Shown: positions 1 through 64,000 of the stretch, in pieces | How positions within the stretch are numbered: the stretch's first letter is position 1 | Layout: the number at the start of each line of letters is the position of its first letter | Source: Gammaproteobacteria bacterium | GTDB taxonomy: Bacteria; Pseudomonadota; Gammaproteobacteria; Eutrophobiales; Eutrophobiaceae | Length of the DNA: 64,000 nt | Reading direction: 5' to 3' | NCBI GenBank assembly: GCA_011772965.1 | Contig: WVYN01000014.1 | Span: 161,002 to 225,001 of the forward strand | Notes under the pieces: generated by a model | Database searches by the model: none | The model's input: the letters and a program-made list of their open reading frames with translations, nothing else | Told to the model about the DNA's origin: nothing | Position numbers and translations under genes: made by a program

Positions 1-4
1 CATC

Positions 5-217
5 ATGTCAGGTGACTCAGATTATATTGAACTGGTAAGACAGTTGCATTCGATGGGGGTTCGTGTGGAGATTGCTGCAGTACCAAGTACCACTTCCAGT
101 TTGTTGATCGAGGAAGCCGATTATTTCCATGAAATTACAAAAGATGACTGGTTTACACTTCCGACTAAGAAAATCCAAAAGAAACGCAGTTACAAGAAGA
201 GCACGAACAGAAAATAG
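5..217 (+). CDS. C-terminal fragment of a NYN/LabA-like (DUF88) domain protein; 5' end lies outside the window
   Basis: The ...GDSDYIELVRQLHSMGVRVEIAAVPSTTS..ADYFHEI motif resembles the NYN-domain C-terminus. The ORF starts at the window edge. Confidence 0.4.
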   Translation: MSGDSDYIELVRQLHSMGVRVEIAAVPSTTSSLLIEEADYFHEITKDDWFTLPTKKIQKKRSYKKSTNRK

Positions 218-389
218 TTCCGTAACATTTTCGAATATTCAGCAGGGGTGGAATAATTATTCTGACAAGTGCATAGTAGTCACTTGAAACTGACACTGCC
301 TGTGCATATTCAATTCTGTCTTTTACATACATCACATAATCATCTGAATAGCAAGGCAAAAATTATTCCAGAAAACTGGAGAACTACGC

Positions 390-872
390 ATGCAAGTTAC
401 TAAACACAAGGTTGCTGTCATTAACTATGTATTAAAAGATGAACAAGGCAATACCATTGATCAATCTACAGATGGTAATTTTGCCTACATACATGGTACT
501 CAAAGTATTGTTCCAGGACTGGAAAATGCCATGGAGGGGAAAAAGGCGGGCGACCAGCTTGACGTCAGCATTCCACCGGAAGATGCCTATGGCGATCGCC
601 AACTAGAAAATATTCAGACTGTTACCCGGGACATGTTCCCGCCGGATGTGGAATTAAAGATCGGTATGCAGTTCCAGGCCCAATCACCCCAGGGTCAGCC
701 ACTTATCCTTACCATCACCTCCATAGAGGGAAATAATGTTGTTGTCGACGGAAACCATCCCCTTGCCGGCAAGCAATTGAATTTCAACGTAGAAGTTGTC
801 GATGTCAGGGATGCTACCGAAGAAGAGATTGAGCATAATCATGTTCATGGAGTGGGTGATAATCAGCATTAG
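390..872 (+). CDS. slyD: FKBP-type peptidyl-prolyl cis-trans isomerase SlyD with a His-rich metal-binding tail
   Basis: It has an FKBP core with an IF insertion and an HNHVHG..H C-terminal tail, is 160 aa, and follows an RBS-like GGAG. Confidence 0.8.
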   Translation: MQVTKHKVAVINYVLKDEQGNTIDQSTDGNFAYIHGTQSIVPGLENAMEGKKAGDQLDVSIPPEDAYGDRQLENIQTVTRDMFPPDVELKIGMQFQAQSPQGQPLILTITSIEGNNVVVDGNHPLAGKQLNFNVEVVDVRDATEEEIEHNHVHGVGDNQH

Positions 873-897
873 ATTCAAATAGCCGTGATTAATCCGG

Positions 898-1761
898 GTG
901 ATGCTGAAACAGACCAGGCTTGGTAACAGCGGCCGGCAAGTAACAGCCATCGGTCTGGGCGCCATGCCACTGTCGCTTACTGACAGGCCTAATGAGCACG
1001 ATGCCATATGTGTCATCAGGGCTTTTATTGAGCATGGTGGTAATTTTATTGATACTGCAAATGTGTATTGTCGCGATGACAGGGAGGTTGGTCATAACGA
1101 ACGCCTGATCAACAAGGCCCTGAAAGATCTTCATGATAAACACCGGATCATCATTGCGACCAAGGGGGGACTGAGGCGTCCCCGGGGAGGATGGGAAGTC
1201 GATGCGAATCCTCATTGGCTCAGACTATCATGCGAACAGAGCCTGAAAGACCTGGGCCAGGACAGTATCTTCCTTTACCAGTTGCATGCCCCTGATCCGG
1301 AAGTTCCCCTGACAGACTCGGTCGGGGAGCTCTCCAGGCTCAGGCAAGAAGGTAAGATCAGGCATGTTGGACTTTCCAATGTGACGGTTGAAGAAATCGA
1401 AACTGCCATGAATGTCGTGCCAATCACTTCTGTTCAAAATCGCTGTAATATCCTGCAACGGAAACCTTTCACAAACGGCGTTGTTGAATTTTGTCATCAG
1501 AATGAAATTAGTTTTATCGCCCACAGTCCCGTGGGAGGGCATTTTGATCACGGTAAGCTAGCTAGTAACAGGATTTTAAACAGACTTGGCAATGCTCATC
1601 AGGCTACCTCATACCAGGTTGCGTTGGCCTGGCTATTGGCGTGTGGTGATCATATTTTGCCCATACCTGGCGCCAGCAAAATTACTAGTATAACAAGCAG
1701 CATGAATGCAATGAATATTGAACTCGCCAAGAATGAATTAGAGGTGCTTAATAGATTGTGA
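898..1761 (+). CDS. Aldo/keto reductase family oxidoreductase
   Basis: It has the AKR signatures GLGAMPLS, FIDTANVY and HNERLI and is 287 aa. It starts with GTG at 898 or ATG at 901. Confidence 0.75.
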   Translation: MMLKQTRLGNSGRQVTAIGLGAMPLSLTDRPNEHDAICVIRAFIEHGGNFIDTANVYCRDDREVGHNERLINKALKDLHDKHRIIIATKGGLRRPRGGWEVDANPHWLRLSCEQSLKDLGQDSIFLYQLHAPDPEVPLTDSVGELSRLRQEGKIRHVGLSNVTVEEIETAMNVVPITSVQNRCNILQRKPFTNGVVEFCHQNEISFIAHSPVGGHFDHGKLASNRILNRLGNAHQATSYQVALAWLLACGDHILPIPGASKITSITSSMNAMNIELAKNELEVLNRL

Positions 1762-1777
1762 ATGCAATGGAGAAAAA

Positions 1778-2683
1778 TTAATGTCTCGACTCGGCCTCTA
1801 TAAAGATTCGTTTAACATTTGAGAAACGGTTTTTAATTGCATTGTCCAACTTCGCAACAGTAGTCTCGATCTCTTCTCCCGTAATAGGTTCAACAAAACC
1901 AACACTAATATTTACCAATATAAAATCGGGGCCCATATGCATGGTCAATACTTCATTCAGATGATCAATCTTTGAAAAATCAGTTGCCAACTGCCTGATG
2001 CCATCCACTACATGGGTATTGGCACGCTCACCGATTAACAGACTTTTTGTTTCATAGGCCAGCCAAACTGCAGTGACGGCAAGAATCAGACCAATAATTA
2101 TCGATGCTGCGGCATCGAATACATACAATCCTGTCAGCTGGGAAAGGATATTTGCACTAAGAGCAACGAGCAATCCCATCATTGCAGCGGTATCTTCAAA
2201 CAATACGACAAACATGGTAGGATCCTTGCCCTTGTGCACCGCCTCGAAGTAACCCCACTCGCCCCTGCTGCGGCTGAATTCCCTGAATGCAAAATACCAG
2301 GCAAAACCCTCAAAAATAATAGCAAACCCGAGCACAGTATAGTTGATTATAAAATTTTGAACCTGGGAAGGATCGTATAACCGGTGAATTCCCTCATAAA
2401 TTGAGACTCCTGCACCGACTGCGAAGATCATAATAGCTACTACGAAACTCCAGAAATAAATTTCCTTTCCATGACCAAAGGGAAATCGCTCACTCGCCGG
2501 CAACTGTGATCGCTTCAATCCATAAAGGAGAAGGACCTGGTTTCCGGTATCGACCAAGGAATGAATCCCTTCGGAAAACATTGCTGAACTGGATGTAAAA
2601 TAAGCAGCGAGAAACTTGGTTATTGCGATGAGTGTGTTGCCCACCAGGGCGGCATAGATAACCAGTTTTCTTGATGATTGCAT
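1778..2683 (-). CDS. Cation diffusion facilitator (CDF) family divalent-cation efflux transporter
   Basis: Six TM helices are followed by a cytoplasmic domain with overall CzcD/FieF-like architecture. The protein is 301 aa. Confidence 0.7.
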   Translation of the reverse strand: MQSSRKLVIYAALVGNTLIAITKFLAAYFTSSSAMFSEGIHSLVDTGNQVLLLYGLKRSQLPASERFPFGHGKEIYFWSFVVAIMIFAVGAGVSIYEGIHRLYDPSQVQNFIINYTVLGFAIIFEGFAWYFAFREFSRSRGEWGYFEAVHKGKDPTMFVVLFEDTAAMMGLLVALSANILSQLTGLYVFDAAASIIIGLILAVTAVWLAYETKSLLIGERANTHVVDGIRQLATDFSKIDHLNEVLTMHMGPDFILVNISVGFVEPITGEEIETTVAKLDNAIKNRFSNVKRIFIEAESRH

Positions 2684-2718
2684 AATAGTTCCCGATTACA
2701 ATTATGAATCAGGATTTA

Positions 2719-3147
2719 CTACTGGCAGACAACCGGAGTTATCTGCAAGGCCATATCAGTATCACAGGACCACTCTATCCTGTTTTCGATTATGAACGGT
2801 GAGAGAAAAACATGCTTGTTATCGAGCGCTTCAGGCGCTCCTTCGACCTTGTCTGAGGAGTAGGTAATAGTGATTACTCCCGGTCCTTTTCCCCCCACAT
2901 CAATTGAATCAACTGCCGTCTGGGAATACTCGACATTCACAAATATCCTGTCTTCTTCTAGATCATCTGAACTGGGAAAGCGTTGATTACGCCAATAATA
3001 TTCAGCTATGGCCGCCTTGTGGGGCTGGGCGAGTGATATCCCCTTCAGAACCCAGAGTTTGTCCCTAGTTGTTTTTGATGGTGAAAACAGCCAGGCAAGT
3101 ATCACGATAACCAGGATAAAAAACATGAAATTAAGCTGTTTTTTCAT
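2719..3147 (-). CDS. Pilin-like secreted protein (type IV pilin-like globular domain with a C-terminal Cys-Cys loop) carrying a Sec-type rather than a prepilin leader
   Basis: The AQPHKAAIAEYY motif resembles the pilin alpha1-C region, and the C-terminal WSCDTD...PVVCQ forms a disulfide loop. The N-terminus MKKQLNFMFFILVIVILAWLF lacks the G-FTLIE prepilin motif. Confidence 0.35.
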   Translation of the reverse strand: MKKQLNFMFFILVIVILAWLFSPSKTTRDKLWVLKGISLAQPHKAAIAEYYWRNQRFPSSDDLEEDRIFVNVEYSQTAVDSIDVGGKGPGVITITYSSDKVEGAPEALDNKHVFLSPFIIENRIEWSCDTDMALQITPVVCQ

Positions 3148-3153
3148 AGCACC

Positions 3154-3917
3154 CTATTTTTTTTGCAATAAGAATACAACATCTTCTGATGCTGCGGTCA
3201 AATCAACAGGTGAATCTATATCATAACTGTGATCATAAACTTCTTTGATCCTGAATGCATTGGTCCGCTTCAAGCAGCGATAAAACTGGTTTAGTGTATA
3301 TGTTCTCAGTGAATATACCGATTGATAGTTGTAGCGTTTACCATTTTTATTGATTTTAAGATCGACTTTCAAAGTTTCCCGACGGGCCCTCCTGTTCAAG
3401 TCTACCATCCGCATACTCGTCTTCACGGTTAATTTTCCCCGCCGCCCTGACCAACGTACTATCTCATCTGAAAAACCCTGCTCAGGCAATAAATGCAGTC
3501 CGAGTACATAAACTGAGTTTCTCCTGAGTGCCTTGGCAACACATTGTAAATGACGAATTGCCTGCCTTTCAGACAGCAAGTGACGAAACGTGTCTACTGT
3601 GCAATAAGCACCGTCATATCTGCTGCCGCTGATTCGAAAATCAGCCATATCCGCATTAAAGATTTCTGCCTTCAGTGCATTACGCTGCAATTTTTTTTTA
3701 GATAATCAAGAACGGCAGTATTAGTATCAAAACCAGTGCATGTAAACCCTGCCTTGACCATTGGTACAATCAGACGGCCGGTGCCGCAGGCCGGTTCGAG
3801 TAATCTTTTGTGGACGGATTCCTCGCCGGAAAATATCTGCTTGAGGAATTGCAGCTCTGTCCGCATGTCATGGGAAAAAGACAAATCATAATATTTTGGA
3901 AGGTCATACCAGTTCAT
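3154..3917 (-). pseudogene. Class I SAM-dependent methyltransferase split into two ORFs (3672..3917 and 3154..3690) by a frameshift inside a T9 (A9 on the coding strand) homopolymer
   Basis: The N-terminal ORF carries the LEPACGTGR SAM motif I and the C-terminal ORF continues the methyltransferase fold. The frames rejoin if the A9 run at 3693-3701 were A10, reading ...LDYLKKKLQRNALKAEIF.... Confidence 0.6.
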
Positions 3918-3924
3918 GTGAGTA

Positions 3925-4344
3925 TTACCAGAGAAATTTTATCAGGTCACCAAATCCCCATAAAAAGGTCCCGGTAACCAGTAGTGAGGCCTCGATTAAA
4001 CCTACTGAAATTCCCAGTTCTTCACGCATTTTTACTCGCCGTTCATTATAATTTTGCTGAATCCTGTCCAGTTCTTCTTTCATCTGTTCCTCGTCAGCCC
4101 CGAATGCCCTGCGAATCCTGCGTTCAGCCATGTGTTTTTTAAACTTCATTGCACGATGAGTCAGTCTTTCCTCAATGAGACCACTGAATCCGGACCATAT
4201 GCCCAGCACGACAATCAGGCAACCAGCACGTGATAACCATAATTGATCAAGAAACTGCTGCTCAGAGAGAACATAGCCGCTTACAATCAGCAAAATAGCT
4301 ACGCACCAGAGGATAACGCCATGTATGGTTGTGGTTGTACTCAT
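3925..4344 (-). CDS. Hypothetical small inner-membrane protein with two TM segments flanking a charged coiled-coil segment
   Basis: The 139-aa protein has hydrophobic N- and C-termini and lies immediately downstream of addA on the same strand. Confidence 0.4.
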   Translation of the reverse strand: MSTTTTIHGVILWCVAILLIVSGYVLSEQQFLDQLWLSRAGCLIVVLGIWSGFSGLIEERLTHRAMKFKKHMAERRIRRAFGADEEQMKEELDRIQQNYNERRVKMREELGISVGLIEASLLVTGTFLWGFGDLIKFLW

Positions 4345-4351
4345 TCTGTGA

Positions 4352-7300
4352 TCATGCCTTTGAATGTATGTTTATCTCACGCCATTGACCAAGTAATGGG
4401 AAATAGAGCCCGAGTTTGACCGGCCTGTTTTCCATAGCCTGCATCAGAACGGCATATTTTTTAAGTTGCGATGCATAACGTTCTTCTTCCTGATCGAGAA
4501 ACTCCTGTATGTCCGGTCCTTCGTGACGGCTGGTCTTATAATCAATAATCCAGCGCTGATCTTCGCTGTCAATGAAAGTGCGATCAAGGATAACATTCAC
4601 AACCCGGTTGTCGATGATCCCTGTCAGAGGTAGTTCACAGGTGGCCTGTTCATGGCGTGTATCTAGAATCCACCGTCCTTTTTCATCTGCTATGGTACTC
4701 GCAAGCGCCAGAATGACCTGATCTGTGGCCCAGTCTATGTCTTGCTGAGTAACACCGAGTTGTCTGAGGCTTGTTTCGAAACGAGTGGATTCTGAATTTA
4801 TATAGTCCTGTGTCCAGCGTTCAATTCCATCCTCTGCGATAATTTGCAGAAACCGGTGTACAACACTCCCGATGTGCATGATGGTTTCACCCGCCCATTC
4901 ATATTCCGGCATGACCTCTGGCATGGCAGAATAATCAAAGGACACGGGGACGCTGATGTCAGCAGGAGCATCCGGTAATCTCCAGTCTGATGTGAACCTG
5001 TGCAGGCCGCTGCTAATCACCTGTTGGTCCTGATTCACCTGGATTTGTGAATTTTGCCTGGTTGCGATAGCGAGCGCTTTATACTCTTCTTCAAGCACCG
5101 GCCAGAGATGCTTTAGCAGCGAATTTTTTCCGGGTCGCTTGCACTCGCCTGTCTCAGAATCAAGTGGAATGGCTGCGAAAAGATGAAGTTCCTGCCTTGC
5201 CCGGGTGGCGGCTACATATAACAGGCGACCTACTTCATGATCCTGTTTCTGTTTTTCAAGTTCATTCAAGTAATCATAGAATGGTGAATCATCGGAACCG
5301 GCAGGTTTTATCGGAGCCAGTAACAGGTCCTGATGCTGGACATGAGGAGATTCTGCCCATAATAGCAATTGTGATTCATTGCTCCTGCTTCCGCGGTGTA
5401 ATTCAGGCAAGATAACCATATCAAATTCAAGACCTTTTGCCTTGTGAATGGTCATGATTTGCAAACGGTCATCAACATGAGCGGGTAATGCAAATAGATT
5501 ATCCACCTGTTCCATGAATTGATTCGAGTCGGACAAGCGGCCGCCGACATCAAAGTCTTCCAGCAGATCGAAAAACACCTCAACATTTTCCAGCGCCGAT
5601 TCATCCTCCAACGTGGCCGGACCACCGAGATTCATCCATAACGACTCTACGGATCGTCGTAATGTTCTGCGACACCGTTGCTCAAGGGCATGTTGCAATT
5701 TCGGACCTATGGCTGCCAACCTGCTTCTCCCATCTGCCGACAGGCCTTTCATACGATCGGTAGCATTAATGGCCTCCCTGATTGTCAGTTGCGTTTTTTC
5801 TCCCACTAGCAACAGATCATCCAGCGTTATGCCACACCAGGGCGCCCTCAGGACAGCAAACCAGGCAATGCGATCTGCCGGATGATCCAGTGCCCGGGTC
5901 AGTGCCAACAGGTCCTGTATCTCGGGGCGGTGACTCAGCGGTTCGATCTCCACAGCATTGTATGCCAGGTTATTTGCTCTCAGATGAGTCGTGATCTCAA
6001 GCAAGTGACTACGATTACGAACTAGGATGGCCAGACAACGATCCGGATCTTGTCGCTGGCTGTTTTTTATCAATGCAGTAATACGTTTGGCTTCATCAAT
6101 TTCATCCAGAATTGCATGTGCCTGGACAGCAGTATGTTCTGTCTCGGGAAGAAAAGCCTGCGCTGGTTCATAACTGACAGCACCACGATAACTGTCAGCA
6201 AGATCCGGAAAAATTACCTCGAAGGCCCGGTTGACCCAATTGACGATGCCCGCCTGTGAACGGAAATTGACCTCGATTTTCAGTGGGTCAAGAGGTATCT
6301 GACCTAACCGTTTCTGTTTCCAGGTATTAATAAAAAGCCCAACCTCAGCTTCACGGAAACGGTAAATGGACTGCATGGGATCACCGACCAGGAACAGGGT
6401 ATGTCCGTCACCGGGGGACCAACCTGCCGTCAGTTTCTCAATCAGCTTGTACTGGTTATTCGAGACGTCCTGAAATTCATCGATTAACAGGTGTTTGATA
6501 CGGTAATCCAGGCGCAAGGCCAGATCCGTCGGATTATCATCCTGCCCCAGGGCATCTATAGCGGCCAGCATAATACCGTTGAAATCTATTTGATTGCGTT
6601 CTGCAAACAACACTCGCAAGTGGCTATCTGCCATAAGTAACAACTCACACAGGGCCTTGACTATTTGCCATTCATCTTCAGCAAAATGCAATGGGGGCAA
6701 CAAGTGGATCTCAACCAGTCCCTCACTCAGTGACTCGTCACCGGATAGCCGTGACAACAAACTCTGTAACCCATCTTTCATCTCTTTACGATTCTCGGTT
6801 TCAGCTGAGTTAGCTTCAGGTTTTGGAAAACCGATCGTCTTGTCGACACGCTTGCGCCATTGATTCGCTCCAGTCAGACATAAATTGGCAATAGCCCGCC
6901 AGACAGGCAGGTCTGTTGCCGTGCTGCCGGGGAACTGAGTAATATCACGGCATTGAGCGATGGCTGATTCCGGCTTGTCAGCATATAGATTGCTCGCCGC
7001 GTAACGCAGGTATTGCAAAATTTCATTCTGGTACACCTGCGGAAACCGGGCAGCGATATTTTCCAGTGTCGAGGCAACGGCATGTTGAAAGGCGGTTTCC
7101 AGTTCCTGCCGATCAATTTCCCTGCCAATATGGCGTAACCACTGGTCCCGTCTTTGCAGCAATGTTGCGATCATGGCTTTAACTCTGGGCAGATCATTAT
7201 CCAGATGCGAAAGTAACCTGGCGACCGCTTCAGACCAGTACTCCCCGCTCTCCAGATCTGTAAGAGTATTGGCCGCGGCCTGGTGATAGATCTCCGTGGC

Positions 7301-7738
7301 ATCTTCGAGTAATTCCGGTTGCGCACCGAGCCCGGACAACAAGGGCATCTGTCGTGTTAGCCAAGCACACAAGGAGTCAATGGTCTGGATTCGCAGACGA
7401 CCGGGGTTATTCTCCAGTTGCCAGTCCAGATCCTTGTCACGGGCGAGTACGCTAATTGCCATTTCATGAGTCAGTCGTGTGGCGTCGTCTTCCGGCTGTA
7501 CACCTGTCCTCGCCCTATGCAATGCCGTGATGATCCTGGATCGCATCTCCGCTGAAGTCTTGCGGGTAAAAGTGATGGCAATGATTTCTTCAGGTGATTC
7601 AACCGTTGCAAGCAATCGTAGATAGCGCTGGATCAACAACTCGGTTTTTCCTGAGCCAGCCGGTGCCTGCACGATAAAAGATGACTCCACAGATAATGCC
7701 TTTTGTCTTTCAGGATAATCAAAAACTTTGTGGGTCAT
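4352..7738 (-). CDS. addA: AddA-type ATP-dependent helicase/nuclease (UvrD/REP superfamily 1 helicase with a C-terminal RecB-like PD-(D/E)XK nuclease)
   Basis: It has a Walker A motif APAGSGKT and UvrD-like motifs such as FLVGDPMQSIYRFR. The C-terminal IIDYKTS forms a nuclease motif. It is 1128 aa and overlaps the upstream gene by 4 bp. Confidence 0.8.
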   Translation of the reverse strand: MTHKVFDYPERQKALSVESSFIVQAPAGSGKTELLIQRYLRLLATVESPEEIIAITFTRKTSAEMRSRIITALHRARTGVQPEDDATRLTHEMAISVLARDKDLDWQLENNPGRLRIQTIDSLCAWLTRQMPLLSGLGAQPELLEDATEIYHQAAANTLTDLESGEYWSEAVARLLSHLDNDLPRVKAMIATLLQRRDQWLRHIGREIDRQELETAFQHAVASTLENIAARFPQVYQNEILQYLRYAASNLYADKPESAIAQCRDITQFPGSTATDLPVWRAIANLCLTGANQWRKRVDKTIGFPKPEANSAETENRKEMKDGLQSLLSRLSGDESLSEGLVEIHLLPPLHFAEDEWQIVKALCELLLMADSHLRVLFAERNQIDFNGIMLAAIDALGQDDNPTDLALRLDYRIKHLLIDEFQDVSNNQYKLIEKLTAGWSPGDGHTLFLVGDPMQSIYRFREAEVGLFINTWKQKRLGQIPLDPLKIEVNFRSQAGIVNWVNRAFEVIFPDLADSYRGAVSYEPAQAFLPETEHTAVQAHAILDEIDEAKRITALIKNSQRQDPDRCLAILVRNRSHLLEITTHLRANNLAYNAVEIEPLSHRPEIQDLLALTRALDHPADRIAWFAVLRAPWCGITLDDLLLVGEKTQLTIREAINATDRMKGLSADGRSRLAAIGPKLQHALEQRCRRTLRRSVESLWMNLGGPATLEDESALENVEVFFDLLEDFDVGGRLSDSNQFMEQVDNLFALPAHVDDRLQIMTIHKAKGLEFDMVILPELHRGSRSNESQLLLWAESPHVQHQDLLLAPIKPAGSDDSPFYDYLNELEKQKQDHEVGRLLYVAATRARQELHLFAAIPLDSETGECKRPGKNSLLKHLWPVLEEEYKALAIATRQNSQIQVNQDQQVISSGLHRFTSDWRLPDAPADISVPVSFDYSAMPEVMPEYEWAGETIMHIGSVVHRFLQIIAEDGIERWTQDYINSESTRFETSLRQLGVTQQDIDWATDQVILALASTIADEKGRWILDTRHEQATCELPLTGIIDNRVVNVILDRTFIDSEDQRWIIDYKTSRHEGPDIQEFLDQEEERYASQLKKYAVLMQAMENRPVKLGLYFPLLGQWREINIHSKA

Positions 7739-10425
7739 TCTTTTTCCCCGTCTGTTATCGAATCTTTCTGTTTTTCATAAATGCGGCAAAATGAATGCAG
7801 ATCACACCTGATCCTGGTGCAGGTTGTATTGTCCTTGGGATCGACTCTGGCTATACCATGGCGAAAGTCACCGGCCAGCGAATCCAGCATTGTACGCCAT
7901 TGAATCAGCAGGTCAGGCCAATCCTTCACCGATTCCCTGGCCAGCTTCGATCCGTTAATGCTTTTTATACCTGGCAGCACGTTCTCATCATCTGACAGGC
8001 CACTAAACTTGATCTCACCCCTGCGTAGTTTGAGGAAGGCAACCGCGGCAACATCTCCATCGCTGTTAATTGCATACAGGGGCAACTGTGGTTCATCCGG
8101 ACGTTCACCCAGCCAGGCCGAGGCATTGGGTACAATAGAACCTGTCTTGTAATCGATAACAACCAGACGTCCGTCCTTTAATTGATCGACCCGGTCAATA
8201 CGCGTGATGATTTCGATATCATTGATCATGAATATATGTTTCAGCTCACATTCACTAACGGTAAACGCTTGTCTTTTCTTTTCGAGTTCAGCCAGTTCTA
8301 CCAGCAGAAGCTTTAGGCGGTTACATTCAATGTCGGTAAAGCGATCGGTAAACGTAAACGGCAACTGCTGTTGGTAACGTTTAACTATCCGCTTCACCAC
8401 AGCATCGACCACTTGTTCAAGTTGTGTAGCGGTCAATTGCAAAAGGTTTTCCAGACTGCCAGTCTCTCTCCAGAATTGTTCAACAACAGCATGTGCGATT
8501 GAGCCGCGTTCCAAGGCATCCAGCCCGATATCAGGAGACTTGAGACCTTCTGTCGCCAGCCGGTGGCGTGCAAATGCGCGGAAAGGACAGGCTGCCTGGT
8601 CCTTGAAAATGGCAGTTCCACCACTCAGCCTGACACCCTCAGGAATGGCCCGCACCTGATCATCAGGTAATGTTTCAATGCTTTTGCTGCCAAGCAAGTG
8701 ATTTGCATAGGATTTGAAAACAGGTATGTCAGGCGATGTCCCTGACAGATATTGCCGAATCAGGGCACTGGGTTGATAGACCTGATCTTTTTCCATCTCC
8801 GGGTAACTTAAAACAACCTCGGGTGACGAAGAGATTAACCGTTTCAGTAACATACTGGCGTGAACCAGAAAATTGCCGGGCGAGGCTGCGGGCAGGCCTA
8901 CGTCCCTCTGTAATGCTATCGGGATAAACGCATTGGGTACTTCCTGGCCGGGCCAGGCATTGTCATGCAGGTTCATGATCCAGAGATGGTCGAACTGCAT
9001 GCCGGCTGCACCATTGATACCCAGTATCTGTATGGAGGCCTCCCGGGTCTCGGGCTGGAATCGCTCGCTGGCCAGTAAGCTTCGCAATTGGCCCAGAGCG
9101 TCCTGATAAGTCATATCCTTACTGACGAGATCCAGCCTGGCCAGGTTATCCAGCGATGACTGCCACTCAAGCAGGGTCTGGTATTCATCACTGTCAAGCG
9201 ACCGTTCTCCTGGCCAGGCAAACAGCTCAAGTATTTGCGTAAAGAACTGCACCCATCTTGAAGGACTTTGCCGCGAGTCAGTGTTGGCAAACAGACGACC
9301 ACAGGCAAGGTAGGTCTCCAAAAAGATTGCTGGCACAATATCCGGGCTTAACTTCCCTCTTTCAATTAAAGTTTGCAGCTGTTGACGGGACACGTATGCC
9401 TCACAGGACTTGCGGATGGCTGCATCAAATTTTGCCCGGCACTGGCCTTCCTGCATTGATGCCTTTATGAAAGGTGAACGTAACAGTCTGCTGAATTCTT
9501 CCAGTTCTAGTGAGCACCTGCCCAGGGATAGGATCCGCAATGCTTCGACTATCATTGGGAAAGCGGATAAGGGACGTCCCAGGGAAACACTGAAACAGGA
9601 GGATTGCATGCCGGCGTTATCGAGAATGGTGCCGGGGTGCAGGACATCCTCAAATACGTTTTTAATTTCATGGGCCAGGTTGGCGAGCTTATTTACAACT
9701 ATACCAATACGCTGCCCCGGATTTTCCTCGAGCCGGGTCCGGGCCCAGCTGGCCGCGGTATACAACTCGGTGCGGTTGTCACGGAAAGCAAATGCCCGGG
9801 TCTCGATATTGCTCTGTTCAAGCGGTACTTCACGAATTTCACAGCCCTGCTCAGCCAGTCGCTGCAGGAGCTGGCATTGTTGCGGGGTGAGTTGATCGAA
9901 ACCGACCAGTGCCAGTTTCTCGGGACCTGGAATGAATTCATGCTGCATCGAGAGCAGTGTTGCCAATCCCGCCTGGTCAACCCAGTCCCGCTGTTCACAA
10001 ATTTTCCGGTACTCTTCTGACCAGAGCCGAAACGCATGGGCGTCATCATGGACATAGACTCCTTCCGGAAATATGGGGATCAGCCACTCATGGCATAACT
10101 GCCAGGATTGCATGGCCAGCCGGGCCGTTTGGCTCCGATTGAGCAGTCGCCTGCCATAGGGAGAGCGGTTGATAATGTCTGACCAGAGGTAGAGCTGCTG
10201 GGGTGTTGAGAGCAGCACCCGGTCGAGTTGCCGGGTAAAAACGAATTCCTTCCAGCAGCGTTGAAGCCAGCCCTGCCAGGGCAAGATATCCGGTGTCTGC
10301 CATGCTAACCTGCCCTGATCGGCCTGTTCCAATGCATACTGGTGTTGCAATGCACGGCTTAAACGGGTGGTAGGCGTGAGGAGACAATATCCTTGGTCCA
10401 GCAGCTGCCCTGATTCTTTATTCAT
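7735..10425 (-). CDS. addB: AddB-type double-strand-break repair protein (inactive helicase-like N-terminus, C-terminal PD-(D/E)XK nuclease with a 4-Cys Fe-S staple)
   Basis: The 896-aa protein has no Walker A motif. Its C-terminus has the VVIDYKTGS nuclease motif and the cysteines C..CTRIRCDLHSFC. It is translationally coupled to addA. Confidence 0.7.
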   Translation of the reverse strand: MNKESGQLLDQGYCLLTPTTRLSRALQHQYALEQADQGRLAWQTPDILPWQGWLQRCWKEFVFTRQLDRVLLSTPQQLYLWSDIINRSPYGRRLLNRSQTARLAMQSWQLCHEWLIPIFPEGVYVHDDAHAFRLWSEEYRKICEQRDWVDQAGLATLLSMQHEFIPGPEKLALVGFDQLTPQQCQLLQRLAEQGCEIREVPLEQSNIETRAFAFRDNRTELYTAASWARTRLEENPGQRIGIVVNKLANLAHEIKNVFEDVLHPGTILDNAGMQSSCFSVSLGRPLSAFPMIVEALRILSLGRCSLELEEFSRLLRSPFIKASMQEGQCRAKFDAAIRKSCEAYVSRQQLQTLIERGKLSPDIVPAIFLETYLACGRLFANTDSRQSPSRWVQFFTQILELFAWPGERSLDSDEYQTLLEWQSSLDNLARLDLVSKDMTYQDALGQLRSLLASERFQPETREASIQILGINGAAGMQFDHLWIMNLHDNAWPGQEVPNAFIPIALQRDVGLPAASPGNFLVHASMLLKRLISSSPEVVLSYPEMEKDQVYQPSALIRQYLSGTSPDIPVFKSYANHLLGSKSIETLPDDQVRAIPEGVRLSGGTAIFKDQAACPFRAFARHRLATEGLKSPDIGLDALERGSIAHAVVEQFWRETGSLENLLQLTATQLEQVVDAVVKRIVKRYQQQLPFTFTDRFTDIECNRLKLLLVELAELEKKRQAFTVSECELKHIFMINDIEIITRIDRVDQLKDGRLVVIDYKTGSIVPNASAWLGERPDEPQLPLYAINSDGDVAAVAFLKLRRGEIKFSGLSDDENVLPGIKSINGSKLARESVKDWPDLLIQWRTMLDSLAGDFRHGIARVDPKDNTTCTRIRCDLHSFCRIYEKQKDSITDGEKE

Positions 10426-10542
10426 ATCGTTGCAGCATTCTCATTAATAAAAGGACAACAGGCAACTCAATTTCCGGACATTGGCAGAGGGAACCCATGG
10501 TGATAGCCTTTATCCCAGTAACGATAATAATGACAATCACAG

Positions 10543-11541
10543 ATGCTCAACCCCAGACTAGAAACAGAAATAGCCAGGCCGCCCGCCTGTATACCTGTAT
10601 CACCCGCAAAAGTGGTTCCGGATATCATTGATGATGCAAGAGAAGGCCTGTTGTTCCCGCCACGGAGCCTGCCACCAAAGTATTTCTATGACGAAAAAGG
10701 TTCTCAATTATTCACCAAGATCTGTGAAACGGATGAATATTATCCCACTCGCACGGAGGACGGGCTGCTGGCAAGAAATGCCGGGAATATTATTGCCATT
10801 TCCAGGCCGGCTCAAATAATCGAGCTGGGAAGTGGCAATTCCGGGAAAACCCGGCGCCTGTTTAACGCCTGTGAACAGATTGATCATACCTGCAGTTATG
10901 CTCCTTTCGATGTCTGCGCCCCGATGCTGGAAGACACTGCAGGACAATTACAAACCGAATATGAATGGCTCAAGGTGACACCATTGCTGGGCGACTACCA
11001 CGCTGGACTGGATCACCTGCCAGGATTCAATGAGAGGCGACTTTTTGTTTTTCTCGGTAGTACCATCGGAAATTTTAAACCGGCCGAAGCCAGGGCATTC
11101 ATTCGTGAAATTACAGATGCCATGGCTCCAGGTGATTACCTGCTGCTCGGTATAGACAGAGTCAAGGACGTGCAGGTATTGAATGACGCCTACAATGATA
11201 GCGGTGGAATGACGGCAGCATTTAACCTGAATCTACTAAACGTACTGAACAGAGAGCTGGATGCTGATTTTGATCTGAGCCATTTCAATCACCATGCAAG
11301 TTATCAATCCAGACATTCACGCGTAGAGATGAAACTTGTGTGTGATACGTTACATGAAATACAACTCAAGAAAATTGATGAGGTGATTGAATTGTACCCC
11401 GGTGATGAAATCCTCACGGAACTGAGTCACAAATTTACCTACGGGCAAGCAGAAGAATTACTGTCTGATTGCGGGCTGGATATTGTCTCACATTACGAAC
11501 CGGAAAATCGTTACTTTTCAGTCATTCTGGCAAGGTTCTGA
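10543..11541 (+). CDS. EgtD-family SAM-dependent N-methyltransferase (L-histidine N-alpha-methyltransferase homolog)
   Basis: The motifs LPPKYFYDEKGSQLF, EYYPTRTE, ELGSGNSGKTRRL and LGSTIGNF align along the full length with EgtD. No egtB lies nearby. Confidence 0.7.
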   Translation: MLNPRLETEIARPPACIPVSPAKVVPDIIDDAREGLLFPPRSLPPKYFYDEKGSQLFTKICETDEYYPTRTEDGLLARNAGNIIAISRPAQIIELGSGNSGKTRRLFNACEQIDHTCSYAPFDVCAPMLEDTAGQLQTEYEWLKVTPLLGDYHAGLDHLPGFNERRLFVFLGSTIGNFKPAEARAFIREITDAMAPGDYLLLGIDRVKDVQVLNDAYNDSGGMTAAFNLNLLNVLNRELDADFDLSHFNHHASYQSRHSRVEMKLVCDTLHEIQLKKIDEVIELYPGDEILTELSHKFTYGQAEELLSDCGLDIVSHYEPENRYFSVILARF

Positions 11542-11566
11542 AACAGCCAGCAGCCAGGGATAGAAC

Positions 11567-11974
11567 ATGACGAAAATTAGTAAAAGTGATCAGGAATGGA
11601 AACAAAATCTGACTGAGGAGCAATACAAAATTGCCCGAAAGAAAGGGACCGAGCGGCCTTTTACTGGTAAATATTATACTTGCTCCAAAAAAGGTACCTA
11701 TCTTTGCAGTTGCTGTGGAAATCCCTTATTCAGTTCTGACACCAAATACGATTCTGGCAGCGGCTGGCCGAGTTTTTATGAGCCCATGTCAATACAATCT
11801 ATTGATACCCGGTTTGATGGCAGTTTCGGTATGCGTCGGGTTGAGGTGACATGCAAAAAATGTGACGCACATCTCGGTCACGTTTTTGAAGATGGCCCGG
11901 ACCCAACCGGATTAAGGTATTGCATCAATTCGATATCACTGAACCTGAAGGAAGATAACGGGAAAACCAATTGA
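11567..11974 (+). CDS. msrB: Peptide-methionine (R)-S-oxide reductase MsrB (cytoplasmic, Zn-binding 2xCxxC type)
   Basis: It has the SelR motifs GWPSF and RxEVxCxxCxxHLGHVFxDGP plus two CxxC pairs. The protein is 135 aa. Confidence 0.85.
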   Translation: MTKISKSDQEWKQNLTEEQYKIARKKGTERPFTGKYYTCSKKGTYLCSCCGNPLFSSDTKYDSGSGWPSFYEPMSIQSIDTRFDGSFGMRRVEVTCKKCDAHLGHVFEDGPDPTGLRYCINSISLNLKEDNGKTN

Positions 11975-12005
11975 GGATGGATATCCTGTCAGCTATGATT
12001 AGCTG

Positions 12006-12908
12006 GTGAGTAAAATTACCGATTCTGAGTGGATATTCGGGGCCATCTTCCTTCTGGCCTTTGGTTTCTTTGCGTATATTGATTTCTACCTTGCAAACGA
12101 AATCACAACATCCATATCCTATGTTTCCTTGTTAGGGTTTGGTCTGCTGGCACACTCAAAAAGATTAACACTGATCATTGGTTTGACCGGTATCCTGGCA
12201 ACAATGGCTGGAATGTATTTCATTCCTTCTGAGCTGGTGGATACTACCAACCGTCAGCTGGTCATTATTGCTATTTTCACCATTACCATCACCAGTCACA
12301 TCTTCATGGAAAGGCAACAGGCCTTTGAACATAGCCTGTTCAAGATTGCCAGTACCGATTCATTGACCGGTATCGCCAATCGGAGAAGTTTGATCAACGA
12401 TATCGAACAACGATTGTCAGAGTCTCTGAGATATAAAAAAGATCTGTCATTATTATTGTTCGATCTGGACAACTTCAAAACCATCAATGACAAGTTTGGC
12501 CATCTTGCAGGTGATGAAATCCTCAAGAAAATTACGGAAATTTGTCAAAAGTGGCTTCGTACCACGGATGTGATCGGTCGTTTTGGCGGGGAAGAATTCA
12601 TGGTTATATGTCCCAATACTCCGCTCAGCGGCGCATTGACACTGGCAGACAGAATCAGGGTGGCTGTGCAAAATGCAGCTTTTCGCTTTGAAAATGACAT
12701 CATTAAGATCACTGTTAGTATCGGGGTGACTGAGCTCAGAACCCACCTAAATAAAGGTTCACAATCCTCTATCAAGATGCAGTTATCCCACCACCTGATT
12801 GATGCAGCAGATACTGCACTCTATAACGCCAAGTCGGCAGGTAAAAATTGTGTCGTTGCCTTTGATCCTGACCATGACAAGGTTACTGAAGAAACAGTGA
12901 CTGTCTGA
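12006..12908 (+). CDS. Membrane-anchored diguanylate cyclase (GGDEF domain)
   Basis: N-terminal TM helices precede a GGDEF domain containing RFGGEEF with an intact GGEEF active site. Confidence 0.75.
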   Translation: MSKITDSEWIFGAIFLLAFGFFAYIDFYLANEITTSISYVSLLGFGLLAHSKRLTLIIGLTGILATMAGMYFIPSELVDTTNRQLVIIAIFTITITSHIFMERQQAFEHSLFKIASTDSLTGIANRRSLINDIEQRLSESLRYKKDLSLLLFDLDNFKTINDKFGHLAGDEILKKITEICQKWLRTTDVIGRFGGEEFMVICPNTPLSGALTLADRIRVAVQNAAFRFENDIIKITVSIGVTELRTHLNKGSQSSIKMQLSHHLIDAADTALYNAKSAGKNCVVAFDPDHDKVTEETVTV

Positions 12909-12913
12909 GCCTC

Positions 12914-13492
12914 TTAACTGTTTATAAAATCAAGTAATGCCTTGTCTGCAAGCAGGTTTCCCAGTGCAATTGCCATTGCTTCATTAACCAGTTCTTCATT
13001 TTTCTCCATTGAAGGTGTCTTTACAATATCCTTTGTGCGCGATACTTGGTACTTACGCCTGAACTGCTGGTTATTCTTCTGGCAGATCCCCTGAAGTTCG
13101 ATATCAATCTTTATCTGGTTAAGAACATTATCTTTTATAACCATGTATTGAATCTTTATTGTGTTGACTGTCAAATAGATATCAGCCTCGCCACTCCCCA
13201 TAACACTGAAGCCCATGCGCACAAATGCATCTGATAATTTTCTTCGCAAGGTAGCTGTCATGTCGTCATCAGTACGGATATGGGAGGTATCTTTGTAGAT
13301 CCCTCCCCTTTGTCCGATGATATTCGTGCTTCTTGGATCACTGACATCTATACTCATACGAAGCGAAGTTTCGGTCATGGTTGAGCTCTCCATGGACAGC
13401 TCGGGGTTCACGACAACTATTTGTGGACTCAGGGCACAGGCACTTAATACCAGTAATGCGGATGTTAGTAACAGTAATTGTCTTGTCTTCAT
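12914..13492 (-). CDS. Hypothetical lipoprotein
   Basis: A signal peptide carries the lipobox LLVLSAC. The start is taken at MKTRQ. Confidence 0.45.
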   Translation of the reverse strand: MKTRQLLLLTSALLVLSACALSPQIVVVNPELSMESSTMTETSLRMSIDVSDPRSTNIIGQRGGIYKDTSHIRTDDDMTATLRRKLSDAFVRMGFSVMGSGEADIYLTVNTIKIQYMVIKDNVLNQIKIDIELQGICQKNNQQFRRKYQVSRTKDIVKTPSMEKNEELVNEAMAIALGNLLADKALLDFINS

Positions 13493-13527
13493 AATCTCTC
13501 CGTTCAAAAAATTGATGTCATATAAAC

Positions 13528-14925
13528 CTAATCATTCATTAATGGTTCAAACCAGGCGAGTTTTTCATGGAGTTTGACCACCTCGCCGATAATGATCATG
13601 CTCGGGGGTTTAATATCGTGTTTTTCCGGTATGGTCGACAGATTTTTCAGGGTACTTATATACTCGCGTTGCTGCCTGGTCGTAGCCTGCTGGATTATAG
13701 CGGCAGGGGTTTCTGGTGACATGCCCCGGGCAATCAATTCCGTGGACAATATATCGATACCGTGGGTTCCCATGTATACCGCGATAGTTTGCCTAGGTTG
13801 CACCAGGGCATCCCAGTTCAGATCCATGTTGCCATCTTTCAGGTGTCCCGTTACGAAAATGCAGGAATGGGCATAGTCACGATGAGTCAGGGGTATACCG
13901 GCGTAGGATGCACAACCGGCAGCAGCAGTAATTCCCGGGACGACCTGGAAAGGAATTCCCTCAGCTGACAGGTTCTCGATTTCTTCTCCTCCCCGTCCAA
14001 AGATGAAGGGATCACCCCCCTTGAGCCGCAGTACGCGTTTGCCCTCGCGGGCCAACCTGACCAACAAATCATTGATGTCACCCTGGGGCAAGGCGTGCTG
14101 ATCACGTTGTTTTCCTACATAAATTCGCTCGGCATCCTTGCGCACCAGATCAAGGATCTGAGGAGCAACGAGTCGATCATAAAGCACCACGTCTGCCTGT
14201 TGCATCAGCCTCAAGGCCCGGAAGGTAAGTAGATCCGGATCACCTGGACCGCCGCCGACGAGGTATACTTCTCCGACAGTACTGGCCGTTCCGGAATCAT
14301 CATTCAGTTGCTGTTCAATCGCCTTCAATGCCAGTTTGTCACGACCGGCAAACAACATTTCGGCGATCGGCCCGTGCAGAATCTTTTCCCAGAAACGCCG
14401 GCGTTCACGCTGATCGGGATAGCGTTGCCTAACCCGTTGTCTGGAACTGGCCATCAATTCGGCAAGATGTCCAAAAGTTGCCGGTATCAGGGTTTCAAGT
14501 CGGGCCCGCAAGAGCCGGGCAAGAACCGGCGACGCACCACCTGTAGAAACTGCGATCTGCACCGGTGCACGGTCAATGATGGAAGGCATGATAAAAGTAC
14601 ACAGAGCCGGGTCATCCACCACATTAACCGGCACTTTCCGTTTGTTACACAGTTCAGATATCGAGCGGTTGATGGAGCGGTCGTTGGTTGCAGCAATCAC
14701 CAGAACCATGCCCTGCAAATAGTTCTCGGTAAACCGGGTATTAATATGTAGCAACTTCTTGTCTTCAGCGAGCTCATTGAGTGAACTGGTTAACTCAGGA
14801 GACACAACCGTGACCTTTGCCCCGGCCTTGAGTAATTGCATGACTTTTCGATCGGCGATTTCACCACCTCCCACAACCAGACACGGCTCTTTATCAAGCT
14901 TGAGAAAAATAGGAAAAAGATTCAT
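13528..14925 (-). CDS. cysG: Siroheme synthase (precorrin-2 dehydrogenase/sirohydrochlorin ferrochelatase fused to uroporphyrinogen-III C-methyltransferase)
   Basis: The N-terminus has an LVVGGGEIA Rossmann motif. The C-terminus has VYLVGGGPGDPDLLT and GGDPFIFGRGGEE methyltransferase motifs. It is 465 aa. Confidence 0.85.
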   Translation of the reverse strand: MNLFPIFLKLDKEPCLVVGGGEIADRKVMQLLKAGAKVTVVSPELTSSLNELAEDKKLLHINTRFTENYLQGMVLVIAATNDRSINRSISELCNKRKVPVNVVDDPALCTFIMPSIIDRAPVQIAVSTGGASPVLARLLRARLETLIPATFGHLAELMASSRQRVRQRYPDQRERRRFWEKILHGPIAEMLFAGRDKLALKAIEQQLNDDSGTASTVGEVYLVGGGPGDPDLLTFRALRLMQQADVVLYDRLVAPQILDLVRKDAERIYVGKQRDQHALPQGDINDLLVRLAREGKRVLRLKGGDPFIFGRGGEEIENLSAEGIPFQVVPGITAAAGCASYAGIPLTHRDYAHSCIFVTGHLKDGNMDLNWDALVQPRQTIAVYMGTHGIDILSTELIARGMSPETPAAIIQQATTRQQREYISTLKNLSTIPEKHDIKPPSMIIIGEVVKLHEKLAWFEPLMND

Positions 14926-14995
14926 TGCCTGAAGGTTATGAATATAAAGAGAGAGTCAATGCAGTAACCAACAAATTGAATAACTGCAATGGTTG

Positions 14996-15562
14996 TCATG
15001 TTTTGGGCAAAGTAACCCCGGTTTGACCCTGATACTTGCCACCCCGGTCCTTGTAAGAGACCTTACAAACCTCATCCGACTCTAAGAAGATCATTTGGGC
15101 GATACCTTCATTAGCATAGATCTTTGCAGGAAGTGGTGTTGTATTTGAAAACTCAAGAGTAACATGTCCTTCCCACTCGGGTTCAAGCGGTGTGACATTT
15201 ACAATGATACCGCAACGCGCATAGGTAGACTTACCAAGACATATTGTTAACACATTGCGCGGGATTCGAAAATATTCCACCGTGCGTGCGAGAGCGAATG
15301 AGTTTGGCGGGATAATACAGATATCACCTTTGAAATTAACAAACGATTTTTCATCAAAGGCCTTGGGATCGACTACGCTGCTGTTTATGTTGGTGAAAAT
15401 CTTGAATTCATCCGCACAACGAACATCATAACCATAACTGGATGTACCATAGGATATTAGCCTGTCAGATCCGTTATGCTTTACCTGCTCTGCTGAAAAA
15501 GGTTCAATCAGGCCACTCTCTTCCGCCATCCGCCGGATCCACTTGTCGGATTTTATACTCAT
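14996..15562 (-). CDS. dcd: dCTP deaminase
   Basis: The 188-aa protein starts [15 protein letters not shown] and aligns globally with Dcd. Confidence 0.8.
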
Positions 15563-15576
15563 TGCTGGCTTGCCGG

Positions 15577-16710
15577 TTAATTTTTGTCTACGACGATCTT
15601 GGGGAAAACATGGCTGTAGTCTTTGGCCTGTAGGGCAAGTTTGGCAGCAGCCTTGCGGGCAATTTCCCGGTACGTCAGGGAAATGACTGAGTCAGGTGCC
15701 AAGGCAACAGTTGGCTTGCCACTGTCCACGCCTTCCCTGATAGAAATGTCCAGTGGCAGACTGCCAAGCAGATCAACACCATACTGTGCAGCCATTTGTT
15801 CTCCGCCGCCGGCACCAAAGATATGTTCTTCATGACCACATTGGCTACAAATATGCGTGCTCATGTTTTCCACGATCCCGAGTACAGAGACTTCCACCTT
15901 CTCAAACATCTTCAGGGCCTTCTTGGCATCCAGCAGGGCAATGTCTTGTGGTGTCGTTACAATGATTGCACCACTGACCGGGATCTTCTGGCACAGGGTC
16001 AACTGGATGTCACCCGTACCCGGTGGCAGGTCGATCACCAGGTAATCCAGGTCGACCCAGTTGGTATCATTCAGCAGTTGTTCAAGTGCCGAAGTAACCA
16101 TGGGTCCACGCCAGATCATGGGCGTGTCCTCTTCAATCAAATAGCCTATGGACATACTCTGCAGTCCGTAACTGATATTCGGCTCCACGGTCTTGCCGTC
16201 CTTGGTATCCGGTTTACCATGACAACCAAGCATTCGCGGCTGGCTGGGACCATAAATATCGGCATCCAGTATCCCCACCTTTGCACCCTCGGCCTGCAAG
16301 GCCAGTGCAAGATTTACAGCGGTCGTGGACTTGCCGACGCCACCCTTGCCGGAGGCAACGGCAATCGTGTTCTTGATGTTGGGCAGCACCTGCACACCCT
16401 TCTGTACGGAATGGGCAATGATGTGGCTGGAAATTGAGATTCTGGCGCCACTGATATCAAAATCTTCCTGCAATTTTGAGTTGATAATCTCTTTGAATTT
16501 CTCGTGGTAACCCTTCGCCGGGTAACCAAGCTCTATGCTTATTTCCGGTGTCCCATCATGTTTGACTGACTTGATGGCATGGGAGCTGGCGAGGTCCTCC
16601 CCCGTGTAGAGATCCACGATCTGCCCCAGGCTGGACTCAATGATATCGGGGGTTAATTCAGACATAGTCTGGAGTTTGCTCCGGCTTTGATAATCCAGGC
16701 ATCTTAACAT
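15577..16710 (-). CDS. apbC: Fe-S cluster carrier ATPase ApbC/Mrp
   Basis: It has the deviant Walker [20 protein letters not shown], a CxxC motif (CSQCG) and an N-terminal DUF59-like region. It lies divergent to metG as in enterobacteria. Confidence 0.8.
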
Positions 16711-16839
16711 AAGGCAGGCTTCTGTCAGAGCCCCGCTTACGGCCGTTTTCCAGTGTCAGGTTGCCGGTACCGACAAAATTTTGTTCTGGCGATACCTGAC
16801 GTGTTAACTTATTGCGCTTTTCAGAGCCTGAATAAGTCT

Positions 16840-18879
16840 ATGCCCGAGCAACCACGAAAGATGCTGGTAACCAGCGCCCTGCCCTATGCCAATGGCCCTA
16901 TCCATATTGGCCACCTGGTTGAGTATATCCAGACGGATATCTGGGTTCGCTTCCAGAAAATGCGCGGGCATGAATGCTACTATGTCTGTGCCGACGATGC
17001 CCACGGAACACCAATCATGCTGCGTGCCCAGCAGGAAGGGATCTCGCCCGAGACCCTGATTGCCAGGGTCAAAAAGGAACACGAGGAGGACTTTGCCCGT
17101 TTCGCTGTTGCCTTCGACAATTACCACACCACGCATTCCGATGAAAACCGTGAATTATCGGAACTTATTTATGAGCGATTATTGGCAGGGGGTCATATCT
17201 CAAGGCGAATAATAAAGCAGGCCTATGACCCGGCCAAAAATATATTTTTGCCTGACCGCTTCATTCGTGGTGCATGTCCGAAGTGTGGTGCCGCTGACCA
17301 GTATGGCGACAGTTGTGAGGTTTGCGGCGCAACCTATTCACCAACAGAACTCAAAAACCCGGTTTCTGCAATCTCCGGTGTCACACCTGTAGAAAAGGAG
17401 TCAGAACATTACTTTTTTAAACTGGCAGATTTCGAATCCAGTCTGAAGGATTGGACCCGGGGGGGACATTTACAGGAGGAAGTCAGTAATAAACTGGATG
17501 AATGGTTTGATACCGGCCTGCAGGAGTGGGACATCTCGCGGGATGAACCCTATTTTGGCTTTCGGATTCCGGGTACTAAAGACAAGTATTTTTATGTCTG
17601 GCTGGATGCCCCAATCGGCTACCTGGCGAGTTTTAAAAACCTGTGTGATCGCAGCAGTCTCAAGTTTGATGAGTTTTTCCTGAAGGAAAGCTCTACCGAG
17701 CTCTATCACTTTATAGGTAAGGACATCATTTATTTCCATGCCTTGTTCTGGCCGGCCATGCTGGAGGGCAGTAAGCTCAGAACACCCACAGCGATTTTTG
17801 CGCATGGCTTTTTGACCATACACGGCCAGAAAATGTCCAAGTCTCGTGGTACCTTTATTATGGCGAAGACCTATCTGGACCACCTGGATCCACAATACCT
17901 GCGTTACTACTTTGCTGCGAAGCTGGGCAGCGGAATCGATGATATCGATCTGAGCTTTGATGATTTCAGTTTCCGGGTAAATTCTGATCTGGTTGGCAAG
18001 GTGGTCAATATTGCCAGTCGCTGTGCCGGTTTTATTAACAAGCGATTTGAGGGCAAACTTTCAGTCGAGAATCATAATCCGGAATTGCTTGAAAGCTTTA
18101 TTGGCGCCGGTGAAAAAATTGCGATGCTATATAAGTCTCGTGAATACGCAAGGGCAATGCGAGAAATTATGGCCCTTGCCGACAAGGCTAATCAGTACAT
18201 TGATGAACACAAACCCTGGGTCATAGCCAAAGACCCGGCACGTGAAGCGGAACTGCAGTCAATTTGCAGTATGGGGATAAACTTATTCAGATACCTGCTG
18301 CTCTTTCTGAAGCCAGTACTTCCGGTAATGGCGGAACAAGGTGAGGCATTTCTTGGCATCAAGCCATTAAAATGGAAGGATATTGACTATCCGTTGTATG
18401 ATCACACCATTAACCCTTTCAAACCGCTGATGCAGCGTGTGGACAAGGAGAAAATACAAGCCATGATTGATTCAAGCAAAGATGACCTGTTAAAGAACTC
18501 CGCTGACAAAGCCAATTCTGACTCCGGTTCTTTGGTCAAAAACGCGATTGCAGATGAAATTACAATTGATGATTTTGCAAAGATTGATTTACGGGTAGCA
18601 AAGATCACCAGGGCAGAATACGTTGAAGGGGCCGACAAACTCCTCCGCTTGACCCTGGATATCGGTGAAGAAACCCGTAATGTCTTTGCCGGAATAAGGT
18701 CAGCCTACCAACCTGAAGACCTGGAAGGTAAACTGACAGTTATGGTTGTCAATCTTGCACCACGAAAAATGCGCTTTGGTATATCCGAGGGCATGGTGCT
18801 GGCTGCAGGGCCCGGTGGAGAGGATCTGTATATTCTCAGCCCGGATTCAGGCGCAATTCCCGGGATGAAAGTAAAATGA
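16840..18879 (+). CDS. metG: Methionine--tRNA ligase
   Basis: It has the HIGH motif (PIHIGHL) and KMSKS, a Zn knuckle CPKCG...CEVCG, and a C-terminal tRNA-binding EMAP domain. The start is moved to the MPEQPRK methionine, after which the protein aligns with MetG. Confidence 0.85.
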
Positions 18880-18888
18880 CCGGGCCAA

Positions 18889-19464
18889 ATGTCTGACTTT
18901 CTACTTATTCTATTCAGCACGGTATTCGCCAATAACATAATTATTCAGCATCTTGTCGGTGCTGATCCCGCATTGGCAATGCAACGCAGGGAACAGGTTG
19001 CTATTGATGTCTCGTTAGTCATGGTTTTATTGCTGCCTCTCGTCACATTGTCCGCTTACCTGCTTCACTCCCTGGTTATTCTGCCATTACAGCTTGATCA
19101 TTTATGGCTGTTGATCCTTGTCATGTTGATACTCTGCCTCGCCATGCTGCTGAAAATTGTTATTAGGCATGTTTCCAAAAGCTTGTCAGACAGGATAAAT
19201 GACCTGTTGCCTTATGCGGGGATCAATACCACTGTGCTGGGCACCGTACTTTTATTTCTACCAAGCAAGACGGGTATTATCCATGCCTTTGCCTATGGGT
19301 TGGGTACTGCATTTGGTTTCGGGCTGGTGCTGCTTCTCCTTACAGCTGTCAGTGAGAGGCTGGAAGGTGCAGAGGCCCCTGCGCCATTCAGGGGAATGCC
19401 ACTGCATTTGATCTCACTGGCGATTGTTGCTATGGCCTTTCAGGGTTTTGCCGGGATGTTCTAG
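18889..19464 (+). CDS. rnfA: Rnf electron-transport complex subunit A
   Basis: It aligns with RnfA/RsxA along its length and ends ...APAPFRG...GFAGMF. Confidence 0.75.
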   Translation: MSDFLLILFSTVFANNIIIQHLVGADPALAMQRREQVAIDVSLVMVLLLPLVTLSAYLLHSLVILPLQLDHLWLLILVMLILCLAMLLKIVIRHVSKSLSDRINDLLPYAGINTTVLGTVLLFLPSKTGIIHAFAYGLGTAFGFGLVLLLLTAVSERLEGAEAPAPFRGMPLHLISLAIVAMAFQGFAGMF

Positions 19465-19465
19465 A

Positions 19466-19972
19466 ATGATGACCGGCCTGTTAATTATCCTGATGTTATC
19501 AATATCTCTCGCGATCCTGGCTGAGAATTCAAGGATAGGCAGTGAAATATTATCTTTAGAAAAAACAGACCGAATAAATATACTTCTTCCACAAACACAA
19601 TGTGGACAATGCGGATTTGATGGATGCGAACCCTATGCTACTGCAATAGCTGAAGGTATTACCGCCATTAATCAATGCCCCCCAGGCGGTAACATTACAA
19701 GTAGAGAATTATCCCGGTTAACTGGTAGTGAATACCAGGCACTTAATCCAGCTCGGCAAAGTGAACCTTTAGCAAAAACTGCACTGATTGATGAAGAGCT
19801 CTGTATTGGTTGTGTCAAGTGTATCAGTGCTTGCCCAGTTGACGCGATCGTTGGCGCGCCTAAACAGATGCATACTGTTATACCGGAGCTATGTACCGGG
19901 TGTGAATTATGTATAGCGCCTTGTCCGGTAGACTGTATCGAAATGGAGCCAAAATCCCGGATTCAGATATGA
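19466..19972 (+). CDS. rnfB: Rnf complex subunit B (polyferredoxin)
   Basis: The motif CGQCGFDGCEPYA precedes 2x[4Fe-4S] CxxCxxCxxxCP motifs. The start is placed just after the rnfA stop. Confidence 0.75.
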   Translation: MMTGLLIILMLSISLAILAENSRIGSEILSLEKTDRINILLPQTQCGQCGFDGCEPYATAIAEGITAINQCPPGGNITSRELSRLTGSEYQALNPARQSEPLAKTALIDEELCIGCVKCISACPVDAIVGAPKQMHTVIPELCTGCELCIAPCPVDCIEMEPKSRIQI

Positions 19973-21492
19973 GCTCTACCGATATACATTCATTTCATGG
20001 TGGCCTGAAACTCGAAACATACAAATCCCTGTCCAACAATTTATCATCATTAATTTCTCCACTGCCTGATAAAATCATACTTCCACTGAAACAACATATC
20101 GGGCATCCGGCTAATCCACTGGTAAAAATCGGAGAGCAGGTATACAAGGGACAAATTATTGCTGAGCCGGATGGATACGTCAGCCTGCCTGTACATGCAA
20201 CTACATCGGGTAAAATAAGGGACATTGGTCTTTATAGCGTACCGGATCCCCTCGGTATCAAGGCACCCTGTATTGTTATAGAACCGGATGGAATGGACAC
20301 CTGGATAGATATCCGTGGTGTGGATAACTATCTGGAAATGGATCCGGTCACATTGCAAAACAGGTTCAGGGATGCCGGTATTTCGGGCCTGGGGGGAGCG
20401 GGATTCCCTGCACATGTTAAATTGAAAGAAGGTACACAAACCGAGGTTGAATTATTAATAATCAACGCCGTTGAATGTGAACCTTATATTACCTGTGATG
20501 ACAGATTAATCCGGGAAAAACCAGATTATATCGTTGCCGGTACAAGAATGATACTTCATGCCGTACAGGCCAGAAAATGCATCATTGCTATAGAAGAAGA
20601 CATGCCGGATGCTGTTAATGCCCTATTACCATTACTTGATGATGATATTGAACTGGTAAAAGTACCGACTATTTATCCGCAAGGCAGCGAAAAACAACTC
20701 ATCAAGACATTGACTGGAAAGGCGGTACCAAGTGGTGGACTGCCGATACATATGGGTATTGTGATGCATAACGTCGGCACAGCAGCTGCAGCCTACCGGG
20801 CCGTATCACGTGGAGAACCTCTGGTATCAAGGTACATAACTGTAACCGGCTGCATACCCTCTCCGCGCAATCTCCAGGTGCTTATTGGCACTCCCGTCAG
20901 GCATTGTGCCGAGCAATGCGGATACAGTGAAAAATCCGGTAACAGTATCATACTCGGTGGACCCATGATGGGTACCCTCGTGCAGAACATGCATGTACCA
21001 GTCATCAAAACGACACATTGCATATTGATAAGAAATAAACTCAATCAGGGAACCGAAATGCCATGTATCCGTTGTGGAAATTGCGCTGAGGTTTGTCCGG
21101 TTGAATTACTACCACAACAACTTTACTGGTTCTCACGCTCCAGCGACCACAATAAATTAAAACAACATCATCTCTTTGAATGCATAGAATGTGGCTGTTG
21201 CTCCTATGTCTGTCCCAGTAATATCCCACTCGTGCATTATTACAGACTGGCCAAGAATGAAATCAACCAGCGTGACTTATCTATAACTAAGGCATCAGAG
21301 TCAAGATATCGTTATCTGAAACATCAGGAACGATTGAAACATGAAAAAAAGAAAAAAAAATTAAGCGTGGAACAACTTTCCATTTCTGGAAAACCTAATG
21401 AAAAAAAAGCATATATACATGAGGCGGTAAGACGGGGCCGAGCAAAAAGGGTAAAAAAACAACAGGTAAGAAAAGATCAGAAAGATGAGTGA
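19969..21492 (+). CDS. rnfC: Rnf complex subunit C (NADH-binding, 2x[4Fe-4S]) with a Lys-rich C-terminal tail
   Basis: It has SGLGGAGFP and the cluster motifs CIRCGNCAEVCP and CIECGCCSYVCP. Its ATGA overlaps the rnfB stop. Confidence 0.75.
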   Translation: MSSTDIHSFHGGLKLETYKSLSNNLSSLISPLPDKIILPLKQHIGHPANPLVKIGEQVYKGQIIAEPDGYVSLPVHATTSGKIRDIGLYSVPDPLGIKAPCIVIEPDGMDTWIDIRGVDNYLEMDPVTLQNRFRDAGISGLGGAGFPAHVKLKEGTQTEVELLIINAVECEPYITCDDRLIREKPDYIVAGTRMILHAVQARKCIIAIEEDMPDAVNALLPLLDDDIELVKVPTIYPQGSEKQLIKTLTGKAVPSGGLPIHMGIVMHNVGTAAAAYRAVSRGEPLVSRYITVTGCIPSPRNLQVLIGTPVRHCAEQCGYSEKSGNSIILGGPMMGTLVQNMHVPVIKTTHCILIRNKLNQGTEMPCIRCGNCAEVCPVELLPQQLYWFSRSSDHNKLKQHHLFECIECGCCSYVCPSNIPLVHYYRLAKNEINQRDLSITKASESRYRYLKHQERLKHEKKKKKLSVEQLSISGKPNEKKAYIHEAVRRGRAKRVKKQQVRKDQKDE

Positions 21493-22495
21493 TTCGGCCC
21501 GGTTCAGCTCATTCCATGTAAGTGACAAGTCTTCTGTCCGGACGATCATGCTCCAGGTCAGTATTGCTCTCGTGCCTGGAATCCTGTGTTATGCATGGAT
21601 TATGGGCTGGGGCGTCATCTTGCAGTGTCTTTTGGCCATCTTATTTGCAACTACCCTGGAGTCCATCGTCCTCCTCATCAGACGCATACCTGTAAAAGCG
21701 TTTCTATTTGATGGCAGCACAGTCGTAACAGCATTATTATTTGCTATTTGCCTGTCACCTTATGCCCCCTGGTGGGCAAATCTGGCCGGCATTGCTTTTG
21801 GTGTTGTCGTCATAAAGCACTGCTATGGTGGTCTTGGACAAAATATATTTAACCCTGCCATAGCTGGCTATGTGTTCACACTCCTGTGTTTTCCGATGGA
21901 ACTATCCATTTACCCGGACCCGGGCAATTACCCGGGATTTCTGGATACCATCAGGATTATCAATGGCAATTTTCCACATTACCCGGACGCAATAGCTGGG
22001 GCGACTGTTCTTTCAACATTAAAATCCGGCCTGCATGACATGAAGATGATTTCTGAAATCAGTCAATCTCCGGTATTTGGAGTACTGGCAGGAAGAAGTA
22101 CAGAGTGGATTGCAGCTCTCTGGTTTGCAGGAGGAATCTTCCTGATAGTCCGCAAGATAATTAAATGGCAGGTACCTGTTGTCTTTCTGGGCACCATGTT
22201 TCTAATTAGCCTTGTATTTTACTGGTTCGACAGTAGTCATTATCCTTCTCCTGTTTTTACCCTGTTTGCAGGTGGCAGCATGCTCGCTGCGTTTTTTATT
22301 ATTACTGAACCCGTATCCTCATCCACCACGCCTGCAGGCCGCCTGTTATTCGCAGCAGGTACAGCTATTTTCGCTTATATCATCAGAACCTGGGGTAATT
22401 ATCCAGATGGAATTGCCTTTGCGGTATTAATAATGAATTTTTCAGCACCTTTACTAGACCGCTTGACCAGGCCCCGGGTACTGGGGGAAAGATGA
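21485..22495 (+). CDS. rnfD: Rnf complex subunit D (NqrB-like membrane subunit)
   Basis: The 336-aa polytopic membrane protein resembles RnfD/NqrB and overlaps rnfC by 8 bp. Confidence 0.7.
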   Translation: MSDSARFSSFHVSDKSSVRTIMLQVSIALVPGILCYAWIMGWGVILQCLLAILFATTLESIVLLIRRIPVKAFLFDGSTVVTALLFAICLSPYAPWWANLAGIAFGVVVIKHCYGGLGQNIFNPAIAGYVFTLLCFPMELSIYPDPGNYPGFLDTIRIINGNFPHYPDAIAGATVLSTLKSGLHDMKMISEISQSPVFGVLAGRSTEWIAALWFAGGIFLIVRKIIKWQVPVVFLGTMFLISLVFYWFDSSHYPSPVFTLFAGGSMLAAFFIITEPVSSSTTPAGRLLFAAGTAIFAYIIRTWGNYPDGIAFAVLIMNFSAPLLDRLTRPRVLGER

Positions 22496-23121
22496 CATTC
22501 CCACAAAGAAAAGTGTTTATTCCGATGCTAATCACCGCAACTATATGCGCTGGCCTGATAATCTCTTTACATATCGCCAGTAAAGATGTCATTAAAAAAA
22601 ACAAGCAACAATACATTCTAAAAGCTACAAATGGCATGTTAACTGTAGAATATGACAATCTTATTTATGACGATTACATGGAAATTAACAATCCCGCTTT
22701 ATCAGGGGATGGCTCTATTACACGTGTTTATCGGGCAATGAAAGACGGAACCGGGATGGGGGTTCTGTACATGCCGGTCGTAACAAAAGGTTACATTGGA
22801 CCGGTATCGCTTGCCATAAGTATATCACGTGATGGTCGTATTATGTCGGTCAGAGTAATCAAGCAGAAGGAATCCAGAGGGCTGGGGGCTGAAATAGATC
22901 AGAATAATTCGGACTGGATCACACAATTCTACGGCTTGTCTTTAAAAGATGTTCCTTCAGAATACTGGCGGGTTGGATCAGAACCAGGAAAATTTGATGT
23001 AATCAGTGGGGCAACGATCTCATCGCGTGCAGTTACCGAAGCAATCAGGGAAACTCTTGAACACTACAATAAAAATAATGATATACTTTATAAAGTAGAA
23101 ATTGAAAGAGATCCATTGTGA
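22492..23121 (+). CDS. rnfG: Rnf complex subunit G (FMN-binding)
   Basis: It has a single N-terminal TM helix and an FMN_bind domain containing the SGATISS flavinylation motif. It overlaps rnfD by 4 bp. Confidence 0.7.
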   Translation: MTFPQRKVFIPMLITATICAGLIISLHIASKDVIKKNKQQYILKATNGMLTVEYDNLIYDDYMEINNPALSGDGSITRVYRAMKDGTGMGVLYMPVVTKGYIGPVSLAISISRDGRIMSVRVIKQKESRGLGAEIDQNNSDWITQFYGLSLKDVPSEYWRVGSEPGKFDVISGATISSRAVTEAIRETLEHYNKNNDILYKVEIERDPL

Positions 23122-23807
23122 GCCTTGTCAACAAAACCAGAGATAAAACTGAACAAATAATAAAGTATCTTCGTTCACATCCTGATTTCTTTCAGGAGAA
23201 CCCTGACATACTCGCTAATATCAACATACCTCACCTGCCTGATCAGGAAGTAAGTTCTATGCTTGAATACCAGGTGCAGCGGCTCAGGCATCAGGTGTCT
23301 GAAACAGAAACAAAAATTGAGATATTAGAAAAACAGGCGAGTGTTAATAGTCTGTTTGTTGATGATGTACTTTCCTTCTCTCTTGGCTTGTATGACTGCA
23401 GTGATTTAAGGGAACTTTCAACGTTACTCTCAAATGGTATGGGTCAATATTATTCTGCTGACATATCATCTTTAATAATCTTTTCAGAGCCAAGTGGAGG
23501 ACTTGATCTGATTATCTATGATATTGAACCTGTGAGTGACAAAATCAGATTTATGTTTACTGAGCTATTTCACAGAAACAAGCCCCTGTGCGACAGTCTT
23601 CAGGAAGAGCATCTCAATACCCTGTTCGATATTGATACAGATAATATTTGTTCTACAGTGATCTTGCCGTTACAAGGAAAAGGCTGGCGTGGGCTCATCG
23701 TCCTGGGATCCCAAGAACCTAATTGCTATAAACAAGGCATTGAACTGGAGATGCTCGCTTACCTCAGTAAGCTGGTTCAAATGAAGGTTGATCATATCCT
23801 TGCCTGA
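23118..23807 (+). CDS. DUF484 (YigA-like, GAF-like) family protein translationally coupled to rnfG in the position normally held by rnfE
   Basis: YLRSHPDFFQENPDIL...IPH resembles the YigA N-terminus. The protein is soluble and GAF-like rather than a membrane RnfE. It overlaps rnfG by 4 bp. Confidence 0.6.
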   Translation: MSLVNKTRDKTEQIIKYLRSHPDFFQENPDILANINIPHLPDQEVSSMLEYQVQRLRHQVSETETKIEILEKQASVNSLFVDDVLSFSLGLYDCSDLRELSTLLSNGMGQYYSADISSLIIFSEPSGGLDLIIYDIEPVSDKIRFMFTELFHRNKPLCDSLQEEHLNTLFDIDTDNICSTVILPLQGKGWRGLIVLGSQEPNCYKQGIELEMLAYLSKLVQMKVDHILA

Positions 23808-24059
23808 CTCCTAGTCCCACTTATTCCGGAAGGAAAGTGGCCAGAATCAATTAGCTTTATCAATCGTTAATTACTATACTATTTCTAGTAATCACAGATA
23901 AGTGCATCTAAAATAATAACTATTATTCATGAATCATTGCCATTCATAAGCTTGCCGAAAATGGAATTTTATTTCAGACAGAATCTGTTGCTCGTTTTAG
24001 ATGACCGGGTTATTGCAACATCAGTGCCTGACATTACTGGACTATTAGGTTTTTATTAA

Positions 24060-25295
24060 ATGTTGGCAAACGACAACAACCCGGCCCCCGTGGATATGGG
24101 TAACCTCAAAATCATGGTCGTCGATGATGATCCCGTTATCCTGCAACTTGCAAAAAAAATCCTGCGGGAATCAGGTGCCAGGAATATTGACACAGCCTGT
24201 AATGGTCTCGAAGCTATTGCCAGCTTATCAAGGTCTGCTCCCCAAGAGTATGACATCGTGCTTTGTGATCTGAACATGCCGGAAATGAATGGCGTTGAAT
24301 TATTGAACGAGATAGCAAAAAACGGATATAACGGAGGGATTCTTATACTGAGTGGCGAAGAGGACAGATTGCTTGAATCAGCTTATGAGCTTGCCAAAGC
24401 TCATAATCTGAACATAATTGGTGCCATATCAAAAGATTTATTAATATCCGAGATCGTAAACAAGATCCAGGAAAACTATCAACCTTATCATGTCGATGTA
24501 GATCCCAGTAATGATGAAGCGATATCTATCAATGAACTGGAATCAGGTATTAGTAGCCATCCAAATTCCCTTTTACTCTATTACCAGCCCAAAGTTTCAA
24601 TTATTGATCAAACCATCAAGGGCATTGAAATTCTTTCAAGATGGCAGCACCCGGAGAGAGGAACATTACTGCCTTCTGCTTTCATCCCCCTGGCTGAGGA
24701 ATGCGGGCTGATTCATGACCTGACATTTGCTATATATAAAAAAGCATTAAAACAAATCAGTCAATGGCAAAAGTCAGGAATTTATATTGATGCCTCAATT
24801 AATATATCAGTCAATTCATTCGCTTCCCCAGATTTTTCCAGTTTCCTGATTGCTACTGCTGAAAAATTTAATGTGGATATATCCCGAATTATTCTTGAAG
24901 TTACTGAAAGTGAGATCATGCAGGACACAATCCGCTGCATGGAGATCATGATGAATCTCAGAATGAAAAAATTTGGACTTTCAATTGATGATTTCGGTAC
25001 TGGTCATTCTTCTATGGAGAAGCTCAAGATAATACCGTTTACAGAACTTAAGATTGACCGAGCTTTTGTCAGGGATGCTGATAAAAGTTCAACTGCTAAA
25101 TTTATTGTTGAGTCCAGTATTGAGCTGGCCAAAAAACTGAATATGAAGATTGTTGCAGAGGGCGTTGAAAACCGAAAAAACTGGATGATGGTCGAACAAA
25201 TGGGATGTGACCTAGCCCAGGGTTTTTATTGTGGCGCCCCCATGTCAAACCCGGATCTCATTGACTTTATAAAATACTGGAAAGGTCCTCACTGA
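24060..25295 (+). CDS. Response regulator (REC domain) fused to an EAL c-di-GMP phosphodiesterase domain
   Basis: The REC domain has MVVDDD...CDLNMPEMNG. The EAL domain has the EAL-type motif IDDFGTGHSS. Confidence 0.75.
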   Translation: MLANDNNPAPVDMGNLKIMVVDDDPVILQLAKKILRESGARNIDTACNGLEAIASLSRSAPQEYDIVLCDLNMPEMNGVELLNEIAKNGYNGGILILSGEEDRLLESAYELAKAHNLNIIGAISKDLLISEIVNKIQENYQPYHVDVDPSNDEAISINELESGISSHPNSLLLYYQPKVSIIDQTIKGIEILSRWQHPERGTLLPSAFIPLAEECGLIHDLTFAIYKKALKQISQWQKSGIYIDASINISVNSFASPDFSSFLIATAEKFNVDISRIILEVTESEIMQDTIRCMEIMMNLRMKKFGLSIDDFGTGHSSMEKLKIIPFTELKIDRAFVRDADKSSTAKFIVESSIELAKKLNMKIVAEGVENRKNWMMVEQMGCDLAQGFYCGAPMSNPDLIDFIKYWKGPH

Positions 25296-25313
25296 TAGAC
25301 AGTTTTATCTAAC

Positions 25314-26321
25314 CTACCTGACCCACTCCAGCGGCCCTTCATCCATTAAAGCGGCCTGTTCACGTAAACTGAGAATTTGATCCTGCCAGTAATGTTGTGT
25401 ATTGAAATAGGGAAATGCCAGCGGGAAAGCCGGGTCTTCCCAGCGGCGTGCAATCCAACTTGAAAAATACATCATTCGCAAGGATCGCAACGCCTCAAGA
25501 AGATGAAGTTCCCGGGCATCAAAGTCACAAAATTCAGTATAACCCTCCAGCAGATCAGCTAACCTTGACGTCATGTAAGGCCGGTCACCAGAGAGAAACA
25601 TCCACAGATCCTGTATTGCCGGCCCTATTCTGGCATCATCGAAATCAAGAATAACAGGTGTTTCATCATGCCAGAGAATATTACCCGCATGACAGTCGCC
25701 GTGCAGGCGAATGTTGCTGATATTTCCAGCACGCTCATAACATTGCTGGATTCGTTTGATAATGTCATCGCAAAGGGTGCTATATGATTCTTTCAACTCA
25801 TGCGGTATAAAATCATTTTCCAGCAGGTATTGTCTGGAAGCATCTCCAAATTCATTGATACTGATATCCGGCCGGTAAGCAAACGAACCCGTTTGACCAA
25901 CACTGTGAATTCGACCGATATAGCGACCGAGTTGGGTCAAATGGTCGGGAGAATCCAGTTCGGGTGGACGGCCACCCTGGCGCGGATAGAGCGCAAAGCG
26001 GAAGTGATCATGGCTGAATAAGGTCGCATTTTCCTGCACAAGCGGTGTTATTACGGGAATTTCATATTCAGATAATTCGCCGGTAAAGCGATGCTCTTCC
26101 AGGATTTGCTCATCACTCCACCGGCCTGGCCGATAAAATTTGGCAACCACGGAGTCTGATCCCTCAATACCCACCTGGTAAACCCGGTTCTCGTAACTGT
26201 TCAGGGCAAAGATCCTGCCATCGCAATTAAATCCTTTACTTTCAATAGCCTCCAGAATTTTCTGAGGATCAAGATTAAGATAACACTGTAATTCTGTATT
26301 TTCCTGCATGACAGTCATTGT
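25314..26321 (-). CDS. srkA: Stress-response serine/threonine kinase SrkA (YihE/RdoA family)
   Basis: It aligns along its length with E. coli YihE, sharing LNSYENRVYQ, HGDCHAGNILW and DDARNGPAIQDLWM. The start is taken at MTVMQ. Confidence 0.8.
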   Translation of the reverse strand, partial: TMTVMQENTELQCYLNLDPQKILEAIESKGFNCDGRIFALNSYENRVYQVGIEGSDSVVAKFYRPGRWSDEQILEEHRFTGELSEYEIPVITPLVQENATLFSHDHFRFALYPRQGGRPPELDSPDHLTQLGRYIGRIHSVGQTGSFAYRPDISINEFGDASRQYLLENDFIPHELKESYSTLCDDIIKRIQQCYERAGNISNIRLHGDCHAGNILWHDETPVILDFDDARIGPAIQDLWMFLSGDRPYMTSRLADLLEGYTEFCDFDARELHLLEALRSLRMMYFSSWIARRWEDPAFPLAFPYFNTQHYWQDQILSLREQAALMDEGPLEWVR

Positions 26322-26389
26322 AACAGCACTCTGGAACTCTGCAGATTGATTGAATAAGATGTGATAAATCAATTTTCGTAAGCATTTTC

Positions 26390-27649
26390 ATGCCCATAGA
26401 TATTGACACTATTACCGCTGAGGCTACTGCTGGAAACCTTGATGCCCAAGTACAGCTCGCAGAGCTTTACGACCATGGCTTTGGTGTCATGCAAGACCCC
26501 GCGAATGCAGTGTACTGGTACCGGAAAGCGGCCGAACTTGGCTCAGCCAAGGCGCAAAGGCGACTGGGCAAAATGTATGCAACTGGCCGGGGGATCTGCA
26601 GGGATTATCTCAATGCTGTCTACTGGCTCAGCCGTGCCGCCAACCAGGATGATGCCGGTTCCCAGGCCAGTCTTGCCTGGTGTTACCAGCAGGGACTGGG
26701 GCTTGAAAAAGATATCCAACAGGCAAGCAAATGGTATTTACGTGCCGCCACTCTTGGCCATGCAGGTGCACGCTATAACCTGGGCTATATGTATGCCAAC
26801 GGATCTGGTTTAGTGCAAAACCAGAAGGAAGCCCTGCGCTGGTACCGACTTGCAGCTGAACAGGGCCATACCAAGGCCCAGCTCAACGCCGCAATCATGT
26901 ATCTCCAGGGGATAGGCACAGAAAAAAATGAATCAGAAGGGGCGAGACTCTATCAACTGGCCGCAGAACAGGGCTATGTAAAAGCGCAGTATAACTTGGC
27001 CATGTTATATGCCAGCGGTTACGGTGTCCCGCAAAATGATGAAACTGCGTATGAATGGTTACTGGAAGCAGCGACCAAGGGATATGCCAGGGCCCAGTTC
27101 AATCTTGCCCTTGCCTATATCTACGGGCTGGGGATAGATCAGGATTATGAAAAGGCCATTATGTGGCTACGCCGTTCGGCCAATCAGAATTATGCTAAGG
27201 CCTATTACCAGCTAGGTTATCTGACTGCCGAAGGACTGGGTCTACCAAGGGATGAGAAAGAGTCAGCAAAATTTTTTCGCCTGGCCGCCAACCATGGCTA
27301 TCCCAGGGCACAGTATCGTCTGGGCAGGTTATATGACAAGGGTAAGGGTGTTAATCGCGACCCGGTAGCTGCCCACTACTGGTATACTCAGGCGGCAAAT
27401 CAGGGACACAGCAAATCCCAGTTTATACTTGGTTTGAATTATGCAGGTAGAAACGGGAATCGCAGCCGGGCTGATCTGGTCAGGGCCTGTGCCTGGTTAT
27501 CACTTGCTGCAAAAGATAACAATAGTAAACACATTTCCTTTCTCAACAAGTTAGCATTGAAACTGAAAACTGAGGAACTTCAACAGGCCAAGGATCTGGC
27601 TGATGCCCTGCTGAAGGATCATACTGCCCAGACAAAAAGCATCGCCTGA
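26390..27649 (+). CDS. Sel1-repeat (TPR-like) protein
   Basis: It has about ten tandem Sel1 repeats of the form A..NLG.MY..G.GV..D and is 419 aa. Confidence 0.7.
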   Translation: MPIDIDTITAEATAGNLDAQVQLAELYDHGFGVMQDPANAVYWYRKAAELGSAKAQRRLGKMYATGRGICRDYLNAVYWLSRAANQDDAGSQASLAWCYQQGLGLEKDIQQASKWYLRAATLGHAGARYNLGYMYANGSGLVQNQKEALRWYRLAAEQGHTKAQLNAAIMYLQGIGTEKNESEGARLYQLAAEQGYVKAQYNLAMLYASGYGVPQNDETAYEWLLEAATKGYARAQFNLALAYIYGLGIDQDYEKAIMWLRRSANQNYAKAYYQLGYLTAEGLGLPRDEKESAKFFRLAANHGYPRAQYRLGRLYDKGKGVNRDPVAAHYWYTQAANQGHSKSQFILGLNYAGRNGNRSRADLVRACAWLSLAAKDNNSKHISFLNKLALKLKTEELQQAKDLADALLKDHTAQTKSIA

Positions 27650-27774
27650 ATATCAGGCAATACCAAACAGCTAAACAAAACACTCATTGTGTTCTTGTGT
27701 ATTGTTCCCTTCTACTACACTGATAATTCTTTATGAAATGATTATAATACTGGTCCCGAATAGTACGCATATAA

Positions 27775-27864
<90 letters not shown>

Positions 27865-27960
27865 ATATACCCATGGAGATGTATACATTATAAGCCGAGA
27901 AGTCCATGGATCGACGGGAGCGGTCTCCTTCTCAGCCAAGCGGATGACCAAGAATTCATA

Positions 27961-28629
27961 ATGGTTTTCATGAAATTCCGATTTTGTTTAGGTTTTTTTC
28001 TATTAATCATGCAGCAGCTTGCAGTTGCTGATTCAGTTAATTTTTATGATTATGATGAAGTCGCATCAAAGATTTTCTGGAATGAACTCTATAATGGTCA
28101 AGGTTGGACTTTGTATTGTGGATTACGACTTGCATCAATTCCTTCGCTGACCATATCCGGAATGACAGTATCGATTGAACATATATATACCAGTAATCGT
28201 ATGGTCCAGGCACTCGGTTGCCACAGTCGTCAACAATGCTATGAGAATAATCCCGACTTCAGGATCATGGAATCTGATCTGCATAATCTTTATCCTGTGT
28301 GGATTGACGCAAGCAATGCCTTATATGACAGTGAATACGGCATTATCGAGGGAGAGTACTGGCGCTTTGAAAATTGTGATCTCGAGCGTAAAAAGGGTGT
28401 TGTTGAACCCAGGCCGGTTGCCAGGGGCAACATAGCCCGTGCAATATTCTATATGCATAATACATATAATCTGCCGGTTTCAGAACAGACAATTGAAATT
28501 CTCAAGACATGGAATCTGGCAGACCCACCCAGCAAGCAGGAGATCAGGCGCAATGAAAAGATCCAGAAACTACAGGGCCGGCGTAATCCCTATATTGATA
28601 AACCTTCATTGGTTACGACATTAAAATGA
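27961..28629 (+). CDS. Extracellular/periplasmic endonuclease I family DNase
   Basis: It has a signal peptide and resembles EndA/Vvn, with RGNIARAIFYM and an N-terminal EHIY. The start is moved to 27961 to clear the tRNA. Confidence 0.65.
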   Translation: MVFMKFRFCLGFFLLIMQQLAVADSVNFYDYDEVASKIFWNELYNGQGWTLYCGLRLASIPSLTISGMTVSIEHIYTSNRMVQALGCHSRQQCYENNPDFRIMESDLHNLYPVWIDASNALYDSEYGIIEGEYWRFENCDLERKKGVVEPRPVARGNIARAIFYMHNTYNLPVSEQTIEILKTWNLADPPSKQEIRRNEKIQKLQGRRNPYIDKPSLVTTLK

Positions 28630-29681
28630 CACTACACAGGGGTCGTTTATTTGTAAACACCTGCCTGATAATCCTGGGCCTCTTGTTTGTTATTACTGCT
28701 TGCGGGAAAAAAACGGGTCAGAAAGATTTTCTCACGCTCACCGGCCTTACCATGGGGACAAGTTATAGCGTCAAGATTATTTATGATGATAAACCGCAGG
28801 AAAAAGCAATCAGGGGTGATATCGACAAGATTCTCGAATCGATCAATCGTAGTATGTCGACCTATATGGATGATTCAGAGTTGTCCAGAATAAACCAGGC
28901 GGCTGCTAATACATGGATTCCGGTATCGAACGATTTGTTTTCTGTTTTAGAGGCCGCAAGGGGAATCGGAAGGAGAAGCAATGGGTCATTCGATGTAACA
29001 GTGGGACCTCTGGTAAATCTCTGGGGATTCGGCCCTACAGAGCGGCCAATCAAACCACCTCCTGCCAGCAGGATCAGTAAATTGCTTGAAACGACTGGCT
29101 TTGAACGATTTGCCCTGGATAAGAAAACGCAGGCCATCAAGAAATCCGCAGATTCCGTCTATATCGATCTATCCGGGATAGCCAAGGGATACGCGGTAGA
29201 CAGGGTATCAAGCTTGCTCTTGGCTAAGTACCAACTGGCTGATCATCTGATCGAGATTGGTGGTGAGGTTAAGGCCTCCGGTCACAACCAGGCAGGAAAC
29301 AAATGGCAAATTGGCGTCGAAAGACCAGACTACACAAAGCGCACGATCCACAGGATCATCGGTCTTGAGGATCTGGCCATGGCCACTTCCGGTAATTACC
29401 GGAATTACTATGACCTTGAAGGAAAGCGTTATAGTCATACCATTGATCCACAAACTGGCTATCCAGTTGACCATCTGCTGCAGTCGGTCAGCGTACTCCA
29501 TGAGAGTGCCATGATAGCGGATGCCTGGGCAACCGCACTTCTTGTCATGGGTACCGAGAAAGCCAAGCTCCAGGCGGAAGAACTGACCCTGCCAGTACTT
29601 ATGGTCAGCAAAACCATGGACGGCAAGCATCGTGAAATCATGAACAATCATTTCAAAAAACATCTCGTAACAACCCATTAA
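28626..29681 (+). CDS. apbE: FAD:protein FMN transferase ApbE (lipoprotein)
   Basis: It has an ITAC lipobox, the motifs DLSGIAKGYAVD and MIADAWATAL, and is 351 aa. Confidence 0.8.
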   Translation: MTLHRGRLFVNTCLIILGLLFVITACGKKTGQKDFLTLTGLTMGTSYSVKIIYDDKPQEKAIRGDIDKILESINRSMSTYMDDSELSRINQAAANTWIPVSNDLFSVLEAARGIGRRSNGSFDVTVGPLVNLWGFGPTERPIKPPPASRISKLLETTGFERFALDKKTQAIKKSADSVYIDLSGIAKGYAVDRVSSLLLAKYQLADHLIEIGGEVKASGHNQAGNKWQIGVERPDYTKRTIHRIIGLEDLAMATSGNYRNYYDLEGKRYSHTIDPQTGYPVDHLLQSVSVLHESAMIADAWATALLVMGTEKAKLQAEELTLPVLMVSKTMDGKHREIMNNHFKKHLVTTH

Positions 29682-29692
29682 GTCAATACACG

Positions 29693-30031
29693 ATGAAAGC
29701 CATACCTGTCCTGTTGCTGCTGGTTCTGGCTGTCTGGTACTGGCAAATCAGCCTGAGAGGTCGTGAGTATGCCATCAGGCAATGCAAGTCCGTATGTAGG
29801 GATCTTGATATGCAACTGCTTGATCAGACAGTCTCCCTGTCAGGCATTCGACTTGGCATGACAGCAAACCGTGATTTAATGCTGATCAGGCGCTACCGAT
29901 TTGAAACCAGCTGCGACGGCCTGGACCGTTATAATGGTTACATGGTATTACATGGGCTTAATTTACAGTGCGTTGAAGTTGAACAGCCTGGCGGTAAAAT
30001 CATCATAGATAAAACTTCACATTTACATTAA
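29693..30031 (+). CDS. Hypothetical small protein with an N-terminal TM helix and four cysteines, immediately downstream of apbE
   Basis: The 112-aa protein has a hydrophobic N-terminus and cysteines at RQCKSVC, SCDG and QCVE. It lies 12 bp downstream of apbE. Confidence 0.4.
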   Translation: MKAIPVLLLLVLAVWYWQISLRGREYAIRQCKSVCRDLDMQLLDQTVSLSGIRLGMTANRDLMLIRRYRFETSCDGLDRYNGYMVLHGLNLQCVEVEQPGGKIIIDKTSHLH

Positions 30032-30050
30032 TAGCCTACAGGAGTCTGAA

Positions 30051-30533
30051 ATGCCCTCATTCGACATCGTATCCGAGATCGATATGCATGAACTCAGTAA
30101 TTCAATTGACCAGGCCAACCGGGAAATTACCAACCGATTTGATTTCAAGGGTACGAATTCAAGGGTGGAGTTGAAGGAAAACATCATCACTTTGGTGGCA
30201 CCTGCCGAATTCCAGATAAAACAAATTGAAGACATTCTAACCACGAAGATGTCAAAACGTGGTATAGATATTAAATGCCTCGAAAAGGGTGAGGTTACAG
30301 AAAATATTAACGAAGCCAAGAAGGCCATTACTGTCCGTCAGGGGATTGATAAAGAACTGGCAAAGACACTGGTAAAGCTGGTAAAAGATACCAAACTCAA
30401 GGTTCAGTCATCAATCCAGGGAGAACAGGTGCGGGTCACAGGTAAAAAGCGCGACGATTTGCAGGAGGTAATCCAGATGCTTAAAAACAGCAAGCTGGAT
30501 TTCCCGCTGCAATTCACCAACTTCAGGGACTAA
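30051..30533 (+). CDS. yajQ: YajQ family (UPF0234) nucleotide/c-di-GMP-binding protein
   Basis: MPSFDIVSEIDMHEL..REITNRFDFKG is the canonical YajQ N-terminus. The protein is 160 aa. Confidence 0.8.
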   Translation: MPSFDIVSEIDMHELSNSIDQANREITNRFDFKGTNSRVELKENIITLVAPAEFQIKQIEDILTTKMSKRGIDIKCLEKGEVTENINEAKKAITVRQGIDKELAKTLVKLVKDTKLKVQSSIQGEQVRVTGKKRDDLQEVIQMLKNSKLDFPLQFTNFRD

Positions 30534-31078
30534 ATCTTTCCATCAAGCCCCATCTGATAGTATTTGTGGACAATTTCTTCCTGGTTTGCCAGTAACCAGT
30601 CAATGTCCGGTTCATTCTTCATGGCCTTCTCTATGGCATTGAAAGTAGCTTTCCGATGAATATCAAACAGGATTTTGTGATCAAGCTCTTCTGCATCGGC
30701 AACCATCGGGTTTAACCAGACCGAGACTATAATCCCGAGATCATTCGTTTTCGCTTTAGGAATAATACCTTCTCTGACTGTATCCAGAACACCGTTGGCT
30801 ATTGCTCCCTGTACTGTTCCCATGAGGATATTGGTATAACGCTCCTTGTTAACAGTCACCTTGCTAACCATCAAGGTAGCCGGCTTGACCATGATGTCGG
30901 TGTTCATAATCGCCAATACGCGTGAATGTCCCTTGACCTGGTCACCCAGTAATGTGGCAAAAGCCGTACCGACCGGCCCGTCCAGTTCGCCTATGATTAT
31001 TTCCGGCTCTGCCGCTGTCCCCTGAGGTCCTCCCGCAACCAATGCCTCGCCTACACGCATAACAATACGTTCACTCAT
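30530..31078 (-). CDS. fae: Formaldehyde-activating enzyme (Fae / Fae-like; 5,6,7,8-tetrahydromethanopterin hydro-lyase family)
   Basis: The 182-aa protein aligns with Fae, sharing VGEALVAGG, NTDIMVKPATLM and EGIIP. It is convergent with yajQ with overlapping stop codons. Confidence 0.65.
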   Translation of the reverse strand: MSERIVMRVGEALVAGGPQGTAAEPEIIIGELDGPVGTAFATLLGDQVKGHSRVLAIMNTDIMVKPATLMVSKVTVNKERYTNILMGTVQGAIANGVLDTVREGIIPKAKTNDLGIIVSVWLNPMVADAEELDHKILFDIHRKATFNAIEKAMKNEPDIDWLLANQEEIVHKYYQMGLDGKI

Positions 31079-31140
31079 TAAATTACTCCTGATATTTGTT
31101 TTATTAAAAAAGACGGGTAAACCGTAAACCTGACAAATGA

Positions 31141-33693
31141 TTAGTCTTTTTTACTCAGTTGGGAATGAATATCTTCGAAAAGATTATTCGTTGCGTTTTT
31201 TGCGGCCCTTCTCGCAGCCTCGGCTTTCTCCTTGATCCGCCTGACGTGTTCAGAGTGTGACATGACTCTCGTTTGTTTCGCCTCTTCCAGCAATTGCTCT
31301 TCATTAAAAGAAGCAAGATCTGCTGCCACCTGCTGATCCAGTATGTCATGCTTGGTTGACTGTACCTCCATTTCCCTGCGTTTAATTTCTGCTGTAGTTT
31401 CCAGGTTTACCTTGACTTGATGGGCATTTTCAAGGTTCTTCTCGGCCTGTAGCAACTTGTGCTCAGCCATCCGCATCGCCTCAGCTGCTTCCTCTCTGGC
31501 CTTTTCATCAAGGGCATCCGCCTGGGCAGCCCGGAGTTTCTGTGCCTCGAGGGCTGCTGCAGCCTTGGCTGCTTCGGCCTCTTTTCTGGTTTTATCTATC
31601 TTACTCAGCGTTTGTTTGATCTTGCCGGATTCCAGCTCCAGTTGTTTTCTTTCCTGTTCCAGCCGTGCCCGTTCTTTTGCTCGTTCCTTTTCAAACTGTT
31701 TTTTATACTCTTCTATGATTTTCTTTGCTTCTTCAGCCGCCGCCTTACGTGCCGCCTCAGCAGCAGTATTTTCCTTGTTGGCCTGGTCAATCTCGTTATT
31801 GGCCTTCATGAATTCTTCGGCCAGTTTTCGTCTTTCAGCTTCAAGCGTAGCCATTGCTTTGGTCTGGATTTCCTGTTCCATCTTGGATTGTTCTTCGCGT
31901 TTTCTGGCAGACTCATCTTCTAGGGCCTTGCGTGATTCTTCAAGCTTGCGTTTGACTTCATCGGCACTCTCTAATTTTTTCCTGGCTTCCTCGGCTTCTT
32001 TCTCTATTTTTTCGCGCTCCTTGCGTAGCTGCTCCTCTGCCTGCTCCTTCAATTTCTGGAGTTTTTCCATTTCCCGGGTGTTCTTGGTATAGATTTCCTC
32101 CAGTTTCTTCTTTTCTTCTGCTAGGCGCTTTTCGGTCTCTTCTTTAAGTTTTTCAATCTTCCGTGCTTCTTCTTCCCTGAATTTTCTGGTTTCTTCCTCG
32201 GCTGCTTTCTTCGCCTCGGCAAGTTGCTTACGTTCCTCTTCGAGTTGCCTTTTCTTCTCTCTTATCTCGGTGATATCTTCATCATCTTTCGCCCCGGACA
32301 GCTTGTTACTGGTACGTTCCAGTCTGATATCATTCAGGGTCATGTCTGCATCAAGTGCAGCTGAGCGAATGCTGGGATCATCGTCCTCAGTTTCCAATTG
32401 CTGATCTTGTACTGGCTCTGGTTTTGTTTCCGCCTTGGGTGCGGCCTCGGGCACGGGTTCCATGGTTTCAGGCTTTGCTTTTTGCCCAGCTTCAGCTTTT
32501 ACCCTCGGCCTGAGATTTACACCCTCACTGTCGTCTTTCCTGGGTACAGGCTTGGCTTCCGGTTTTTTCTCAGGTTCCGCTTTCTGTTTCGGCCGCAGGT
32601 TTACTCCGCTACTTTCGACATGTGATATCGACAATCCGCCTTTCAGGACACTGGCCTTAAAGCCATTGCTAATCATGGTAAATACCGCAGCCGAGCTGCG
32701 ACCACCGGAATCACAGCAGACAAGATAATGCTTGCTCCGGTCAAGACTATCCAGTTTTGCCCTTAGAAGATTGAAAGGAATATTGATACTGCCCTTGATG
32801 TTCGACTCCTCATATTCATCCTTGAAGCGCACATCCATCCAGACCGCGGCACCACTATCAACCAGGGATTTACCCTGTTCAAAGCTTATTTCGTTCAGTG
32901 ATGGTAATGTGACCAGAGTAATGAAATTTTCCTTGCTAAGTTTCATCAAGGTGCCATCGGTCAACATGGTGACAGAGGCATTTCTGGTTCCATCTGTCAA
33001 TAAGGCCTCTTCCCCGAAACTGTCCCCGTCTTTAAGTTCCGCCAGCTTGATCGGTTTCGCGCCTTCTGAGGGGGCGCGGGAAACTTCACAATGACCTTCC
33101 TGGACGATGTAATAACTGTCTCCCGGCTCTCCTTGCTCGATAACCGTATCTCCGGCCTTGTAGTCAATGGGTTCGAGCATGACAAACAGCTGTTGAATAT
33201 TGGCGGTAGGTAACTGGCTAAAGATTTCTGATTGCAACATCTTGGTCATCCAGTCAACGGTATCATCCTGATCGATTTCGTTAACAACAAAGTGCCGACT
33301 GGTGGTGATGTCACCTTCTTCAGATTTGTCGGCAACCAGGATTCGGTCAATTGCAGCCTTGTCCAGTTGCAGAACCATGGAATCCACTTTGGCCCTGGCA
33401 GTGAACTGGCGTGGCAAGAGGCGGGCCATTGCATAACGGGCACTGTCAGTACCACCGACGATGGTACTTTTCACATCTCTGCCCGCCATTAAATCAATCT
33501 TGCCTTCCAGCAGGTAAAAGGCGTAATTGTCATGGTCCCCTTGTTTGAAGACAATATCCTTATTCTTGAACTTGAAGATCTTGCCTATCTGGACGATCTC
33601 ATTCTGTGCCTGGGGAGATATTTCATCGAAAGGCACCAGCGACTTGATCTTCTCCTTGTATGGAGCCTTGTCCTGTTCTTTATTGAATATCAT
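31141..33693 (-). CDS. Large multidomain protein: two cNMP-binding domains, a rhodanese domain with an active-site Cys, a Pro/Lys-rich linker with a tandem repeat, and a roughly 430-aa E/K/R-rich coiled-coil or single-alpha-helix C-terminal region
   Basis: It has two cNMP-binding folds (..GDSFGEEALL..), the rhodanese loop YLVCCDSGGRSS, repeated GVNLRP[KR].KAE..K.KPE units, and then hundreds of residues of EEARK/KLKE periodicity. It is 850 aa. Confidence 0.7.
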   Translation of the reverse strand: MIFNKEQDKAPYKEKIKSLVPFDEISPQAQNEIVQIGKIFKFKNKDIVFKQGDHDNYAFYLLEGKIDLMAGRDVKSTIVGGTDSARYAMARLLPRQFTARAKVDSMVLQLDKAAIDRILVADKSEEGDITTSRHFVVNEIDQDDTVDWMTKMLQSEIFSQLPTANIQQLFVMLEPIDYKAGDTVIEQGEPGDSYYIVQEGHCEVSRAPSEGAKPIKLAELKDGDSFGEEALLTDGTRNASVTMLTDGTLMKLSKENFITLVTLPSLNEISFEQGKSLVDSGAAVWMDVRFKDEYEESNIKGSINIPFNLLRAKLDSLDRSKHYLVCCDSGGRSSAAVFTMISNGFKASVLKGGLSISHVESSGVNLRPKQKAEPEKKPEAKPVPRKDDSEGVNLRPRVKAEAGQKAKPETMEPVPEAAPKAETKPEPVQDQQLETEDDDPSIRSAALDADMTLNDIRLERTSNKLSGAKDDEDITEIREKKRQLEEERKQLAEAKKAAEEETRKFREEEARKIEKLKEETEKRLAEEKKKLEEIYTKNTREMEKLQKLKEQAEEQLRKEREKIEKEAEEARKKLESADEVKRKLEESRKALEDESARKREEQSKMEQEIQTKAMATLEAERRKLAEEFMKANNEIDQANKENTAAEAARKAAAEEAKKIIEEYKKQFEKERAKERARLEQERKQLELESGKIKQTLSKIDKTRKEAEAAKAAAALEAQKLRAAQADALDEKAREEAAEAMRMAEHKLLQAEKNLENAHQVKVNLETTAEIKRREMEVQSTKHDILDQQVAADLASFNEEQLLEEAKQTRVMSHSEHVRRIKEKAEAARRAAKNATNNLFEDIHSQLSKKD
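32507..32620 (-). repeat. Imperfect tandem repeat of about 84 bp within the Pro/Lys-rich linker of the cNMP/rhodanese protein
   Basis: cggcctgagatttacaccctcactgtcgtc at 32507 matches cggccgcaggtttactccgctactttcgac at 32591. This repeat encodes the duplicated peptide GVNLRP. Confidence 0.5.
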
Positions 33694-33808
33694 GACTTAT
33701 ATCCCTTTCCCGGGATGATTAATGTACACTTTGAAACAGTCTCTTAAAGGAATGAACCAAAGCTTTAGATTATATAGATTTGGTGAGGGATAGCATACCC
33801 GTAAGTCT

Positions 33809-34498
33809 ATGAATCAATTAACACAATTAATCTCGGAACTGAATTTGATCAGTCTTGCTATCGTGGTTCTGACCGGACTACTGGGCGTGTTGCTGTTATT
33901 CCTCGGTTTGCGCCATCTCTGGCAGCGTCGCATCTTCTCGGGAGGCTTTAATGGACTGCTCGGGATTTGCCTGCTGTTGGTGGCAGCCGCAGTCCTACTG
34001 GTTACACTAAATTTGCTTACATATCATAGACTTAAATACGAAGAACCGATTCTTACCATCCATTTCAATAAGCTGGGGGAGAAACAGTATTCGGCTGATT
34101 TGAAATTAAAGGATAACGGACAAACAGCTGTCTATAACCTCTCAGGTGACGAGTGGCAAATTGATGCCCGGGTCCTGAGCTGGAAACCGCCTGCCCGGAT
34201 CCTCGGGCTGAATGCCATGTACAGGCTTGAACGTCTGCATGGGCGCTATCAGTCCATTGACCATGAGCGGCAACGTGATAGGACCGTCTACTCACTGGTT
34301 GAAAACAAGGGCCTGGATATCTGGCCACTCGTAAAAAAATATAATGACCGGATCGCCTGGGTTGATGCCTACTTTGGCAGTGCCACCTACCTGCCAATGG
34401 AAGATGATGCCACCTATGAGGTTCTTATTTCCCAGAATGGACTTATCGCCCGACCGTTAAATTCTCCGGCCCGGGCCCGCCTGAATGAATGGCAATAA
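33809..34498 (+). CDS. Hypothetical membrane protein (two N-terminal TM helices plus a soluble domain)
   Basis: The 229-aa ORF has reasonable coding statistics. No family was recognised. Confidence 0.4.
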   Translation: MNQLTQLISELNLISLAIVVLTGLLGVLLLFLGLRHLWQRRIFSGGFNGLLGICLLLVAAAVLLVTLNLLTYHRLKYEEPILTIHFNKLGEKQYSADLKLKDNGQTAVYNLSGDEWQIDARVLSWKPPARILGLNAMYRLERLHGRYQSIDHERQRDRTVYSLVENKGLDIWPLVKKYNDRIAWVDAYFGSATYLPMEDDATYEVLISQNGLIARPLNSPARARLNEWQ

Positions 34499-34518
34499 AA
34501 ACTATTTACAGGGAGCAT

Positions 34519-36624
34519 TTACTTAAACACGATGCGGATACTTACCCCACTGTCCTCCTCAAGGTTCTCGGCAACAATCTCAGCATGATGGAACTCGGCA
34601 ATGATCCGGGCAATATAAAGCCCCAGTCCCAGATGTGGACTGTCTTTCTTTTGTTTCTCACGCATAGAGACCATTGAGTCAAACAACTGTCCCTTCATGT
34701 CTTCCGGAAGTAATGGTCCATAGTTACTGACAGTGATTGAATTGACAGAGTCATCACTGGATAGAGCTATCGAAACTGGTGTATCCGGCTCACTGAAATC
34801 AACAGCATTCGAAACCAGCTTATCCAGCATCTGCATGAACAGATCAGGCGCGATGTCCATGACCTGTTCTGTGTCTGGCAAGGTCAATTCAAAACGCTGG
34901 GATGGATAGGCGATACGATAACCCTCAACCGCCTGTGTCAATAACCTGCAAATATCAACTTTAGTTTTGCCAGCTGATTGCAGGGCCTGTTCAAGGCGGG
35001 CGGCCTCACTCAGGCGTGTCACCAGAAGATTTAATCGCTGTATACCATCACGGGCACGTTGAATATAAACCTGTTTGTCTTCTTCAATACCCGAATCAAT
35101 ATTATCCAGGGAAGACTGGACCACAGCCATTGGTGTACGTAATTCATGTGACAGTTTCCCTGCCATGCCTTCCAGGTAATGATTGTACTGTTTGAGTCTC
35201 TCCAGAATAGTGGCGTAGTTGCGTGAAAGATCGCCAATTTCATCGCTGGCATGACTTTTAGACATGTCACCGATCACCCGGCCATACTCGTCTATTGCAC
35301 TTGCGGCTTCCTTACTCAAACGTTGCAGCCTGATTGAAAGGCGGCTGGCAAAGATCAAAAGCAGCAGGATGATGATGAAGAATAACAACAGGGTTTTATT
35401 GACAAGGCTGACCAGGGCATCACGTTGTAACAACTGAATGTTGTTTGTTGTCTCTTCCGCAACTACCACACCCCGGATTTCATCAAAGACCCATACCGGT
35501 GCGGCAGCAGAGACGATTACTGCTTTTTTATCGGGAGATAATCGCCAACGCGACTCCGGTTTCCCATTCAGGGCTGATTGTATTTCTTTGCCGTAAAGTC
35601 TGGAAGCACCGGCCAGATCATCCTCGAAGCGGTCTGTCACAGGCGGCAGGATAAGTTTATAAAACAGGTTCAGTGGATGTTTGCTAATGTCATGCCTGAG
35701 ATTGCCTGCATTGGCCAATACCTGTCCGCGACTGTCAAGCACCCAGATTCGCCTGCCAGGGCTGCTGTGCAGGCGGGTAATCATATTTTCCAGATGATTG
35801 TCAGGAAGAATCACCCTCCCCGGCCTGATAAGAGTATCGTTTCCAGCCGTACCAGTATATTTAAATTTTAACTGACCATTACCCGAGTCTGTATCAGCAA
35901 CAACGATTCCCAGGCGATCATGAGACAGGTTTAGTGGTAACGCTATTTCGAGATTATAACCGTTATCAAACGGTTGCCAGCTTGCAACGATATTGGTTTT
36001 ATAACGAATAAATTTTTTTTCGATCCAGTCATCACGCACTGTCTCAATCTGGAAAGGGTTGAAATTACCCGGGACCGAGGGAGCAAAATAATATTTTTGC
36101 CTGATTACATAATCATCGCCAATTACCATAATTATATGATCACTGTCTATGATTGCCTCAGTGTCAGGCTGATGATAAATGATATTTTCATCATTGATTT
36201 GCAATAAAACATGAAGAGTATTTTCAAAAATACCTGCAACCAGACGATAGGAACCGTCAGGATATGTGAATTCAGTACTTGTACCCAGTTCCCGCGGATA
36301 GATTTCAGACCAGTCGAGATACTGGATCCAGTCATCAAGATAACCATCTGTTTGTATTGGAGTGTTCAATTGATGAATAAAGAATGTTGGATCCACCGCA
36401 GTCTGTCGATCGGGGAAACGTCGATAACTCTGGTGTAATGAAGCAGCAATCGCCCTGGTGGATTCAAGGAGTGATGATTCAAGGTTAGTGCGCAATCGAT
36501 GTTCCATCTCACTCATGTATTCATAAGCGATATAGGGCAAAGTGAGTATCGCGATGGATAAAAGTAATAATTTGACGCGGATGGTGAATCGAAACCCGTC
36601 TGGCTTCTTATTTAATGACGACAC
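34519..36624 (-). CDS. Sensor histidine kinase of the proteobacterial dedicated sortase system (PdsS-like), with a large periplasmic sensor domain
   Basis: It has an N-terminal TM helix, a periplasmic region of about 380 aa, a second TM helix, a HisKA domain (LSHELRTPM) and a HATPase_c domain. It is 701 aa and lies adjacent to pdsR. Confidence 0.7.
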   Translation of the reverse strand: MSSLNKKPDGFRFTIRVKLLLLSIAILTLPYIAYEYMSEMEHRLRTNLESSLLESTRAIAASLHQSYRRFPDRQTAVDPTFFIHQLNTPIQTDGYLDDWIQYLDWSEIYPRELGTSTEFTYPDGSYRLVAGIFENTLHVLLQINDENIIYHQPDTEAIIDSDHIIMVIGDDYVIRQKYYFAPSVPGNFNPFQIETVRDDWIEKKFIRYKTNIVASWQPFDNGYNLEIALPLNLSHDRLGIVVADTDSGNGQLKFKYTGTAGNDTLIRPGRVILPDNHLENMITRLHSSPGRRIWVLDSRGQVLANAGNLRHDISKHPLNLFYKLILPPVTDRFEDDLAGASRLYGKEIQSALNGKPESRWRLSPDKKAVIVSAAAPVWVFDEIRGVVVAEETTNNIQLLQRDALVSLVNKTLLLFFIIILLLLIFASRLSIRLQRLSKEAASAIDEYGRVIGDMSKSHASDEIGDLSRNYATILERLKQYNHYLEGMAGKLSHELRTPMAVVQSSLDNIDSGIEEDKQVYIQRARDGIQRLNLLVTRLSEAARLEQALQSAGKTKVDICRLLTQAVEGYRIAYPSQRFELTLPDTEQVMDIAPDLFMQMLDKLVSNAVDFSEPDTPVSIALSSDDSVNSITVSNYGPLLPEDMKGQLFDSMVSMREKQKKDSPHLGLGLYIARIIAEFHHAEIVAENLEEDSGVSIRIVFK

Positions 36625-36652
36625 GGTAAAAACTCAATCCTGTTCAGATGTT

Positions 36653-37342
36653 CTATAGATTCCAGCGGTAACCGAGACCATATATTGTTTCAATACAGTC
36701 AAATTCCTTGTCAACAGTTATAAATTTTTTCCTGATTCTTTTGATATGCGAGGTAATAGTCCCCTCATCAACAAACATTTTTGCTTCACTCATCAATTGT
36801 TCTCTGCTTTTGACATGCCCCGGCCTGTATGCCAAAGAGTAGACGATCCAGAATTCCGTGAGGGTGACATCAATTTTGCTGGATTTCCATTCAAGCAAAA
36901 GCCGGTTTTTGTCGATCATCAAGTGGCCATGGCTGATGACATCATCTTCAGTGACCGGGTTACGAAAGGCATCGATTCTGCGAAACAGCGCAGCTATCCG
37001 GGCAAGCAACTGTGGCATGGTAATGTCCTTGGTCAGGTAATCATCCGCACCAAGTCTCAGGCCCGAGATGGTATCAAGATCCGAATCCCTGGCTGTAAGG
37101 AAAATAATCGGTACGATTTCTGAAAGGTTTCGTAATTCGCGACATAGATCGAAACCCCCCTCGTTCTCTTCACCAAGACCCACATCGATGAGTATCAGAT
37201 CTGGCAGTTTCTGGCTGAATTGTTTCAATGCCTCCTTGCGATTGGTATAGCTTGATACCTGGTATCCCTGCTTTTGCAGGGCATCCGAATAATTTTCCCG
37301 AATGTCGCTCTCATCCTCAACCAGCGCAACTGTTTTCACCAT
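36653..37342 (-). CDS. OmpR-family response regulator of the dedicated sortase system (PdsR-like)
   Basis: It has a REC domain (LVEDE..D, DLILIDVGL, K at ..TKD..) and a C-terminal winged-helix trans_reg_C domain. It is 229 aa. Confidence 0.75.
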   Translation of the reverse strand: MVKTVALVEDESDIRENYSDALQKQGYQVSSYTNRKEALKQFSQKLPDLILIDVGLGEENEGGFDLCRELRNLSEIVPIIFLTARDSDLDTISGLRLGADDYLTKDITMPQLLARIAALFRRIDAFRNPVTEDDVISHGHLMIDKNRLLLEWKSSKIDVTLTEFWIVYSLAYRPGHVKSREQLMSEAKMFVDEGTITSHIKRIRKKFITVDKEFDCIETIYGLGYRWNL

Positions 37343-37426
37343 TCAACTTCCCCGTTCTGCTCCTATGTCAATGTATAATATTTTCTGGCAAAAATATTCC
37401 CCTCACGCACAATTGCCATAATTTCG

Positions 37427-37455
37427 CCATATTTCATCGTTTCATTTCCATATTT
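37427..37455. promoter_or_regulatory. Direct repeat CCATATTT(n13)CCATATTT in the divergent pdsR/pdsO intergenic region, a candidate OmpR-type (PdsR) operator
   Basis: CCATATTT occurs at 37427-37434 and again at 37448-37455, a spacing of 21 bp. Interleaved TTTCAT repeats are also present. Confidence 0.3.
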
Positions 37456-37529
37456 TCAGCGCTGTTTGGCCACAGATAAGCGCTTAAATACTTTCCTGTA
37501 ATCGACTTGCATCAGACAGGAGAGATCAA

Positions 37530-38237
37530 ATGAAACAAGCAATATCTACCCTTCTAATCATCAGCGCATTTGCCGGTCCGGTCGCTATGGCAGATGAGCA
37601 AACGACGCTGGCTATCCATGAGACCGGTGGTTTGGGTGTTGGTGCCCTGATCGGCGGCCTCATAGCGGGACCTCCCGGAATTGTGCTGGGAGCTGCAGGC
37701 GGTGCCATTTACGGTAACCGTCAGGGTGAAAAGGAAAACCAGTTGACCGCCATGGAAAGAAAACTGCAGGACCGGGAAGTAGAGCTGGCTGTCGTTAAGA
37801 ACGAGTTATCAAAAACCCGTTCTGATTATTCCAGCAAAATGCAGAAAGTCACCCTGGACAATCGTAAGGCATCACTGGATGAGCTGACCCAGGGGATTTC
37901 CATGTCGGTTTTCTTTCGCACCAACCAGAGCCGTATCGACCTTGGCTTGAAGCCTCACTTGCACAGACTGGTGGCGCTTATACAGGACATACCGGAATTG
38001 TCCGTCAGCCTGGACGGCTATGCCGACCAGCGAGGCGATGAATCACATAACCTCCAGCTCAGCCGCGATCGTGCCCGTGCCGTGGAGGATGAACTGATCA
38101 GGGCCGGGCTCCCACGGGAACGCATCAAACAGCAGGCACATGGTGAATCCAGTGTACGTGCTGCAGACGGGGACATCGAAGGCTACGTATTTGACCGGCG
38201 CGTGGATATCGAGCTGACCGTCGAGGCCGAAGCGTAA
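37530..38237 (+). CDS. OmpA-family protein of the dedicated sortase system (PdsO-like): signal peptide, glycine-zipper, coiled coil, and a C-terminal OmpA peptidoglycan-binding domain
   Basis: It has the signal peptide, a GGLGVGALIGGLIAG glycine-zipper, and the OmpA_C motif LDGYADQRGDESHNLQLSRDRA. Confidence 0.7.
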   Translation: MKQAISTLLIISAFAGPVAMADEQTTLAIHETGGLGVGALIGGLIAGPPGIVLGAAGGAIYGNRQGEKENQLTAMERKLQDREVELAVVKNELSKTRSDYSSKMQKVTLDNRKASLDELTQGISMSVFFRTNQSRIDLGLKPHLHRLVALIQDIPELSVSLDGYADQRGDESHNLQLSRDRARAVEDELIRAGLPRERIKQQAHGESSVRAADGDIEGYVFDRRVDIELTVEAEA

Positions 38238-38262
38238 CCCGTCCTCAAGCCCAGAATCCATT

Positions 38263-40386
38263 ATGAATCTGAAAAAAACACCATTACTGGCAAATACAGT
38301 TCTGTGCATTCTCGAGAGTCTGCTGGCTGCGGCCATTGGTACTGTATTCCTGGTGTGTCTCGTCCTGTTGCTGTCTGGTATTGCCAGTGCCAATACCAGG
38401 GAAGGTATGACAGCGATGGACACCCTCAGCATCAGGGACATGGGAAACGTCACCCGTGGAAGTCTGTTGTTTCACAACAATAAGGATTATCAACTTGCCC
38501 CGACATTACATACAGATGTTGATATGAGTATCACGGGCATGATCGCCCGGGTCAAGCTGGCACAACGGTTTCATAATCCCGACACGGTCTGGCAGGAAGG
38601 CATTTATGTCTTTCCCTTGCCCGAGAATGCGGCGGTAGATCACCTGCGCATGAGGATAGGCAAAAGAGTGATAGAGGGGCAGATACGAGAACGTGAAACT
38701 GCAAAAAAAGAATATCAAAAGGCACGTGATAATGGTCAGAAAGCAAGCCTTGTGGAACAGGAACGCCCGAATATTTTTACGACTTCTGTTGCCAATATTG
38801 GTCCCGGTGAGGAGATAATCATTGAAATTGAATACCAGCAGACAGTTCGTTATGACTCAGGTGAGTTCCGCCTCAGGTTCCCGATGGTTGTTGCGCCGAG
38901 ATATATTCCGGGCAGTACAGTTGTTCAAGGCTTTTCAGGATCAGGTTGGGCAGTTAATACTGATCAGGTGCGGGATGCCGAACGCATTACCCCGCCTGTG
39001 ACAAAACCCGGTGAGACAGCAGTTAATCCGGTGATGATCGACATCCACCTGGACGCGGGCTTTCCCCTGGAGCATATCACCAGTTCCCATCATAACATCC
39101 GGATAGATCAGCAGGACGCATCAACGTATTCCATTCAACTGGAGCATGTAACCATGGCCGACAGAGATTTCGAACTTTACTGGCAACCCGAAAAGAAAGA
39201 TGCCCCACAGGCAGCATTCTTCAGGGAACGAAAACACAACATGGATTATGGATTGATCATGATGCTGCCACCCTTACAGCAAAGTGGTCAGGTGCTCAAT
39301 CGTGAGGTGGTGTTTGTGATTGATACCTCTGGTTCCATGGGTGGTCAGTCCATTATACAAGCGAGATCGGCATTAAAGATGGCTCTTGAACGCCTTAAAC
39401 CCGGCGACAGTTTCAACATTATCGAATTCAATTCACATACAGATCAGTTGTTCGAATGGCCGCGATTGGTAAATCATCAATCTTTAAGACAGGCAAAGCA
39501 ATATGTAACTGGTCTGGATGTCAGTGGCGGTACAGAAATGTTACCGGCTCTGAAACTGGCATTGAATGATAACAATAATACATCTTCGGTCAGGCAGGTA
39601 ATTTTCCTGACAGATGGCAGCATTGGCAATGAAGCCGCCCTGTTTAACACCATCACCCGGAAACTGGGCAGGAGCCGGCTATTTACAATCGGGATTGGTT
39701 CTGCACCAAATTCACATTTCATGACCAGGGCTGCACGCTTTGGCCGGGGTACCTACACATACATCGGCAAGGTCAGCGAGGTCGAAACAAAAATGTCGAC
39801 ATTATTTGGCAAACTGGAAAGCCCTGTTCTTACCAACATCCACATAGACTGGGGCGATGCCACAGACCTGGAAGCCTGGCCAAAGTACATTCCCGATCTC
39901 TATCTGGGCGAACCCCTGCTGGTAAGTGTCTCCGCTTCATCACTGCCGGAAAGGATTCGGTTAACAGGCAGCGTCTCCGGTTCACTCTGGAAAACCAGCA
40001 TGCAATTAAAAGGCCATGGTGAACATGAAGGCATCCACGCCCTTTGGGCCCGAAAAAAAATTGCGGCTTTGATGGACCTGCTCAATCAGGCAAAAGAGGA
40101 AAACAACCTTAAACAGCAAGTTATAGAGACTGCATTACGACATCACCTGGTGAGCCGGTTTACCAGCCTCATTGCTGTTGACGTTACCCCGTCGCGCATC
40201 AAGGAGGATTTACTGAGGATATCTGCCCTGCCGGTCAACCTTCCGTCCGGCTGGCAATATGAAAAAGTATTCGGTCAGTTGCCGCAGACCGCAACAGATG
40301 CGGAACTGAAAATCCTGATAGGCACGCTGCTGCTGTTAATCAGTGTGTTTCTTGTGATGAGCCGGCGTTATGTTTATCCCGACTGA
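38263..40386 (+). CDS. Sortase target protein: VIT domain plus von Willebrand factor A domain, with a C-terminal LPQTA sorting signal, TM helix and basic tail
   Basis: The VWA MIDAS motif is DTSGSMGG. The C-terminus reads LPQTATDAELKILIGTLLLLISVFLVMSRRYVYPD. The protein is 707 aa. Confidence 0.75.
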   Translation: MNLKKTPLLANTVLCILESLLAAAIGTVFLVCLVLLLSGIASANTREGMTAMDTLSIRDMGNVTRGSLLFHNNKDYQLAPTLHTDVDMSITGMIARVKLAQRFHNPDTVWQEGIYVFPLPENAAVDHLRMRIGKRVIEGQIRERETAKKEYQKARDNGQKASLVEQERPNIFTTSVANIGPGEEIIIEIEYQQTVRYDSGEFRLRFPMVVAPRYIPGSTVVQGFSGSGWAVNTDQVRDAERITPPVTKPGETAVNPVMIDIHLDAGFPLEHITSSHHNIRIDQQDASTYSIQLEHVTMADRDFELYWQPEKKDAPQAAFFRERKHNMDYGLIMMLPPLQQSGQVLNREVVFVIDTSGSMGGQSIIQARSALKMALERLKPGDSFNIIEFNSHTDQLFEWPRLVNHQSLRQAKQYVTGLDVSGGTEMLPALKLALNDNNNTSSVRQVIFLTDGSIGNEAALFNTITRKLGRSRLFTIGIGSAPNSHFMTRAARFGRGTYTYIGKVSEVETKMSTLFGKLESPVLTNIHIDWGDATDLEAWPKYIPDLYLGEPLLVSVSASSLPERIRLTGSVSGSLWKTSMQLKGHGEHEGIHALWARKKIAALMDLLNQAKEENNLKQQVIETALRHHLVSRFTSLIAVDVTPSRIKEDLLRISALPVNLPSGWQYEKVFGQLPQTATDAELKILIGTLLLLISVFLVMSRRYVYPD

Positions 40387-40993
40387 AAAAATATTATTTA
40401 TTTGCTTACTCACTACTGTGACCTTTTGTGGCTTGTGGCAGGTAGGTCATGGTGCCTACATCCATGCCAAGGCAATCCTAGCGCAACTCCTCCTAGAGTC
40501 GGCATGGTCAGAAACACTGTCCGGGGCAAGGGAGGTGAAACCATGGCCCTGGGCAGATACCTGGCCAGTCAGCCGACTTGCTGCCCCACGCCTTGGGATA
40601 AGCCGCATCGTCCTGGCCGGGGCAAGTGGTGCTTCACTTGCCTTCGGTCCAGGACATCTTTTTGGTACGGCGCCCGCAGATCAAGCGGGAAACAGCGTCA
40701 TTGCCGGTCACAGGGATACACATTTTAGATTTCTGCAATACCTGACCGATGGCGATATATTGTTGCTTGAAACCAGTGAAGGAAAACAAAGACGATATCA
40801 GGTAACACTTACCCGGGTTATCCATGAAAGTGAAATCGGCTACCTGCAGCAGACCAGAGAAAATCGCCTGACGCTTATTACCTGTTTTCCCTTCAACAGC
40901 CCGGTGGCCGGTGGTGCACAACGATATATTGTCATTGCCCGGGAAATCGAGAAGGTAGATGGGATTGATTCCGGGGCAATAATTGCCATCTAG
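40370..40993 (+). CDS. Sortase (proteobacterial/marine type transpeptidase)
   Basis: It has an N-terminal TM anchor, the catalytic His in AGHRDTHF, the catalytic Cys in LTLITCFP, and a downstream Arg. It overlaps the target gene by 17 bp. Confidence 0.75.
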   Translation: MFIPTEKILFICLLTTVTFCGLWQVGHGAYIHAKAILAQLLLESAWSETLSGAREVKPWPWADTWPVSRLAAPRLGISRIVLAGASGASLAFGPGHLFGTAPADQAGNSVIAGHRDTHFRFLQYLTDGDILLLETSEGKQRRYQVTLTRVIHESEIGYLQQTRENRLTLITCFPFNSPVAGGAQRYIVIAREIEKVDGIDSGAIIAI

Positions 40994-41080
40994 ACAGAAT
41001 CTTTACAGATTTACATGAGGCAATAATTGCTGATCTGATATATTAAAGCCTGTTTTTCTCTTACGAATAAGGAGGACCAG

Positions 41081-41902
41081 ATGGAAAAACTGGGTTTAGA
41101 TAAACTGGGCATCAGTGATATTGGCATCAGCCTGCTCATAAATTTCACTACAGCAATTGCTATTCTCATCATTGGCTGGTGGATAGCTAAACTGATCCGC
41201 AAGGCGCTGGTCAAGGTCATGACCAGGAAAGAAATAGATAGTCTGTTGGTCTCATTTACCAGTAATGTGGTTTACCTGGCACTGGTTGCATTTATCTTTA
41301 TTTCTGCACTCAGCGAGCTTGGTGTTCAAACGACTTCATTCATTGCAATCATCGGCGCGGCCGGTCTGGCTATTGGTCTGTCTTTGCAGGGTTCACTGTC
41401 AAACTTTGCATCCGGTGTCATGATCATTTTCTTTCGTCCCTTCAAGGTCGGGGATTTTATCGAGGCGGGCGGAATCAGCGGTATAGTCGAAGGTATACAA
41501 ATATTCTCTACGCAAATGCGTACTGGCGATAATAAATCTATCATCATACCGAACTCAAGTATTACCAGTGGCACCATAACAAATTACTCGGCTAAATCTG
41601 AACGACGTGTAGATATGACATTCGGAATCGGTTATGACGATGACATAAGGAAAGCAAAACAGATCTTGGAGGATATTCTATCAGCAGATGATCGCATCCT
41701 GAAGGATCCGGCACCGGTCATTGCCATGGGAGCACTTGCAGACAGTAGCATTAATATTCTTGTCCGTCCCTGGGTAAAAACAGAGGATTACTGAGCGGTC
41801 TTTTGGGATCTGACTGAAAAGGTAAAACTCCGGTTCGATGAGGAAAATATCAGAATTCCGTTCCCGCAACGGGACGTACACCTGCACCAAGTTGCAGCCT
41901 GA
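41081..41902 (+). pseudogene. mscS: Small-conductance mechanosensitive channel MscS interrupted by an in-frame TGA at 41792-41794; the ORF as called ends at 41794
   Basis: The MscS TM3 and beta domain are recognisable. After the TGA the same frame continues as AVFWDLTEKVKLRFDEENIRIPFPQRDVHL, the conserved MscS C-terminus, to a stop at 41900-41902. Confidence 0.6.
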
Positions 41903-41939
41903 TTGTTAACATAACGGGAAAGCTATGTTGTCTTCCCAT

Positions 41940-42737
41940 TTATTTCTTGCCATAGAGTTCGATGTATTTTTTCGCGCGTTCCTTGCCTTGCGACAAATCA
42001 TCCCGTTCCATTTTTGATTCCATGATGGCGATATTCAACCCAGCCTGTTCTGCACCTCCGGACTCGGCCACCTTGAACCAGGCATAGGATTCCACCCAGT
42101 CGGGTTCTACTCCCTGACCTTCATGGTACATGGCACCCAGGCTGTTTTGCGCCTCTGCAAATCCCTGCTCTGCGGCTTTCCGATACCAGCTCATGGCCTC
42201 GACATAGTCCTGCTCTACACCTTTGCCCAGGAAATACATCAACCCAAGATTATTCTGTGCCCGTTTTCCACCCAGCTCTGCTGCCTTGCGCCAGTAACTT
42301 ACAGCAAGATCGATATCGCGCTTTATCCCTTCACCCCGGTAATACAGCAGCGCCATGTTTTGCATGGAGTCAATATGATTCTTTGCCACAGCCTTTTCAT
42401 ACCATGCTATAGCTGTCGGTATGTCCTTCTCGACCACAATGCCGTTTTGGTAGAACATCGCCACGTTATGTGAGGCACCTGCCGATCCCAGCTCCGCAGC
42501 GAGCCTGTATAGTTCCAGCGCCCGGGAATAATCCTGAGTGACACCTTGTCCTTCACGATACATGTTACCCAGGTAAAATTGCGCCTGCATATCACCGGCA
42601 GCAGCTAACCGGGTAAAGCCTTCCAGGGCTTTGGTATAATCACCATCGCTATAGGACTGGTAAACCTGATCAAAATCTGTGTCAGCATACAATGGGCCTG
42701 CCAGGATAAAGAAAACAATTAGCAATATTTTTTTCAT
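41940..42737 (-). CDS. Sel1-repeat protein with a signal peptide
   Basis: The signal peptide MKKILLIVFFILAGPLYA precedes about six Sel1 repeats. The start is moved to MKKIL. Confidence 0.65.
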   Translation of the reverse strand: MKKILLIVFFILAGPLYADTDFDQVYQSYSDGDYTKALEGFTRLAAAGDMQAQFYLGNMYREGQGVTQDYSRALELYRLAAELGSAGASHNVAMFYQNGIVVEKDIPTAIAWYEKAVAKNHIDSMQNMALLYYRGEGIKRDIDLAVSYWRKAAELGGKRAQNNLGLMYFLGKGVEQDYVEAMSWYRKAAEQGFAEAQNSLGAMYHEGQGVEPDWVESYAWFKVAESGGAEQAGLNIAIMESKMERDDLSQGKERAKKYIELYGKK

Positions 42738-42859
42738 AAATTGATCCCTTCTGAACTCCGATAAAGTAAAAATATCTCTGAAAATCCGAGGCATATCTGC
42801 AATAGCCCCACTTTGCAAGAATAGACATCTGTGGGCTCGGTTGTGCCGGACTATACTCT

Positions 42860-43435
42860 ATGACAGGAAATGACCTGAAAAGGTCAATGTTCACCATCCT
42901 GCGAATCGCGGAGGATATCATGAAAAGAAGACTCTATTTTGTGATCCCGGACCTGGACACCGCCCGCCAAATTGAGAAAGAGCTGCTGCTAGAACGCATT
43001 AATGATGACCAGATGCATTTTCTGGGAAAACGCGGCCTGGACCTGATGGACCTTCCCGAGGCCAATACTGCGCAAAGAACCGACATGTTGCATGGCAGCC
43101 TGATTGGTCTGGTATCCGGCGCTGCCGCCGGAACCATAATCGGCATTGTCCTTTATATGCTGAGGGACTACTTACTGCCTGTGGAATTGGGCGGTATATT
43201 GCTGATGCTTCTTATGGGCGCAATCTTTGGCGTCTGGATATCAGGCTTGTTAATCGGTACCAGTACACCTAACGTTAAGCTGGAACGTTTTCAAAACACA
43301 TTGGAAGAGGGCCACATTCTGCTGATGGCTGATATTGCAAAGGATGATGTTGATAAAATAAAACATATCATCCTGAGCCATCATCCGAATGTGCAGGATT
43401 TCGGCATGGATCCGACCATTCCCGCTTTTCCGTGA
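42860..43435 (+). CDS. Hypothetical membrane protein (two TM helices with glycine-zipper-like GxxxG runs)
   Basis: An ORF of about 170-190 aa with a plausible start at MKRRLYF (42920). Confidence 0.4.
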   Translation: MTGNDLKRSMFTILRIAEDIMKRRLYFVIPDLDTARQIEKELLLERINDDQMHFLGKRGLDLMDLPEANTAQRTDMLHGSLIGLVSGAAAGTIIGIVLYMLRDYLLPVELGGILLMLLMGAIFGVWISGLLIGTSTPNVKLERFQNTLEEGHILLMADIAKDDVDKIKHIILSHHPNVQDFGMDPTIPAFP

Positions 43436-43442
43436 TGATGTA

Positions 43443-44090
43443 CTAAAGCAACTGGTAAATCAGGTGCTCCAGGCCAAAGATTATCGGACCGATAATCCGG
43501 ACCAGGACACCAGTAACCAGCAGGACCACCAGGATGATCAGGCCATATGGCTCCAGCCTGGCGTATTTTTCTGCCAGATCCGGTGGCAACAGTGACGTCA
43601 TCACCCGGCCTCCGTCGAGTGGTAACAACGGCAACAGGTTCAAAACCATCAGGATTATATTGATAATGATCCCGACCTTGACCATGGTCAGGATAAAGGG
43701 CGCAACCAGGGAGGCCTCAATACCGGCTACAAAAACCAGCTTTGCAATGAAAGCCCATATGAGCATCATCACCAGATTAGCCAGTGGTCCGGCAGCAGCA
43801 ACCAGTGCCATGTCCCGCCGGGGGTGACCCAATCTCTGCCAGTTCACGGGAACAGGTTTAGCCCAGCCAAAAATAAAACCAGTGAGCATGACCATCAGCG
43901 CAGGCACCAGGATGGTCCCTACCGGATCGATGTGCCTGATTGGATTGAGAGTCAGGCGTCCTTGCAGTCTGGCCGTGGAATCACCAAGCGAATTTGCCAC
44001 CCAGCCATGTGCCACTTCGTGCACCGTAATGCCAAACAGTATCGGAATCGACCAGGCGATTACGGTTTCGATAAGTCCAAGTTCCTGCAT
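43443..44090 (-). CDS. Site-2 protease family (peptidase M50) integral membrane zinc metalloprotease
   Basis: The HExxH motif HEVAHGWVA lies in the first TM helix. The protein is a polytopic membrane protein of 215 aa. Confidence 0.7.
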   Translation of the reverse strand: MQELGLIETVIAWSIPILFGITVHEVAHGWVANSLGDSTARLQGRLTLNPIRHIDPVGTILVPALMVMLTGFIFGWAKPVPVNWQRLGHPRRDMALVAAAGPLANLVMMLIWAFIAKLVFVAGIEASLVAPFILTMVKVGIIINIILMVLNLLPLLPLDGGRVMTSLLPPDLAEKYARLEPYGLIILVVLLVTGVLVRIIGPIIFGLEHLIYQLL

Positions 44091-44365
44091 AAAATATTAA
44101 TCCAGTCGTTGTCTAGCGATTCGTTGCCCGTGCTTTTCCTTCTTACGGTAATATGAGGGCGCACGGTTGATTCTCAAGAAGGTTTGCCCAAACATCTTCA
44201 GGGCAAAGTCTCTTCTACCAAGTGAATTCAGCAATAATCCGAAACTTAAATTTCAACCCAGAAACGATCTTCCCCGTGTTGACTGCATAGGGAGAGAACA
44301 GGACCTGGATGACCAGTAGCAGGATCCCGGGGAAAGGCATGGCGCCTTCCCTTTAATAAAACTGA

Positions 44366-45169
44366 TCAATCGGCTTTTTTCCTTAGCGAGGCAAAATCAT
44401 GCAATGTGGTATCCGCCAGGTGAGTTGGTACAATATTCTGGATACTTGCAAAGATGGTCTCTATCCTGCCCGGAAACTTCCTGTCCCATTCCCTGAGCAT
44501 GGACTTGATGGCCTGGCGCTGTAAATTATCCTGTGAACCACACAAGGTACAGGGGATGATTGGAAATTGCTTGTATTCTGCATAAGCCTTGATGTCTTCT
44601 TCCTTGCAATAAGCCAGCGGACGGATCACAATATTATCACCATCATCACTCAATAGTTTGGGTGGCATGGCCTTGATCTTACCGCCGTAGAACATATTCA
44701 GAAACAGAGTCTCAATGATGTCATCCCGATGATGTCCCAGGGCAATTTTGGTAAACCCGTTTTTCATGGCATAGCTGTAAAGTGCACCCCGGCGTAAACG
44801 AGAGCATAAACCACACATGGTTTTGCCTTCCGGGACAACCTCCTTGACCACACTATAGGTATCCTGCTCCAGTATCTGAAAAGGTATGCCCCGTTTGGTC
44901 AAATACTCCGGCAGGACATGCTCCGGAAAACCGGGTTGTTTCTGATCGAGGTTAACCGCAACCAATTCATACTTGACCGGTGCATAACCCTGCAGACTGA
45001 CCAGGATATCGAGCATGGTGTATGAATCCGCACCACCGGACAAACAGACCATGATCCGGTCACCATCCTCAATCAGCCTGAATTCCTCGATGGCACGGCC
45101 CACGTTGCGGTGCAGGCGTTTCTGCACCTTGTTGTGATTGTAGTTCTCCTTCTTGGCGAGGGCGGTCAT
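44366..45169 (-). CDS. ttcA: tRNA 2-thiocytidine(32) synthetase TtcA
   Basis: It has the PP-loop SGGADS and the Cys clusters [10 protein letters not shown] and CTLCGSQ. It is 267 aa. Confidence 0.8.
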
Positions 45170-45174
45170 ATGCT

Positions 45175-45579
45175 TCAGATCTTGCTCATGCTGCAGGGGT
45201 AATTCTTATTAAGCGCTTCGGTGACCAGCTTGTAGGCATCTTCCTCCAGGCGTGCCGGTTGCTGCTTTAACCAGTCGGTAGTCGTCTCGGTTACTTCCTG
45301 CAGGCTTACCTGGGTAGGGTCAATACAGAACACTCTCGGCTGTGTAGGGTCGGCCTGCTGGAAAGAGTCGACCACCTGCACCAACCCGAATATGTAACGC
45401 ATGCAATACTGGTTCGGGGCACCCGGGGCCGCGCCTTCCTCGCAGCCATCCAACAGCTCTCTGCCCGAGAGCGCCTCTTCCTCCTCAACGGCTTGCCCTT
45501 CGGGCAGTGGTTCCGCTGCAATCAGCGGCAATGAAAGGACAAGTAATAGGGCAAAATTCGTAATTTTCAGTGTTTTCAT
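45175..45579 (-). CDS. Hypothetical secreted protein with four Cys residues
   Basis: The 134-aa ORF has a signal peptide and lies 5 bp downstream of ttcA on the same strand. Confidence 0.4.
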
Positions 45580-45740
45580 CAGGTTTTCCAGATTATAAGT
45601 CGGTGGATTCTATCATTTGTGAATTTCCCGGAAAAACATAATTCCGACAAGAGGCGTAGATACCCGGGAACCAGTGACAAGGAAATATGACCTGTCAGAA
45701 CAATCGACTGCAACAAGTTACTGGAGTTCCAGGCAGGTAA

Positions 45741-45929
45741 TCAGCCGCGAGCAAAGACTACCAGAAGGATAATGAACAGAACGACGACCCCGATTGGGAG
45801 CAACACCCCCTGCCAGTCCGGGTTTTCAGCTTCCTTGCTTTTTTGCATGGCAACCTTGACGCCTGGCCAAAATATAAAGACCAGGATAACGGCACCAATA
45901 CCAAGTAACACCTGTTCCCACATTTGCAT
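45741..45929 (-). CDS. Small two-TM membrane protein (DUF2897-like)
   Basis: A 62-aa ORF with two hydrophobic helices. Confidence 0.35.
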   Translation of the reverse strand: MQMWEQVLLGIGAVILVFIFWPGVKVAMQKSKEAENPDWQGVLLPIGVVVLFIILLVVFARG

Positions 45930-45964
45930 AGCACTCTCTCCCGGACGTATCGTAATGTCGGAAT

Positions 45965-45987
45965 AAAAAACCCCGCCAGGGCGAGGT
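45965..45987 (-). terminator. Rho-independent terminator downstream of cspA
   Basis: On the minus strand the sequence reads CCUCGCC-CUG-GCGGGG followed by UUUUUU. Confidence 0.5.
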
Positions 45988-46012
45988 CAAGGAATACTAA
46001 GACGGGCTGCGT

Positions 46013-46219
46013 TTACTTCTCTACTTCCACATCCACAGCATGAGCTCCCTTGGGACCTGTCTCGATTTCAAAGGTTACGCTTTGTCCTTCCGACAAGGTT
46101 CGAAATCCTTCAGCCTTGATAGCAGAATAATGGACAAATACATCATCCCCTCCGCCCTCGGGTGCAATGAAACCAAAACCCTTGGACTCGTTAAACCACT
46201 TTACGACACCTTTACTCAT
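46013..46219 (-). CDS. cspA: Cold-shock protein (CspA family)
   Basis: [18 protein letters not shown] carries the RNP1 motif and VFVHYSAI carries the RNP2 motif. Confidence 0.85.
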
Positions 46220-46459
46220 ACTGATTCCCTCCAGGTACAAATTAATTAATGACATGCAGCTCGAGGCAGAACGGTGTAAAGATACGGCGGAACCCCAAGG
46301 GATACTTCCGATACCAGGTACAACTGACTACCCAACTACATACACTCATACAGAATAGAACAAACTTACTCTGCAGGCCAATTTTACTGCATAAAAACAC
46401 TAAAAAACGGAATCAATAGACAGAAATTCTGGTATGTCATGATTGTGTCATATTTATTT

Positions 46460-46475
46460 GCGCTCCCGGCAGGAC
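46460..46475. repeat. 16-nt direct duplication of the tRNA-Arg 3' end (GCGCTCCCGGCAGGAC) 34 nt downstream of the gene, overlapping a perfect 7-bp hairpin
   Basis: The 16-mer occurs at 46460-46475 and again at 46510-46525 inside the tRNA. The hairpin aggacgt-N10-acgtcct spans 46471-46494. Confidence 0.55.
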
Positions 46476-46507
46476 GTGATAAACCATACGTCCTCGGTGC
46501 TCGAATA

Positions 46508-46584
46508 TGGCGCTCCCGGCAGGACTCGAACCTGCAACCCTCGGGTTCGAAGCCCGATACTCTATCCAGTTGAGCTACGGAAGC
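46508..46584 (-). tRNA. tRNA-Arg (anticodon TCG)
   Basis: The cloverleaf has an acceptor stem GCUUCCG/CGGGAGC, a 7-nt anticodon loop CU-UCG-AA, the T-arm GGTTCGAGTCC and an encoded CCA. Confidence 0.75.
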
Positions 46585-46633
46585 TATGGTTTAGATACAC
46601 AGGGAAATTGTAACACCGGCAAGCTGCAGGCAC

Positions 46634-47812
46634 CTAGCGAACGGAGTGATACATGGCTTGCCTTTGACGTTTGGACATAACCAGTTGCCAGAGTTGTCCC
46701 TGTCGGGCGCGGAAAAAACCGGCACAGGAAAGCAGATAGAATTTCCACATCCTGTAAAACACCCGATCATAATTTGCTGACAGAAAATCCCAGGCCTGGT
46801 CAAATTTATTCCACCATGACATCAAGGTCTTGTCATAATCCTGACCAAAATTATGCCAGTCCTCAATCAGAAAAATCCCTTCAACCACATCCGCTATATT
46901 CCTGGCTGAAGGTAACGCGTAATTGGGAAATATATACTTGTCGATCCACGGATCAGCCCCGTGACTGGAGATATCCTTACCAATCGTATGGAGAAGAAAA
47001 AGGCCCTCGTCATTCAGAAGTTCATTAACCTTGCTAAAATAAACCGGGTAGTTCTTGAGTCCAACATGTTCGAACATACCAACCGAGACTATCTTGTCAA
47101 AGCTGCCAGTCAGGTCACGATAGTCTGTAAGTATAATATCAACGGGCAATCCCTTGCTGTGCTTTAGGGCGTACTCCTGTTGCTGTTTTGATACTGTAAT
47201 TCCAGTGACCTCAACGCCATAGTGACTGGCTGCATGTATCGCGAGTGCACCCCAGCCGCAGCCGATATCGAGAACTTTCTCGCCGGGCTTTAGCTGTAAT
47301 TTCCGGCAAATCAGGTCGACTTTGTTTTCCTGGGCCTGCTCGAGATTTTCAGCATCCTGCCAATAACCACAGGAATAGTTCAGCCCCGGATCAAGCATGG
47401 CAGTAAAGACATCATTACCGATGTCGTAATGCTGCTCACCGACCTGAAAAGCCCTGGCGGAAGATTGCAGATTAAAAAAGCGGTGTTGAATGAATTTAAG
47501 GAATAAGGGTAATCTTGACCAGCCTTTCAGTTTGTCCGGAATCCCGGCAGCAAACATCCTGGTAAACATGACATCCAGGGCGCGACAATCCCATAGGCCT
47601 TTCATATAGGCTTCGCCAAATCCAAGCGAACCCCTGGTCAACGTCATGGAGTAAACCGCAGGATCGTGGACCTGGATGTCCCAGATTGAGTCTCCATTGA
47701 ATTCCACTCCGGCCTCGGCTGCCAACTCACGCAAAGAGGCGGGTGGCTCATGCCCGTGTGAGCCATTAGATGAATTATCTGGAGATTTTTGACTGTCGAG
47801 AAATGCTCTCAA
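46634..47812 (-). CDS. cfa: Cyclopropane-fatty-acyl-phospholipid synthase
   Basis: It aligns along its length with E. coli Cfa, sharing VLDIGCGWG, VSVGMFEHVG and HNFGxDYDxTLMxW. Confidence 0.85.
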   Translation of the reverse strand: MRAFLDSQKSPDNSSNGSHGHEPPASLRELAAEAGVEFNGDSIWDIQVHDPAVYSMTLTRGSLGFGEAYMKGLWDCRALDVMFTRMFAAGIPDKLKGWSRLPLFLKFIQHRFFNLQSSARAFQVGEQHYDIGNDVFTAMLDPGLNYSCGYWQDAENLEQAQENKVDLICRKLQLKPGEKVLDIGCGWGALAIHAASHYGVEVTGITVSKQQQEYALKHSKGLPVDIILTDYRDLTGSFDKIVSVGMFEHVGLKNYPVYFSKVNELLNDEGLFLLHTIGKDISSHGADPWIDKYIFPNYALPSARNIADVVEGIFLIEDWHNFGQDYDKTLMSWWNKFDQAWDFLSANYDRVFYRMWKFYLLSCAGFFRARQGQLWQLVMSKRQRQAMYHSVR

Positions 47813-48107
47813 TCTATTACTCGCTTATGACGTCCCTCAGTATCCAACCGTCATAATTAAATACCCTAGAGCAGCTTGATGGTATTTTCAAGCCACTCCG
47901 GTTCTCTGTGAAGTAACTGTCATCGACAAAAAACCGGAGATTCTTCTTCTGGAATTTACCGTAACTTAACGAATTATCATTTGTTTTTTCTCTTCCACTG
48001 AGGTTCTTCAGGAGACCCAGAAAATACTCTTTATCATGACGTGAATCCTAAGCACTGATATATTTCGCATCACATTCAAAATGAGGATATACATGACGGT
48101 ATATTAA

Positions 48108-48154
48108 CCCGATATTAATCGGGCAAACATATAATGACCGGGTAATCACCCGGT
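48108..48154 (-). terminator. Two adjacent perfect hairpins just downstream of the 48167..48619 gene
   Basis: The palindromes CCCGATATTAATCGGG (48108-48123) and ACCGGGTAATCACCCGGT (48137-48154) lie in AT-rich flanks. Confidence 0.35.
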
Positions 48155-48166
48155 TGTTAGAGAAGG

Positions 48167-48619
48167 CTAGCTCCCGGCACGACAGGTACCGGATAGAATC
48201 ATGCCAATGGACGTATGGTAAAAATATGGGTTCTCGACGAGATCACTATTCGATAATTGATTGTTAATTTGGAGCAGCGCATAGGTTCCGGTTTCGGGAA
48301 AGAAGGTAAATGCAGTCAGGGGTCGTTCTTGATGATCACCATTCAATAACAACGGCTCATGTTCAACGTCAAAATTACTCAGCCTCTCTTTCAAAGCGGT
48401 AGTGCTGAGCACCTTGCCGCTTGCGATATCAACAGTGAATTCCCGGTTCTGGTAGTTTGCTGCCCAGCCATGGCGGACAAAATGACCTTTGTCATTTATC
48501 TTTGAGACATTCTTAATGGAACAGATATATTCTGTATTGCCTAGGGCGGCAGTTGGTACAGTGAGTATCAACAATGTGAAAATATGCAAACTACCTATTT
48601 TAACAAGCAATGACTCCAT
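48167..48619 (-). CDS. Hypothetical secreted protein
   Basis: A 150-aa ORF with a signal peptide. No family was recognised. Confidence 0.4.
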   Translation of the reverse strand: MESLLVKIGSLHIFTLLILTVPTAALGNTEYICSIKNVSKINDKGHFVRHGWAANYQNREFTVDIASGKVLSTTALKERLSNFDVEHEPLLLNGDHQERPLTAFTFFPETGTYALLQINNQLSNSDLVENPYFYHTSIGMILSGTCRAGS

Positions 48620-49992
48620 GACACTCTCCGTGATTGAGTATTTAAAGTTTATGACAGATATGTTCTGTTATGAGTTCAAAATCCTGCTTTAATGTGGATT
48701 GCTATCAGGAAGTAAATAAACTGAATTTCTCTGAAGATTTGAATATCTGAATGCAGAAATATAACTGCAAGAAGATAATTAAATTATCATAAGGATAATG
48801 GAATTCTGAATACAACATTCAATGTTGAGATTGATAAAAAGGATAACTGAATAAACGCCTTCAAAAATGTCATTAAGGAAAGCCTAATCGGTATGGTAGA
48901 TGCTATCAGCGATAAAAAAAATAACTGGAAGAAATCAAGGCCCTGGGCCATACAGGCAAAAAGCAAGAGGATCGGACCTCGATAACAATTTATTCTATAA
49001 ACTGAGGCCTCGTCATCATTAGTACATCTGCGCCGGTTTTCACCCGAATAGATTCCTGTCTGGCCTCCTGGCTCTGATCACTAATGTCACCTTGTTTTTT
49101 AGCACAAATTTCATTCAACTAACCTCCGCGAAAAAATGGATGTATGGTAAAACTGCACTGGATTTTTTATTTCAAAAAGATATATCGATCATTTTTTGGA
49201 TATATAAGTAAGAGATTGATTACTTTTAGAAAATTATTTCCGCTTAGTGCAGTTAATTATTAATTTCTGATGTTAGAGACATCTCATAAAGTAGCTTATG
49301 AAATTTAGTAGTGTAAATATCTGTTAAAACAAAAAACATTTTTTCTCACACTAAGGTATCAATCCAATAGCGATAAAATAAATAATCAAATACACCTTTT
49401 GGAGGATGATTTTATTCCGGGTTATGGAGTACATTACGCATATCTCAAGGACAAGCTACATGGGAAAATACACAGAACTGTATCGATTAAAGGATTTTGT
49501 TATCACGGAGAGTACCGGTGAAAACGATCAACCTGTATATCACATCAGGACCAGGGACGGTGAAATAGTCAGCAGGGAATATCATTCGCCCCACGAACCC
49601 GTCGAGTTGATGGAGTACATTCGGGTCAGGATCTAACATCCATTTCTTTTGTTATAATTAGTTTGCTCGTTTAAAAGCCTGTTTAATGTGGTAAATGTAC
49701 CGATAACATATTCTTTCCTTTAAATTTTATTCTAATAATACTTTTGGATTAAAAATACCGGGCAAATTGAGTCCGGCGGGCCATTTTATACAGACAGTGT
49801 ATCTATTCTGTTAAATTGTGTTCGGTTAATTATCCTAAAATAAAGATTTACTTAGCCTGCACTGTTAATAATCAACCACGCAATATACTAAATCACAAAT
49901 ATTGCCATCCTATTGGCGATAGAATATAGCCTGAATAAACCTTAATAAGTCATAATATGCAGCAAAAATACTTGCGAACAAGGATTTAAAAT

Positions 49993-50757
49993 ATGAGAAG
50001 CATCAGACTGGTTTCATTTCGGACTTTTTTATGTTTTGTGTCACTTTCCCTCGCAATAATTTCATCGGCACTAGCTGCTGACAAAAACCTGAAGCTGGCC
50101 CTTGAACACTGGCCGCCCTATATCGACAGGAGTTTACCAGAGTATGGTATGGCGGCTGATATTGTCATCACAGCCCTTGACAGAGCTGGTTATACAACCA
50201 GTATCACATTTGCGAACTGGGCACTCATACTACAGGGCACTGGTATTGGTGTTTATGATGTGATTGCCGCTGCCTGGTATAGTAAACAAAGGGAAGCACA
50301 ATTCGAATATAGTGAGCCTTATCTGTATAACAAAATCAAATTCATCAAGCACAGGAGAAGCTCAATTGAATACAGGAGTCTTGATGATCTCAGAGGTCAA
50401 ATCATTGGTGTCGTTTATAATTACGCTTATTCCCCGGAATTTGACAGAAGTGATCTGTTTTACAGGATTCCCAGCAATCACTTGATCCAGAACCTTTCCC
50501 TGCTGCAATTGGGAAAGATAGATTTAACACTCGATGATGAACTCGTCATCAAGCATCAGATTAAAACCTACCTGCCCTCCTCCGCAGATCAGTTTGTCAT
50601 TCTGGACAAACCCCTGGATTATAGGGCGCTTCACATGATGGTCAGTCGCTCAAACCCGGAACATAAACAGATTGTGAGTGACTTCAACAAGGCGATAAAG
50701 CAAATGAGAGAAGATGGAACCATGGAACGTATCATCAAGAAATACGCTAACAAGTAA
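49993..50757 (+). CDS. Periplasmic solute-binding protein (family 3 / amino-acid-binding fold)
   Basis: The signal peptide ends ...SSALAADK. The 254-aa protein has the overall SBP_bac_3 architecture. Confidence 0.6.
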   Translation: MRSIRLVSFRTFLCFVSLSLAIISSALAADKNLKLALEHWPPYIDRSLPEYGMAADIVITALDRAGYTTSITFANWALILQGTGIGVYDVIAAAWYSKQREAQFEYSEPYLYNKIKFIKHRRSSIEYRSLDDLRGQIIGVVYNYAYSPEFDRSDLFYRIPSNHLIQNLSLLQLGKIDLTLDDELVIKHQIKTYLPSSADQFVILDKPLDYRALHMMVSRSNPEHKQIVSDFNKAIKQMREDGTMERIIKKYANK

Positions 50758-51013
50758 CGCAGGTAAAGGGGACCAGAAGAAATAAGCAGCCAAAACAAAT
50801 ACCATAATCTAGCGGACGTGTGACACCAATCAAGTTAGGGTATTTACCTAATTGACTGTTATAACAGTCTGTTAGACATTACGGCACTAGCAAACTGTAG
50901 GAAATAAGTTAATTGATAAATAGACTCAGTCTAAATTAATTAGTGCACAAAAATATTGTGCACTATTGATTAATGAGCTAAATTATAGTGTGCAATTCCG
51001 AGAGTGAAGATCC

Positions 51014-51475
51014 ATGTCTAACTACGAAAATCTAAAATTGGATAATCAGTTGTGTTTCGCACTCTATGCTGCAACCAACGCTATCATTCGTTCGTACCGT
51101 CTCCGCCTCAGCAAGGTCGGCCTTACCTATCCCCAGTATCTGATACTCGTGGCATTGTGGGAGACAAATGGAATAACCATCAAGGGTCTGGGTGATCGTT
51201 TGCATCTCGATTCAGGCACCTTGACGCCCATTCTCAAAAGGTTGGAAAGTGTGGGAATCCTGAGTCGTGAACGTAATAAAAACGATGAAAGAGTGGTGAA
51301 TATCCGTTTGACAAAAACGGGGAAGGACCTCGAGCATCAAGTTGCGAAAATACAGAGCGCAGTAGCCTGTGAGACAGGGTTGGAACAACTGGAGTTTGTA
51401 AAACTACGCACAGCCTTGCATGAACTCGCTGCCACGATGATTGAAAAACAGCACGATAGCAAGACGGCAGCTTGA
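51014..51475 (+). CDS. ohrR: MarR-family regulator of the OhrR type (organic hydroperoxide sensor)
   Basis: It has the OhrR hallmark LDNQLCFALY with the sensing Cys near residue 25, and a winged-HTH domain. Confidence 0.7.
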   Translation: MSNYENLKLDNQLCFALYAATNAIIRSYRLRLSKVGLTYPQYLILVALWETNGITIKGLGDRLHLDSGTLTPILKRLESVGILSRERNKNDERVVNIRLTKTGKDLEHQVAKIQSAVACETGLEQLEFVKLRTALHELAATMIEKQHDSKTAA

Positions 51476-51515
51476 CCGTGTCTGGTGAATAATAAATCCT
51501 AAGGAGGTTAAGAAA

Positions 51516-52013
51516 ATGAGTCAAATATCAATTCGAATGATGCTAATCAGCAGTGCAATGATTGCATCCCTATCTCTTGTGTCCACATCAGCAATCGCCG
51601 CAGAGGAAAAGTCCCTCTTTGAGCGACTGGGCGGTACCTATGCCATCGCCCAGACCGTTGATCACCTGGTTAACAAGCTCTACGTGAACAATGGCTTGAA
51701 TGCCAACCCGATTATCAAGGCAATCCATGACGATAAGTCAACCATGCCTGGTTTCAAGGTTATGCTGACCAACTGGGTGGTTGCAAGAACCGGTGGTCCC
51801 AAGATCTATCAGCCGGACATGTTCGGCCGAGGCGTGGGAATGAAGGAAAGCCATGCGCACCTGAATATCAGTAATCGTGAGTTCGATATCATCATGAATG
51901 AATGCAAGAATACTTTCTACACATTTAACGTACCGGAAAAGGAACTCGGTGAGTTGATGGCAGACCTGGAAAGCTTTCGTAATGAAATCGTCACTTTCCC
52001 TCATAAGGAATAA
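51516..52013 (+). CDS. Group I truncated hemoglobin (2/2 Hb) with an N-terminal signal peptide
   Basis: The trHbN B-helix motif SLFERLGG..AI..VDHLVNKL is present. It is preceded by an MLISSAMIASLSLVSTSAIAAEE leader. Confidence 0.65.
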   Translation: MSQISIRMMLISSAMIASLSLVSTSAIAAEEKSLFERLGGTYAIAQTVDHLVNKLYVNNGLNANPIIKAIHDDKSTMPGFKVMLTNWVVARTGGPKIYQPDMFGRGVGMKESHAHLNISNREFDIIMNECKNTFYTFNVPEKELGELMADLESFRNEIVTFPHKE

Positions 52014-52059
52014 GCTTCAGTCCTGAATAACAATCAACAACAAAGCGTTGTAATATTCA

Positions 52060-52083
52060 AGCCCGCAGACGTGGGCTTTTTAT
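52060..52083 (+). terminator. Rho-independent terminator after the globin gene
   Basis: The stem-loop AGCCCGC-AGAC-GUGGGCU is followed by UUUUUA. Confidence 0.6.
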
Positions 52084-52180
52084 TTATATTTTCTGCTTAT
52101 CTACTTTGCCGTTCACTTTAGCTTGAGTTTTCACGGTCAAGGGATTACATATACCATTAAGGCAAGACCGGAGAGAGAAT

Positions 52181-52341
52181 ATGCCAGGATTAGAGGATGA
52201 GAAGCATGCTACGGAAAGCCTGCTGGGAGAACCTGAGCCCTGGGAAAGCTGGGAATCAAAGCTCGTAGCTGCGTGCCTGATTACTGCTATTATCGGCTTG
52301 GTGCTTCTCGGTTGGTTGATACACATCTTTATCCTCAACTA
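52181..52341 (+). CDS. Candidate 53-aa small membrane protein, absent from the ORF track because it is under 60 aa
   Basis: An ATG is preceded by the RBS GGAGAGAG. The acidic N-terminus is followed by one TM helix, LVAACLITAIIGLVLLGWLIHIF. Confidence 0.35.
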
Positions 52342-52352
52342 AGAGGGTATAG

Positions 52353-52643
52353 ATGGCTCCCGAGATTGATATTCCGCTCTCATTTGATGGTACTCATTGG
52401 CTAGCAGGCTTTAATGAAAACCTGTTTCGGGCTTCTGATTTAACTCAACTCGAAAAGTATATTTCAGAAGCAATTTGTCATATTCCTAGCTACACCGATA
52501 AGCCTATTGTAAATATCCGGCTAGTATTTGATAACGATTCACTGCCGGTCTGGTTACGGCAATACCATAGCCATTATTTCAATTACCTGCTTATAGTCCG
52601 GTTGCCAGTGAGCAGTCAAACAACCATGGCAAGCAGATACTAA
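52353..52643 (+). CDS. Hypothetical protein, possibly a HicB-like (DUF1902) antitoxin-type domain
   Basis: FDGTHWLAGF..DLTQLEKYISEAI weakly resembles the HicB N-terminal domain. The protein is 96 aa. Confidence 0.3.
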   Translation: MAPEIDIPLSFDGTHWLAGFNENLFRASDLTQLEKYISEAICHIPSYTDKPIVNIRLVFDNDSLPVWLRQYHSHYFNYLLIVRLPVSSQTTMASRY

Positions 52644-54145
52644 TGGCCACCGTAAATCGGAAATGGAATGACGGCATGCTCAGTACTGAGGACTGGTGGG
52701 CCGTCTGGCTGGGTCTCATCATGTTTTTGGCCGGGATGATGTCTATCTGGGGACTGGATCTTGTCGGCTGGATGGGTAAAACGAAGACTTGGGAATTTAC
52801 CAACCTGTTGGATGATTTTGCCTGGAGTAAACTGATCAAACCGGCTGGCAAATCCTATTCTGATACCGCACCGCTGTTGTCACTTTTTATCACTTATGCC
52901 GTATTCACTACACTGACCTGCATTGGTGCCTGGTTCCAGAAACTCGACGTCAGGAAATTCTTCATCAGCTTTACGATCATTTTCATTCTCACCTGGTTAT
53001 GCTGGATTATCGGCCATGAGGCGCATTTCAAGGCCATTGATGCCGCCGTTAAAGGTAAAAATGTATTCCAGCAATACGATTTGAGCTGGGGTCTGCAACT
53101 TGGTGGTGGATTTTCCTACATGCTGGCACTGGCCGTGGGACTTATTATCGGCAATGTCTTCAAGGGCTTTGCCGCGTTTCTCAAGGAAGCGGCAAAACCG
53201 GAGTGGTTTATAAAAACTGCAATTGTCTATCTCGGTATCAAGCTGGGCCTGATGTCGATGCAGTCCACAGCTTATGTCGTTGAACTCGCACTTGCCGGTG
53301 CAGCTGCCGTGTTTGTAGCCTACCTGCTGTTCTGGCCGATCGTATACTGGCTGGCGCGCCGTGTTTTCCGGTTAAGACGTGACGCCTCGGCGGTGCTTTC
53401 ATCAGGAATTTCTATCTGTGGCGTATCGGCCGCAATCGCAACCGCTGGCGCTATCCGTGCCAAGCCGATATTGCCCGTCACGGTGTCCATGCTGATTGTG
53501 ATCTTCGCCATGATAGAACTTGTGGTTCTACCAACAACCTATACTGCACTGGCACCAAATCAACCGATAGTGAATGGTGCGGCCATGGGAATGACGGTAA
53601 AAACAGACGGTGCCGATGCCGCCGCTGGCGCTATTCTGGATGAATTGATGGTTAGCCAGCATTTACAGAAAACAGGTGAACATTGGCAGGAAGGCTGGAT
53701 ACTGAGTGCTGCCATACTCACCAAGATATGGATAGATGTTTTTATTGGAGTCTGGGCCTTCCTGCTCGCCCTGATCTGGATATACAAGGTAGAACAGAGG
53801 CCTGGACAGGTCACTGTTCAGCTTTCCGAGATATGGTTCCGTTTCCCGAAATTTGTCATTGGCTATTTCATCGCCTGGTTTTTCTATGTCGGCATCGCCG
53901 TTTATTTTCCAGAGGCGATTGAGAACGCCGCGGATGGAGCTAGCGTAGTACAAAGCCCGATGCGAAAAATGATGTTCATGCTGACCTTTGTGAGCATCGG
54001 CATCATAACCGATTTCAGCAAGCTCAAAGGCATGGGCAGGCTTGCTATACTGTATGGCATTGCATTGTTCCTGATAATTGCGCCGATCGCCTATGCCGTT
54101 GCCTGGATTTTTCATCGCGGTATGCTGCCACCGCTTGTTGAATGA
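52643..54145 (+). CDS. Polytopic inner-membrane protein, putative transporter of unrecognised family
   Basis: The 500-aa protein has about 12 predicted TM helices. Its start overlaps the previous ORF's stop. Confidence 0.45.
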   Translation: MATVNRKWNDGMLSTEDWWAVWLGLIMFLAGMMSIWGLDLVGWMGKTKTWEFTNLLDDFAWSKLIKPAGKSYSDTAPLLSLFITYAVFTTLTCIGAWFQKLDVRKFFISFTIIFILTWLCWIIGHEAHFKAIDAAVKGKNVFQQYDLSWGLQLGGGFSYMLALAVGLIIGNVFKGFAAFLKEAAKPEWFIKTAIVYLGIKLGLMSMQSTAYVVELALAGAAAVFVAYLLFWPIVYWLARRVFRLRRDASAVLSSGISICGVSAAIATAGAIRAKPILPVTVSMLIVIFAMIELVVLPTTYTALAPNQPIVNGAAMGMTVKTDGADAAAGAILDELMVSQHLQKTGEHWQEGWILSAAILTKIWIDVFIGVWAFLLALIWIYKVEQRPGQVTVQLSEIWFRFPKFVIGYFIAWFFYVGIAVYFPEAIENAADGASVVQSPMRKMMFMLTFVSIGIITDFSKLKGMGRLAILYGIALFLIIAPIAYAVAWIFHRGMLPPLVE

Positions 54146-54220
54146 TTGAAGCAAGTAGTCAGTTAGTCATTCAGGCAAATAATAATTAACCATAAACTCT
54201 GTGTCTGCTGTAATGTTAAG

Positions 54221-54643
54221 ATGATAAAAATGTACAAGGCTCTGAATATTATCCTGGTTATACTTTTTACCTGTTCCCTTCCTGTCTCCGCCGAACTACT
54301 ACTGGAAACAGAGACTTCATGGGATAGTGGTCGTATCAATTACCCGGATGGCAGGCCCGAAATAACCTCCTTGATTCTCAGACTTGAAGAGGGGGTGATC
54401 ACCAGGTTTCACTGCCACCCGGTACCTACCCTCGGCTATGTCCTGAAAGGAAAAATCAAGGTAGAAACCATTGAGGGCAAAACTGCAGTTTTCTCAGAAG
54501 GTGAATCCGTCGTTGAGGTCATGAATACACTGCACCGGGGAACTGCAGTCGCAGGACCGGTAGAGGTTGTAGTGTTTTATGCCGGTGCCCGGGGCATGCC
54601 GAATACGGTCTACCCTGAAGATTCATCAGATGCTTGCAAATAA
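54221..54643 (+). CDS. Secreted cupin-domain protein
   Basis: It has a signal peptide and a cupin beta-barrel containing FHCHP. Confidence 0.55.
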   Translation: MIKMYKALNIILVILFTCSLPVSAELLLETETSWDSGRINYPDGRPEITSLILRLEEGVITRFHCHPVPTLGYVLKGKIKVETIEGKTAVFSEGESVVEVMNTLHRGTAVAGPVEVVVFYAGARGMPNTVYPEDSSDACK

Positions 54644-54738
54644 GCTTGTATTGCCCGTTTGCCGAGACAACTTTTTAATCCCTTATGGAACTGTAGACCC
54701 GCAAACCGGTCTGTGATTGTATCCCCGAGGAGAAAACT

Positions 54739-55257
54739 ATGGACCGCAGAGATTTTCTGAAACAGCTTGGTGTTATAACCGGTTCTCTACTCATACCCTA
54801 CAGCCATGTCTTTGCCCATGAAGTGAACGAAAATTTAAAATTTACACCCCTGGACAAGCCGGATTCCCAATGGCGCAAATTAGTATCGGCAGACCAGTTT
54901 CACATCCTCTTTGATGAAGGTACCGAACCACCCGGTTCCAGCCCCCTGGACAGGGAGAAACGGGCCGGTACGTTTATCTGTGCGGCCTGCTACCTGCCCT
55001 TATTTGAATCGGAAACGAAATATGACAGCGGCACCGGTTGGCCCAGTTTTTACGAGCCTATTACCGGGCGTGTCGAAACCAAACTGGACCTCAAGCTGGT
55101 CTGGCCACGTACCGAATACCACTGCGCGCGTTGTGGTGGTCATCAAGGCCATGTTTTTAATGACGGTCCCCCGCCCACGGGCAAGCGTTATTGTAATAAC
55201 GGCCTGGCATTAAAGTTTATACCGGCTGATCAATCCCTGCCTGAACTGCGAGGTTAG
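54739..55257 (+). CDS. msrB: Periplasmic (Tat-exported) methionine-R-sulfoxide reductase MsrB
   Basis: The twin-arginine leader MDRRDFLKQLG precedes the SelR motifs GWPSF and CARCGGHQGHVFNDGP and two CxxC pairs. Confidence 0.75.
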   Translation: MDRRDFLKQLGVITGSLLIPYSHVFAHEVNENLKFTPLDKPDSQWRKLVSADQFHILFDEGTEPPGSSPLDREKRAGTFICAACYLPLFESETKYDSGTGWPSFYEPITGRVETKLDLKLVWPRTEYHCARCGGHQGHVFNDGPPPTGKRYCNNGLALKFIPADQSLPELRG

Positions 55258-55258
55258 T

Positions 55259-55843
55259 ATGAGACAACTAGTCTTTTTTCTTTTGATTTCTTTCTCGAGT
55301 TTCAGCGTGTTTGCTGAAACGGCGGTGGCCACCTTTGCCGGCGGTTGTTTCTGGTGCATGGAGCCGCCGTATGACAAGCTGGATGGCGTCATCAGTACCA
55401 CATCAGGCTATACCGGTGGTCACCTGGACAACCCTACTTACAAGCAGGTATCGAGCGGCAAGACCGGTCATTATGAAGCCGTGCAGGTGGAATATGACCC
55501 GGACAGGGTCAGCTACCAGGAGTTACTGGACGTTTTCTGGGCCAATGTTGATCTCTTTGATTCCAAGGGCCAGTTCTGCGACAAGGGACCACAGTACCGG
55601 GCAGCGATTTTTGTCCAGAATGACGAGGAAGAAAAACTCGCCAGGCTAAGCAAACAGGCCCTTGAAGGAAAAACCGGGAAAGGCCTCCAGGTAGTCACGG
55701 AGATCCTGCCGACCAGTACCTTCTATCCCGCCGAGGAGTATCACCAGGATTATTATCAGAAAAATCCTGTCCGCTATAATTATTACCGTTTTGCATGCGG
55801 CAGGGATCGCCGCCTGGAAGATGTGCAGCAATTAATCAATTGA
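55259..55843 (+). CDS. msrA: Secreted (Sec signal) methionine-S-sulfoxide reductase MsrA
   Basis: It has a signal peptide and the MsrA active site AGGCFWC with EPPYD. It begins 1 bp after the msrB stop. Confidence 0.75.
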   Translation: MRQLVFFLLISFSSFSVFAETAVATFAGGCFWCMEPPYDKLDGVISTTSGYTGGHLDNPTYKQVSSGKTGHYEAVQVEYDPDRVSYQELLDVFWANVDLFDSKGQFCDKGPQYRAAIFVQNDEEEKLARLSKQALEGKTGKGLQVVTEILPTSTFYPAEEYHQDYYQKNPVRYNYYRFACGRDRRLEDVQQLIN

Positions 55844-55855
55844 TTGCGGCAAAAT

Positions 55856-56938
<1,083 letters not shown>

Positions 56939-57284
56939 TGCATGCCAGTCTGCTTTCCTCGCCCAAACCCTGTCTTGTGCAGACTATACTTAGAATTTCA
57001 GAGTATCTGAACACCAAAACCTATTGCGTGATATCCGGGTTTATTTTTTTGCTGGTGGCCCTGGCGCACCTGTTGCGAATCTACAATGGCTGGGAGGTTA
57101 ATATTGGCACTGAAATCATACCTATGTGGGTATCGTGATTTGGCTTAATCGTACCGGCCTTTCTGGGAATCTGGGCGTTAGTTCTGGTTAAAACTAAATG
57201 ACAATAATTGTTTTTCACATACGCCAGCAATTTTAACCAATTGATTGCATTCGTCATAAAGACGTTCCATGTCCCCAATATATT

Positions 57285-57318
57285 CGGAGAAAAAATTTCT
57301 ATTGCGGAGAAAAAATTT
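57285..57318. promoter_or_regulatory. Perfect 14-bp direct repeat CGGAGAAAAAATTT x2 (20-bp period) upstream of the MFS transporter gene
   Basis: The repeat occurs at 57285-57298 and 57305-57318, about 175 bp upstream of the ATG at 57494. Confidence 0.35.
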
Positions 57319-57493
57319 AGTTCTATATTTATAGTACTAGAGTGGATATAAGCCCAGAGCGGGCATAAGGAGTATCCCCCCTACGAGCTTAATTTGTTGT
57401 TTTTTACTCCATATTGTTTTATAGCCATGCGCTGTTTCTCTCTGCATGGTTCTTACTCATAAATATGCTGGAATAAGTAGGGGGGCAAAGCAT

Positions 57494-59362
57494 ATGGCAA
57501 GTATTAACGGTACTTCTGACGATCTCTCGCATGCAGGTAACCCCAACCATAAGAAGAGCTTATCTGAAGGCGCAATAAAAAACCGCTGGCTAATTGCAGC
57601 GTCTGCCGTTGGTATCCATATCTCTATAGGCTCAGTATATGCCTGGAGTGTCTTTAACCTCCCTCTTGAAAATGCCTTTGGCTGGGGGAAAAGCGATATA
57701 GCCATCACATTCAGCCTGGCAATTTTCTTCCTGGGCATGTCCGCTGCAGTCATGGGTCATTTTGTCGAACGTCATGGACCCAGGAAATCAGGCATGGTCG
57801 CTGCATGTTTTTGGGGTACAGGCCTCATAGTCGCCAGCCTGGGAGTGAAATTCGGGATTATCCAGATTTTATGGCTTGGTTACGGTGTGCTCGGCGGAAT
57901 CGGCCTGGGGATTGGCTACATAACGCCAGTATCAACTCTGGTGAAATGGTTTCCTGATCGTCGCGGCCTGGCAACCGGCCTTGCCATCATGGGCTTTGGT
58001 TTCGGCGCGGCCATCGGCGCCCCTGTCTACAACTATATCATGTCTGATGTGACTGCCGGCAAGCTCGGTATGAGCGAGGAAATCTATCGCTCTGGTATCT
58101 CCAGTTACAATTCCGCAAAAAAAATCCTCAAGGAAATTCATGTTCACAACGACTCTGCGGAAGACTATGACATGGAATGGTTATTCTCCGCCGTTACCGC
58201 TGCAAACAAGGATGAAGTACTGGCTTTATTACCGGAAAAGCTGGCAAAGGATGCTGACCCACAACTGGATAAGCTCAATACGTCACTGACTGATTTTCAA
58301 CTGGCACCCTTCTGGAATATGAGGAACACGGACAAGTTCAGGAGTGCCATCGCATCCGGAATTTCTACAAACTTCCTCATTGTTGGCCTCACCTACCTGG
58401 TAATCATGTTTGCGGCGGCAAGTTATATCGCACGCCCGCCACAAGGCTGGATGCCGGCCAGCATGAAGGCCGCTGTCGATTCCGGCAAGAAAAAAATCAT
58501 ACCTGATTTGACTCAGATGACCGCCAACGCGGCAGTCAAAAAGGCGCCTTTTTATGGCTTGTGGATCATGATGTTTATCAACATCTCCTGCGGTATAGGT
58601 ATCATTTACACCGCATCACCACTGGCCCAGGAGAGCATCGGGCTGACTCCCGGTGAAGCGGCGGCCGTAGTCGGCATGATGTCTATCTTCAATGGCCTGG
58701 GTCGCATAGGCTGGGCATCTTTCTCCGATTTGCTGGGGCGCGCCAATACCTACACGTTGTTTTTTGTAGTCGAGATTTTTGCCTTCTATTTTCTACCCAA
58801 TATTACCAGCATTATCATGTTCCAGGTGGTGCTCTACCTGATCCTGACCATGTACGGCGGCGGCTTTGCAACATTGCCGGCCTACATAGGCGACCTGTTT
58901 GGCACAAAACAACTGGGGGCGATCCATGGTTATGTACTTACCGCATGGGCAATGGCCGGGGTATTCGGACCGCAGATTGTTGCTCGCCTCTATGAAGCCA
59001 CCGGTTCCTATGAAACCGTGTTGCACATCTTTGCCGGTGTCTTTGCCTTTGCCCTGGCGGTCAGCATCCTGATGACCATACACACCATCAAAGCACGTAA
59101 CCGCATGACGGCTGTAACTGTTTTTAAATATGAAAACGAGGACTTTATTCGAACCCAGACGACCTTGTTAAACGAGGACGGCAAGTCCGCCATCAATACA
59201 AAACTGGACCGGAATAATCCCAGTTACGCAGCACTTTTGCAAAAGAACTCGTTTACGGGAGAGGCGACCATATTTGGCCGCCTTTACGAGACGTACTATG
59301 CACCGCTGACAGATGAGTCAGGAAAACTGACCGGTGCCATATTCGTCGGCAATCAAAAATAG
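57494..59362 (+). CDS. MFS transporter (oxalate/formate antiporter-like family) with a long central cytoplasmic loop and an extra C-terminal soluble domain of about 100 aa
   Basis: There are 12 TM helices split 6+6 around a loop of about 110 aa. The C-terminal tail FKYENEDFIRTQTTLLNEDGKS...GAIFVGNQK lies beyond the last TM helix. Confidence 0.65.
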   Translation: MASINGTSDDLSHAGNPNHKKSLSEGAIKNRWLIAASAVGIHISIGSVYAWSVFNLPLENAFGWGKSDIAITFSLAIFFLGMSAAVMGHFVERHGPRKSGMVAACFWGTGLIVASLGVKFGIIQILWLGYGVLGGIGLGIGYITPVSTLVKWFPDRRGLATGLAIMGFGFGAAIGAPVYNYIMSDVTAGKLGMSEEIYRSGISSYNSAKKILKEIHVHNDSAEDYDMEWLFSAVTAANKDEVLALLPEKLAKDADPQLDKLNTSLTDFQLAPFWNMRNTDKFRSAIASGISTNFLIVGLTYLVIMFAAASYIARPPQGWMPASMKAAVDSGKKKIIPDLTQMTANAAVKKAPFYGLWIMMFINISCGIGIIYTASPLAQESIGLTPGEAAAVVGMMSIFNGLGRIGWASFSDLLGRANTYTLFFVVEIFAFYFLPNITSIIMFQVVLYLILTMYGGGFATLPAYIGDLFGTKQLGAIHGYVLTAWAMAGVFGPQIVARLYEATGSYETVLHIFAGVFAFALAVSILMTIHTIKARNRMTAVTVFKYENEDFIRTQTTLLNEDGKSAINTKLDRNNPSYAALLQKNSFTGEATIFGRLYETYYAPLTDESGKLTGAIFVGNQK

Positions 59363-59458
59363 TTTTTTCATGCTTAAATAAAAAAACCTCCGTTAATGAC
59401 AGTTTATTATTAACAGATCGGTTTTTGGTCTTATGCTGACTACGCATTAAGCACTTGG

Positions 59459-59752
59459 CTATTTGAATCTGGAAATAGCCGATTTAATTCCGTTTTCAAG
59501 TGAATCCCAGGCATTTTCAATCCCAGCCTTAAGATCTTCCCAGGCATCATCGCTTGCGTCTTTTAATTCAATAAGTTTTTCAGTGGCAGCAAGCTGCATG
59601 GCCCGTAACTCTTCAATCTGTTTATAATATTCGAGCTGTGCATCAGCATGCGCCTTTTCAGCTTTAGCCTTAAGCTTATTTACTTCAGTTTTCCACTCTT
59701 CCAGTTGCGCCTCTAATTTATTTTCATATGCGTCTTTCATGCCCATATTCAT
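59459..59752 (-). CDS. Hypothetical coiled-coil protein
   Basis: A 97-aa ORF with uniform heptad-like charge periodicity. Confidence 0.35.
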   Translation of the reverse strand: MNMGMKDAYENKLEAQLEEWKTEVNKLKAKAEKAHADAQLEYYKQIEELRAMQLAATEKLIELKDASDDAWEDLKAGIENAWDSLENGIKSAISRFK

Positions 59753-60246
59753 TCTCCTTACATATTCTAGTTAATGCTTGCTATGAAATGCAGTAAATAT
59801 TCAATAATCAATTGTAATGATTGCCACAAGTAGAAATATCCGATATTAAAAACCGGAATATTGCATTAATCAATTATTAACAGTATGAGATACTTATTTC
59901 AAATACAATTTGTTAACAAATTTTAATGGGAATTGTTGAGACTAGATCGAAAAAAACGCTGCTATAAATATAAAATATTAGAGAATAATCCGCCGATAGT
60001 TTGGTCATGATAATCACTCCCTTTTAATGAGGATTGATAAGTAAAACTATAGGTTTTGATTAGTCCTATTCATTGATCTGGATCAAAATGTGTATATATA
60101 ACGCATAATTATAAGGGGAATGGATAGCTTATTAGTGCCCGCTTTGGGTAGAAAGCAAACATTTATGGTGCAATGATAGTGACTCCTATCATTAAACTAC
60201 TGAGAAATAGTGAGCCCTGAGAGATTGATTAGGCTATTCTCTGCTG

Positions 60247-61161
60247 TTACTTCTTGCAAACGAGTTCACGTGCTTTAGTAAAAGCATCGCGAAAATCCAG
60301 GTAAACCGGCTCGTCAGTCTCGACCATCATGTGTAACAGGGCTTGTTGTAAGTTATATTTAATATCGCCAATTGCAAGTGCTCCAATACCAACTGCACCA
60401 TCTGAATTGGTGGCATTTTTAAGAGGAGCCCCGAAATCATTCACTTTCATGCCTCTTATGCCAAGTGGAGGTACAGCATTTACATCACCAGCAACCTTGA
60501 GTGATTTAGCATCTCCAAGCACTCTGTCAGCTAATACTTCCACCCCTGCCTTTGCGACACAAAAAACTATATCTGCATAGGCAAGTAAATAGGCCTTATC
60601 TGCATCTGAACATCCATATGTACCTTCCATTGAAGAATTACAGAGTTTATTGTATTGAGAGGCAATACTTTGTGCATTTTCAATACTCATATGAGAAACA
60701 ATGGTCGTTTTAGCACCCGCAAGAGAAACGATTACACCAGTTGCAATACCTACCGGCCCTGTTCCTCCAAAAATAACCGCATTACTATTTTTCAATTCTT
60801 TATTATGTTTTTCCTTTAACTCTTTCTCAACACATGCAACCAAGGCTGCAGCTGTTGTAAAAGCACCACTTGGATCAACCAACATAGAGACTTCAAAAGG
60901 TGGCACCATTGCTTTTTTGCTGGCTTCCAGCATATCCATTGCTAAATTAATATCCCGTCCACCGATAAAAATGCTCGTGTTTTTCACTCCCGAAGGACCA
61001 CGGGAAAATATTGCATCCTGCACCAGGCTGTTTATTTGTTCCAGCTTGACATTTGAATGGGGGATAACTTTATCGAAGCCGGCGTCTATTGCCATATTGA
61101 TGTCGAATGGGCTTGTATGCTCCATTGGGTCTAGCATATGAATAACTTTTTGTTTATCCAT
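60247..61161 (-). CDS. mtdB: NAD(P)-dependent methylene-tetrahydromethanopterin dehydrogenase (MtdA/MtdB family)
   Basis: It aligns along its length with MtdA/B, sharing FDINMAIDAGFD, IFIGG and AVIFGGTGPVG (a Rossmann motif). It is 304 aa and its DNA is AT-rich. Confidence 0.6.
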   Translation of the reverse strand: MDKQKVIHMLDPMEHTSPFDINMAIDAGFDKVIPHSNVKLEQINSLVQDAIFSRGPSGVKNTSIFIGGRDINLAMDMLEASKKAMVPPFEVSMLVDPSGAFTTAAALVACVEKELKEKHNKELKNSNAVIFGGTGPVGIATGVIVSLAGAKTTIVSHMSIENAQSIASQYNKLCNSSMEGTYGCSDADKAYLLAYADIVFCVAKAGVEVLADRVLGDAKSLKVAGDVNAVPPLGIRGMKVNDFGAPLKNATNSDGAVGIGALAIGDIKYNLQQALLHMMVETDEPVYLDFRDAFTKARELVCKK

Positions 61162-61266
61162 TTTATAATTCCCCGTAAAGTAGAAGATGTTATTTTACTT
61201 TATTGAATAATTTCTTAAGCTATTATTATATAAACATCGGTTTGTAATGTTATTATAATAACTTAA

Positions 61267-61767
61267 CTATTCCCTCTCATTAATATTTCCCTTCCCTTTA
61301 ATGATTCTACTATCTTCTAAAGATAGGGTGCCTGGAAAATGAAATTTTACTTTAACGTTCACAATTCCGGCAATTTCCATTCCCTGAACCACTTTGCAAT
61401 CGATTGATTTTAAAGCATCACGTACTGATTCAGTAGCAGAATCGCAGCCCAAAACAATCGCGGTATCAAATTGTTTCGCGCGTTTTAGTAGTCTTTTGCG
61501 TTCGCCTGAAGTCCAAGCACAGGCTAGAAATTGTCTGGAGAGATAAGTATTTGTTTTTAAACCCATTGCTTACAGACGTGATTGTAATATTTTGATGTGC
61601 TGGTCTAAAGGAGGAGACCTGAGGAAAGTTTTAAAGAATTCAAAGATTGGTTTGTTGTTTCGCACGGCCAAACTGGTTGCAGGACACGTTCTGCAGGGAA
61701 CAATCAGGACAGACTTTGCATCTTCAACATCTGTCGTAATATCCAGGTCATTAAGATAAAGAGGCAT
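61267..61767 (-). pseudogene. Hypothetical gene split by a single in-frame TAA at 61567-61569 (minus strand), giving ORFs 61570..61767 and 61267..61566 in the same frame
   Basis: The minus-strand reading is ...QSRL-TAA-A-MGLKTN.... Both halves carry Cys motifs (VPCRTCPA and VLGCDSAT). Confidence 0.4.
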
Positions 61768-61920
61768 TTTGGTACTTCCTTCAGCTTGTTATTAGCTAAA
61801 TAATTCCTGTCTCAAGGATAAAAAAAATAAGAGCTATAGTATATTTAAAATATACTTGGATGCACATTGTGGAATGTAAAGAAAAAAATTTGAAGCCTTA
61901 AATCCGCACAGCCTGGAGTA

Positions 61921-62118
61921 ATGGAGGCGTTTACTAAACTTCATAAAACAGCTGTGGCCACCGGCCCTGAACACAAAAACAAAGGAGCTTATGGCCTTGG
62001 CAATCAGCATTACTTCTCGCTGCGATAACTGCATTGCTCATCATATTTATGATGCAATCGAAGCAGGTGCCACTAGAGAAGAAATCACTGAAGCGATAGG
62101 CTTGGCCATTCTCAGATG
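61921..62118 (+). pseudogene. Carboxymuconolactone decarboxylase / AhpD-like (CMD) domain fragment with a frameshift at an A-rich run
   Basis: MEAFTKLHKTAVATGPEHKNK is in one frame. ELMALAISITSRCDNCIAHHIYDAIEAGATREEITEAIGLA, with the CxxC..H motif, follows in the +1 frame. Confidence 0.4.
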
Positions 62119-62186
62119 AAAACGGAAAAGACCTGTTAGTAAACAACCAAGCCTTTGCATAGTAATCAAATAAGGATTCACTTCAA

Positions 62187-63878
62187 CTACATAAGTGGAT
62201 CTTTAATTCCCAAACCATAAATTGCAACTATACCCAGTGCACCTACTGCAAAGACGTAGTAGATGGTTGGAATGATCGTCATTCTTAGAGTTTTTCCTTC
62301 TCGCCCCAGAAGACCAACGGTTGCTGATGCTGCTACCACGTTATGGATTGCAATCATATTACCGGCTGCGGCACCAATGGCTTGCAGTGCTACCAGAAGA
62401 GCACCAGAAATAGACAGCGCATGGGCAACTTCAAACTGGAACTGACTCAGCATCATATTAGAGACCGTGTTGGAGCCTGCAATAAAAGCACCCAAGGCAC
62501 CTACCGTTGGCGCAAAGAAGGGGTAAATTGTGCCAAAAGCGTCAGAAACAAAACTTGCCATAGCAACTGGCATGGATGGAAGATCCCCCATGTTGACGCC
62601 GGAGTTGATGAGAATTCGCACCATTGGAATAGTGAATACTAGTACGAACCCAGCACCAACAAGTGTTTTACCAGCTTCGCTCGCCGCTGCAACAACATGG
62701 GAAGGTTTCATCTTATGAAGGAACATCGTGACGAGGCATACAAAAAACAATATACCTCCTGGCAGATATAGAGGTTCAACAGAACCACTGATGCCTGCTT
62801 CTCCCAGAATATCGCTAGTACCGAAAGATACACTCTGGAGCATACCCTTTAATTCCGGAGATACTCGGCTGGCTACCAGGATAATCGCTAACAGAAGATA
62901 GGGTGCCCAAGCCATTGGCATAGAAATTTTCTTTTCGTCTGCACTAGGTGGCTTTGGAGTCAGAGAGCCAAACCAGTACTTAGGCCATTCATCCTGAGGT
63001 GCAAAATCCCAGGTGTCTTTTGGCAGTAAAAATCTCGCCTTGGCCGCGGGAACAACAATTGACATGCCAACTAATGCACCAATAATTGATGGGAATTCTG
63101 GGCCAAGGAATATGCCGGTTAACGCATAGGGAATGGTAAACGCAAGACCACCAAATATGGCAAAAGGAAACATTGACAGACCTTCAGTCCAGCTTTTGTT
63201 CTTGCCAAAGAAAAGAGTCAGCATAACGATCATTAGGAAAGGAATAAGGGTACCGACAATGGCATGACCAATAGCAACTTCAGAGGCAATCAATCGCAAA
63301 AATACTTCCCAGCTAGAGCCATTAGCAACCAAGTTTGCAGATATAGCCTGGGTATCGAGACCGGAAGTAACGCCGATAATGATGGGTGTGCCGACAGCGC
63401 CAAATGACACGGGAGTAGATTGAATCATCATACCGATCATGACTGCGGCCATGGCAGGGAAACCTATTGCAACCAGAAGAGGCGCGACGATAGCGGCTGG
63501 CGTTCCGAACCCGGAAGCGCCTTCAAGGAAACAACCAAACAGCCAAGCCAGAATAATGACCTGAACCCGTCGGTCTGGACTAATGTTAGTAAATCCTGCC
63601 CGGATAGTGGTTACTGCGCCTGAATACTGCAGTGTGTTTAGGAGCATGATCGCTCCAAATATAATCCACAATAACGAGATGGTGACAATCAGGCCCTGGA
63701 GACTGGCAGCCAGAACGCGATTGAAGCTCATATCCCAAATTAACAGAGCGATCGCTGCTGCCAGCAGGTAAACCACTGGCATTGCTCGGCGAGCGGGCCA
63801 GTTAAGGCCTACCAAAAGAATCGCAGCGACCAATATTGGTGTCGCTGCAAAAAGAGCTAAAATAGGTGTTGATATCAT
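62187..63878 (-). CDS. lldP: L-lactate/glycolate permease (LctP family)
   Basis: The 563-aa polytopic protein aligns with LldP/GlcA from the N-terminus [24 protein letters not shown]. Confidence 0.75.
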
Positions 63879-64000
63879 TCGATCCCCACGATTAACTACT
63901 CGGGATTCGTCACTGTACTCCTCCTAATTTATAGATACCGCAACCAAATCTTAGTCCATCTATCAAAATGATATATGAGGTTTTCTTCTGCACTTTACCG

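Follow-up and report, generated by a model that had tools for sequence, protein, structure and literature searches.

The 64-kb stretch of DNA analysed here (the window) carries an rnf operon from which rnfE is missing and whose RnfA has lost both cysteines that ligate the intramembrane [2Fe-2S] cluster. Judged from sequence comparisons, the locus probably encodes a functional form derived from the Rnf complex and specific to its lineage, RnfA*BCDG (the asterisk denotes the divergent RnfA), that works without the RnfA/E electron relay, and we put the probability of this reading at roughly 0.6. In Rnf the mid-membrane [2Fe-2S] cluster is coordinated by four cysteines, of which RnfA and RnfE contribute two each, and relays electrons from RnfB to RnfG (2025 review, PMC12174285). 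This relay is called strictly conserved in the reviewed literature. No paper on an Rnf lacking RnfE or the cluster cysteines, and none linking DUF484 and Rnf, was found in the literature searched.

Layout of the locus

Open reading frames and their Pfam and NCBIfam matches place metG, the rnf genes in the order A-B-C-D-G and a DUF484 gene on one strand of the window in tight packing. The features, in window coordinates, are:

about 16861..18879, + strand: metG, methionine-tRNA ligase (NCBIfam NF001100, 983 bits; start taken from the L001 gene call)
18889..19464, + strand: rnfA*, divergent RnfA of 191 aa (PF02508, 80.5 bits)
19466..19972, + strand: rnfB, membrane-anchored Fe-S subunit (TIGR01944, 197 bits vs. 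cut-off 68.7)
19969..21492, + strand: rnfC, NADH/FMN-binding subunit with two [4Fe-4S] motifs (NF003454, 625 bits; Pfam RnfC_N and Complex1_51K)
21485..22495, + strand: rnfD, membrane flavoprotein subunit of 336 aa (TIGR01946, 343 bits)
22492..23121, + strand: rnfG, periplasmic FMN-binding subunit (TIGR01947, 121.6 bits vs. cut-off 102)
23118..23807, + strand: DUF484 gene, YigA-like with a GAF fold, 229 aa, GTG start (PF04340, 99.8 bits vs. cut-off 24.2)
24060-25295: response-regulator-EAL gene, after a 252-nt gap downstream of DUF484
28626..29681, + strand: apbE, flavin transferase (PF02424, 296 bits)

A gap of 9 nt separates metG from rnfA*, and one of 1 nt separates rnfA* from rnfB, provided that rnfB starts at the ATG at 19466; the longest rnfB reading frame begins at a TTG at 19424, to which this ATG is an alternative. 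ATGA overlaps join rnfB to rnfC and rnfD to rnfG, and rnfC and rnfD overlap by 8 nt. For the junction of rnfG and DUF484 a preliminary description of this DNA had given a 4-bp ATGA overlap; the length of 4 nt stands, but the sequence is GTGA, so that GTG is the start codon of DUF484. Scans for promoters and terminators along the operon yielded nothing exceeding the shuffled expectation.

The position of metG upstream of rnfA is synteny that the window has in common with canonical gammaproteobacterial loci, and the ancestor of RnfA*BCDG was probably a gammaproteobacterial metG followed by rnfABCDGE(-nth). The apbE gene, ~5 kb downstream of the operon, is a conserved neighbour (an Endonuclease_1-ApbE pair is also found downstream of the operon in locus L167), and its product would flavinylate RnfD and RnfG.

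Absence of RnfE and of the cluster ligands in RnfA*

The lack of rnfE in the operon, already pointed out in the preliminary description, extends to the entire window and to the flanks of related loci. A tblastn search of the 64 kb, for which RsxA and RsxE of E. coli and the window RnfA* served as queries, revealed no second gene of the Rnf-Nqr family, and the 8-10 kb flanks of 13 loci of the same clade contained no RnfE/NqrD-type gene. Among the distinct loci fetched, RnfE was encoded in none of these 13 clade loci, all of which have a complete 3' end and enough downstream sequence, vs. all 85 canonical loci used for comparison. The data for the clade come throughout from MAGs and metagenome contigs. 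The organisms represented by the MAGs are probably methylotrophic.

In alignments of the window RnfA*, both [2Fe-2S]-ligating cysteines are replaced, GLCP having become GADP (Asp26) and TNCAVLG having become INTTVLG (Thr114). Both cysteines are present in 114 of the 142 distinct RnfA sequences that were collected, and the Asp-type sequences all fall into one monophyletic clade of 27, made up of contigs from MAGs and metagenomes of uncultured gammaproteobacteria. Across this clade the first cysteine position is an invariant Asp, while the second is occupied by a variable small or hydrophobic residue. The invariance of Asp26 indicates, as far as alignments can tell, a gained constraint and not drift. 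RnfA* passes only the broad Pfam family PF02508 and remains well below the curated family cut-offs (110 bits vs. 229.3 for TIGR01943 and 116.8 vs. 240 for NF003481). Canonical gammaproteobacterial and betaproteobacterial RnfA share 64% identity, whereas the variant shares 33-36% with canonical RnfA; for RnfB, RnfC, RnfD and RnfG, variant-to-canonical identity (36-50%) is near that between canonical proteins (41-54%). By this measure the divergence of RnfA was much more rapid than that of the other four subunits, and the acceleration is confined to RnfA. The preliminary description had raised the possibility of an atypical complex, and this is now strongly supported by the loss of the cysteines and the fast divergence of RnfA, two features that it had not recorded.

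Despite its divergence, RnfA* is predicted to have the fold of the family. RnfA* aligns over its full length with solved RnfA chains, and its predicted structure matches the chains 8AHX_A, 7ZC6_A and 9ERI_A (TM-scores 0.64-0.73). The motifs at the two half-helix breaks, G-x-D-P and N-x-x-V-L-G, are kept. The K+R bias of RnfA* is +7 in the window and +5 to +8 in the clade, i.e. a fixed RnfA-type orientation; with the same loop definitions canonical RnfA gave +3 to +5 (except for one open reading frame with an N-terminal extension, which gave 0) and canonical RnfE -4 to -11. Replacement of the A/E pair by an ancestral-type dual-topology homodimer of RnfA* was considered and rejected on the positive-inside rule, since the bias is not near zero; with such a one-sided bias an antiparallel homodimer should not form.

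A protein with this orientation seems to require a partner inserted the opposite way, which speaks for a six-subunit Rnf without the cluster, in which RnfA* pairs with a borrowed NqrD, or with a diverged RnfE* that has no cysteines, encoded elsewhere. Cluster-less A/E pairs do exist. In locus L174 the rnfABCDGE operon is complete and every one of the four ligand cysteines is replaced (G and S in RnfA, S and S in RnfE), and of the best 120 RnfE homologues, 7 are missing one or both cysteines; operons of this kind, lacking ligands for the cluster, thus recur. Among the best 150 RnfA-like cluster representatives, there were 97 in which the two ligand positions were not both Cys (6 of these were truncated at the first position). 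However, L174 is nearer to canonical gammaproteobacterial Rnf than to the RnfA* clade, and therefore represents an independent loss of the ligands, not a sister state. As no gene for such a partner was found in the window or in the 8-10 kb flanks of the 13 clade loci, we regard a hidden RnfE* or NqrD as unlikely.

A canonical Rnf whose rnfE has been relocated in the genome, with DUF484 behind rnfG by accident, is more doubtful still. The scan for RnfE covered a window from a contig extending to 361,766 bp, and RnfA* still has the fold of the family, with the broken-helix motifs against which RnfE is normally packed. Nevertheless, the ligands of RnfA* are gone in every member of the clade, and a canonical RnfE would supply only two of the four cysteines; RnfA, normally the most conserved subunit, is the fastest-evolving one in the clade; and rnfE is situated in the operon at every one of the canonical loci. 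The adjacency of DUF484 is moreover kept across deep divergence, which argues against an accident.

Retained subunits and the DUF484 gene

RnfB, RnfC, RnfD and RnfG all pass their NCBIfam subfamily cut-offs, including TIGR01944 for RnfB and TIGR01945 for RnfC, and RnfC has its NADH/FMN domain (RnfC_N and Complex1_51K). Each of the 12 columns in which canonical RnfB is invariantly Cys also has Cys in the five clade members examined, and the 9 invariant Cys columns of RnfC are likewise conserved. The flavinylation motifs (Dxx[s/t]gAT) are intact throughout the clade, as D-A-I-A-G-A-T in RnfD and D-V-I-S-G-A-T in RnfG. For pairs with dS of 0.4-1.7, dN/dS was 0.05-0.24 for all operon genes, compared to 0.06-0.08 for metG; within the clade it was 0.09-0.18 for rnfA* and 0.10-0.16 for DUF484. 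Two related loci, L094 and L105, have lost rnfC by deletion, with a 44-codon remnant left in L094. Their rnfA*, rnfB, rnfD and rnfG are intact with dN/dS of 0.10-0.21, and NADH coupling therefore appears to be dispensable in some lineages. On these substitution ratios the operon is kept under purifying selection across the clade, and its state very probably reflects neither decay nor chance.

A pseudogenised operon was rejected, and the notion of a functionless relic that lost first the cluster, then rnfE and then rnfC piecemeal, which would fit the stepwise losses (RnfE everywhere, rnfC in L094 and L105, with its stub in the former), is the least credible of the alternatives in view of the intact remaining reading frames in at least 13 lineages with 41-62% RnfA identity to the window, the low dN/dS even where rnfC is gone, the conserved cofactor-binding residues of RnfB, C, D and G, and the invariant Asp26.

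Directly 3' of rnfG, where canonical loci have rnfE-nth, 11 of the 13 clade loci carry a DUF484 gene on the same strand at a spacing of -4 to about +130 nt, vs. 0 of the 85 canonical loci. The preliminary description had regarded the placement as coincidental should the adjacency be conserved in no relative; it is conserved in these 11 lineages, down to 35% DUF484 identity. Homologues with at least 35% identity all adjoin rnfG, and those with at most 34% stand alone. The protein matches PF04340 over residues 11-223 and PDB 3E98 (E = 3.5e-19), a P. aeruginosa protein described as 'GAF domain of unknown function', and it has the invariant N-K-P-L-C-x-S-L motif of the family. It does not reach the NCBIfam equivalog PRK10963 (70 bits vs. 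254), and is thus a DUF484 family member but not the equivalog of E. coli YigA.

In E. coli, yigA sits in the order dapF-yigA-xerC, whereas the gene described here directly follows rnfG in the window and in 10 other lineages. An ordinary xerC-linked yigA was rejected as an identity for it: there is no xerC or dapF in the window, and the homologues with at most 34% identity occur in unrelated contexts, not beside xerC. A further candidate, the conserved Cys of DUF484 as an Rnf-specific redox feature, was also discarded, as the Cys in NKPLCxSL is invariant in non-Rnf DUF484 proteins and in 3E98 as well and is thus a general feature of the family.

A soluble GAF-like protein cannot structurally stand in for the six-helix membrane subunit RnfE. 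The gene is absent from two of the lineages lacking RnfE (L006 and L105), and the putative link to Rnf is one of conserved synteny. Of the earlier proposal that DUF484 is a new partner of Rnf, the conserved adjacency to rnfG holds, but the putative partnership would not extend to every E-less lineage.

A possible electron path and its relation to known systems

With RnfE gone and both cluster cysteines of RnfA replaced, the sole known electron route from cytoplasmic RnfB to the periplasmic flavin of RnfG would be lost, and the canonical semicircular ferredoxin:NAD+ circuit could then not run. The Rnf of this clade is thus probably unable to work like the textbook complex. The second half-path would be intact, leading from NADH to RnfC (FMN, two [4Fe-4S]), on to RnfD (riboflavin/FMN) and to the FMN of RnfG, and RnfB with its three [4Fe-4S] clusters would also be kept. 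In our view the complex most likely carries electrons in one direction only, from a donor in the cytoplasm (NADH via RnfC, or RnfB in lineages without RnfC) to the flavin of RnfG in the periplasm, or the opposite way. RnfA* may hold RnfB in place as a scaffold and anchor that has no cofactors of its own, and its newly gained, invariant mid-membrane Asp may bind ions. The DUF484 protein with its GAF-like fold appears to have been recruited into the operon in this clade, co-inherited and probably co-translated, most plausibly as a cytoplasmic regulatory, sensing or assembly accessory and not as a replacement of RnfE.

A fuller version of this proposal is put forward tentatively, at somewhat less than even odds: RnfA*BCDG, usually with DUF484, would be a functional and mechanistically new redox module without RnfE and the [2Fe-2S] relay, a one-way conduit between cytoplasmic NADH or Fe-S donors and a periplasmic flavin, in which the mid-membrane Asp handles ions, DUF484 is a dedicated regulator or sensor, and the whole is one case among a larger number of cluster-less Rnf complexes that have gone unrecognised. 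Several observations speak against the RnfA*BCDG reading. The one-sided topology and the kept break motifs of RnfA* leave the partner for its inner helices unexplained, it is difficult to see why RnfB has retained all its clusters if it has no electron partner across the membrane, and the two lineages that lost rnfC could just as well be in slow decay. For the role of DUF484, the missing gene in two E-less lineages is the difficulty.

The order A-B-C-D-G after metG, the Fe-S cysteines, the flavinylation motifs and the fold of RnfA are shared with canonical Rnf (RnfABCDGE, or RsxABCDGE in E. coli; structures from A. vinelandii, 8AHX, A. woodii, 9ERI, and C. tetanomorphum, 7ZC6). The window locus differs from these in having no RnfE, in an RnfA* that lacks both ligands of the [2Fe-2S] cluster and whose score is about half of the family cut-off, in the DUF484 gene after rnfG, and in an rnfC that is dispensable in some clade members.

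Partial NQR/RNF-like flavinylated systems have been described that retain only the path through RnfD/NqrB and the FMN-binding domain, and unidirectional electron flow to an extracytosolic flavin was inferred for them (Meheust et al. 2021, eLife, PMC8238504). They are defined by an RnfD-NqrF (PF00175) fusion beside a gene for ApbE or an FMN-binding protein, and their hosts are Actinobacteria and CPR (PMC8238504). The window locus resembles them in keeping one of two transmembrane electron paths, but its RnfD is unfused and matches PF03116 only, RnfB, RnfC and the cofactor-less RnfA* are kept, and the host is gammaproteobacterial. Na+-NQR (NqrABCDEF) is likewise a derivative of Rnf with a subunit lacking cofactors: NqrA, the RnfC homologue, has lost all of them yet stays in the complex (PMC12174285). 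In contrast to the window locus, NQR keeps the NqrD/E pair and the [2Fe-2S] cluster, exactly the module lost here.

In current structural mechanisms of Rnf and NQR every electron passes through the [2Fe-2S] cluster of RnfA/E (NqrD/E), and ion pumping is tied to its redox-driven inward/outward switch. If the RnfA*BCDG locus is functional, the remaining subunits can do something else, and the locus would be a natural dissection of the machine into two half-paths. Annotation pipelines would label it 'Rnf electron transport complex', and metabolic models of the MAGs would accordingly include ferredoxin:NAD+ coupling, which is probably wrong. For DUF484/YigA, a widespread family of GAF-like proteins without known function, the locus also provides a first lead from gene context.

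Operon layout and the variant RnfA

Seven genes run in one direction in the window: metG, an RnfA-like gene (18889-19464), rnfB, rnfC, rnfD, rnfG and a DUF484 gene. They are tightly packed, with ATGA overlaps at rnfB/rnfC and rnfD/rnfG, an 8-nt overlap at rnfC/rnfD and a 4-nt overlap at rnfG/DUF484, where the bases are GTGA and not ATGA as the preliminary description had it. The start codon of the DUF484 gene is GTG at 23118 rather than ATG, since codons 1-47 include no ATG in frame and the Pfam match extends from residue 11 onward. A 252-nt gap separates this gene from the response-regulator-EAL gene that follows. A tblastn search of the 64-kb window, in which the queries were RsxA and RsxE of E. 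coli and the RnfA-like protein itself, revealed no second Rnf-Nqr family gene, which, with the reading of the junctions, confirms the earlier claim of a compact rnfABCDG operon lacking rnfE and followed by DUF484.

The NCBIfam subfamily thresholds are exceeded by RnfB, C, D and G but not by the RnfA-like protein, which scores 110 bits for TIGR01943 (cut-off 229) and 117 bits for RsxA (cut-off 240). Compared to E. coli RsxA, metagenomic homologues and the solved chains 9ERI, 8AHX and 7ZC6, the motif GLCP has become GADP and TNCAVLG has become INTTVLG. A 2025 review (PMC12174285) identifies the replaced positions as the two RnfA cysteines that help to coordinate the intramembrane [2Fe-2S] cluster, which accepts an electron from RnfB and delivers it to the FMN that RnfG carries on the periplasmic side. 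This locus therefore lacks RnfE as well as the ligands that RnfA would contribute to the cluster. We refer to the variant lacking both [2Fe-2S]-ligating cysteines as RnfA*, and to the ordinary RnfABCDGE type as canonical.

Among the subunits, divergence is concentrated in RnfA. This is normally the most conserved subunit, with 94% identity within the gamma group and 64% between the gamma and beta groups, but between RnfA* and canonical RnfA the identity is 33-36%. In the other four subunits (RnfB, C, D and G), variants differ from canonical sequences about as much as canonical sequences differ from one another. Only 32% of the 72 columns that are invariant in canonical RnfA are still invariant in the clade described below, compared to 54-82% for the other subunits. 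The six-helix fold is kept in the predicted model (pLDDT 78; TM-scores 0.64-0.73 to solved RnfA chains), both half-helix break motifs are present, and an invariant Asp has been gained at the former Cys1 position. The K+R bias, calculated with identical loop definitions for all three groups, is +5 to +8 in RnfA*, +3 to +5 in canonical RnfA and -4 to -11 in canonical RnfE. By the positive-inside rule, this bias rules out RnfA* as an ancestral-type dual-topology homodimer replacing the A/E pair, and the orientation of RnfA* is fixed and RnfA-type.

A conserved clade without RnfE

Searches of the protein collection, of species-representative genomes and of metagenome contigs turned up homologues carrying the RnfA* substitutions, all from MAGs or metagenomes; the three MAGs involved (SZUA-592, RIFCSPLOWO2_12_47_11 and NC_groundwater_1108) are all labelled 'Gammaproteobacteria bacterium'. 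In a rough neighbour-joining tree of 142 distinct RnfA sequences, 114 keep both cysteines, and the 25 with Asp at the first site all fall inside a single clade of 27 sequences (hereafter the Asp clade). At the second site its members have T, V, A, S or I, except for an early-looking one, at locus L102, which still carries Cys. RnfE is encoded at all 85 distinct canonical loci and DUF484 at none of them. Of 13 Asp-clade loci, each with at least 1.9 kb visible downstream of rnfG, none has RnfE, and 11 have a co-directional DUF484 gene directly 3' of rnfG, with spacings from -4 to about +130 nt, the exceptions being L006 and L105. The nearest canonical relatives have metG next to rnfABCDGE(-nth), and as the metG-rnfA synteny is common to both types, the ancestor was canonical. 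The variant is thus a conserved clade, and neither an accident nor an assembly artefact. No description of an E-less or Cys-less Rnf variant of this kind was found in the searchable literature.

The spacer between metG and rnfA* is 9 nt in the window (18879-18889) and 3-45 nt in several clade members, vs. about 190-315 nt between metG and rnfA in canonical gammaproteobacterial relatives. The short spacer suggests that the variant operon no longer has a promoter/regulatory region of its own and may be transcribed by read-through from metG.

The dN/dS values below show purifying selection on every gene.

Pairwise average dN/dS (Nei-Gojobori) for clade pairs whose dS is unsaturated (0.4-1.7)
rnfA*: 0.09-0.18
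rnfB: 0.08-0.24
rnfC: 0.07-0.14
rnfD: 0.05-0.11
rnfG: 0.08-0.19
DUF484: 0.10-0.16
metG: 0.06-0.08

All canonical-invariant Cys columns of RnfB (12/12) and RnfC (9/9) are Cys in every clade member examined, so that the only conserved cysteines lost in the whole complex are the two of RnfA. RnfD and RnfG retain intact ApbE flavinylation motifs, and apbE lies about 5 kb downstream of the operon in the window and in one related locus.

Two Asp-clade lineages have also lost rnfC, which might be taken as a sign that the operon is decaying: L094 retains a 44-codon N-terminal rnfC stub (L094:7113-7247) with rnfD directly downstream, and in L105 rnfC is cleanly deleted, rnfB being followed by rnfD (L105:2833-2867). 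Decay is nevertheless improbable, as rnfA*, B, D and G in these lineages, and DUF484 where present, are intact and have low dN/dS. We take this persistence to mean that the core, whatever its role, can do without the NADH module.

DUF484 and the surrounding genes

The DUF484 protein is a bona fide PF04340 member and aligns over its length with the Pseudomonas structure PDB 3E98, 'GAF domain of unknown function'. As a protein without a transmembrane segment, it cannot take the place of RnfE. All homologues with at least 35% identity to the window protein and visible context lie 3' of rnfG, and those at 31-34% identity stand alone in unrelated neighbourhoods; this split argues that the Rnf-linked proteins form an orthologous group, attached to the operon through deep divergence. 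At least in the window and in L168, rnfG and DUF484 are translationally coupled. The sole invariant Cys, in NKPLCxSL, was dismissed as an Rnf-specific feature because non-Rnf members share it. The preliminary description had offered, as the alternative to an rnfE elsewhere, an atypical complex with DUF484 as a partner of Rnf. The complex is atypical; DUF484 is a candidate partner, for which the conserved synteny makes a functional link plausible, and it could be a regulator, sensor or assembly factor.

Other features of the window
12006-12908 (+), GGDEF protein
24060-25295 (+), PvrR-like response-regulator-EAL phosphodiesterase, immediately 3' of DUF484
27775-27864 (+), tRNA-Ser(CGA)
27781-28629 (+), longest Endonuclease I ORF
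30530-31078 (-), Fae (formaldehyde-activating enzyme)
31141-33693 (-), 850-aa protein with two cNMP-binding domains and a rhodanese domain
38263-40993 (+), VIT-VWA domain protein (707 aa), then an overlapping sortase-domain protein
45175-45579, Rap1a-type T6SS immunity gene
46508-46584, tRNA-Arg
48167-48619, ORF of 150 aa with a signal-peptide-like N-terminus, matching no family
57446-59362 (+), longest ORF here, with MFS transporter matches and a C-terminal Cache domain
60247-61161 (-), methylene-tetrahydromethanopterin dehydrogenase-like gene (Mpt_N)

Several cyclic-nucleotide signalling genes (GGDEF, response-regulator-EAL and cNMP-binding/rhodanese) surround the operon, and the response-regulator-EAL gene is also present in L007. 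The Endonuclease I gene overlaps apbE by 4 nt, a pair conserved in L167; it must start further downstream than its longest ORF, whose 5' end is overlapped by tRNA-Ser(CGA). Fae and Mpt_N point to an H4MPT-linked C1 pathway, and the host is thus probably a methylotroph; an Mpt_N gene also adjoins a stand-alone DUF484 homologue in L169. The VIT-VWA and sortase-domain genes look like a proteobacterial sortase/target pair. The stretch at 47800-50000, near tRNA-Arg and the immunity gene, has a GC content of 36.6% vs. about 46% elsewhere and only one convincing ORF, and may be a small foreign island. For the MFS-Cache ORF there are two readings, an unusual fusion protein or an ORF call that joined two separate genes.

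Electron transfer and loss of cluster ligands

We infer that the route from RnfB via [2Fe-2S] to RnfG cannot operate, which would break the canonical ferredoxin:NAD+ circuit. The most economical model is a half-circuit, in which cytoplasmic NADH (via RnfC) and/or RnfB would be linked through RnfD to the periplasmic RnfG flavin, with RnfA* serving as a cofactor-less scaffold and RnfB anchor whose new buried Asp is a possible binding site for H+ or Na+. The model is weakest in accounting for an RnfB that still has all its cluster ligands. In the literature it comes nearest to the 'NQR/RNF-like' single-path systems (Meheust et al. 2021), but an RnfD-NqrF fusion is their defining feature, and this locus, having none, falls outside that group.

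An exhaustive HMMER search of 1.84 billion cluster representatives with the RnfA* profile gave 4,622 matches. Both cysteines are kept in 53 of the best 150 (representative proteins P0125-P0272), a ranking biased to Cys-less, fast-evolving sequences and so not a frequency estimate; the remainder carry SS, GS, DS, SC, GC, YS, NS and other pairs at the ligand sites. One of them, P0160, with Gly and Ser, belongs to a complete rnfABCDGE operon (L174:10001-15128; NCBI DATJXP010000053) whose RnfE has Ser at both sites, so that all four [2Fe-2S] ligand positions are non-Cys. The MAG is labelled Candidatus Acidoferrum sp., a label that may be wrong because the best RnfE matches and the synteny (metG, APH kinase, nth) look gammaproteobacterial. 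The L174 subunits resemble canonical gammaproteobacterial Rnf more than they resemble the Asp clade, so the loss of the cluster there, with RnfE retained, is an independent event. One or both cysteines are also absent in 7 of the best 120 RnfE homologues. Rnf operons without cluster ligands thus recur, and cluster loss is not unique to the Asp clade, which has gone one step further in dropping RnfE too.

Follow-up and report, generated by a model that had tools for sequence, protein, structure and literature searches.

The 850-aa protein encoded on the minus strand at positions 31141..33693 of the window (the whole stretch of DNA that was analysed, 64 kb in length) joins two consecutive cyclic-nucleotide-binding (CNB) domains and a rhodanese domain, by way of a linker, to a long, charged helical tail. 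This arrangement had been put forward in a preliminary description of the locus, along with a proposed search for orthologues of the same tripartite architecture; it is present, intact and common to at least 120 full-length homologues. We consider that the protein may act as a cNMP-gated persulfide or thiol switch that is dimerised or positioned by its tail, and would place the probability of this reading at roughly 0.45. The features of the gene and its product are as follows.

31141..33693, minus strand: complete coding sequence of 850 aa, comprising CNB-A, CNB-B, rhodanese, linker and helical tail (open reading frame list)
33325..33651, minus strand: CNB-A, residues ~15–123, with a degenerate phosphate-binding cassette (second Pfam stretch, AF2, Foldseek and column counts)
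32908..33252, minus strand: CNB-B, residues ~148–262, with a canonical cassette (best Pfam stretch, 177–260)
32626..32895, minus strand: rhodanese domain, residues ~267–356 (Pfam PF00581; AF2 pLDDT 80–88)
32692..32715, minus strand: rhodanese active-site loop C327-D-S-G-G-R332-S-S, of the CX4R type (read from sequence)
32383..32625, minus strand: disordered Pro/Lys/Glu/Ala linker, residues 357–437, with a duplicated GVNLRPxxKAE (AF2 pLDDT ~33)
32293..32376, minus strand: tail helix 0, residues 440–467, with the motif DPxIRASVLExxLxRTN (AF2 tail model pLDDT 83–92)
31960..32283, minus strand: tail helix 1, residues 471–578, 64 % charged and single-alpha-helix (SAH)-like, with a hydrophobic stripe and an invariant EEKKKLEEIY535xxN538 (AF2; alignment)
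31516..31944, minus strand: tail helix 2, residues 584–726, 47 % charged, with an invariant A645-x-A647-x-R649-x-A651-A652-x-x-E655-A656...E662 (AF2; alignment)
31156..31506, minus strand: tail helix 3, residues 730–846, 36 % charged, with heptad periodicity and the C-terminal motif EHxKRIKERAEAAK...NLFxDIxSQL (AF2; alignment)

With regard to the gene itself, the open reading frame bears out the length originally given, with an ATG start, no internal stops and an AGGGA sequence 8 nt 5′ of the ATG. An identical protein has already been deposited (P0241 / NCBI NIN35294.1) as a MAG entry named 'cyclic nucleotide-binding domain-containing protein', and occurs on 5 contigs. The preliminary description had allowed that the assignment would fall if the frame proved to be a fusion artefact, and a decaying gene is a related concern; either would imply that two frames had been joined, or that the tail is read-through of low complexity. 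One relative (L002) does indeed display an in-frame TAA within its tail, and a second (L001) ends prematurely at that position. Such an origin was looked for and is refuted, leaving it with next to no probability, in that the homologues span 99–100 % of the 850 aa at 38–67 % identity, the tail carries invariant residues throughout, and the same protein recurs on separate contigs. Promoter and terminator scans around the gene returned nothing beyond shuffle expectation, comparison of positions 29500–35000 with Rfam produced no riboswitch or leader RNA match, and no paralogue of the protein is present elsewhere within the 64-kb window.

The two cyclic-nucleotide-binding folds first recognised in the N-terminal half are upheld by profile and structural comparison alike. 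Pfam PF00027 (cNMP_binding) matches in two stretches (E-value 4.7e-30; 103.9 bits against a cut-off of 27.5), both regions are modelled by AF2 as beta-barrels (pLDDT 80–89 for CNB-A), and Foldseek aligns CNB-A and CNB-B with the tandem CNB domains of PKG/PKA (E-value 3e-19; 3shr and 4z07). CNB-B additionally matches PKG/PKA R subunits in a phmmer comparison with the PDB (E-value 6e-23), and these proteins, which likewise harbour two consecutive CNB beta-barrels, are the best PDB matches in both sequence and fold. When CNB-A was inspected for a Gly-Glu…Arg phosphate-binding cassette, the Gly-Glu pair was found to be absent: A85-R86-Y87 occupy the F-G-E positions and P94-R95 are retained, a pattern that column counts demonstrate to be conserved family-wide. 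CNB-B has the cassette F226-G-E-E-A-L...R237-N238-A239, with Gly-Glu and then Arg nine residues on, and so keeps the F-G-E...R-x-A of the PKA phosphate-binding cassette with the same Glu-to-Arg spacing. G227, E228, R237, N238 and A239 are each kept in at least 245 of 247 relatives, and a cysteine elsewhere on this domain, C202, in 236 of the 247. To judge from these residues, CNB-B alone of the two sites looks ligand-competent, with CNB-A being degenerate. The cassette Arg is, however, followed by an invariant Asn (N238) in place of the usual Ala, Ser or Thr, and therefore the ligand may not be cAMP or cGMP.

The 850-aa protein also departs from PKA R and PKG. Aside from the altered CNB-A cassette and the Asn of CNB-B, it has neither a kinase nor an inhibitor or pseudosubstrate segment, and its effector is a rhodanese; the part that may dimerise or target it is the 410-aa C-terminal tail, where PKA R and PKG have a docking domain or leucine zipper at the N-terminus. 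A precedent for the coupling is mycobacterial Pat/KATmt, in which a CNB domain is similarly fused directly to an enzyme domain, and where cNMP-driven lid movement gates the fused catalytic domain. The CNB-B region matches NF058543 (E-value 3.8e-13) and PDB 4ava (E-value 3e-8), with only the CNB domain covered in each case, and Pat differs in having a GNAT acetyltransferase as effector, a single CNB and no tail, as opposed to a rhodanese, two CNB domains and a tail. A further bacterial multi-CNB protein that is not a transcription factor is CbpA (PA4704) of Pseudomonas aeruginosa, which binds cAMP, is distinct from CRP and is found at the cell pole; it is not known to have a rhodanese or a long helical tail. 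Identity as a CRP/FNR transcription factor was considered for the 850-aa protein and rejected, as no C-terminal helix-turn-helix DNA-binding domain follows the CNB domains and no HTH family is detected by Pfam at E-values up to 1. Database labels of 'CRP-like cAMP-binding protein' on homologues reflect the CNB domains only.

The rhodanese assignment was likewise confirmed, with Pfam PF00581 matching residues 273–354 (E-value 2.8e-14; 53.8 bits against a cut-off of 22.2). The CCDSGGRSS sequence previously singled out as the catalytic loop lies at residues 326–334, and its CX4R element is intact: C327, R332, S333 and S334 are invariant among 38 full-length homologues, and C327 is kept in 238 of 239 aligned relatives. 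The loop is thus of the six-residue CX4R kind that opens with the catalytic Cys, as distinct from the CX5R loop of Cdc25 and from inactive rhodanese homology domains. The fold, the CX4R loop, the conserved Cys and the Ser-Ser that follows are shared with the rhodaneses of PspE, GlpE, MoeZ/MoeB, ThiI and CoA-persulfide reductase, the last of which is matched at an E-value of 1.8e-6 (PDB 8a56). Orthology to PspE, GlpE, ThiI or MoeZ was nevertheless rejected, since the NCBIfam models for PspE, MoeB/MoeZ, ThiI and GlpE give weak scores of 18–31 bits against cut-offs of 70–647 (for PspE, 31 bits against 102). Unlike these named proteins, the rhodanese here is fused to CNB domains and has no sulfur-pathway genes nearby; nor was a conserved sulfur-metabolism neighbour found in the neighbourhoods of the family loci examined.

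As a gated persulfide or thiol switch, the protein would be a soluble, cytoplasmic signalling member of a large gammaproteobacterial family, in which a PKA R/PKG-like tandem CNB leads via a very short connector into a single-domain rhodanese. Binding of cAMP or cGMP to CNB-B would move its C-terminal lid helix, which appears to continue straight into the rhodanese, and this movement would in turn alter the accessibility or reactivity of Cys327. The latter may then perform sulfane-sulfur transfer, or may itself constitute a thiol/persulfide switch, with Cys202 on CNB-B as a candidate relay or disulfide partner. The same residues can also be read as those of a non-catalytic, dual-input sensor, in which the rhodanese Cys would respond to sulfane sulfur, thiosulfate or oxidants and CNB-B to a nucleotide, and a partner bound to the tail would receive the combined output. 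Cysteines C202 and C327, situated in adjacent domains, would suit this role, as would the short conserved motifs of the tail, which are of a kind fit for protein binding; many of the hosts are sulfur oxidisers or methylotrophs, and PP2C, an unrelated output, is also found attached to the core, a typical trait of sensor modules. Against this, there is no conserved adjacent partner gene, with the divergent membrane protein adjoining in only 14 of 52 loci of that protein's own family, and sequence alone does not separate such a sensor from a cNMP-gated persulfide or thiol switch. We regard the sensor as an unlikely, albeit credible, account.

In the long-form branch of the family, the gated switch would be extended by the addition of the disordered linker and the family-specific helical tail to the core. 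The linker (residues 361–450: P 14 %, E 13 %, K 12 %, A 12 %) is highly variable in both length and sequence across the homologue alignment. It had been credited with a tandem GVNLRP repeat, and the motif does occur twice, at residues 362–367 and 391–396, each copy followed by xxKAE; this is, however, only a short duplicated motif with its copies 29 aa apart, and Tandem Repeats Finder detects no DNA-level tandem repeat in the linker. Among aligned homologues, the duplication is present solely in a relative of 96 % identity.

The tail displays quite different behaviour, being alignable over its full length across homologues, invariant residues included. AF2 predicts four helices over residues 440–846, and the breaks between them coincide with indel-prone positions of the alignment, one such junction accommodating additional helical repeats in some homologues. 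The motif of helix 0 is conserved in A1 and A2. In helix 1, hydrophobic residues recur with a period of 3.6 (z ~11), and opposite charges at i,i+4 are enriched (z 4.4) whilst like charges are depleted (z -3.7); helix 2 is comparable, with a period of 3.6 (z 7.7) and corresponding charge values of z 4.5 and z -3.2. Helix 3, in which R819 and A827 are invariant, has a period of 3.5 on the conservation profile (z 7.4), and i,i+4 salt-bridge enrichment was looked for over its residues 730–846 but not found. A period of 3.5 is confined to this last helix, with residues 471–726 following one of 3.6, in which heptads are mixed with 8-residue spacings. Hydrophobic residues make up 18 % of positions 471–846, and the hydrophobic core is sparse, at approximately one strong hydrophobic residue per heptad. 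AF2 gives no confident head–tail or helix–helix packing (pTM 0.26 and 0.31).

The tail was initially portrayed as almost pure E/K/R/A, which its composition does not sustain, as these residues account for 59 % of positions 451–850 (E 20.7, K 15.0, A 14.7 and R 8.7 %). The long helical stalk first described is borne out by prediction, with long, uninterrupted helices of which residues 471–726 are SAH-like and 730–846 display heptad periodicity, although it is no featureless, pure SAH. ER/K SAH domains, such as those of myosin VI/X and caldesmon, have a charged fraction of ~80 %. The resemblance lies in residues 471–726, which are rich in E/K/R, with opposite charges enriched at i,i+3 and i,i+4 and like-charge pairs depleted; the differences are a charged fraction of 36–64 %, a hydrophobic period of 3.5–3.6, invariant motifs and three conserved helix breaks. 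A pure SAH was accordingly rejected on the basis of the conserved hydrophobic stripe, the invariant motifs and the falling charged fraction (0.64/0.47/0.36). A generic low-complexity coiled coil was also rejected, as a profile of the tail has only 221 matches in 1.84 billion representatives, and almost every one lies C-terminal to a CNBx2–rhodanese. In sum, the tail is a module specific to this family and conserved within it. The few tail-only proteins among the matches (P0343, P0373, P0259 and P0320) may be fragments of split genes.

For a gated switch, charged helices stiffened by salt bridges, with a hydrophobic face that is narrow and conserved, would make up the first 250 tail residues, and the last 117 would form an amphipathic heptad helix ending in the conserved motif. 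The likeliest functions of such a tail are dimerisation, docking of the head at a partner or site, or a combination of the two, and it could reach ~55 nm if fully extended. The ruler or tether and the sulfur-transfer signalling scaffold put forward in the preliminary description are candidate roles for the protein. It is conceivable that it does more than this, with the protein being a cAMP/cGMP-gated persulfide relay (Cys327 and Cys202) in which a semi-rigid, charged helical tail tens of nanometres in length sets the distance to an anchoring partner, although this more elaborate version is doubtful. The tail could alternatively be the principal element, in a mainly structural or cytoskeletal scaffold whose coiled-coil-rich portion self-assembles or acts as a spacer or ruler, with the head's role confined to regulating assembly. 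The tail represents around half of the protein and is conserved end to end, at a length held at ~400 aa; its hydrophobic stripe and heptad segment are compatible with helix–helix association, and the tail-only proteins and inserted helical repeats noted above would also accord with a structural role. Set against a scaffold are the wider distribution of the core-only form, indicating that the head functions without a tail; the stop in L002 and truncation of L001, which suggest that the distal tail is perhaps dispensable; the sparseness of the hydrophobic seam; and the possibility that tail-only matches derive from split genes. On balance, a scaffold seems improbable, though not fanciful.

Whilst the full-length architecture is shared by many homologues, the CNBx2–rhodanese core of 350 aa also stands alone in numerous Gammaproteobacteria, and is the commoner form. 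A search with the core returned 2611 relatives, many of ~350 aa and core-only, and a scan of species-representative genomes identified 559. Given that it stands alone in so many relatives, the core is taken to be the functional unit. Long and short forms separate cleanly in a tree of the core, the nearest neighbour being of the same form in 190 of 195 cases, with ~5 switches. The core is joined to a PP2C phosphatase in two proteins, P0362 and P0394, and can thereby be recognised as a modular sensor head; PP2C as a common alternative output was rejected, the fusion being rare and limited to those two. Hosts include cultured Methylohalomonas, Steroidobacteraceae, Sulfuriflexus, sulfur-oxidising symbiont lineages and marine metagenomes, and the genome scan reveals many sulfur oxidisers and methylotrophs amongst them. 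At least one cultured organism, Methylohalomonas lacus HMT 1, carries the long form, together with a paralogue (L011). A search of the literature for CNB–rhodanese proteins found no study of them, and database names are generic, in keeping with the initial statement that no characterised protein combines cNMP-binding, rhodanese and stalk elements.

The genomic surroundings of the gene were described accurately, in that the gene at 33809 is divergent from it in the open reading frame list, and the sortase system kinase (TIGR03785, 634 bits) starts 826 nt away, close to the ~0.8 kb first given. That the protein is an accessory of this adjacent proteobacterial dedicated sortase (pds) system might be supposed from such proximity, and from the same gene order in 9 of 27 long-form genome loci. 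Clustering of neighbourhoods from 82 genome loci and 80 metagenome loci, however, places all nine among the 10 type I loci, with the kinase near the gene in no type II locus, and in all of these kinase-bearing loci the shared gene order extends further (Fae, ApbE, YajQ). In seven other long-form loci the gene has different surroundings, without sortase genes. For the family of the divergent neighbour (33809-34498), which has at least 461 relatives, the kinase lies behind that neighbour in 9 of 45 metagenome loci; six metagenome loci (L085, L087, L088, L090, L092 and L093) pair the neighbour with the CNB–rhodanese gene and have no kinase directly behind it, and in L094 a kinase match occurs only ~3.8 kb past the neighbour. 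The 850-aa sequence, moreover, contains no signal peptide or sorting signal. Membership of a pds system was rejected, as consistent co-occurrence with sortase, target, PdsO, kinase and regulator is not observed (9/27; 9/45). The shared wider synteny indicates that the adjacency reflects common descent; it is confined to one syntenic lineage, as inherited gene order, and has no functional link, so that the suggested tie to the sortase locus does not stand. An accessory role is largely refuted, and we consider it highly improbable. The divergent membrane protein was also rejected as an obligate partner, since the CNB–rhodanese gene is adjacent in only 14 of the 52 loci with enough flank.

Few bacterial cAMP/cGMP receptors have been characterised besides CRP-type transcription factors, and the present family comprises thousands of sequences across Gammaproteobacteria in which a sensor resembling PKA/PKG is coupled to a cysteine-persulfide domain. 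CNB effectors are already known, and the rhodanese-coupled form is a variant among them. The family is amenable to testing, offering a small soluble core, two invariant cysteines for mutants and a cultured long-form host. If gating is real, the family would directly couple cyclic-nucleotide signalling to sulfur transfer or to the redox chemistry of thiols, and its conserved tail would be among the few bacterial cases in which a long charged helix serves for positioning. Should the distance-set relay also prove true, it would represent a new class of bacterial second-messenger effector and a bacterial counterpart of anchored PKA signalling, tying cyclic nucleotides to sulfur trafficking and thiol redox in sulfur-oxidising and methylotrophic Gammaproteobacteria.

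The gene studied here (31141–33693, minus strand) begins with an ATG that is preceded, 8 nt 5′, by a Shine–Dalgarno-like AGGGA, and encodes 850 aa without an internal stop codon. An identical sequence is already present at NCBI (NIN35294.1 and three other accessions) under a generic name, and its component domains are all known. Searching with the full-length protein returns at least 120 proteins of ~790–950 aa, most of which cover 98–100 % of the query at 38–67 % identity; all contain PF00027 and PF00581, and none bears a functional name. With at least 120 conserved homologues and an uninterrupted frame, an artefactual fusion of two ORFs is excluded, and the gene is genuine and conserved. Around it, neither an Rfam element nor any convincing promoter or terminator came to light, and the 64-kb window has no paralogue elsewhere.

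The preliminary description placed two cNMP-binding domains (CNB-A and CNB-B) and a rhodanese in the N-terminal half, and Pfam bears this out, matching cNMP_binding twice (E 4.7e-30, 103.9 bits against a cut-off of 27.5) and Rhodanese at residues 273–354 (E 2.8e-14), with the predicted catalytic loop, CCDSGGRSS, at residues 326–334. Among solved structures, the tandem CNB-A/B modules of PKG and of the PKA regulatory subunits come closest, both by sequence (phmmer E 6e-23) and by fold (Foldseek E 3e-19). Since Pfam reveals no DNA-binding domain, a CRP/FNR regulator was rejected. CNB-B harbours a canonical cassette (F226-G-E-E-A-L...R237) with a Glu-to-Arg spacing equal to that of PKA RI-alpha, and G227, E228, R237, N238 and A239 are each kept in at least 245 of 247 relatives. 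The position after the cassette Arg is usually Ala, Ser or Thr; here it is an invariant Asn (N238), so that the ligand of CNB-B may be other than cAMP or cGMP. CNB-A displays A85-R86-Y87 at the F-G-E positions and retains only P94-R95 of the cassette, and as this pattern is conserved family-wide, CNB-A probably does not bind cNMP in the canonical way. The rhodanese loop is of the six-residue CX4R type, with C327, R332, S333 and S334 invariant in 38 aligned long forms (those with a C-terminal tail) and C327 found in 238 of 239 aligned relatives; similarity to the rhodaneses of PspE, GlpE, ThiI and MoeZ is weak (18–31 bits, well under cut-offs). CNB-B supplies a second conserved cysteine, C202, which does not vary among the 38 long forms and occurs in 236 of 247 relatives.

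The two CNB domains and the rhodanese (~350 aa) form a core that, on its own, is more widespread than the full-length protein. Residues 1–373 retrieve 2611 relatives, many of ~350 aa that end straight after the rhodanese, and 559 relatives came up when a single genome was scanned for each species. Long forms occur in Methylohalomonas lacus HMT 1 and many Gammaproteobacteria MAGs, and core-only short forms in Steroidobacteraceae, Povalibacter, Lentisalinibacter, Thiohalomonas and Sulfuriflexus. In a neighbour-joining tree built from the core, form agrees between nearest neighbours in 190 of 195 cases and about five switches between forms are required; the core is thus an autonomous unit and the tail a stable inherited addition within one part of the family. 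A further homologue, P0362 (1737 aa), follows the same core with PP2C, and shares with P0394 a rare layout of PP2C, a long coiled coil (~750 aa), a transmembrane segment, a Pro-rich stretch and an FGE-sulfatase domain; this fusion shows the head to be capable of driving another output, here a membrane-spanning one. At seven loci (L005, L006, L009, L011, L012, L014 and L022) a second paralogue of the long form, ~610–1050 aa and with a more divergent tail, lies 0.4–2.6 kb from the orthologue.

Beyond the core, a linker (361–450) is rich in Pro, Glu, Lys and Ala. The repeat reported there stands at the protein level, as GVNLRPxxKAE occurs twice, 29 residues apart; Tandem Repeats Finder reports no DNA repeat, and among aligned homologues the duplication is otherwise seen only in a 96 %-identical relative. 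To describe the tail as almost pure E/K/R/A is an overstatement, given that these residues make up 59 % of positions 451–850 and hydrophobic residues 18 % of 471–846. AF2 models were computed for the full length (38 sequences) and for the tail by itself (16 sequences). In both, residues 357–437 come out as disordered (pLDDT ~33), and four helices are predicted at 440–467, 471–578 (or 471–583), 584–726 (or 587–726) and 730–846; with pTM values of 0.26 and 0.31, the tertiary arrangement is not confident. The two main helix breaks fall at indel-prone, poorly conserved positions, and several homologues have helical insertions of 30–140 residues at the first junction. The tail can be aligned end to end (36–70 % identity), with conserved motifs at both ends and invariant residues including Y535, N538, A645, A647, R649, A651, A652, E655, A656, E662, L685, E707, L720, A750, R819 and A827.

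Where at least 60 % of homologues have a hydrophobic residue, the alignment columns mostly follow one another at intervals of 7, 3, 4 or 8 residues, and Fourier analysis of the conservation profile gives periods of 3.6 (z 11) for 471–578, 3.6 (z 7.7) for 584–726 and 3.5 (z 7.4) for 730–846. Helices 471–578 and 584–726 have an excess of opposite charges at i,i+4 (z 4.4 and 4.5, respectively) and a deficit of like charges (z -3.7 and -3.2), with neither effect in 730–846; the charged fraction falls along the three from 0.64 to 0.47 to 0.36. Against 1.84 billion cluster representatives, the tail profile finds only 221 matches at E ≤1e-3 (160 at ≤1e-10, 67 at ≤1e-30), in nearly all cases as the C-terminal half of a 750–1100-aa protein. 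The ten atypical matches comprise four N-truncated CNB and/or rhodanese proteins, four without a Pfam domain that look tail-only, the PP2C fusion P0362, and P0374, which likewise lacks a Pfam match but has an N-terminus that reads as divergent and CNB-A-like. At locus L002, an in-frame TAA (9951–9953) stands in place of the Tyr codon corresponding to Y663 in the motif IIEEYKK and splits the tail into 650- and 180-aa ORFs, and at L001 (9842) the protein ends 6 residues past this motif; this may mean that the distal third is dispensable, unless the assemblies are at fault.

The surroundings of the gene are listed below and were compared, by ORF clustering, over 82 loci.

Features surrounding the CNB–rhodanese gene
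27775–27864, plus strand: tRNA-Ser (CGA)
29693–30533, plus strand: DUF3301/YajQ locus
30530–31078, minus strand: Fae-like gene (TIGR03126, 134.7 bits against a cut-off of 118)
33809–34498, plus strand: neighbour, 229 aa, two predicted TM helices
34519–36624: sortase-system kinase (TIGR03785, 634 bits)
36653–37342: sortase-system regulator
37530–38237: PdsO
38263–40386: 707-aa ORF, clustering with the VIT/VWA target of related loci
40370–40993: 207-aa ORF, clustering with the sortase of related loci

The N-terminus of a 282-aa ORF (27781–28629) is spurious read-through of the tRNA, and its endonuclease I-like gene probably starts further downstream. The neighbour is divergent from the CNB–rhodanese gene and the kinase begins 826 nt from it, as first described; the proteobacterial dedicated sortase locus is complete and spans 34519–40993. 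One order is common to ten long-form loci, the window included: sortase genes, the divergent two-TM protein, the CNB–rhodanese gene, a Fae-like gene, sometimes a second paralogue, then YajQ, DUF3301 and ApbE. Nine have the kinase; in L019 the flanks contain no sortase genes. A second order, common to seven further loci, has no sortase genes (YajQ, DUF3301, one to two copies of the gene, PilZ, Sel1, MoxR-like AAA, CoxE-like VWA). The neighbour matches nothing in Pfam or NCBIfam and seems to represent an uncharacterised family of its own, with invariant motifs GDxWQxDAR, RLERxxGRY and YLPM and at least 461 metagenomic relatives, most near neither CNB–rhodanese nor sortase genes. Of 52 loci with sufficient flank, 14 place it beside the CNB–rhodanese gene; for the kinase the figure is 9 of 45. 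L085, L087, L088, L090, L092 and L093 pair it with the CNB–rhodanese gene and have no kinase behind, and in L094 the sole kinase match is ~3.8 kb past it. Because the order is confined to one group of loci and the neighbour–kinase pairing is this infrequent, the sortase adjacency is inherited synteny, and a role as a sortase accessory is essentially excluded.

The most persistent neighbours of the long form are YajQ, a c-di-GMP-binding family, and DUF3301. Whichever of the two gene orders is present, the pair lies within ~6 kb; it accompanies 12 of 27 long-form genome loci and no short-form locus (examples are L009, L012, L071 and L085–L094). This association may reflect a functional, second-messenger theme, or regional synteny; a PilZ-domain gene is also adjacent in the second type. 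The Fae-like gene lies 62 nt 3′ in the same orientation, and as the gap contains no terminator-like site, the two may be co-transcribed. This order recurs in eight genome and approximately six metagenome loci, and the Fae-like gene suggests a methylotrophic host.

In PKA, PKG, Epac and the mycobacterial cAMP-gated acetyltransferase, ligand binding repositions the C-terminal lid helix of the CNB. By analogy, a ligand at CNB-B would reposition its lid helix, which here runs on into the rhodanese; AF2 gives pLDDT 80–88 across all three head domains, with only approximately four low-confidence residues (262–265) between the C-helix and the rhodanese. In the simplest model, a cNMP would thereby control Cys327, as persulfide transfer or a thiol switch, with Cys202 a candidate partner. 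That the protein is instead a non-catalytic dual sensor appears less likely. The tail would serve to dimerise the head or to position it; its 376 helical residues would reach ~55 nm if fully extended, and three antiparallel helices ~16–21 nm. A mainly structural scaffold is likewise less likely. A full-text literature search found no published work on the CNB–rhodanese architecture or its tail. Under the cNMP-control model, in which we infer each functional step, the protein belongs with the CNB-regulated effectors, as a member of a family that is both large and testable.

Follow-up and report, generated by a model that had tools for sequence, protein, structure and literature searches.

What Gram-negative sortases do has been a standing question since about 2001. 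The closest described system is the pds (proteobacterial dedicated sortase; NCBIfam/TIGRFAMs) locus SO2192-SO2196 of Shewanella oneidensis, in which a kinase-regulator operon diverges from a pdsO-target-sortase operon and a single LPxTA-type substrate is encoded beside its sortase. [quoted passage not shown] In S. algae, pdsS G547W raises expression of the sortase 126-fold, of the target 388-fold and of pdsO 799-fold (PMC11580497). Experiments in these two Shewanella species have shown the five genes to be co-expressed (PMC11580497; bioRxiv 10.1101/2023.05.05.539549), and it is only in S. oneidensis and S. algae that activation by peptidoglycan-targeting stress has been shown (bioRxiv 10.1101/2023.05.05.539549).

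The window analysed here, a 64-kb stretch of DNA from an uncultured gammaproteobacterium, carries a complete pds locus of two divergent operons, in which the five families of the S. oneidensis locus recur with order and orientation unchanged. All five open reading frames proposed in the first-pass annotation are present, with the following positions and strands, and the 17-nt overlap that it had described between the target and sortase genes is borne out by the coordinates (40370-40386):

34519-36624, minus strand: pdsS (PghK-type) sensor histidine kinase, 701 aa (TIGR03785; Pfam HisKA and HATPase_c)
35395-36519, minus strand: PdsS periplasmic sensor domain, residues ~36-410, a CBM9-like beta-sandwich plus a PDC/Cache-like module
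36653-37342, minus strand: pdsR (PghR-type) OmpR/PhoB-family response regulator, 229 aa (TIGR03787; Pfam Response_reg and Trans_reg_C)
37413-37478, plus strand: predicted PdsR operator, six phased half-sites forming three 22-bp boxes (cross-species conservation)
37484-37489, plus strand: -10-like hexamer TTAAAT of the pdsO operon promoter (conserved T.taAT, alignment columns 71-76)
37518-37522, plus strand: Shine-Dalgarno AGGAG, 7 nt 5' of the pdsO ATG (read off the sequence)
37530-38237, plus strand: pdsO-like OmpA-family protein, 235 aa (best model TIGR03789, below cutoff; Pfam OmpA)
38263-40386, plus strand: sortase target, VIT+VWA protein, 707 aa (TIGR03788; Pfam VIT and VWA_3)
40279-40383, plus strand: target sorting signal, LPQTA-TDA, hydrophobic helix and basic tail RRY (sequence and conservation)
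40370-40993, plus strand: class GN sortase, 207 aa (TIGR03784; Pfam Sortase)

An Rfam scan of 33000-42000 gave no matches.

The five-gene dedicated sortase locus is genuine, but its kind is already catalogued. Compared with the curated family models, as the first-pass annotation had suggested, four of the five proteins score above the cutoff: PdsS (TIGR03785, 634.3 bits, cutoff 612.2; full length, 1-701 of 703), PdsR (TIGR03787, 367.0 bits, cutoff 335.7; the runner-up model is CreB), the target (TIGR03788, 822.5 bits, cutoff 551.65; in Pfam, 128.6 bits for VIT and 93.3 bits for VWA_3) and the sortase (TIGR03784, 218.6 bits, cutoff 158.25; profile positions 3-174 of 174). The OmpA-like protein falls just under its cutoff (TIGR03789, 139.0 bits against 152.2), which sets it apart from the curated pds example. 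TIGR03789 is its best model by more than 40 bits, as it always is for ten PdsO relatives that score 137-153.5 bits and of which one passes; the PdsO homologue search had no Shewanella among its entries. PdsO matches Pfam OmpA with 51.1 bits and combines a signal peptide that has no lipobox Cys with a coiled-coil region and an OmpA-like peptidoglycan-binding domain; the glycine zipper ascribed to it is seen in the sequence (GGLGVGALIGGLIAGPPGIVLGAAGGAIYG). The apparent truncation of PdsO in a 97%-identical relative (L083) is an artefact, the missing stretch being a run of N (scaffold gap). Neither the description of the system as rare nor its restriction to marine Proteobacteria holds up: at E ≤ 1e-20 the target has matches in at least 8000 protein clusters, a number that may include VIT+VWA proteins with other sorting signals, and at least 320 species genomes carry a relative; of those listed, most are environmental assemblies (MAGs) and none is Shewanella. 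Among the matches listed, the nearest relatives are metagenomic (97% and 75% identity), the others being at most ~62% identical.

The kinase and regulator form a PghK/PghR-type pair. The periplasmic domain of the kinase, put at about 380 aa in the first reading, measures ~375 aa between hydrophobic segments at ~17-35 and ~411-431 as read off the sequence. A CBM9-like module is present in this periplasmic sensor, and we recovered the CBM9-like plus alpha/beta subdomain architecture independently of the preprint. Because the PghK/PghR-type pair of S. oneidensis induces the sortase operon on peptidoglycan damage, the earlier statement that the inducing signal is unknown is outdated: it is this damage that the orthologous pair answers. 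Near the locus we found neither blaA nor relV, the known outputs of PghK/PghR in S. oneidensis.

What appears to be new here is a conserved putative regulator-binding site 5' of the sortase operon. A direct repeat, CCATATTT, had been put forward as a candidate operator; its two copies, at 37427 and 37448, are real and lie in conserved repeats, but they constitute only half-sites 2 and 4 of a larger array of six, with the conserved C of each half-site at 37417, 37428, 37438, 37449, 37460 and 37471. The best-conserved pair is 37416/37427 instead of 37427/37448, the strongest tandem pair (TTGCCATAATT / TCGCCATATTT) spans 37413-37434, and the consensus reads TGCCAT-N5-GCCAC with an 11-bp period. 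As CCATATTT is not significantly enriched within the window (6 found, 3.95 expected), the significance of the repeats comes from their cross-species conservation only. Of 37 related intergenic regions, 19 carry the pattern CCAY-N7-CCAY on the operon strand and none carries it on the opposite strand; shuffled controls over these regions average 1.05 and reach 6 at most. The density of the pattern is 2.25 per kb in intergenic sequence versus 0.065 per kb in the remainder of these loci. A position weight matrix (PWM) built from the related intergenic regions has an information content of 24.5 bits and detects out-of-sample sites in 7 of 35 untrained loci (18.8-26.9 bits; mean per-locus control maximum 8.3); its training region includes neither the conserved C's at alignment columns 47 and 58 nor the -10-like box. 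In the 64-kb window the operator scores 32.9 bits and the next best hit 19.6, and the PWM scan of the window returned no second site, such as one at the regulon members blaA or relV. The operator lies between the two divergent operons in distantly related phyla. We found no published description of it in the literature searched, and no EMSA, footprinting or ChIP of the regulator on the operator is reported in the S. oneidensis study (bioRxiv 10.1101/2023.05.05.539549).

The pdsO operon promoter has no consensus -35 element, and the promoter-proximal operator box occupies the -35 position. No consensus sigma-70 promoter was called in the intergenic region, and promoter and terminator scans of 33600-41900 did not exceed the shuffle expectation, which fits an activator-dependent promoter. 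The same layout is found in the pho boxes of PhoB and the F1-F2-F3 sites of OmpR: these are likewise tandem direct repeats with an 11-bp period, arranged as several 22-bp boxes in helical phase, with the proximal box replacing the -35 element next to a recognisable -10. The half-site differs, being TGCCAY here as against CTGTCAT for PhoB or TTCAC for CreB. Comparative genomics shows the six-half-site array itself, and we predict phosphorylated PdsR as its ligand. With only ~70 nt between its start and the pdsR start codon, the array probably autoregulates pdsRS as well.

How much of the 'five-gene system' stays together across relatives differs from gene to gene. Target and sortase are constant, adjacent in 71 of 72 related loci, whereas the divergent regulator (with its kinase) is attached in about half (27) of the 55 loci with enough upstream sequence, and PdsO in 8 of the 55 (10 of 81 by clustering). 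The core unit is therefore target plus sortase, and PdsO is accessory. The pdsO gene sits between regulator and target, as it does in L002, L004, L019, L023, L063, L079 and L081; because it is attached in just 8 of 55 loci, PdsO, once suggested as a possible anchor, is unlikely to be one as a general mechanism. All-against-all clustering of open reading frames within 5 kb at 81 loci gave target, sortase, regulator, kinase and PdsO as the only conserved clusters, and no further conserved partner (secretion system, glycosyltransferase or acceptor protein). The other clusters are antisense artefacts of the target gene and sporadic neighbours, among them a transcriptional-regulator/aminotransferase-like family in 13 loci and MscS in 6. 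A 229-aa open reading frame at 33809-34498 was considered as a sixth component and rejected: it has no family match and is found in L004, L063 and L081/L082, always with a cNMP-binding/rhodanese gene as neighbour, which indicates local synteny. About half of the target-sortase pairs have no adjacent kinase/regulator, and most of those have no operator either; the connection with cell-wall damage may therefore be confined to a subset. In the plasmid collection we found only alphaproteobacterial target-sortase pairs, which have no regulator; one such pair, on a Rhizobium plasmid, adjoins a family 39 glycosyltransferase.

The target consists of a signal peptide (ASA at residues 41-43), a VIT domain (83-191) and a VWA domain (348-499) with an intact MIDAS motif, whose residues D354, S356, S358, T424 and D451 are invariant in the alignment of relatives. 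Its C-terminus was correctly described as LPQTA-TM-RRY: the protein ends in LPQTATDAELKILIGTLLLLISVFLVMSRRYVYPD, with LPQTA at residue 673, and the tripartite signal (LPQTATDA, ELKILIGTLLLLISVFLVM and SRRY), adjoining the sortase gene, is the only credible one within the 64-kb window. The motif is conserved as [LMFY]PxT[AS]TxA, with P674, T676, T678 and A680 invariant among relatives. Outside bacteria, the vault protein PARP4 and the inter-alpha-trypsin inhibitor heavy chains likewise place a MIDAS-bearing VWA domain after a VIT domain; the VIT-VWA region of PARP4 is homologous to target residues 83-641 (E 6.6e-33), and ITIH1/ITIH4 are homologous to residues 344-638. ITIH chains are cut near the C-terminus and then ester-linked through it to glycosaminoglycan; this linkage is an ester and not sortase-mediated, and with a wholly different cellular setting the parallel is one of analogy only.

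The sortase has an N-terminal membrane anchor, and the catalytic Cys that had been noted in TLITC is present as C172; together with H114 (in GHRDTH) and R185 (in QRYIV) it aligns to 2LN7, a Bacillus anthracis class D sortase that is also the closest solved structure (E 1.3e-10, at low identity). The closest non-GN sortase model is likewise of class D (NF058671, 'LPxTATN-specific', 80.7 bits), and a class C sortase is among the PDB matches (8T28, E 3.2e-08). The B. anthracis class D sortase prefers LPNTA (PMC4498605). The Bacillus class D enzymes (B. anthracis SrtC/SrtD) use a signal with Ala after Thr, as here, and their HRDT, TLxTC and R motifs align with those of our sortase, which differs in its diderm host, its GN-specific N-terminal region and its apparently single dedicated substrate. 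In B. anthracis, the class D sortase joins its substrates to the diaminopimelate cross-bridge; meso-diaminopimelate is also a constituent of Gram-negative peptidoglycan. Since the sortase is nearest to class D, and with LPQTATDA as the signal here, peptidoglycan is the most likely candidate for the attachment acceptor by analogy. We found no enzyme assay of class GN sortase transpeptidase activity on LPxTA in the literature searched.

Damage sensing by PdsS/PdsR, activation of the pdsO-target-sortase operon through the operator and linkage of the target to peptidoglycan together make up the explanation that we prefer, with a probability of roughly 0.6 for the whole. As shown for its orthologues, PdsS would detect peptidoglycan damage through its CBM9-like beta-sandwich and PDC/Cache module, and would then phosphorylate PdsR. 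Phosphorylated PdsR would bind the six TGCCAY-type half-sites (~11-bp period, 37413-37478), an array that ends at the would-be -35 position 5' of TTAAAT, and would activate pdsO-target-sortase as PhoB and OmpR do at their promoters. To judge from its sequence, the VIT+VWA protein would leave the cytoplasm through Sec and stay in the inner membrane, retained there by its C-terminal helix. By family chemistry, the membrane-anchored sortase (H114/C172/R185) would cleave LPQT|A to give a thioacyl intermediate. In the last and least certain step, the side-chain amine of meso-diaminopimelate in peptidoglycan may resolve this intermediate, whereby a metal-dependent (MIDAS) binding protein would become covalently tethered to the periplasmic cell wall; in this gammaproteobacterial subgroup PdsO, which is not a lipoprotein, may serve as an accessory factor that binds peptidoglycan non-covalently.

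Alternatively, the sortase could be mainly a processing protease that uses water as the nucleophile and frees a soluble VIT+VWA protein to the periplasm or medium. Sortases do hydrolyse their substrates in the absence of a nucleophile. The unchanged ampicillin resistance upon deletion of the three genes (bioRxiv 10.1101/2023.05.05.539549) agrees with such a role; we nevertheless regard it as unlikely, since the fully conserved H/C/R triad and the strict PxT[AS]TxA signal exceed the needs of simple release, and related VIT+VWA proteins use GlyGly-CTERM and PEP-CTERM sorting (PMC3237569), which points to sorting and anchoring as the common theme. Next in order of probability, and unlikely too, is ligation of the VIT+VWA protein to another protein in the manner of the class C sortases that assemble pili; the partner could be PdsO, an outer-membrane protein or a lipoprotein of the Braun type. 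Co-transcription of pdsO and its induction in S. algae, at 799-fold the strongest of any gene (PMC11580497), speak for this, and class C enzymes do occur among the structural matches, but PdsO is present in far fewer loci than those in which the sortase follows the target (8 of 55 versus 71 of 72), the 81 loci offer no other conserved neighbour, and by HMM score the nearest sortases are of class D, not class C. Attachment to a lipid or non-peptidoglycan glycan (lipid II-like carrier, LPS core or exopolysaccharide) for surface display is improbable: the glycosaminoglycan-linked ITIH homologues and the glycosyltransferase beside the Rhizobium plasmid pair speak for it, but the latter is a single observation, no secretion, glycosyltransferase or carrier gene is conserved across the 81 loci, and the known sortase nucleophiles are peptide amines. 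Chance adjacency or local synteny, to which the absence of kinase, regulator and PdsO from many loci and the syntenic cNMP-binding/rhodanese gene, 229-aa open reading frame and MscS of close relatives might point, is already largely refuted by the operator shared between distant phyla and the published five-gene co-induction in two Shewanella species (PMC11580497; bioRxiv 10.1101/2023.05.05.539549), with the curated equivalog models of all five families having been built on co-occurrence.

Peptidoglycan linkage under damage control can also be cast more broadly, in a form that we offer as tentative and rather doubtful. The array would be the PdsR/PghR operator from Gammaproteobacteria to Acidobacteriota and would define a cell-wall-damage regulon with the sortase operon as its ancestral output; damage would be sensed by CBM9 glycan binding, and the sortase would staple the MIDAS-bearing VIT+VWA protein to diaminopimelate of the sacculus as an inducible brace or repair scaffold.

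As a system the locus itself is not new in kind, and standard annotation pipelines already give names to four of the five genes. The operator sequence, now defined, can be used in EMSA, in designing reporters and in predicting regulons across phyla. Many lineages run the target-sortase pair without this regulatory input, and with target and sortase as the core and PdsO as an accessory, the list of candidate acceptors becomes shorter. If true, the linkage that we propose would be the first instance of a sortase anchoring a protein to peptidoglycan in a diderm.

The five adjacent genes, which the first-pass annotation had described as a dedicated sortase system, all lie at the coordinates given there and carry the expected domains, with the end of the target gene overlapping the start of the sortase gene by 17 nt.

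Genes of the locus, with Pfam domains and NCBIfam HMM scores
34519-36624, minus strand: sensor kinase PdsS, 701 aa, HisKA and HATPase_c; TIGR03785, 634.3 bits (cutoff 612.2), pass
36653-37342, minus strand: regulator PdsR, 229 aa, Response_reg and Trans_reg_C; TIGR03787, 367.0 bits (cutoff 335.7), pass
37530-38237, plus strand: OmpA-like protein PdsO, 235 aa, OmpA; TIGR03789, 139.0 bits (cutoff 152.2), below cutoff
38263-40386, plus strand: target, 707 aa, VIT and VWA; TIGR03788, 822.5 bits (cutoff 551.65), pass
40370-40993, plus strand: sortase, 207 aa, Sortase; TIGR03784 (class GN sortase), 218.6 bits (cutoff 158.25), pass

While the HMM search, as proposed earlier, placed four of the five proteins above the family cutoffs, the fifth matched the PdsO model best, but below its cutoff; the second-best model, that of the YiaD family, reached only 96.8 bits, and the gene occupies the canonical PdsO position. 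Since ten PdsO relatives score 137.1–153.5 bits against TIGR03789, with only one of them passing, the window PdsO is typical of a clade whose members mostly fall a little short of the curated cutoff. We are thus almost certain that the five-gene set is a pds (proteobacterial dedicated sortase) locus, and the earlier identification was right down to its details. It belongs to a known, routinely annotated kind: on a RefSeq-annotated Rhizobium plasmid, the homologous pair is already labelled ‘marine proteobacterial sortase target protein’ and ‘class GN sortase’.

The system had been called rare, a description that does not hold. Target relatives form at least 8000 clusters at E ≤ 1e-20 (some perhaps VIT+VWA proteins with other sorting signals) and occur in at least 320 species-representative genomes, the best 80 of which span Gamma-, Beta- and Alphaproteobacteria, Nitrospira, Acidobacteriota, Methylomirabilota, Gemmatimonadota and Desulfobacterota; the pds system is therefore not rare, and its range goes beyond marine Proteobacteria. 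Target homologues are also carried on alphaproteobacterial plasmids or chromids (Rhizobium, Phyllobacterium, Brucella anthropi, Novosphingobium). The sortase lies directly 3′ of the target in 71 of the 72 loci with enough downstream sequence. Where 4.2 kb or more of upstream sequence is available (55 loci), a divergent regulator is present in 27, with the kinase also adjoining it in 24, and PdsO in 8; clustering of all neighbouring ORFs yielded no further conserved partner. The constant unit is thus target plus sortase, with the two-component system a frequent add-on and PdsO an accessory of a gammaproteobacterial subgroup. On Rhizobium leguminosarum plasmid pSK03 (NZ_CP022567.1, 170190–182166; L084 in our set of related loci), a target–sortase pair without kinase, regulator or PdsO immediately follows a family 39 glycosyltransferase gene, an arrangement seen in this one record.

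Part of the mystery claimed for the locus is already solved in the literature. The inducing signal had been listed as unknown, which is outdated in view of studies of the PdsS/PdsR (PghK/PghR) pair in S. algae and S. oneidensis; the biological role and the acceptor, listed likewise, stand. The authors of the S. oneidensis preprint themselves call the role of Gram-negative sortases unknown. That Gram-negatives can pair a single sortase with a single substrate has been noted since early comparative-genomic surveys, as cited in PMC8225981 and PMC3237569. In S. oneidensis, SO2192/SO2193, renamed PghK/PghR, is activated by ampicillin, vancomycin, D-cycloserine and loss of PBP1a, requires the CBM9-like module of the kinase periplasmic domain, and induces blaA, relV and SO2194-96 (>17-fold); deletion of SO2194, SO2195 or SO2196 leaves ampicillin resistance unaltered (bioRxiv 10.1101/2023.05.05.539549). 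This work was still cited as submitted in a 2026 paper (PMC13488354). In S. algae, the recurrent pdsS G547W substitution, which went along with carbapenem resistance, increased the expression of pdsS (4.8-fold), pdsR (18.2-fold), sortase (126-fold), target (388-fold) and pdsO (799-fold) (PMC11580497).

The periplasmic domain of the window PdsS (~375 aa) has no above-threshold match in Pfam; its AlphaFold2 model (26 homologues; pLDDT 83.2, pTM 0.79) predicts a fold in which a beta-sandwich precedes an alpha/beta module. Two homologues reach the Pfam CBM9_1 gathering score, which, found independently, agrees with the CBM9-like module of PghK. In several betaproteobacterial loci the kinase alignment starts only at about residue 290, in agreement with the reported absence of CBM9 from most betaproteobacterial PghK homologues (bioRxiv 10.1101/2023.05.05.539549).

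A direct-repeat operator had been suggested between pdsR and pdsO. Although the two CCATATTT copies (37427 and 37448) are by themselves not enriched in the window, both are half-sites, the second and the fourth, of a conserved array (37413–37478) revealed by aligning the regulator–operon intergenic regions of relatives. Of 37 non-redundant intergenic regions, 19 have CCAY-N7-CCAY, found in the window at 37416/37427, on the operon strand, and none has it on the opposite strand (dinucleotide shuffles: mean 1.05, maximum 6); its density is 2.25 per kb as compared to 0.065 per kb in the remainder of these loci. A PWM refined on the intergenic regions (24.5 bits; consensus TGCCATnnTTTcGCCACaTTTnnTC...ttGCC) was applied to 35 loci lacking an adjacent regulator, none used in its building: seven have sites of 18.8–26.9 bits (mean per-locus control maximum 8.3 bits), 44–227 nt ahead of the start of the target gene or of pdsO, and the scan found none in the Alphaproteobacterial and Nitrospira loci. 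Within the 64-kb window the operator is unique (32.9 bits versus 19.6 for the next best). An anchored alignment of 32 sites keeps C at columns 4, 15, 25, 36, 47 and 58 and, past these, T.taAT at columns 71–76; columns 47 and 58 and this -10-like box lie outside the region on which the PWM was trained.

Elements of the pdsR–pdsO intergenic region
37417, 37428, 37438, 37449, 37460 and 37471, operon strand: conserved operator C's (anchored alignment)
37484-37489, operon strand: TTAAAT, -10-like box (conserved T.taAT)
37518-37522: AGGAG, upstream of the pdsO ATG at 37530 (sequence reading)

The promoter scan called no sigma-70 consensus promoter in this region. Judged by its sequence, the array may be read as three helically phased 22-bp boxes, the proximal one replacing the -35 element, the same layout that is typical of PhoB and OmpR operators. 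Neither the preprint nor the other literature searched reports a PghR binding site or EMSA, and the predicted operator is undescribed there. We consider it likely, with a probability of roughly 0.7–0.8, that the pds locus is switched on by cell-wall damage via PdsS/PdsR at this array.

In three related loci (L010, L017 and L067), the second half-site is TCATCAC instead of GCCAC and lies 10 rather than 11 nt from the first, and the sites score poorly with the ungapped PWM, which suggests that operator spacing or sequence is somewhat flexible. A Zoogloeaceae locus (L045, 7070–7943) has operator-like sites in two places, beside the regulator and 161 nt before the target, and between these two genes an extra ORF whose product has a signal peptide and the haem-binding motif CxxCH. 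In the window, a perfect inverted repeat, AATATTTT-N6-AAAATATT (37377–37398), partially conserved in the related locus L081, separates the pdsR start codon from the operator; it may represent the promoter region of pdsR or the site of a second regulator.

The target starts with a hydrophobic segment up to ASA (residues 41–43; A43 is invariant among homologues), has an intact MIDAS motif (D354, S356, S358, T424 and D451, each invariant) and ends in LPQTATDAELKILIGTLLLLISVFLVMSRRYVYPD, with the extended sorting signal [LMFY]PxT[AS]TxA kept among homologues. Residues 83–641 are homologous to the VIT-VWA region of PARP4, and residues 344–638 to ITIH1 and ITIH4. Outside class GN, the sortase is nearest to class D (NF058671, ‘LPxTATN-specific’, 80.7 bits), the closest structure outside its own class being that of the B. 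anthracis class D enzyme (PDB 2LN7), which prefers LPNTA (PMC4498605). The catalytic residues of the window sortase are H114 (GHRDTH), C172 (TLITC) and R185 (QRYIV). The B. anthracis enzyme uses the diaminopimelate cross-bridge as the attachment point for its substrates, and meso-diaminopimelate is present in Gram-negative peptidoglycan. Together with the class D likeness, this leads us to infer peptidoglycan as the putative acceptor, and we give roughly even odds to the VIT+VWA protein being anchored there by the sortase. Alternatively, the target could be joined to a lipid or other glycan, the sortase could perform protein–protein ligation, or it could simply release the target by proteolysis. 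PdsO, suggested earlier as a possible anchor, is made with a cleavable signal peptide that has no lipobox cysteine; it further contains a glycine zipper and, within its OmpA-like domain, GYADQRGDESHNLQLSRDRA, which we take to be the diaminopimelate-binding motif of such domains. The accessory distribution of PdsO argues against it as a general attachment partner.

Further genes flank the locus. An 850-aa protein with a very long, Glu/Lys/Ala-rich, coiled-coil-like C-terminal half (31141–33693, minus strand; the L081 orthologue has cNMP-binding and rhodanese domains) is encoded next to pds in the window and in L081/L082, L002, L004 and L063 (38–67% identity), and is thus syntenic in the closest relatives; other pds loci lack it. 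A 229-aa predicted membrane protein (33809–34498, plus strand), with no match in Pfam or NCBIfam, is 65% identical in L081 and 46–47% in L004 and L063, where its gene is always flanked by the cNMP/rhodanese gene on one side and pdsS on the other; it is probably a neighbour specific to the lineage and not a pds component. Directly 3′ of the sortase is an MscS-type mechanosensitive channel gene (41081–41794, plus strand), with no terminator called between the two by the terminator scan; MscS lies within a few kb downstream in six related loci, directly adjacent only in the closest relatives.

While the window locus in itself is of moderate to low interest, the analysis adds to the picture of the family a conserved operator, a target-plus-sortase core to which PdsO is accessory, and a broader taxonomic range.

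Follow-up and report, generated by a model that had tools for sequence, protein, structure and literature searches.

A Tat-type MsrB and a Sec-type MsrA encoded side by side without a thioredoxin: a candidate system for methionine sulfoxide repair outside the cytoplasm

Introduction

By what means could oxidized methionines be repaired outside the cytoplasm by classical, thiol-dependent methionine sulfoxide reductases that are fused to no thioredoxin (Trx), and from where would such enzymes regain their electrons? Reviews assign methionine repair in the Gram-negative periplasm to MsrPQ and describe extracytoplasmic MsrA and MsrB of the thiol type only as fusions in a few pathogens (PMC8945050, PMC13488963). 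MsrP of the Escherichia coli MsrPQ system (YedYZ) is a Tat substrate and a periplasmic reductase of methionine sulfoxide (Met-O) (PMC8076862, PMC4436054). The question is raised by a gammaproteobacterial locus situated in a 64-kb window (the whole stretch of DNA analysed, 64 000 nucleotides), in which an MsrB and an MsrA are each encoded with a predicted export signal. A search of the literature on Tat-exported MsrB or stand-alone periplasmic MsrA and MsrB returned nothing specific and no experimental study.

Results

Organization of the locus

The plus strand between positions 54221 and 55843 carries three genes, encoding a small cupin (54221-54643, Cupin_2), an MsrB of 172 amino acids (54739-55257, SelR and TIGR00357) and an MsrA of 194 amino acids (55259-55843, PMSR and TIGR00401). 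The cupin gene and msrB are separated by a gap of 95 nt, and the stop codon of msrB (TAG, 55255-55257) is followed by a single base and then by the ATG of msrA, in agreement with an earlier note on this DNA which had placed msrA 1 bp after msrB. Likewise, the note had described both enzymes as free of a fused Trx, and indeed each contains a single Pfam domain and a stop codon lies between the genes. Matches of MsrB and MsrA to the bifunctional NCBIfam models were partial and far below the cut-off, and the proteins of 54739-55843 do not constitute a Trx-MsrA-MsrB fusion of the PilB type. Neither of them matched the molybdopterin or haem-b domains of MsrPQ in Pfam or NCBIfam.

MsrB is of the zinc, 1-Cys type and MsrA carries four invariant cysteines

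The msrB precursor (54739-55257, plus strand) consists of a predicted Tat leader and a methionine-R-sulfoxide reductase that was recognized by PF01641 (SelR; 2e-42, 144 bits against a cut-off of 24.9) and by TIGR00357 (144 bits, cut-off 113). Its putative zinc-site cysteines, C81/C84 (CAAC) and C129/C132 (CARC), and its catalytic C152 in the motif RYCNN are invariant in 119 family members, and C152 aligns with the catalytic cysteine of E. coli MsrB and human MsrB3. As judged from the presence of both CxxC motifs, this MsrB is of the zinc type (form 1). The resolving position, a cysteine in the SGCGWPSF of E. coli, is threonine (SGTGWPSF) in 119/119 family members, and the enzyme was therefore assigned to the 1-Cys type and not to the 2-Cys type of E. 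coli. Besides the zinc-site and catalytic cysteines, the Tat-MsrB family contains no cysteine at all.

The msrA precursor (55259-55843, plus strand) combines a predicted Sec leader with a methionine-S-sulfoxide reductase of the GCFWC type, matching PF01625 (PMSR; 3e-62, 210 bits) and TIGR00401 (195 bits, cut-off 108). GGCFWC was found in 120/120 MsrA homologues, and four cysteines (C30, C33, C107 and C180) are invariant among 49 partner MsrAs; the position of C107 is occupied by Asn or Pro in the solved MsrAs.

Both enzymes carry conserved, predicted export signals

Leaders of MsrB, MsrA and the cupin were assigned by explicit sequence rules together with conservation, and not by a trained predictor. 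A Tat signal was defined by the motif (S/T)-R-R-x-F-L-K, an h-region of moderate hydrophobicity with 13 or more uncharged residues and a cleavage site of the A-x-A type; a Sec/SPase I signal by a basic n-region, a strongly hydrophobic h-region and small residues at -3 and -1. Residues 1-26 of MsrB (54739-54816, plus strand), MDRRDFLKQLGVITGSLLIPYSHVFA followed by HEV, form a predicted twin-arginine signal peptide that combines all three Tat features, with DRRDFLK fitting the (S/T)RRxFLK consensus, an uncharged h-region of 18 residues and a cleavage site between V-F-A and H. Among the 120 nearest MsrB homologues, 118 contain RRxF(L/I), and R4, A26 and H27 are near-invariant (A26-H27 in at least 114 and A26 in 115 of 119). 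In MsrA, residues 1-19 (55259-55315, plus strand), MRQLVFFLLISFSSFSVFA, form a predicted Sec (SPase I) signal peptide with cleavage between VFA and ETA; it has the n-, h- and c-region pattern (MR, QLVFFLLISFSSFSVFA and ET), and the Sec/SPase I rules held for this leader as well as for that of the cupin. A hydrophobic leader precedes GGCFWC in 114 of 119 MsrA homologues and in 49 of the 50 MsrAs encoded downstream of a Tat-msrB, while RR occurs in the leaders of only 2 of the 119. The h-regions of the MsrB leaders were less hydrophobic than those of the MsrA leaders (1.80 versus 2.44, p 1e-30).

The start codons that include the leaders are preceded by ribosome binding sites (RBS). The RBS of msrB, GAGGAG (54727-54732, plus strand), lies 6 nt upstream of the ATG, and alignment of five orthologous msrB upstream regions revealed a conserved GGAGAAA, which supports the upstream start. 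No other ATG or TTG was found ahead of the MsrB domain, the sole alternative start being a GTG at codon 29 that has no RBS. In msrA, GAGG is located at 55250-55253, 5 nt upstream of the ATG; in-frame GTG codons occur at positions 17 and 23, and initiation at GTG23 could yield a leaderless form and hence a dual localization of MsrA.

The window also contains the separate msrB that the earlier note had seen at 11567. This second zinc-type gene (11567-11974, plus strand) is real (SelR, 1e-51) and encodes a leaderless, presumably cytoplasmic paralogue with 43% identity to the exported MsrB, whose residue 35 aligns with residue 1 of the paralogue; it serves as an internal control for the exported MsrB leader.

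The reading of the pair as a Tat-MsrB and a Sec-MsrA, as the note had it, is thus backed at the sequence level by the conserved leaders, by the conserved RBSs that precede the upstream start codons and by the leaderless paralogue. As each enzyme carries an export signal, both very probably mend oxidized methionines outside the cytoplasm. The further suggestion that a Tat leader suits export of a folded zinc protein is plausible, being consistent with the sequence, but the case is not a compelling one. Of the 104 nearest complete cluster representatives, about 30 are four-Cys (zinc-type) MsrBs with a leader of the Sec, TM-like or lipoprotein type. Since there are zinc MsrBs with Sec- or lipoprotein-type leaders too, Tat export is not a requirement for such an enzyme, which weakens the argument that Tat is needed on account of the zinc.

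A conserved ECF-type promoter footprint precedes msrB

Between the cupin gene and msrB, about 50 nt upstream of the latter, we detected a candidate promoter of the ECF-sigma type, GGAACT (-35), N16, GTC (-10) (54687-54711, plus strand). The corresponding motif KGAACY-N16-GTC is present at -45 to -52 of msrB in 8/8 gammaproteobacterial loci, namely the window and seven relatives (L007-L010 and L093-L095), as compared with a background rate of 0.2% of 200-nt windows. It is retained regardless of which gene lies upstream, and the remainder of the spacer is not conserved. From this -35 and -10 pair, conserved at fixed spacing upstream of orthologous genes, it is probable that an ECF sigma factor drives expression of msrB-msrA. 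Within the 64-kb window alone the motif is not significant, with two matches against 0.75 expected; the other copy, upstream of a Rap1a-like gene, is probably due to chance. The window ORFs that were scanned included no gene for an ECF sigma factor. Of 68 other loci, 17 (for the most part betaproteobacterial) have an upstream motif resembling that of Neisseria sigmaE, as against 1.3% of background windows. Scanning of 50.7-56.1 kb for sigma-70 promoters and terminators was uninformative, yielding 10 promoter-like sites where 7.3 were expected.

The pair recurs in several phyla

The leaders of MsrB and MsrA are kept over hundreds of homologues from Gamma- and Betaproteobacteria, Gemmatimonadota, Acidobacteriota and Myxococcota. 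The gene directly 3' of the Tat-msrB is msrA in about 55 of 80 GTDB loci, distributed over several phyla, and clustering of neighbours across the loci identified msrA as the only conserved neighbour. In GC-rich loci this clustering was contaminated by spurious antisense ORFs, and the Pfam-annotated contexts of three relatives were therefore examined as well. The msrB-msrA pair is also carried by a Rahnella megaplasmid. An msrB-msrA pair on an IncP-6 plasmid, which has the same 1-nt spacing, was rejected as a relative, both of its proteins being leaderless and its MsrB lacking the zinc site. On the basis of these comparisons, the unfused, thioredoxin-less MsrB/MsrA pair with export signals is widespread, being common in environmental Proteobacteria and in other phyla.

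No reductant gene accompanies the pair

A motif scan of the 64-kb window for ORFs with W/F/Y-CxxC gave no match, and none of the 38 window ORFs scanned against Pfam belonged to the Trx or DsbD families. The earlier note had likewise reported no Trx domain and had assigned no reductant, and we found no thioredoxin, CcdA or DsbD gene in the window and none conserved near the msrBA pair. An exported WCxxC ORF was located within 10 kb in only two of the 80 related loci, in both cases a sporadic DsbE/TlpA-like protein. The Pfam-annotated contexts of the three relatives contained only a CxxxC thioredoxin-like protein (PF26971) of a cox cluster, which was set aside as an Msr reductant, given that it belongs to an oxidase-assembly cluster and is absent from the window. 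Since the window holds no reductant gene and just those two loci an exported WCxxC protein, the electron path discussed below is one that we infer in its entirety.

The upstream cupin

The cupin ORF (54221-54643, plus strand; Cupin_2, 1.5e-8) probably starts at its second ATG, 54230, because this is the consensus start in 84 of 91 aligned sequences. Its predicted leader, M(IKM)YKALNIILVILFTCSLPVSA followed by ELL (parts MYK, ALNIILVILFTCSLPVSA and EL), extends to 54292 with cleavage between VSA and ELL, and 76 of 91 homologues have a signal-peptide-like N-terminus. The 91 family members share an invariant H-C-H, E and H as well as a C-terminal Cys. The AF2 model (pLDDT 87.5) matched only generic metal cupins in Foldseek, for example TM1459 and KdgF.

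Alternative readings of the locus

It could be argued that cupin, MsrB and MsrA make up one functional unit, in which the cupin would be the redox partner that is otherwise missing, would donate metal or would be a dedicated substrate. In the window, as in six near-identical contigs of which one (L003) has a different upstream gene, the three genes lie next to each other on a single strand, and in the next-closest lineage (L095) a 58%-identical cupin is encoded 1.3 kb upstream of the msrBA pair; furthermore, the family has an invariant Cys pair, formed by the HCH and the C-terminal Cys, and a cupin gene of the Azospira perchlorate island shows a chlorite-stress phenotype (PMC4436054). However, beyond the near-identical contigs and the loose association in L095, where two other genes intervene, this synteny breaks down: tblastn detected no cupin homologue within 10 kb of Tat-msrB in any of the 80 GTDB loci, and homologues in Halioglobus, Albibeggiatoa and one further genome lie in unrelated contexts without msr genes. 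In the window itself the conserved promoter and the 95-nt gap split the cupin gene from msrB, and the cupin fold differs from the thioredoxin fold. We consider a three-gene unit quite unlikely, and dropped the cupin as a member of the Msr module, of which it is probably just a neighbour; of the note's signal-peptide cupin upstream of the pair, the adjacency and the predicted leader stand, and a conserved partnership does not.

For the two enzymes, a hydrophobic N-terminus alone does not distinguish a cleaved peptide from an anchor, and uncleaved signal anchors might hold them on the outer side of the inner membrane instead of leaving them free in the periplasm. Membrane-bound precedents exist in Streptococcus pneumoniae MsrAB2 and S. 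gordonii MsrA (PMC13488963), and lipobox-like sites (LAGC, VSAC, AAGC) in some syntenic MsrA partners suggest membrane attachment in other lineages. Yet anchoring is unlikely here, as both leaders end in a canonical small-x-small V-F-A that is kept family-wide (compare A26 above), most MsrA homologue leaders end in A-x-A, and the h-regions are short (17-18 residues). That the leaders are annotation artefacts or vestigial, with downstream starts and two cytoplasmic enzymes, is highly improbable: the in-frame GTG codons mentioned above would permit it, and MsrA from codon 23 would look like the cytoplasmic MsrAs that start just before ATFAGGCFWC, but leader features are retained at the protein level across 55-97% identity, the conserved GGAG stands 5' of the upstream msrB ATG and not of GTG29, and the genome already has a leaderless MsrB. 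A further reading accepts export and holds that the pair serves chiefly to scavenge or detoxify free or peptide-derived Met-O, or other small sulfoxides, by reducing them in the periplasm, rather than to repair envelope proteins. MsrA enzymes do generally act on free Met-S-O and small sulfoxides, whereas free Met-R-O is a poor substrate for MsrB enzymes. In Haemophilus influenzae periplasmic MsrAB and small-molecule sulfoxide reductases belong to one stress regulon (PMC13488963); on the other hand, MsrAB repairs 29 envelope proteins in that organism (PMC9404787), and an A/B pair that stays together fits racemic damage in proteins (PMC8076862). Such a scavenging role has, in our view, little probability as the main function. 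We thus retain the reading of an exported pair that repairs envelope proteins.

Discussion

Enzyme identities, catalytic residues, leader features and their conservation, the syntenic arrangement of msrB and msrA, the promoter footprint and the lack of an adjacent reductant gene were all read from the DNA and its homologues, and by this evidence the window pair is a real and widespread variant of the known extracytoplasmic Msr systems. The closest precedent is H. influenzae MsrAB, a periplasmic enzyme with operon-encoded Trx and CcdA and under control of the ECF sigma factor RpoE2 (PMC9404787, PMC7907618). In both cases thiol-type MsrA and MsrB are, or are predicted to be, exported in a Gram-negative bacterium with no Trx fused. 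The Haemophilus protein is one fused MsrA-MsrB with a single signal peptide and with reductant genes in its operon, whereas the window encodes separate proteins with Tat and Sec signals, in the order msrB-msrA and with no Trx or CcdA in cis; ECF-sigma control has been shown in Haemophilus, and for the window pair it is suggested by the conserved promoter footprint. The earlier note had regarded exported MsrA/B as known mainly from PilB, a view that has to be corrected, since H. influenzae MsrAB is exported without a Trx fusion (PMC9404787) and PilB is therefore not the sole comparator.

Neisseria PilB, a Trx-MsrA-MsrB lipoprotein under sigmaE/MseR, resembles the window pair in using classical Msr domains for extracytoplasmic Met-O repair, but joins three domains, among them a Trx of its own, in one fusion protein, in contrast to the unfused window proteins with their zinc-type Tat MsrB and no Trx domain. 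The MsrB domain of PilB reportedly lacks the zinc site. As cited in PMC3322552, the Trx domain of PilB is reduced by DsbD. Upstream of betaproteobacterial Tat-msrB genes lies a motif that resembles the Neisseria sigmaE promoter, GTMAGBWTT-N12/13-CGTCTAAH (PMC2893595), and this promoter shares its -35/-10 geometry with GGAACT-N16-GTC. Surface or extracytoplasmic thiol Msr systems are also known from S. pneumoniae (MsrAB2/Etrx1-2/CcdA1-2) and Fusobacterium nucleatum (MsrAB-Trx-CcdA), with a relay from CcdA to a thioredoxin-like protein (PMC3914529, PMC13488963). These are fused MsrABs with a dedicated Trx and CcdA adjoining; at 54221-55843 no Trx-like gene and no CcdA or DsbD gene stands beside the msr genes, nor are there such neighbours in the rest of the window or in 78/80 related loci.

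MsrPQ acts in the same compartment and has the same physiological job as that proposed for the pair, but it consists of a molybdopterin enzyme, one for both stereoisomers, that is fed by respiratory-chain electrons, whereas the window enzymes are of the thiol type and need a disulfide reductant. Mammalian MsrB3A is targeted to the ER, an oxidizing compartment, and its physiological reductant is not known (PMC7475093). MsrB3 was among the best structural matches of the window MsrB by sequence, and MsrB3A and the plant plastid 1-Cys MSRB1 are, like it, zinc-type enzymes with Ser/Thr at the proximal resolving position. MsrB3 enters the ER unfolded, and its signal peptide is followed by a CX5C shuttle disulfide, whereas Tat-MsrB has no extra Cys and bears a signal for export of folded proteins.

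We consider it likely that msrB and msrA form a self-contained operon of two genes that serves thiol-based Met-O repair outside the cytoplasm, and that it operates by the following scheme, in which we infer actual export, zinc loading, ECF dependence and the nature of the reductant. MsrB would fold in the cytoplasm, probably with zinc on its four Cys, be exported by Tat and be cut after VFA, while MsrA would pass through Sec and then be cut after VFA. In the periplasm MsrB would reduce Met-R-sulfoxide and MsrA Met-S-sulfoxide in envelope proteins, each turnover leaving a sulfenic acid on C152, the only free Cys of MsrB, and in MsrA a C30-C33 disulfide that might be relayed to C107/C180. A protein of the thioredoxin fold, encoded elsewhere and supplied from the cytoplasm via a membrane reductase of the DsbD/CcdA type, would have to re-reduce both enzymes. 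The ECF sigma factor would probably drive msrBA under oxidative or chlorine stress of the envelope, as happens with exported MsrAB in Neisseria and Haemophilus.

A broader proposal, that unfused Tat-MsrB/Sec-MsrA is a widespread, ECF-controlled thiol system of periplasmic Met-O repair which parallels MsrPQ and is regenerated by an undescribed route, is put forward only tentatively and is rather doubtful in its full extent. In one such route the general DsbD network (DsbG, DsbC, CcmG-like) would directly reduce the MsrB sulfenate and the C107/C180 shuttle disulfide of MsrA with no dedicated thioredoxin, an arrangement that would account for the absence of a partner gene accompanying msrBA.

The leaders and the conserved ECF-type promoter provide direct experimental handles, and Rahnella aquatilis, through its megaplasmid, is a cultured carrier. 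The pair raises the question of how a zinc MsrB of the 1-Cys type and an MsrA with four Cys are re-reduced in an oxidizing compartment with no dedicated thioredoxin nearby, the same problem as that posed by mammalian MsrB3 in the ER. Stand-alone MsrA and MsrB, predicted to be exported in environmental bacteria, contrast with the review picture of extracytoplasmic thiol Msr as fusions of pathogens only.

Gene organization and predicted export signals

Three forward-strand ORFs, in the order given by the earlier note, occupied positions 54221-55843: a cupin gene (54221-54643, 140 aa), msrB (54739-55257, 172 aa) starting after a gap of 95 nt, and msrA (55259-55843, 194 aa), with one base separating the msrB stop codon from the msrA ATG. 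The cupin gene product matched Cupin_2 (1.5e-8), and matches of the exported MsrB to SelR and TIGR00357, and of the exported MsrA to PMSR and TIGR00401, exceeded the curated cut-offs. Domain-model searches revealed no second domain in either Msr protein, and the absence of a thioredoxin fusion, claimed earlier, was thus borne out.

Leader calls were based on explicit sequence rules and conservation, and localization is accordingly a prediction. The exported MsrB begins MDRRDFLK-QLGVITGSLLIPYSHVFA-HEV, comprising a near-perfect (S/T)RRxFLK twin-arginine motif, 18 uncharged residues and a predicted V-F-A cleavage site. Among the 120 closest homologues in the database (66-97% identity, nearly all 170-174 aa), 118 retained RRxF[LI], and in the MsrB alignment (n = 119) R4 was invariant, with R3 conserved in 117, A26 in 115 and H27 in 114 sequences. 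At the other end of the protein, a conserved L-P-x-L-R(G) tail (residues 167-172, positions 55237-55254), not present in E. coli MsrB, was found in at least 118 of 119 family sequences. The exported MsrA begins MR-QLVFFLLISFSSFSVFA-ETA, a predicted leader of the classical Sec type; explicit n/h/c-region rules were satisfied by 114 of 119 homologues, only two of which contained RR, and in related genomes a hydrophobic leader ahead of GGCFWC was encoded by 49 of the 50 msrA genes that follow Tat-msrB. The best 12-residue hydrophobicity window averaged 1.80 in MsrB leaders versus 2.44 in MsrA leaders (p ~1e-30), as expected for the Tat and Sec pathways, respectively. The conserved leaders thus uphold the proposed architecture of a Tat-MsrB and a Sec-MsrA, as far as it can be read from sequence.

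The upstream start of msrB is preceded by GAGGAG (54727-54732), of which GGAG was kept in orthologous upstream regions, and that of msrA by GAGG (55250-55253); within the leader of msrB, GTG at codon 29 offers the sole alternative start and has no ribosome-binding site. The separate msrB noted at 11567 was likewise recovered (11567-11974, + strand; SelR, 1e-51). Its leaderless product shares 43% identity with the exported MsrB and aligns from its residue 1 to residue 35 of the latter, indicating that the extra N-terminal segment is an add-on. This paralogue is preceded, at a distance of 25 nt, by a gene for an EgtD-like histidine-specific methyltransferase (PF10017, 3e-101; segment 10543-11974), which raises the possibility that cytoplasmic Met-O repair is linked to ergothioneine/betaine.

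Surroundings of the msrB-msrA pair

Inclusion of the cupin in the Msr module proved to be an overreach. Its product belongs to a 91-member family with a conserved, predicted Sec leader, invariant H-C-H, E, H and C-terminal Cys residues and a consensus start at the second ATG (54230), and its predicted fold (pLDDT 87.5) matches TM1459, KdgF and other generic metal cupins. The gene was adjacent to msrB only in near-identical contigs; in L095, the next-closest lineage (84% MsrB identity), it lies 1.3 kb from msrB with two genes between. No cupin was found within 10 kb of Tat-msrB in any of 80 GTDB loci, and three homologues in other genomes occurred in unrelated contexts; the cupin is thus no conserved partner of the Msr pair.

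The cupin-msrB gap contains GGAACT-N16-GTC (54687-54711). KGAACY-N16-GTC recurred 45-52 nt 5' of the msrB ATG in each of the other seven gammaproteobacterial loci examined (L007-L010, L093-L095), regardless of whether ctaB, an SBP gene or the cupin lay upstream and with the spacer otherwise unconserved, and it was found in 0.2% of background 200-nt windows. On this comparative evidence the motif is a candidate footprint of an ECF-sigma-type promoter, which would make msrB-msrA a transcription unit of its own. Within the window alone the motif was not significant (2 matches versus 0.75 expected); the only other GGAACY-N16-GTC (45706-45730, - strand), ~130 nt upstream of the gene for an exported Rap1a-like protein (PF18602) in the segment 45175-45730, is probably due to chance. 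A different but related motif, GTAAG-N16/17-(C)GAC(C)A, was present in 17 of 68 related upstream regions, mostly betaproteobacterial, versus 1.3% of background windows, and lay 66-234 nt upstream of msrB (L016, L023, L026, L027, L040, L054, L057, L061-L064, L067, L070, L071, L073, L076 and L079). It is similar to the sigmaE promoter of Neisseria msrAB, GTMAGBWTT-N12/13-CGTCTAAH (PMC2893595); exported MsrAB is under ECF control in both Neisseria and Haemophilus (PMC7907618).

In the gammaproteobacterial loci L007-L010, L014, L093 and L094, an aa3 cytochrome oxidase cluster (COX2-COX1-Cox11-COX3-SURF1-PF26971-CtaA-CtaB; ~8 kb upstream of msrB) immediately precedes the Tat-msrB/msrA pair. This adjacency may be mere synteny or a hint that Met-liganded CuA or cytochrome c sites are protected. 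In the window, a trio (52181-54145) comprises a 53-aa ORF, a DUF5395 protein and a 500-aa YeiH-like (PF03601) membrane protein; the trio is found again 5' of the Msr genes in L095 (5936-7906). Further upstream (51014-52078), the gene for an OhrR-like MarR regulator (Cys14 in LCFALY; NF052638, 1.8e-49, below cut-off) is followed by that for a truncated (2/2) globin with a predicted Sec-like leader (…STSAIA|AEE), with a good intrinsic terminator at 52059-52078; an exported globin next to a peroxide-sensing regulator is an unusual pairing. Elsewhere, the window encodes a 638-aa transporter-sensor fusion (57446-59362), in which an L-lactate-type MFS transporter (NF049980, 1e-115) carries a C-terminal single-Cache sensor domain, and a proteobacterial sortase system (38263-40993) consisting of a VIT and VWA domain protein and then a sortase gene.

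Distribution of exported MsrB and MsrA

Of the MsrB relatives, at least 589, that were recovered by scanning a single genome for each GTDB species, the best 80 were full-length (53-71% identity), in most cases with the leader included. Carriers of these 80 comprised Thiotrichaceae, Nitrosomonas, Halopseudomonas, Gallionella, Accumulibacter and other Rhodocyclaceae, Burkholderiales, Xanthomonadales-like taxa, Gemmatimonadota, Vicinamibacteria, Myxococcota and Binatia; in ~55 of the 80 loci msrA lay directly 3' of msrB. A cultured carrier is Rahnella aquatilis, whose megaplasmid pKM05 (CP034837.1; L096, 6998-8251) encodes a Tat-type zinc MsrB beginning MINRRNFLLG, followed by a leader-bearing MsrA of the GCFWG type, the N-terminal leader of which itself contains RR; this pair is a possible experimental model. 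Clinical IncP/IncU plasmids (IncP-6 KPC-2, NZ_CP151207.1; L097, 4082-5066) likewise carry msrB and msrA with 1-nt spacing, adjoining a GST-like gene and corA; both genes are leaderless, the MsrB lacks the zinc site, and this pair has no relationship to the exported enzymes.

When the whole library was searched with the mature domain, the 150 nearest clusters supplied 104 complete representatives, 37 with Tat-like leaders, ~35 with Sec-, TM- or lipoprotein-like leaders and 12 leaderless. Nearly all contained all four zinc cysteines, with Thr or Ser as the residue in the resolving position. From these leader counts, the 1-Cys zinc MsrB branch is predicted to be largely extracytoplasmic, with Tat as one of several routes; Tat export fits a zinc protein, but zinc does not demand Tat.

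Redox chemistry and the reductant

Cysteines in the exported MsrB are limited to five, namely the zinc ligands (four) and the catalytic C152, and the position of the E. coli resolving Cys is Thr in every Tat-MsrB family member. On these residues, each turnover would leave a sulfenic acid that must be resolved by an external thiol, as in mammalian MsrB2/B3 and plant MSRB1 (PMC7475093, PMC6316033). The exported MsrA is of the GCFWC type (C30, C33), with further cysteines, C107 (GQFCDKG) and C180 (YYRxxCGRD), invariant in 49 of 49 syntenic partner MsrAs; the C107 position is Asn or Pro in solved MsrAs, and C107 and C180 may form a structural or a shuttle disulfide.

In the window, a CxxC motif scan covering every ORF, together with Pfam scans of 38 of them, detected no gene for a thioredoxin-like protein, CcdA or DsbD, and only 2 of 80 related loci had an exported WCxxC ORF within 10 kb, which argues for a reductant encoded in trans. 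The oxidase assembly cluster upstream of the pair in several gammaproteobacterial relatives includes PF26971, a membrane CxxxC thioredoxin-like protein; as part of that cluster, and absent from the window, it was set aside as a candidate reductant. Our best guess is that the pair would be served by a thioredoxin-fold protein which belongs to the general envelope-reducing network and is fed by DsbD or CcdA, by analogy with PilB/DsbD (PMC3322552) and the Haemophilus Trx/CcdA pair (PMC9404787).

According to reviews, periplasmic Met-O repair in Gram-negatives is performed by MsrPQ, periplasmic thiol Msr occur only as fusion proteins in Neisseria, Helicobacter and Haemophilus, and MsrA and MsrB of a single domain reside mostly in the cytoplasm (PMC8076862, PMC8945050, PMC13488963); one paper notes occasional linkage of yedY to msrA/msrB genes (PMC4436054). 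The comparison with PilB of Neisseria drawn in the earlier note stands, but its precedents were incomplete, as the Trx/CcdA-fed MsrAB of Haemophilus is another. The enzymes and the compartment, predicted here, are common to all three systems. Unlike PilB and Hi-MsrAB, the window pair is unfused, with predicted dual Tat/Sec targeting, combines a zinc-type 1-Cys MsrB with a four-Cys MsrA and has no reductant gene beside msrB-msrA. Sequence databases name such proteins plain MsrA and MsrB, and the full-text literature, with most subscription journals outside it, yielded no paper on targeting of MsrB to Tat or on exported MsrA and MsrB that occur as a stand-alone pair. The chemistry of the exported pair is not exotic; the pair points to a widespread envelope repair system of which we found no description.
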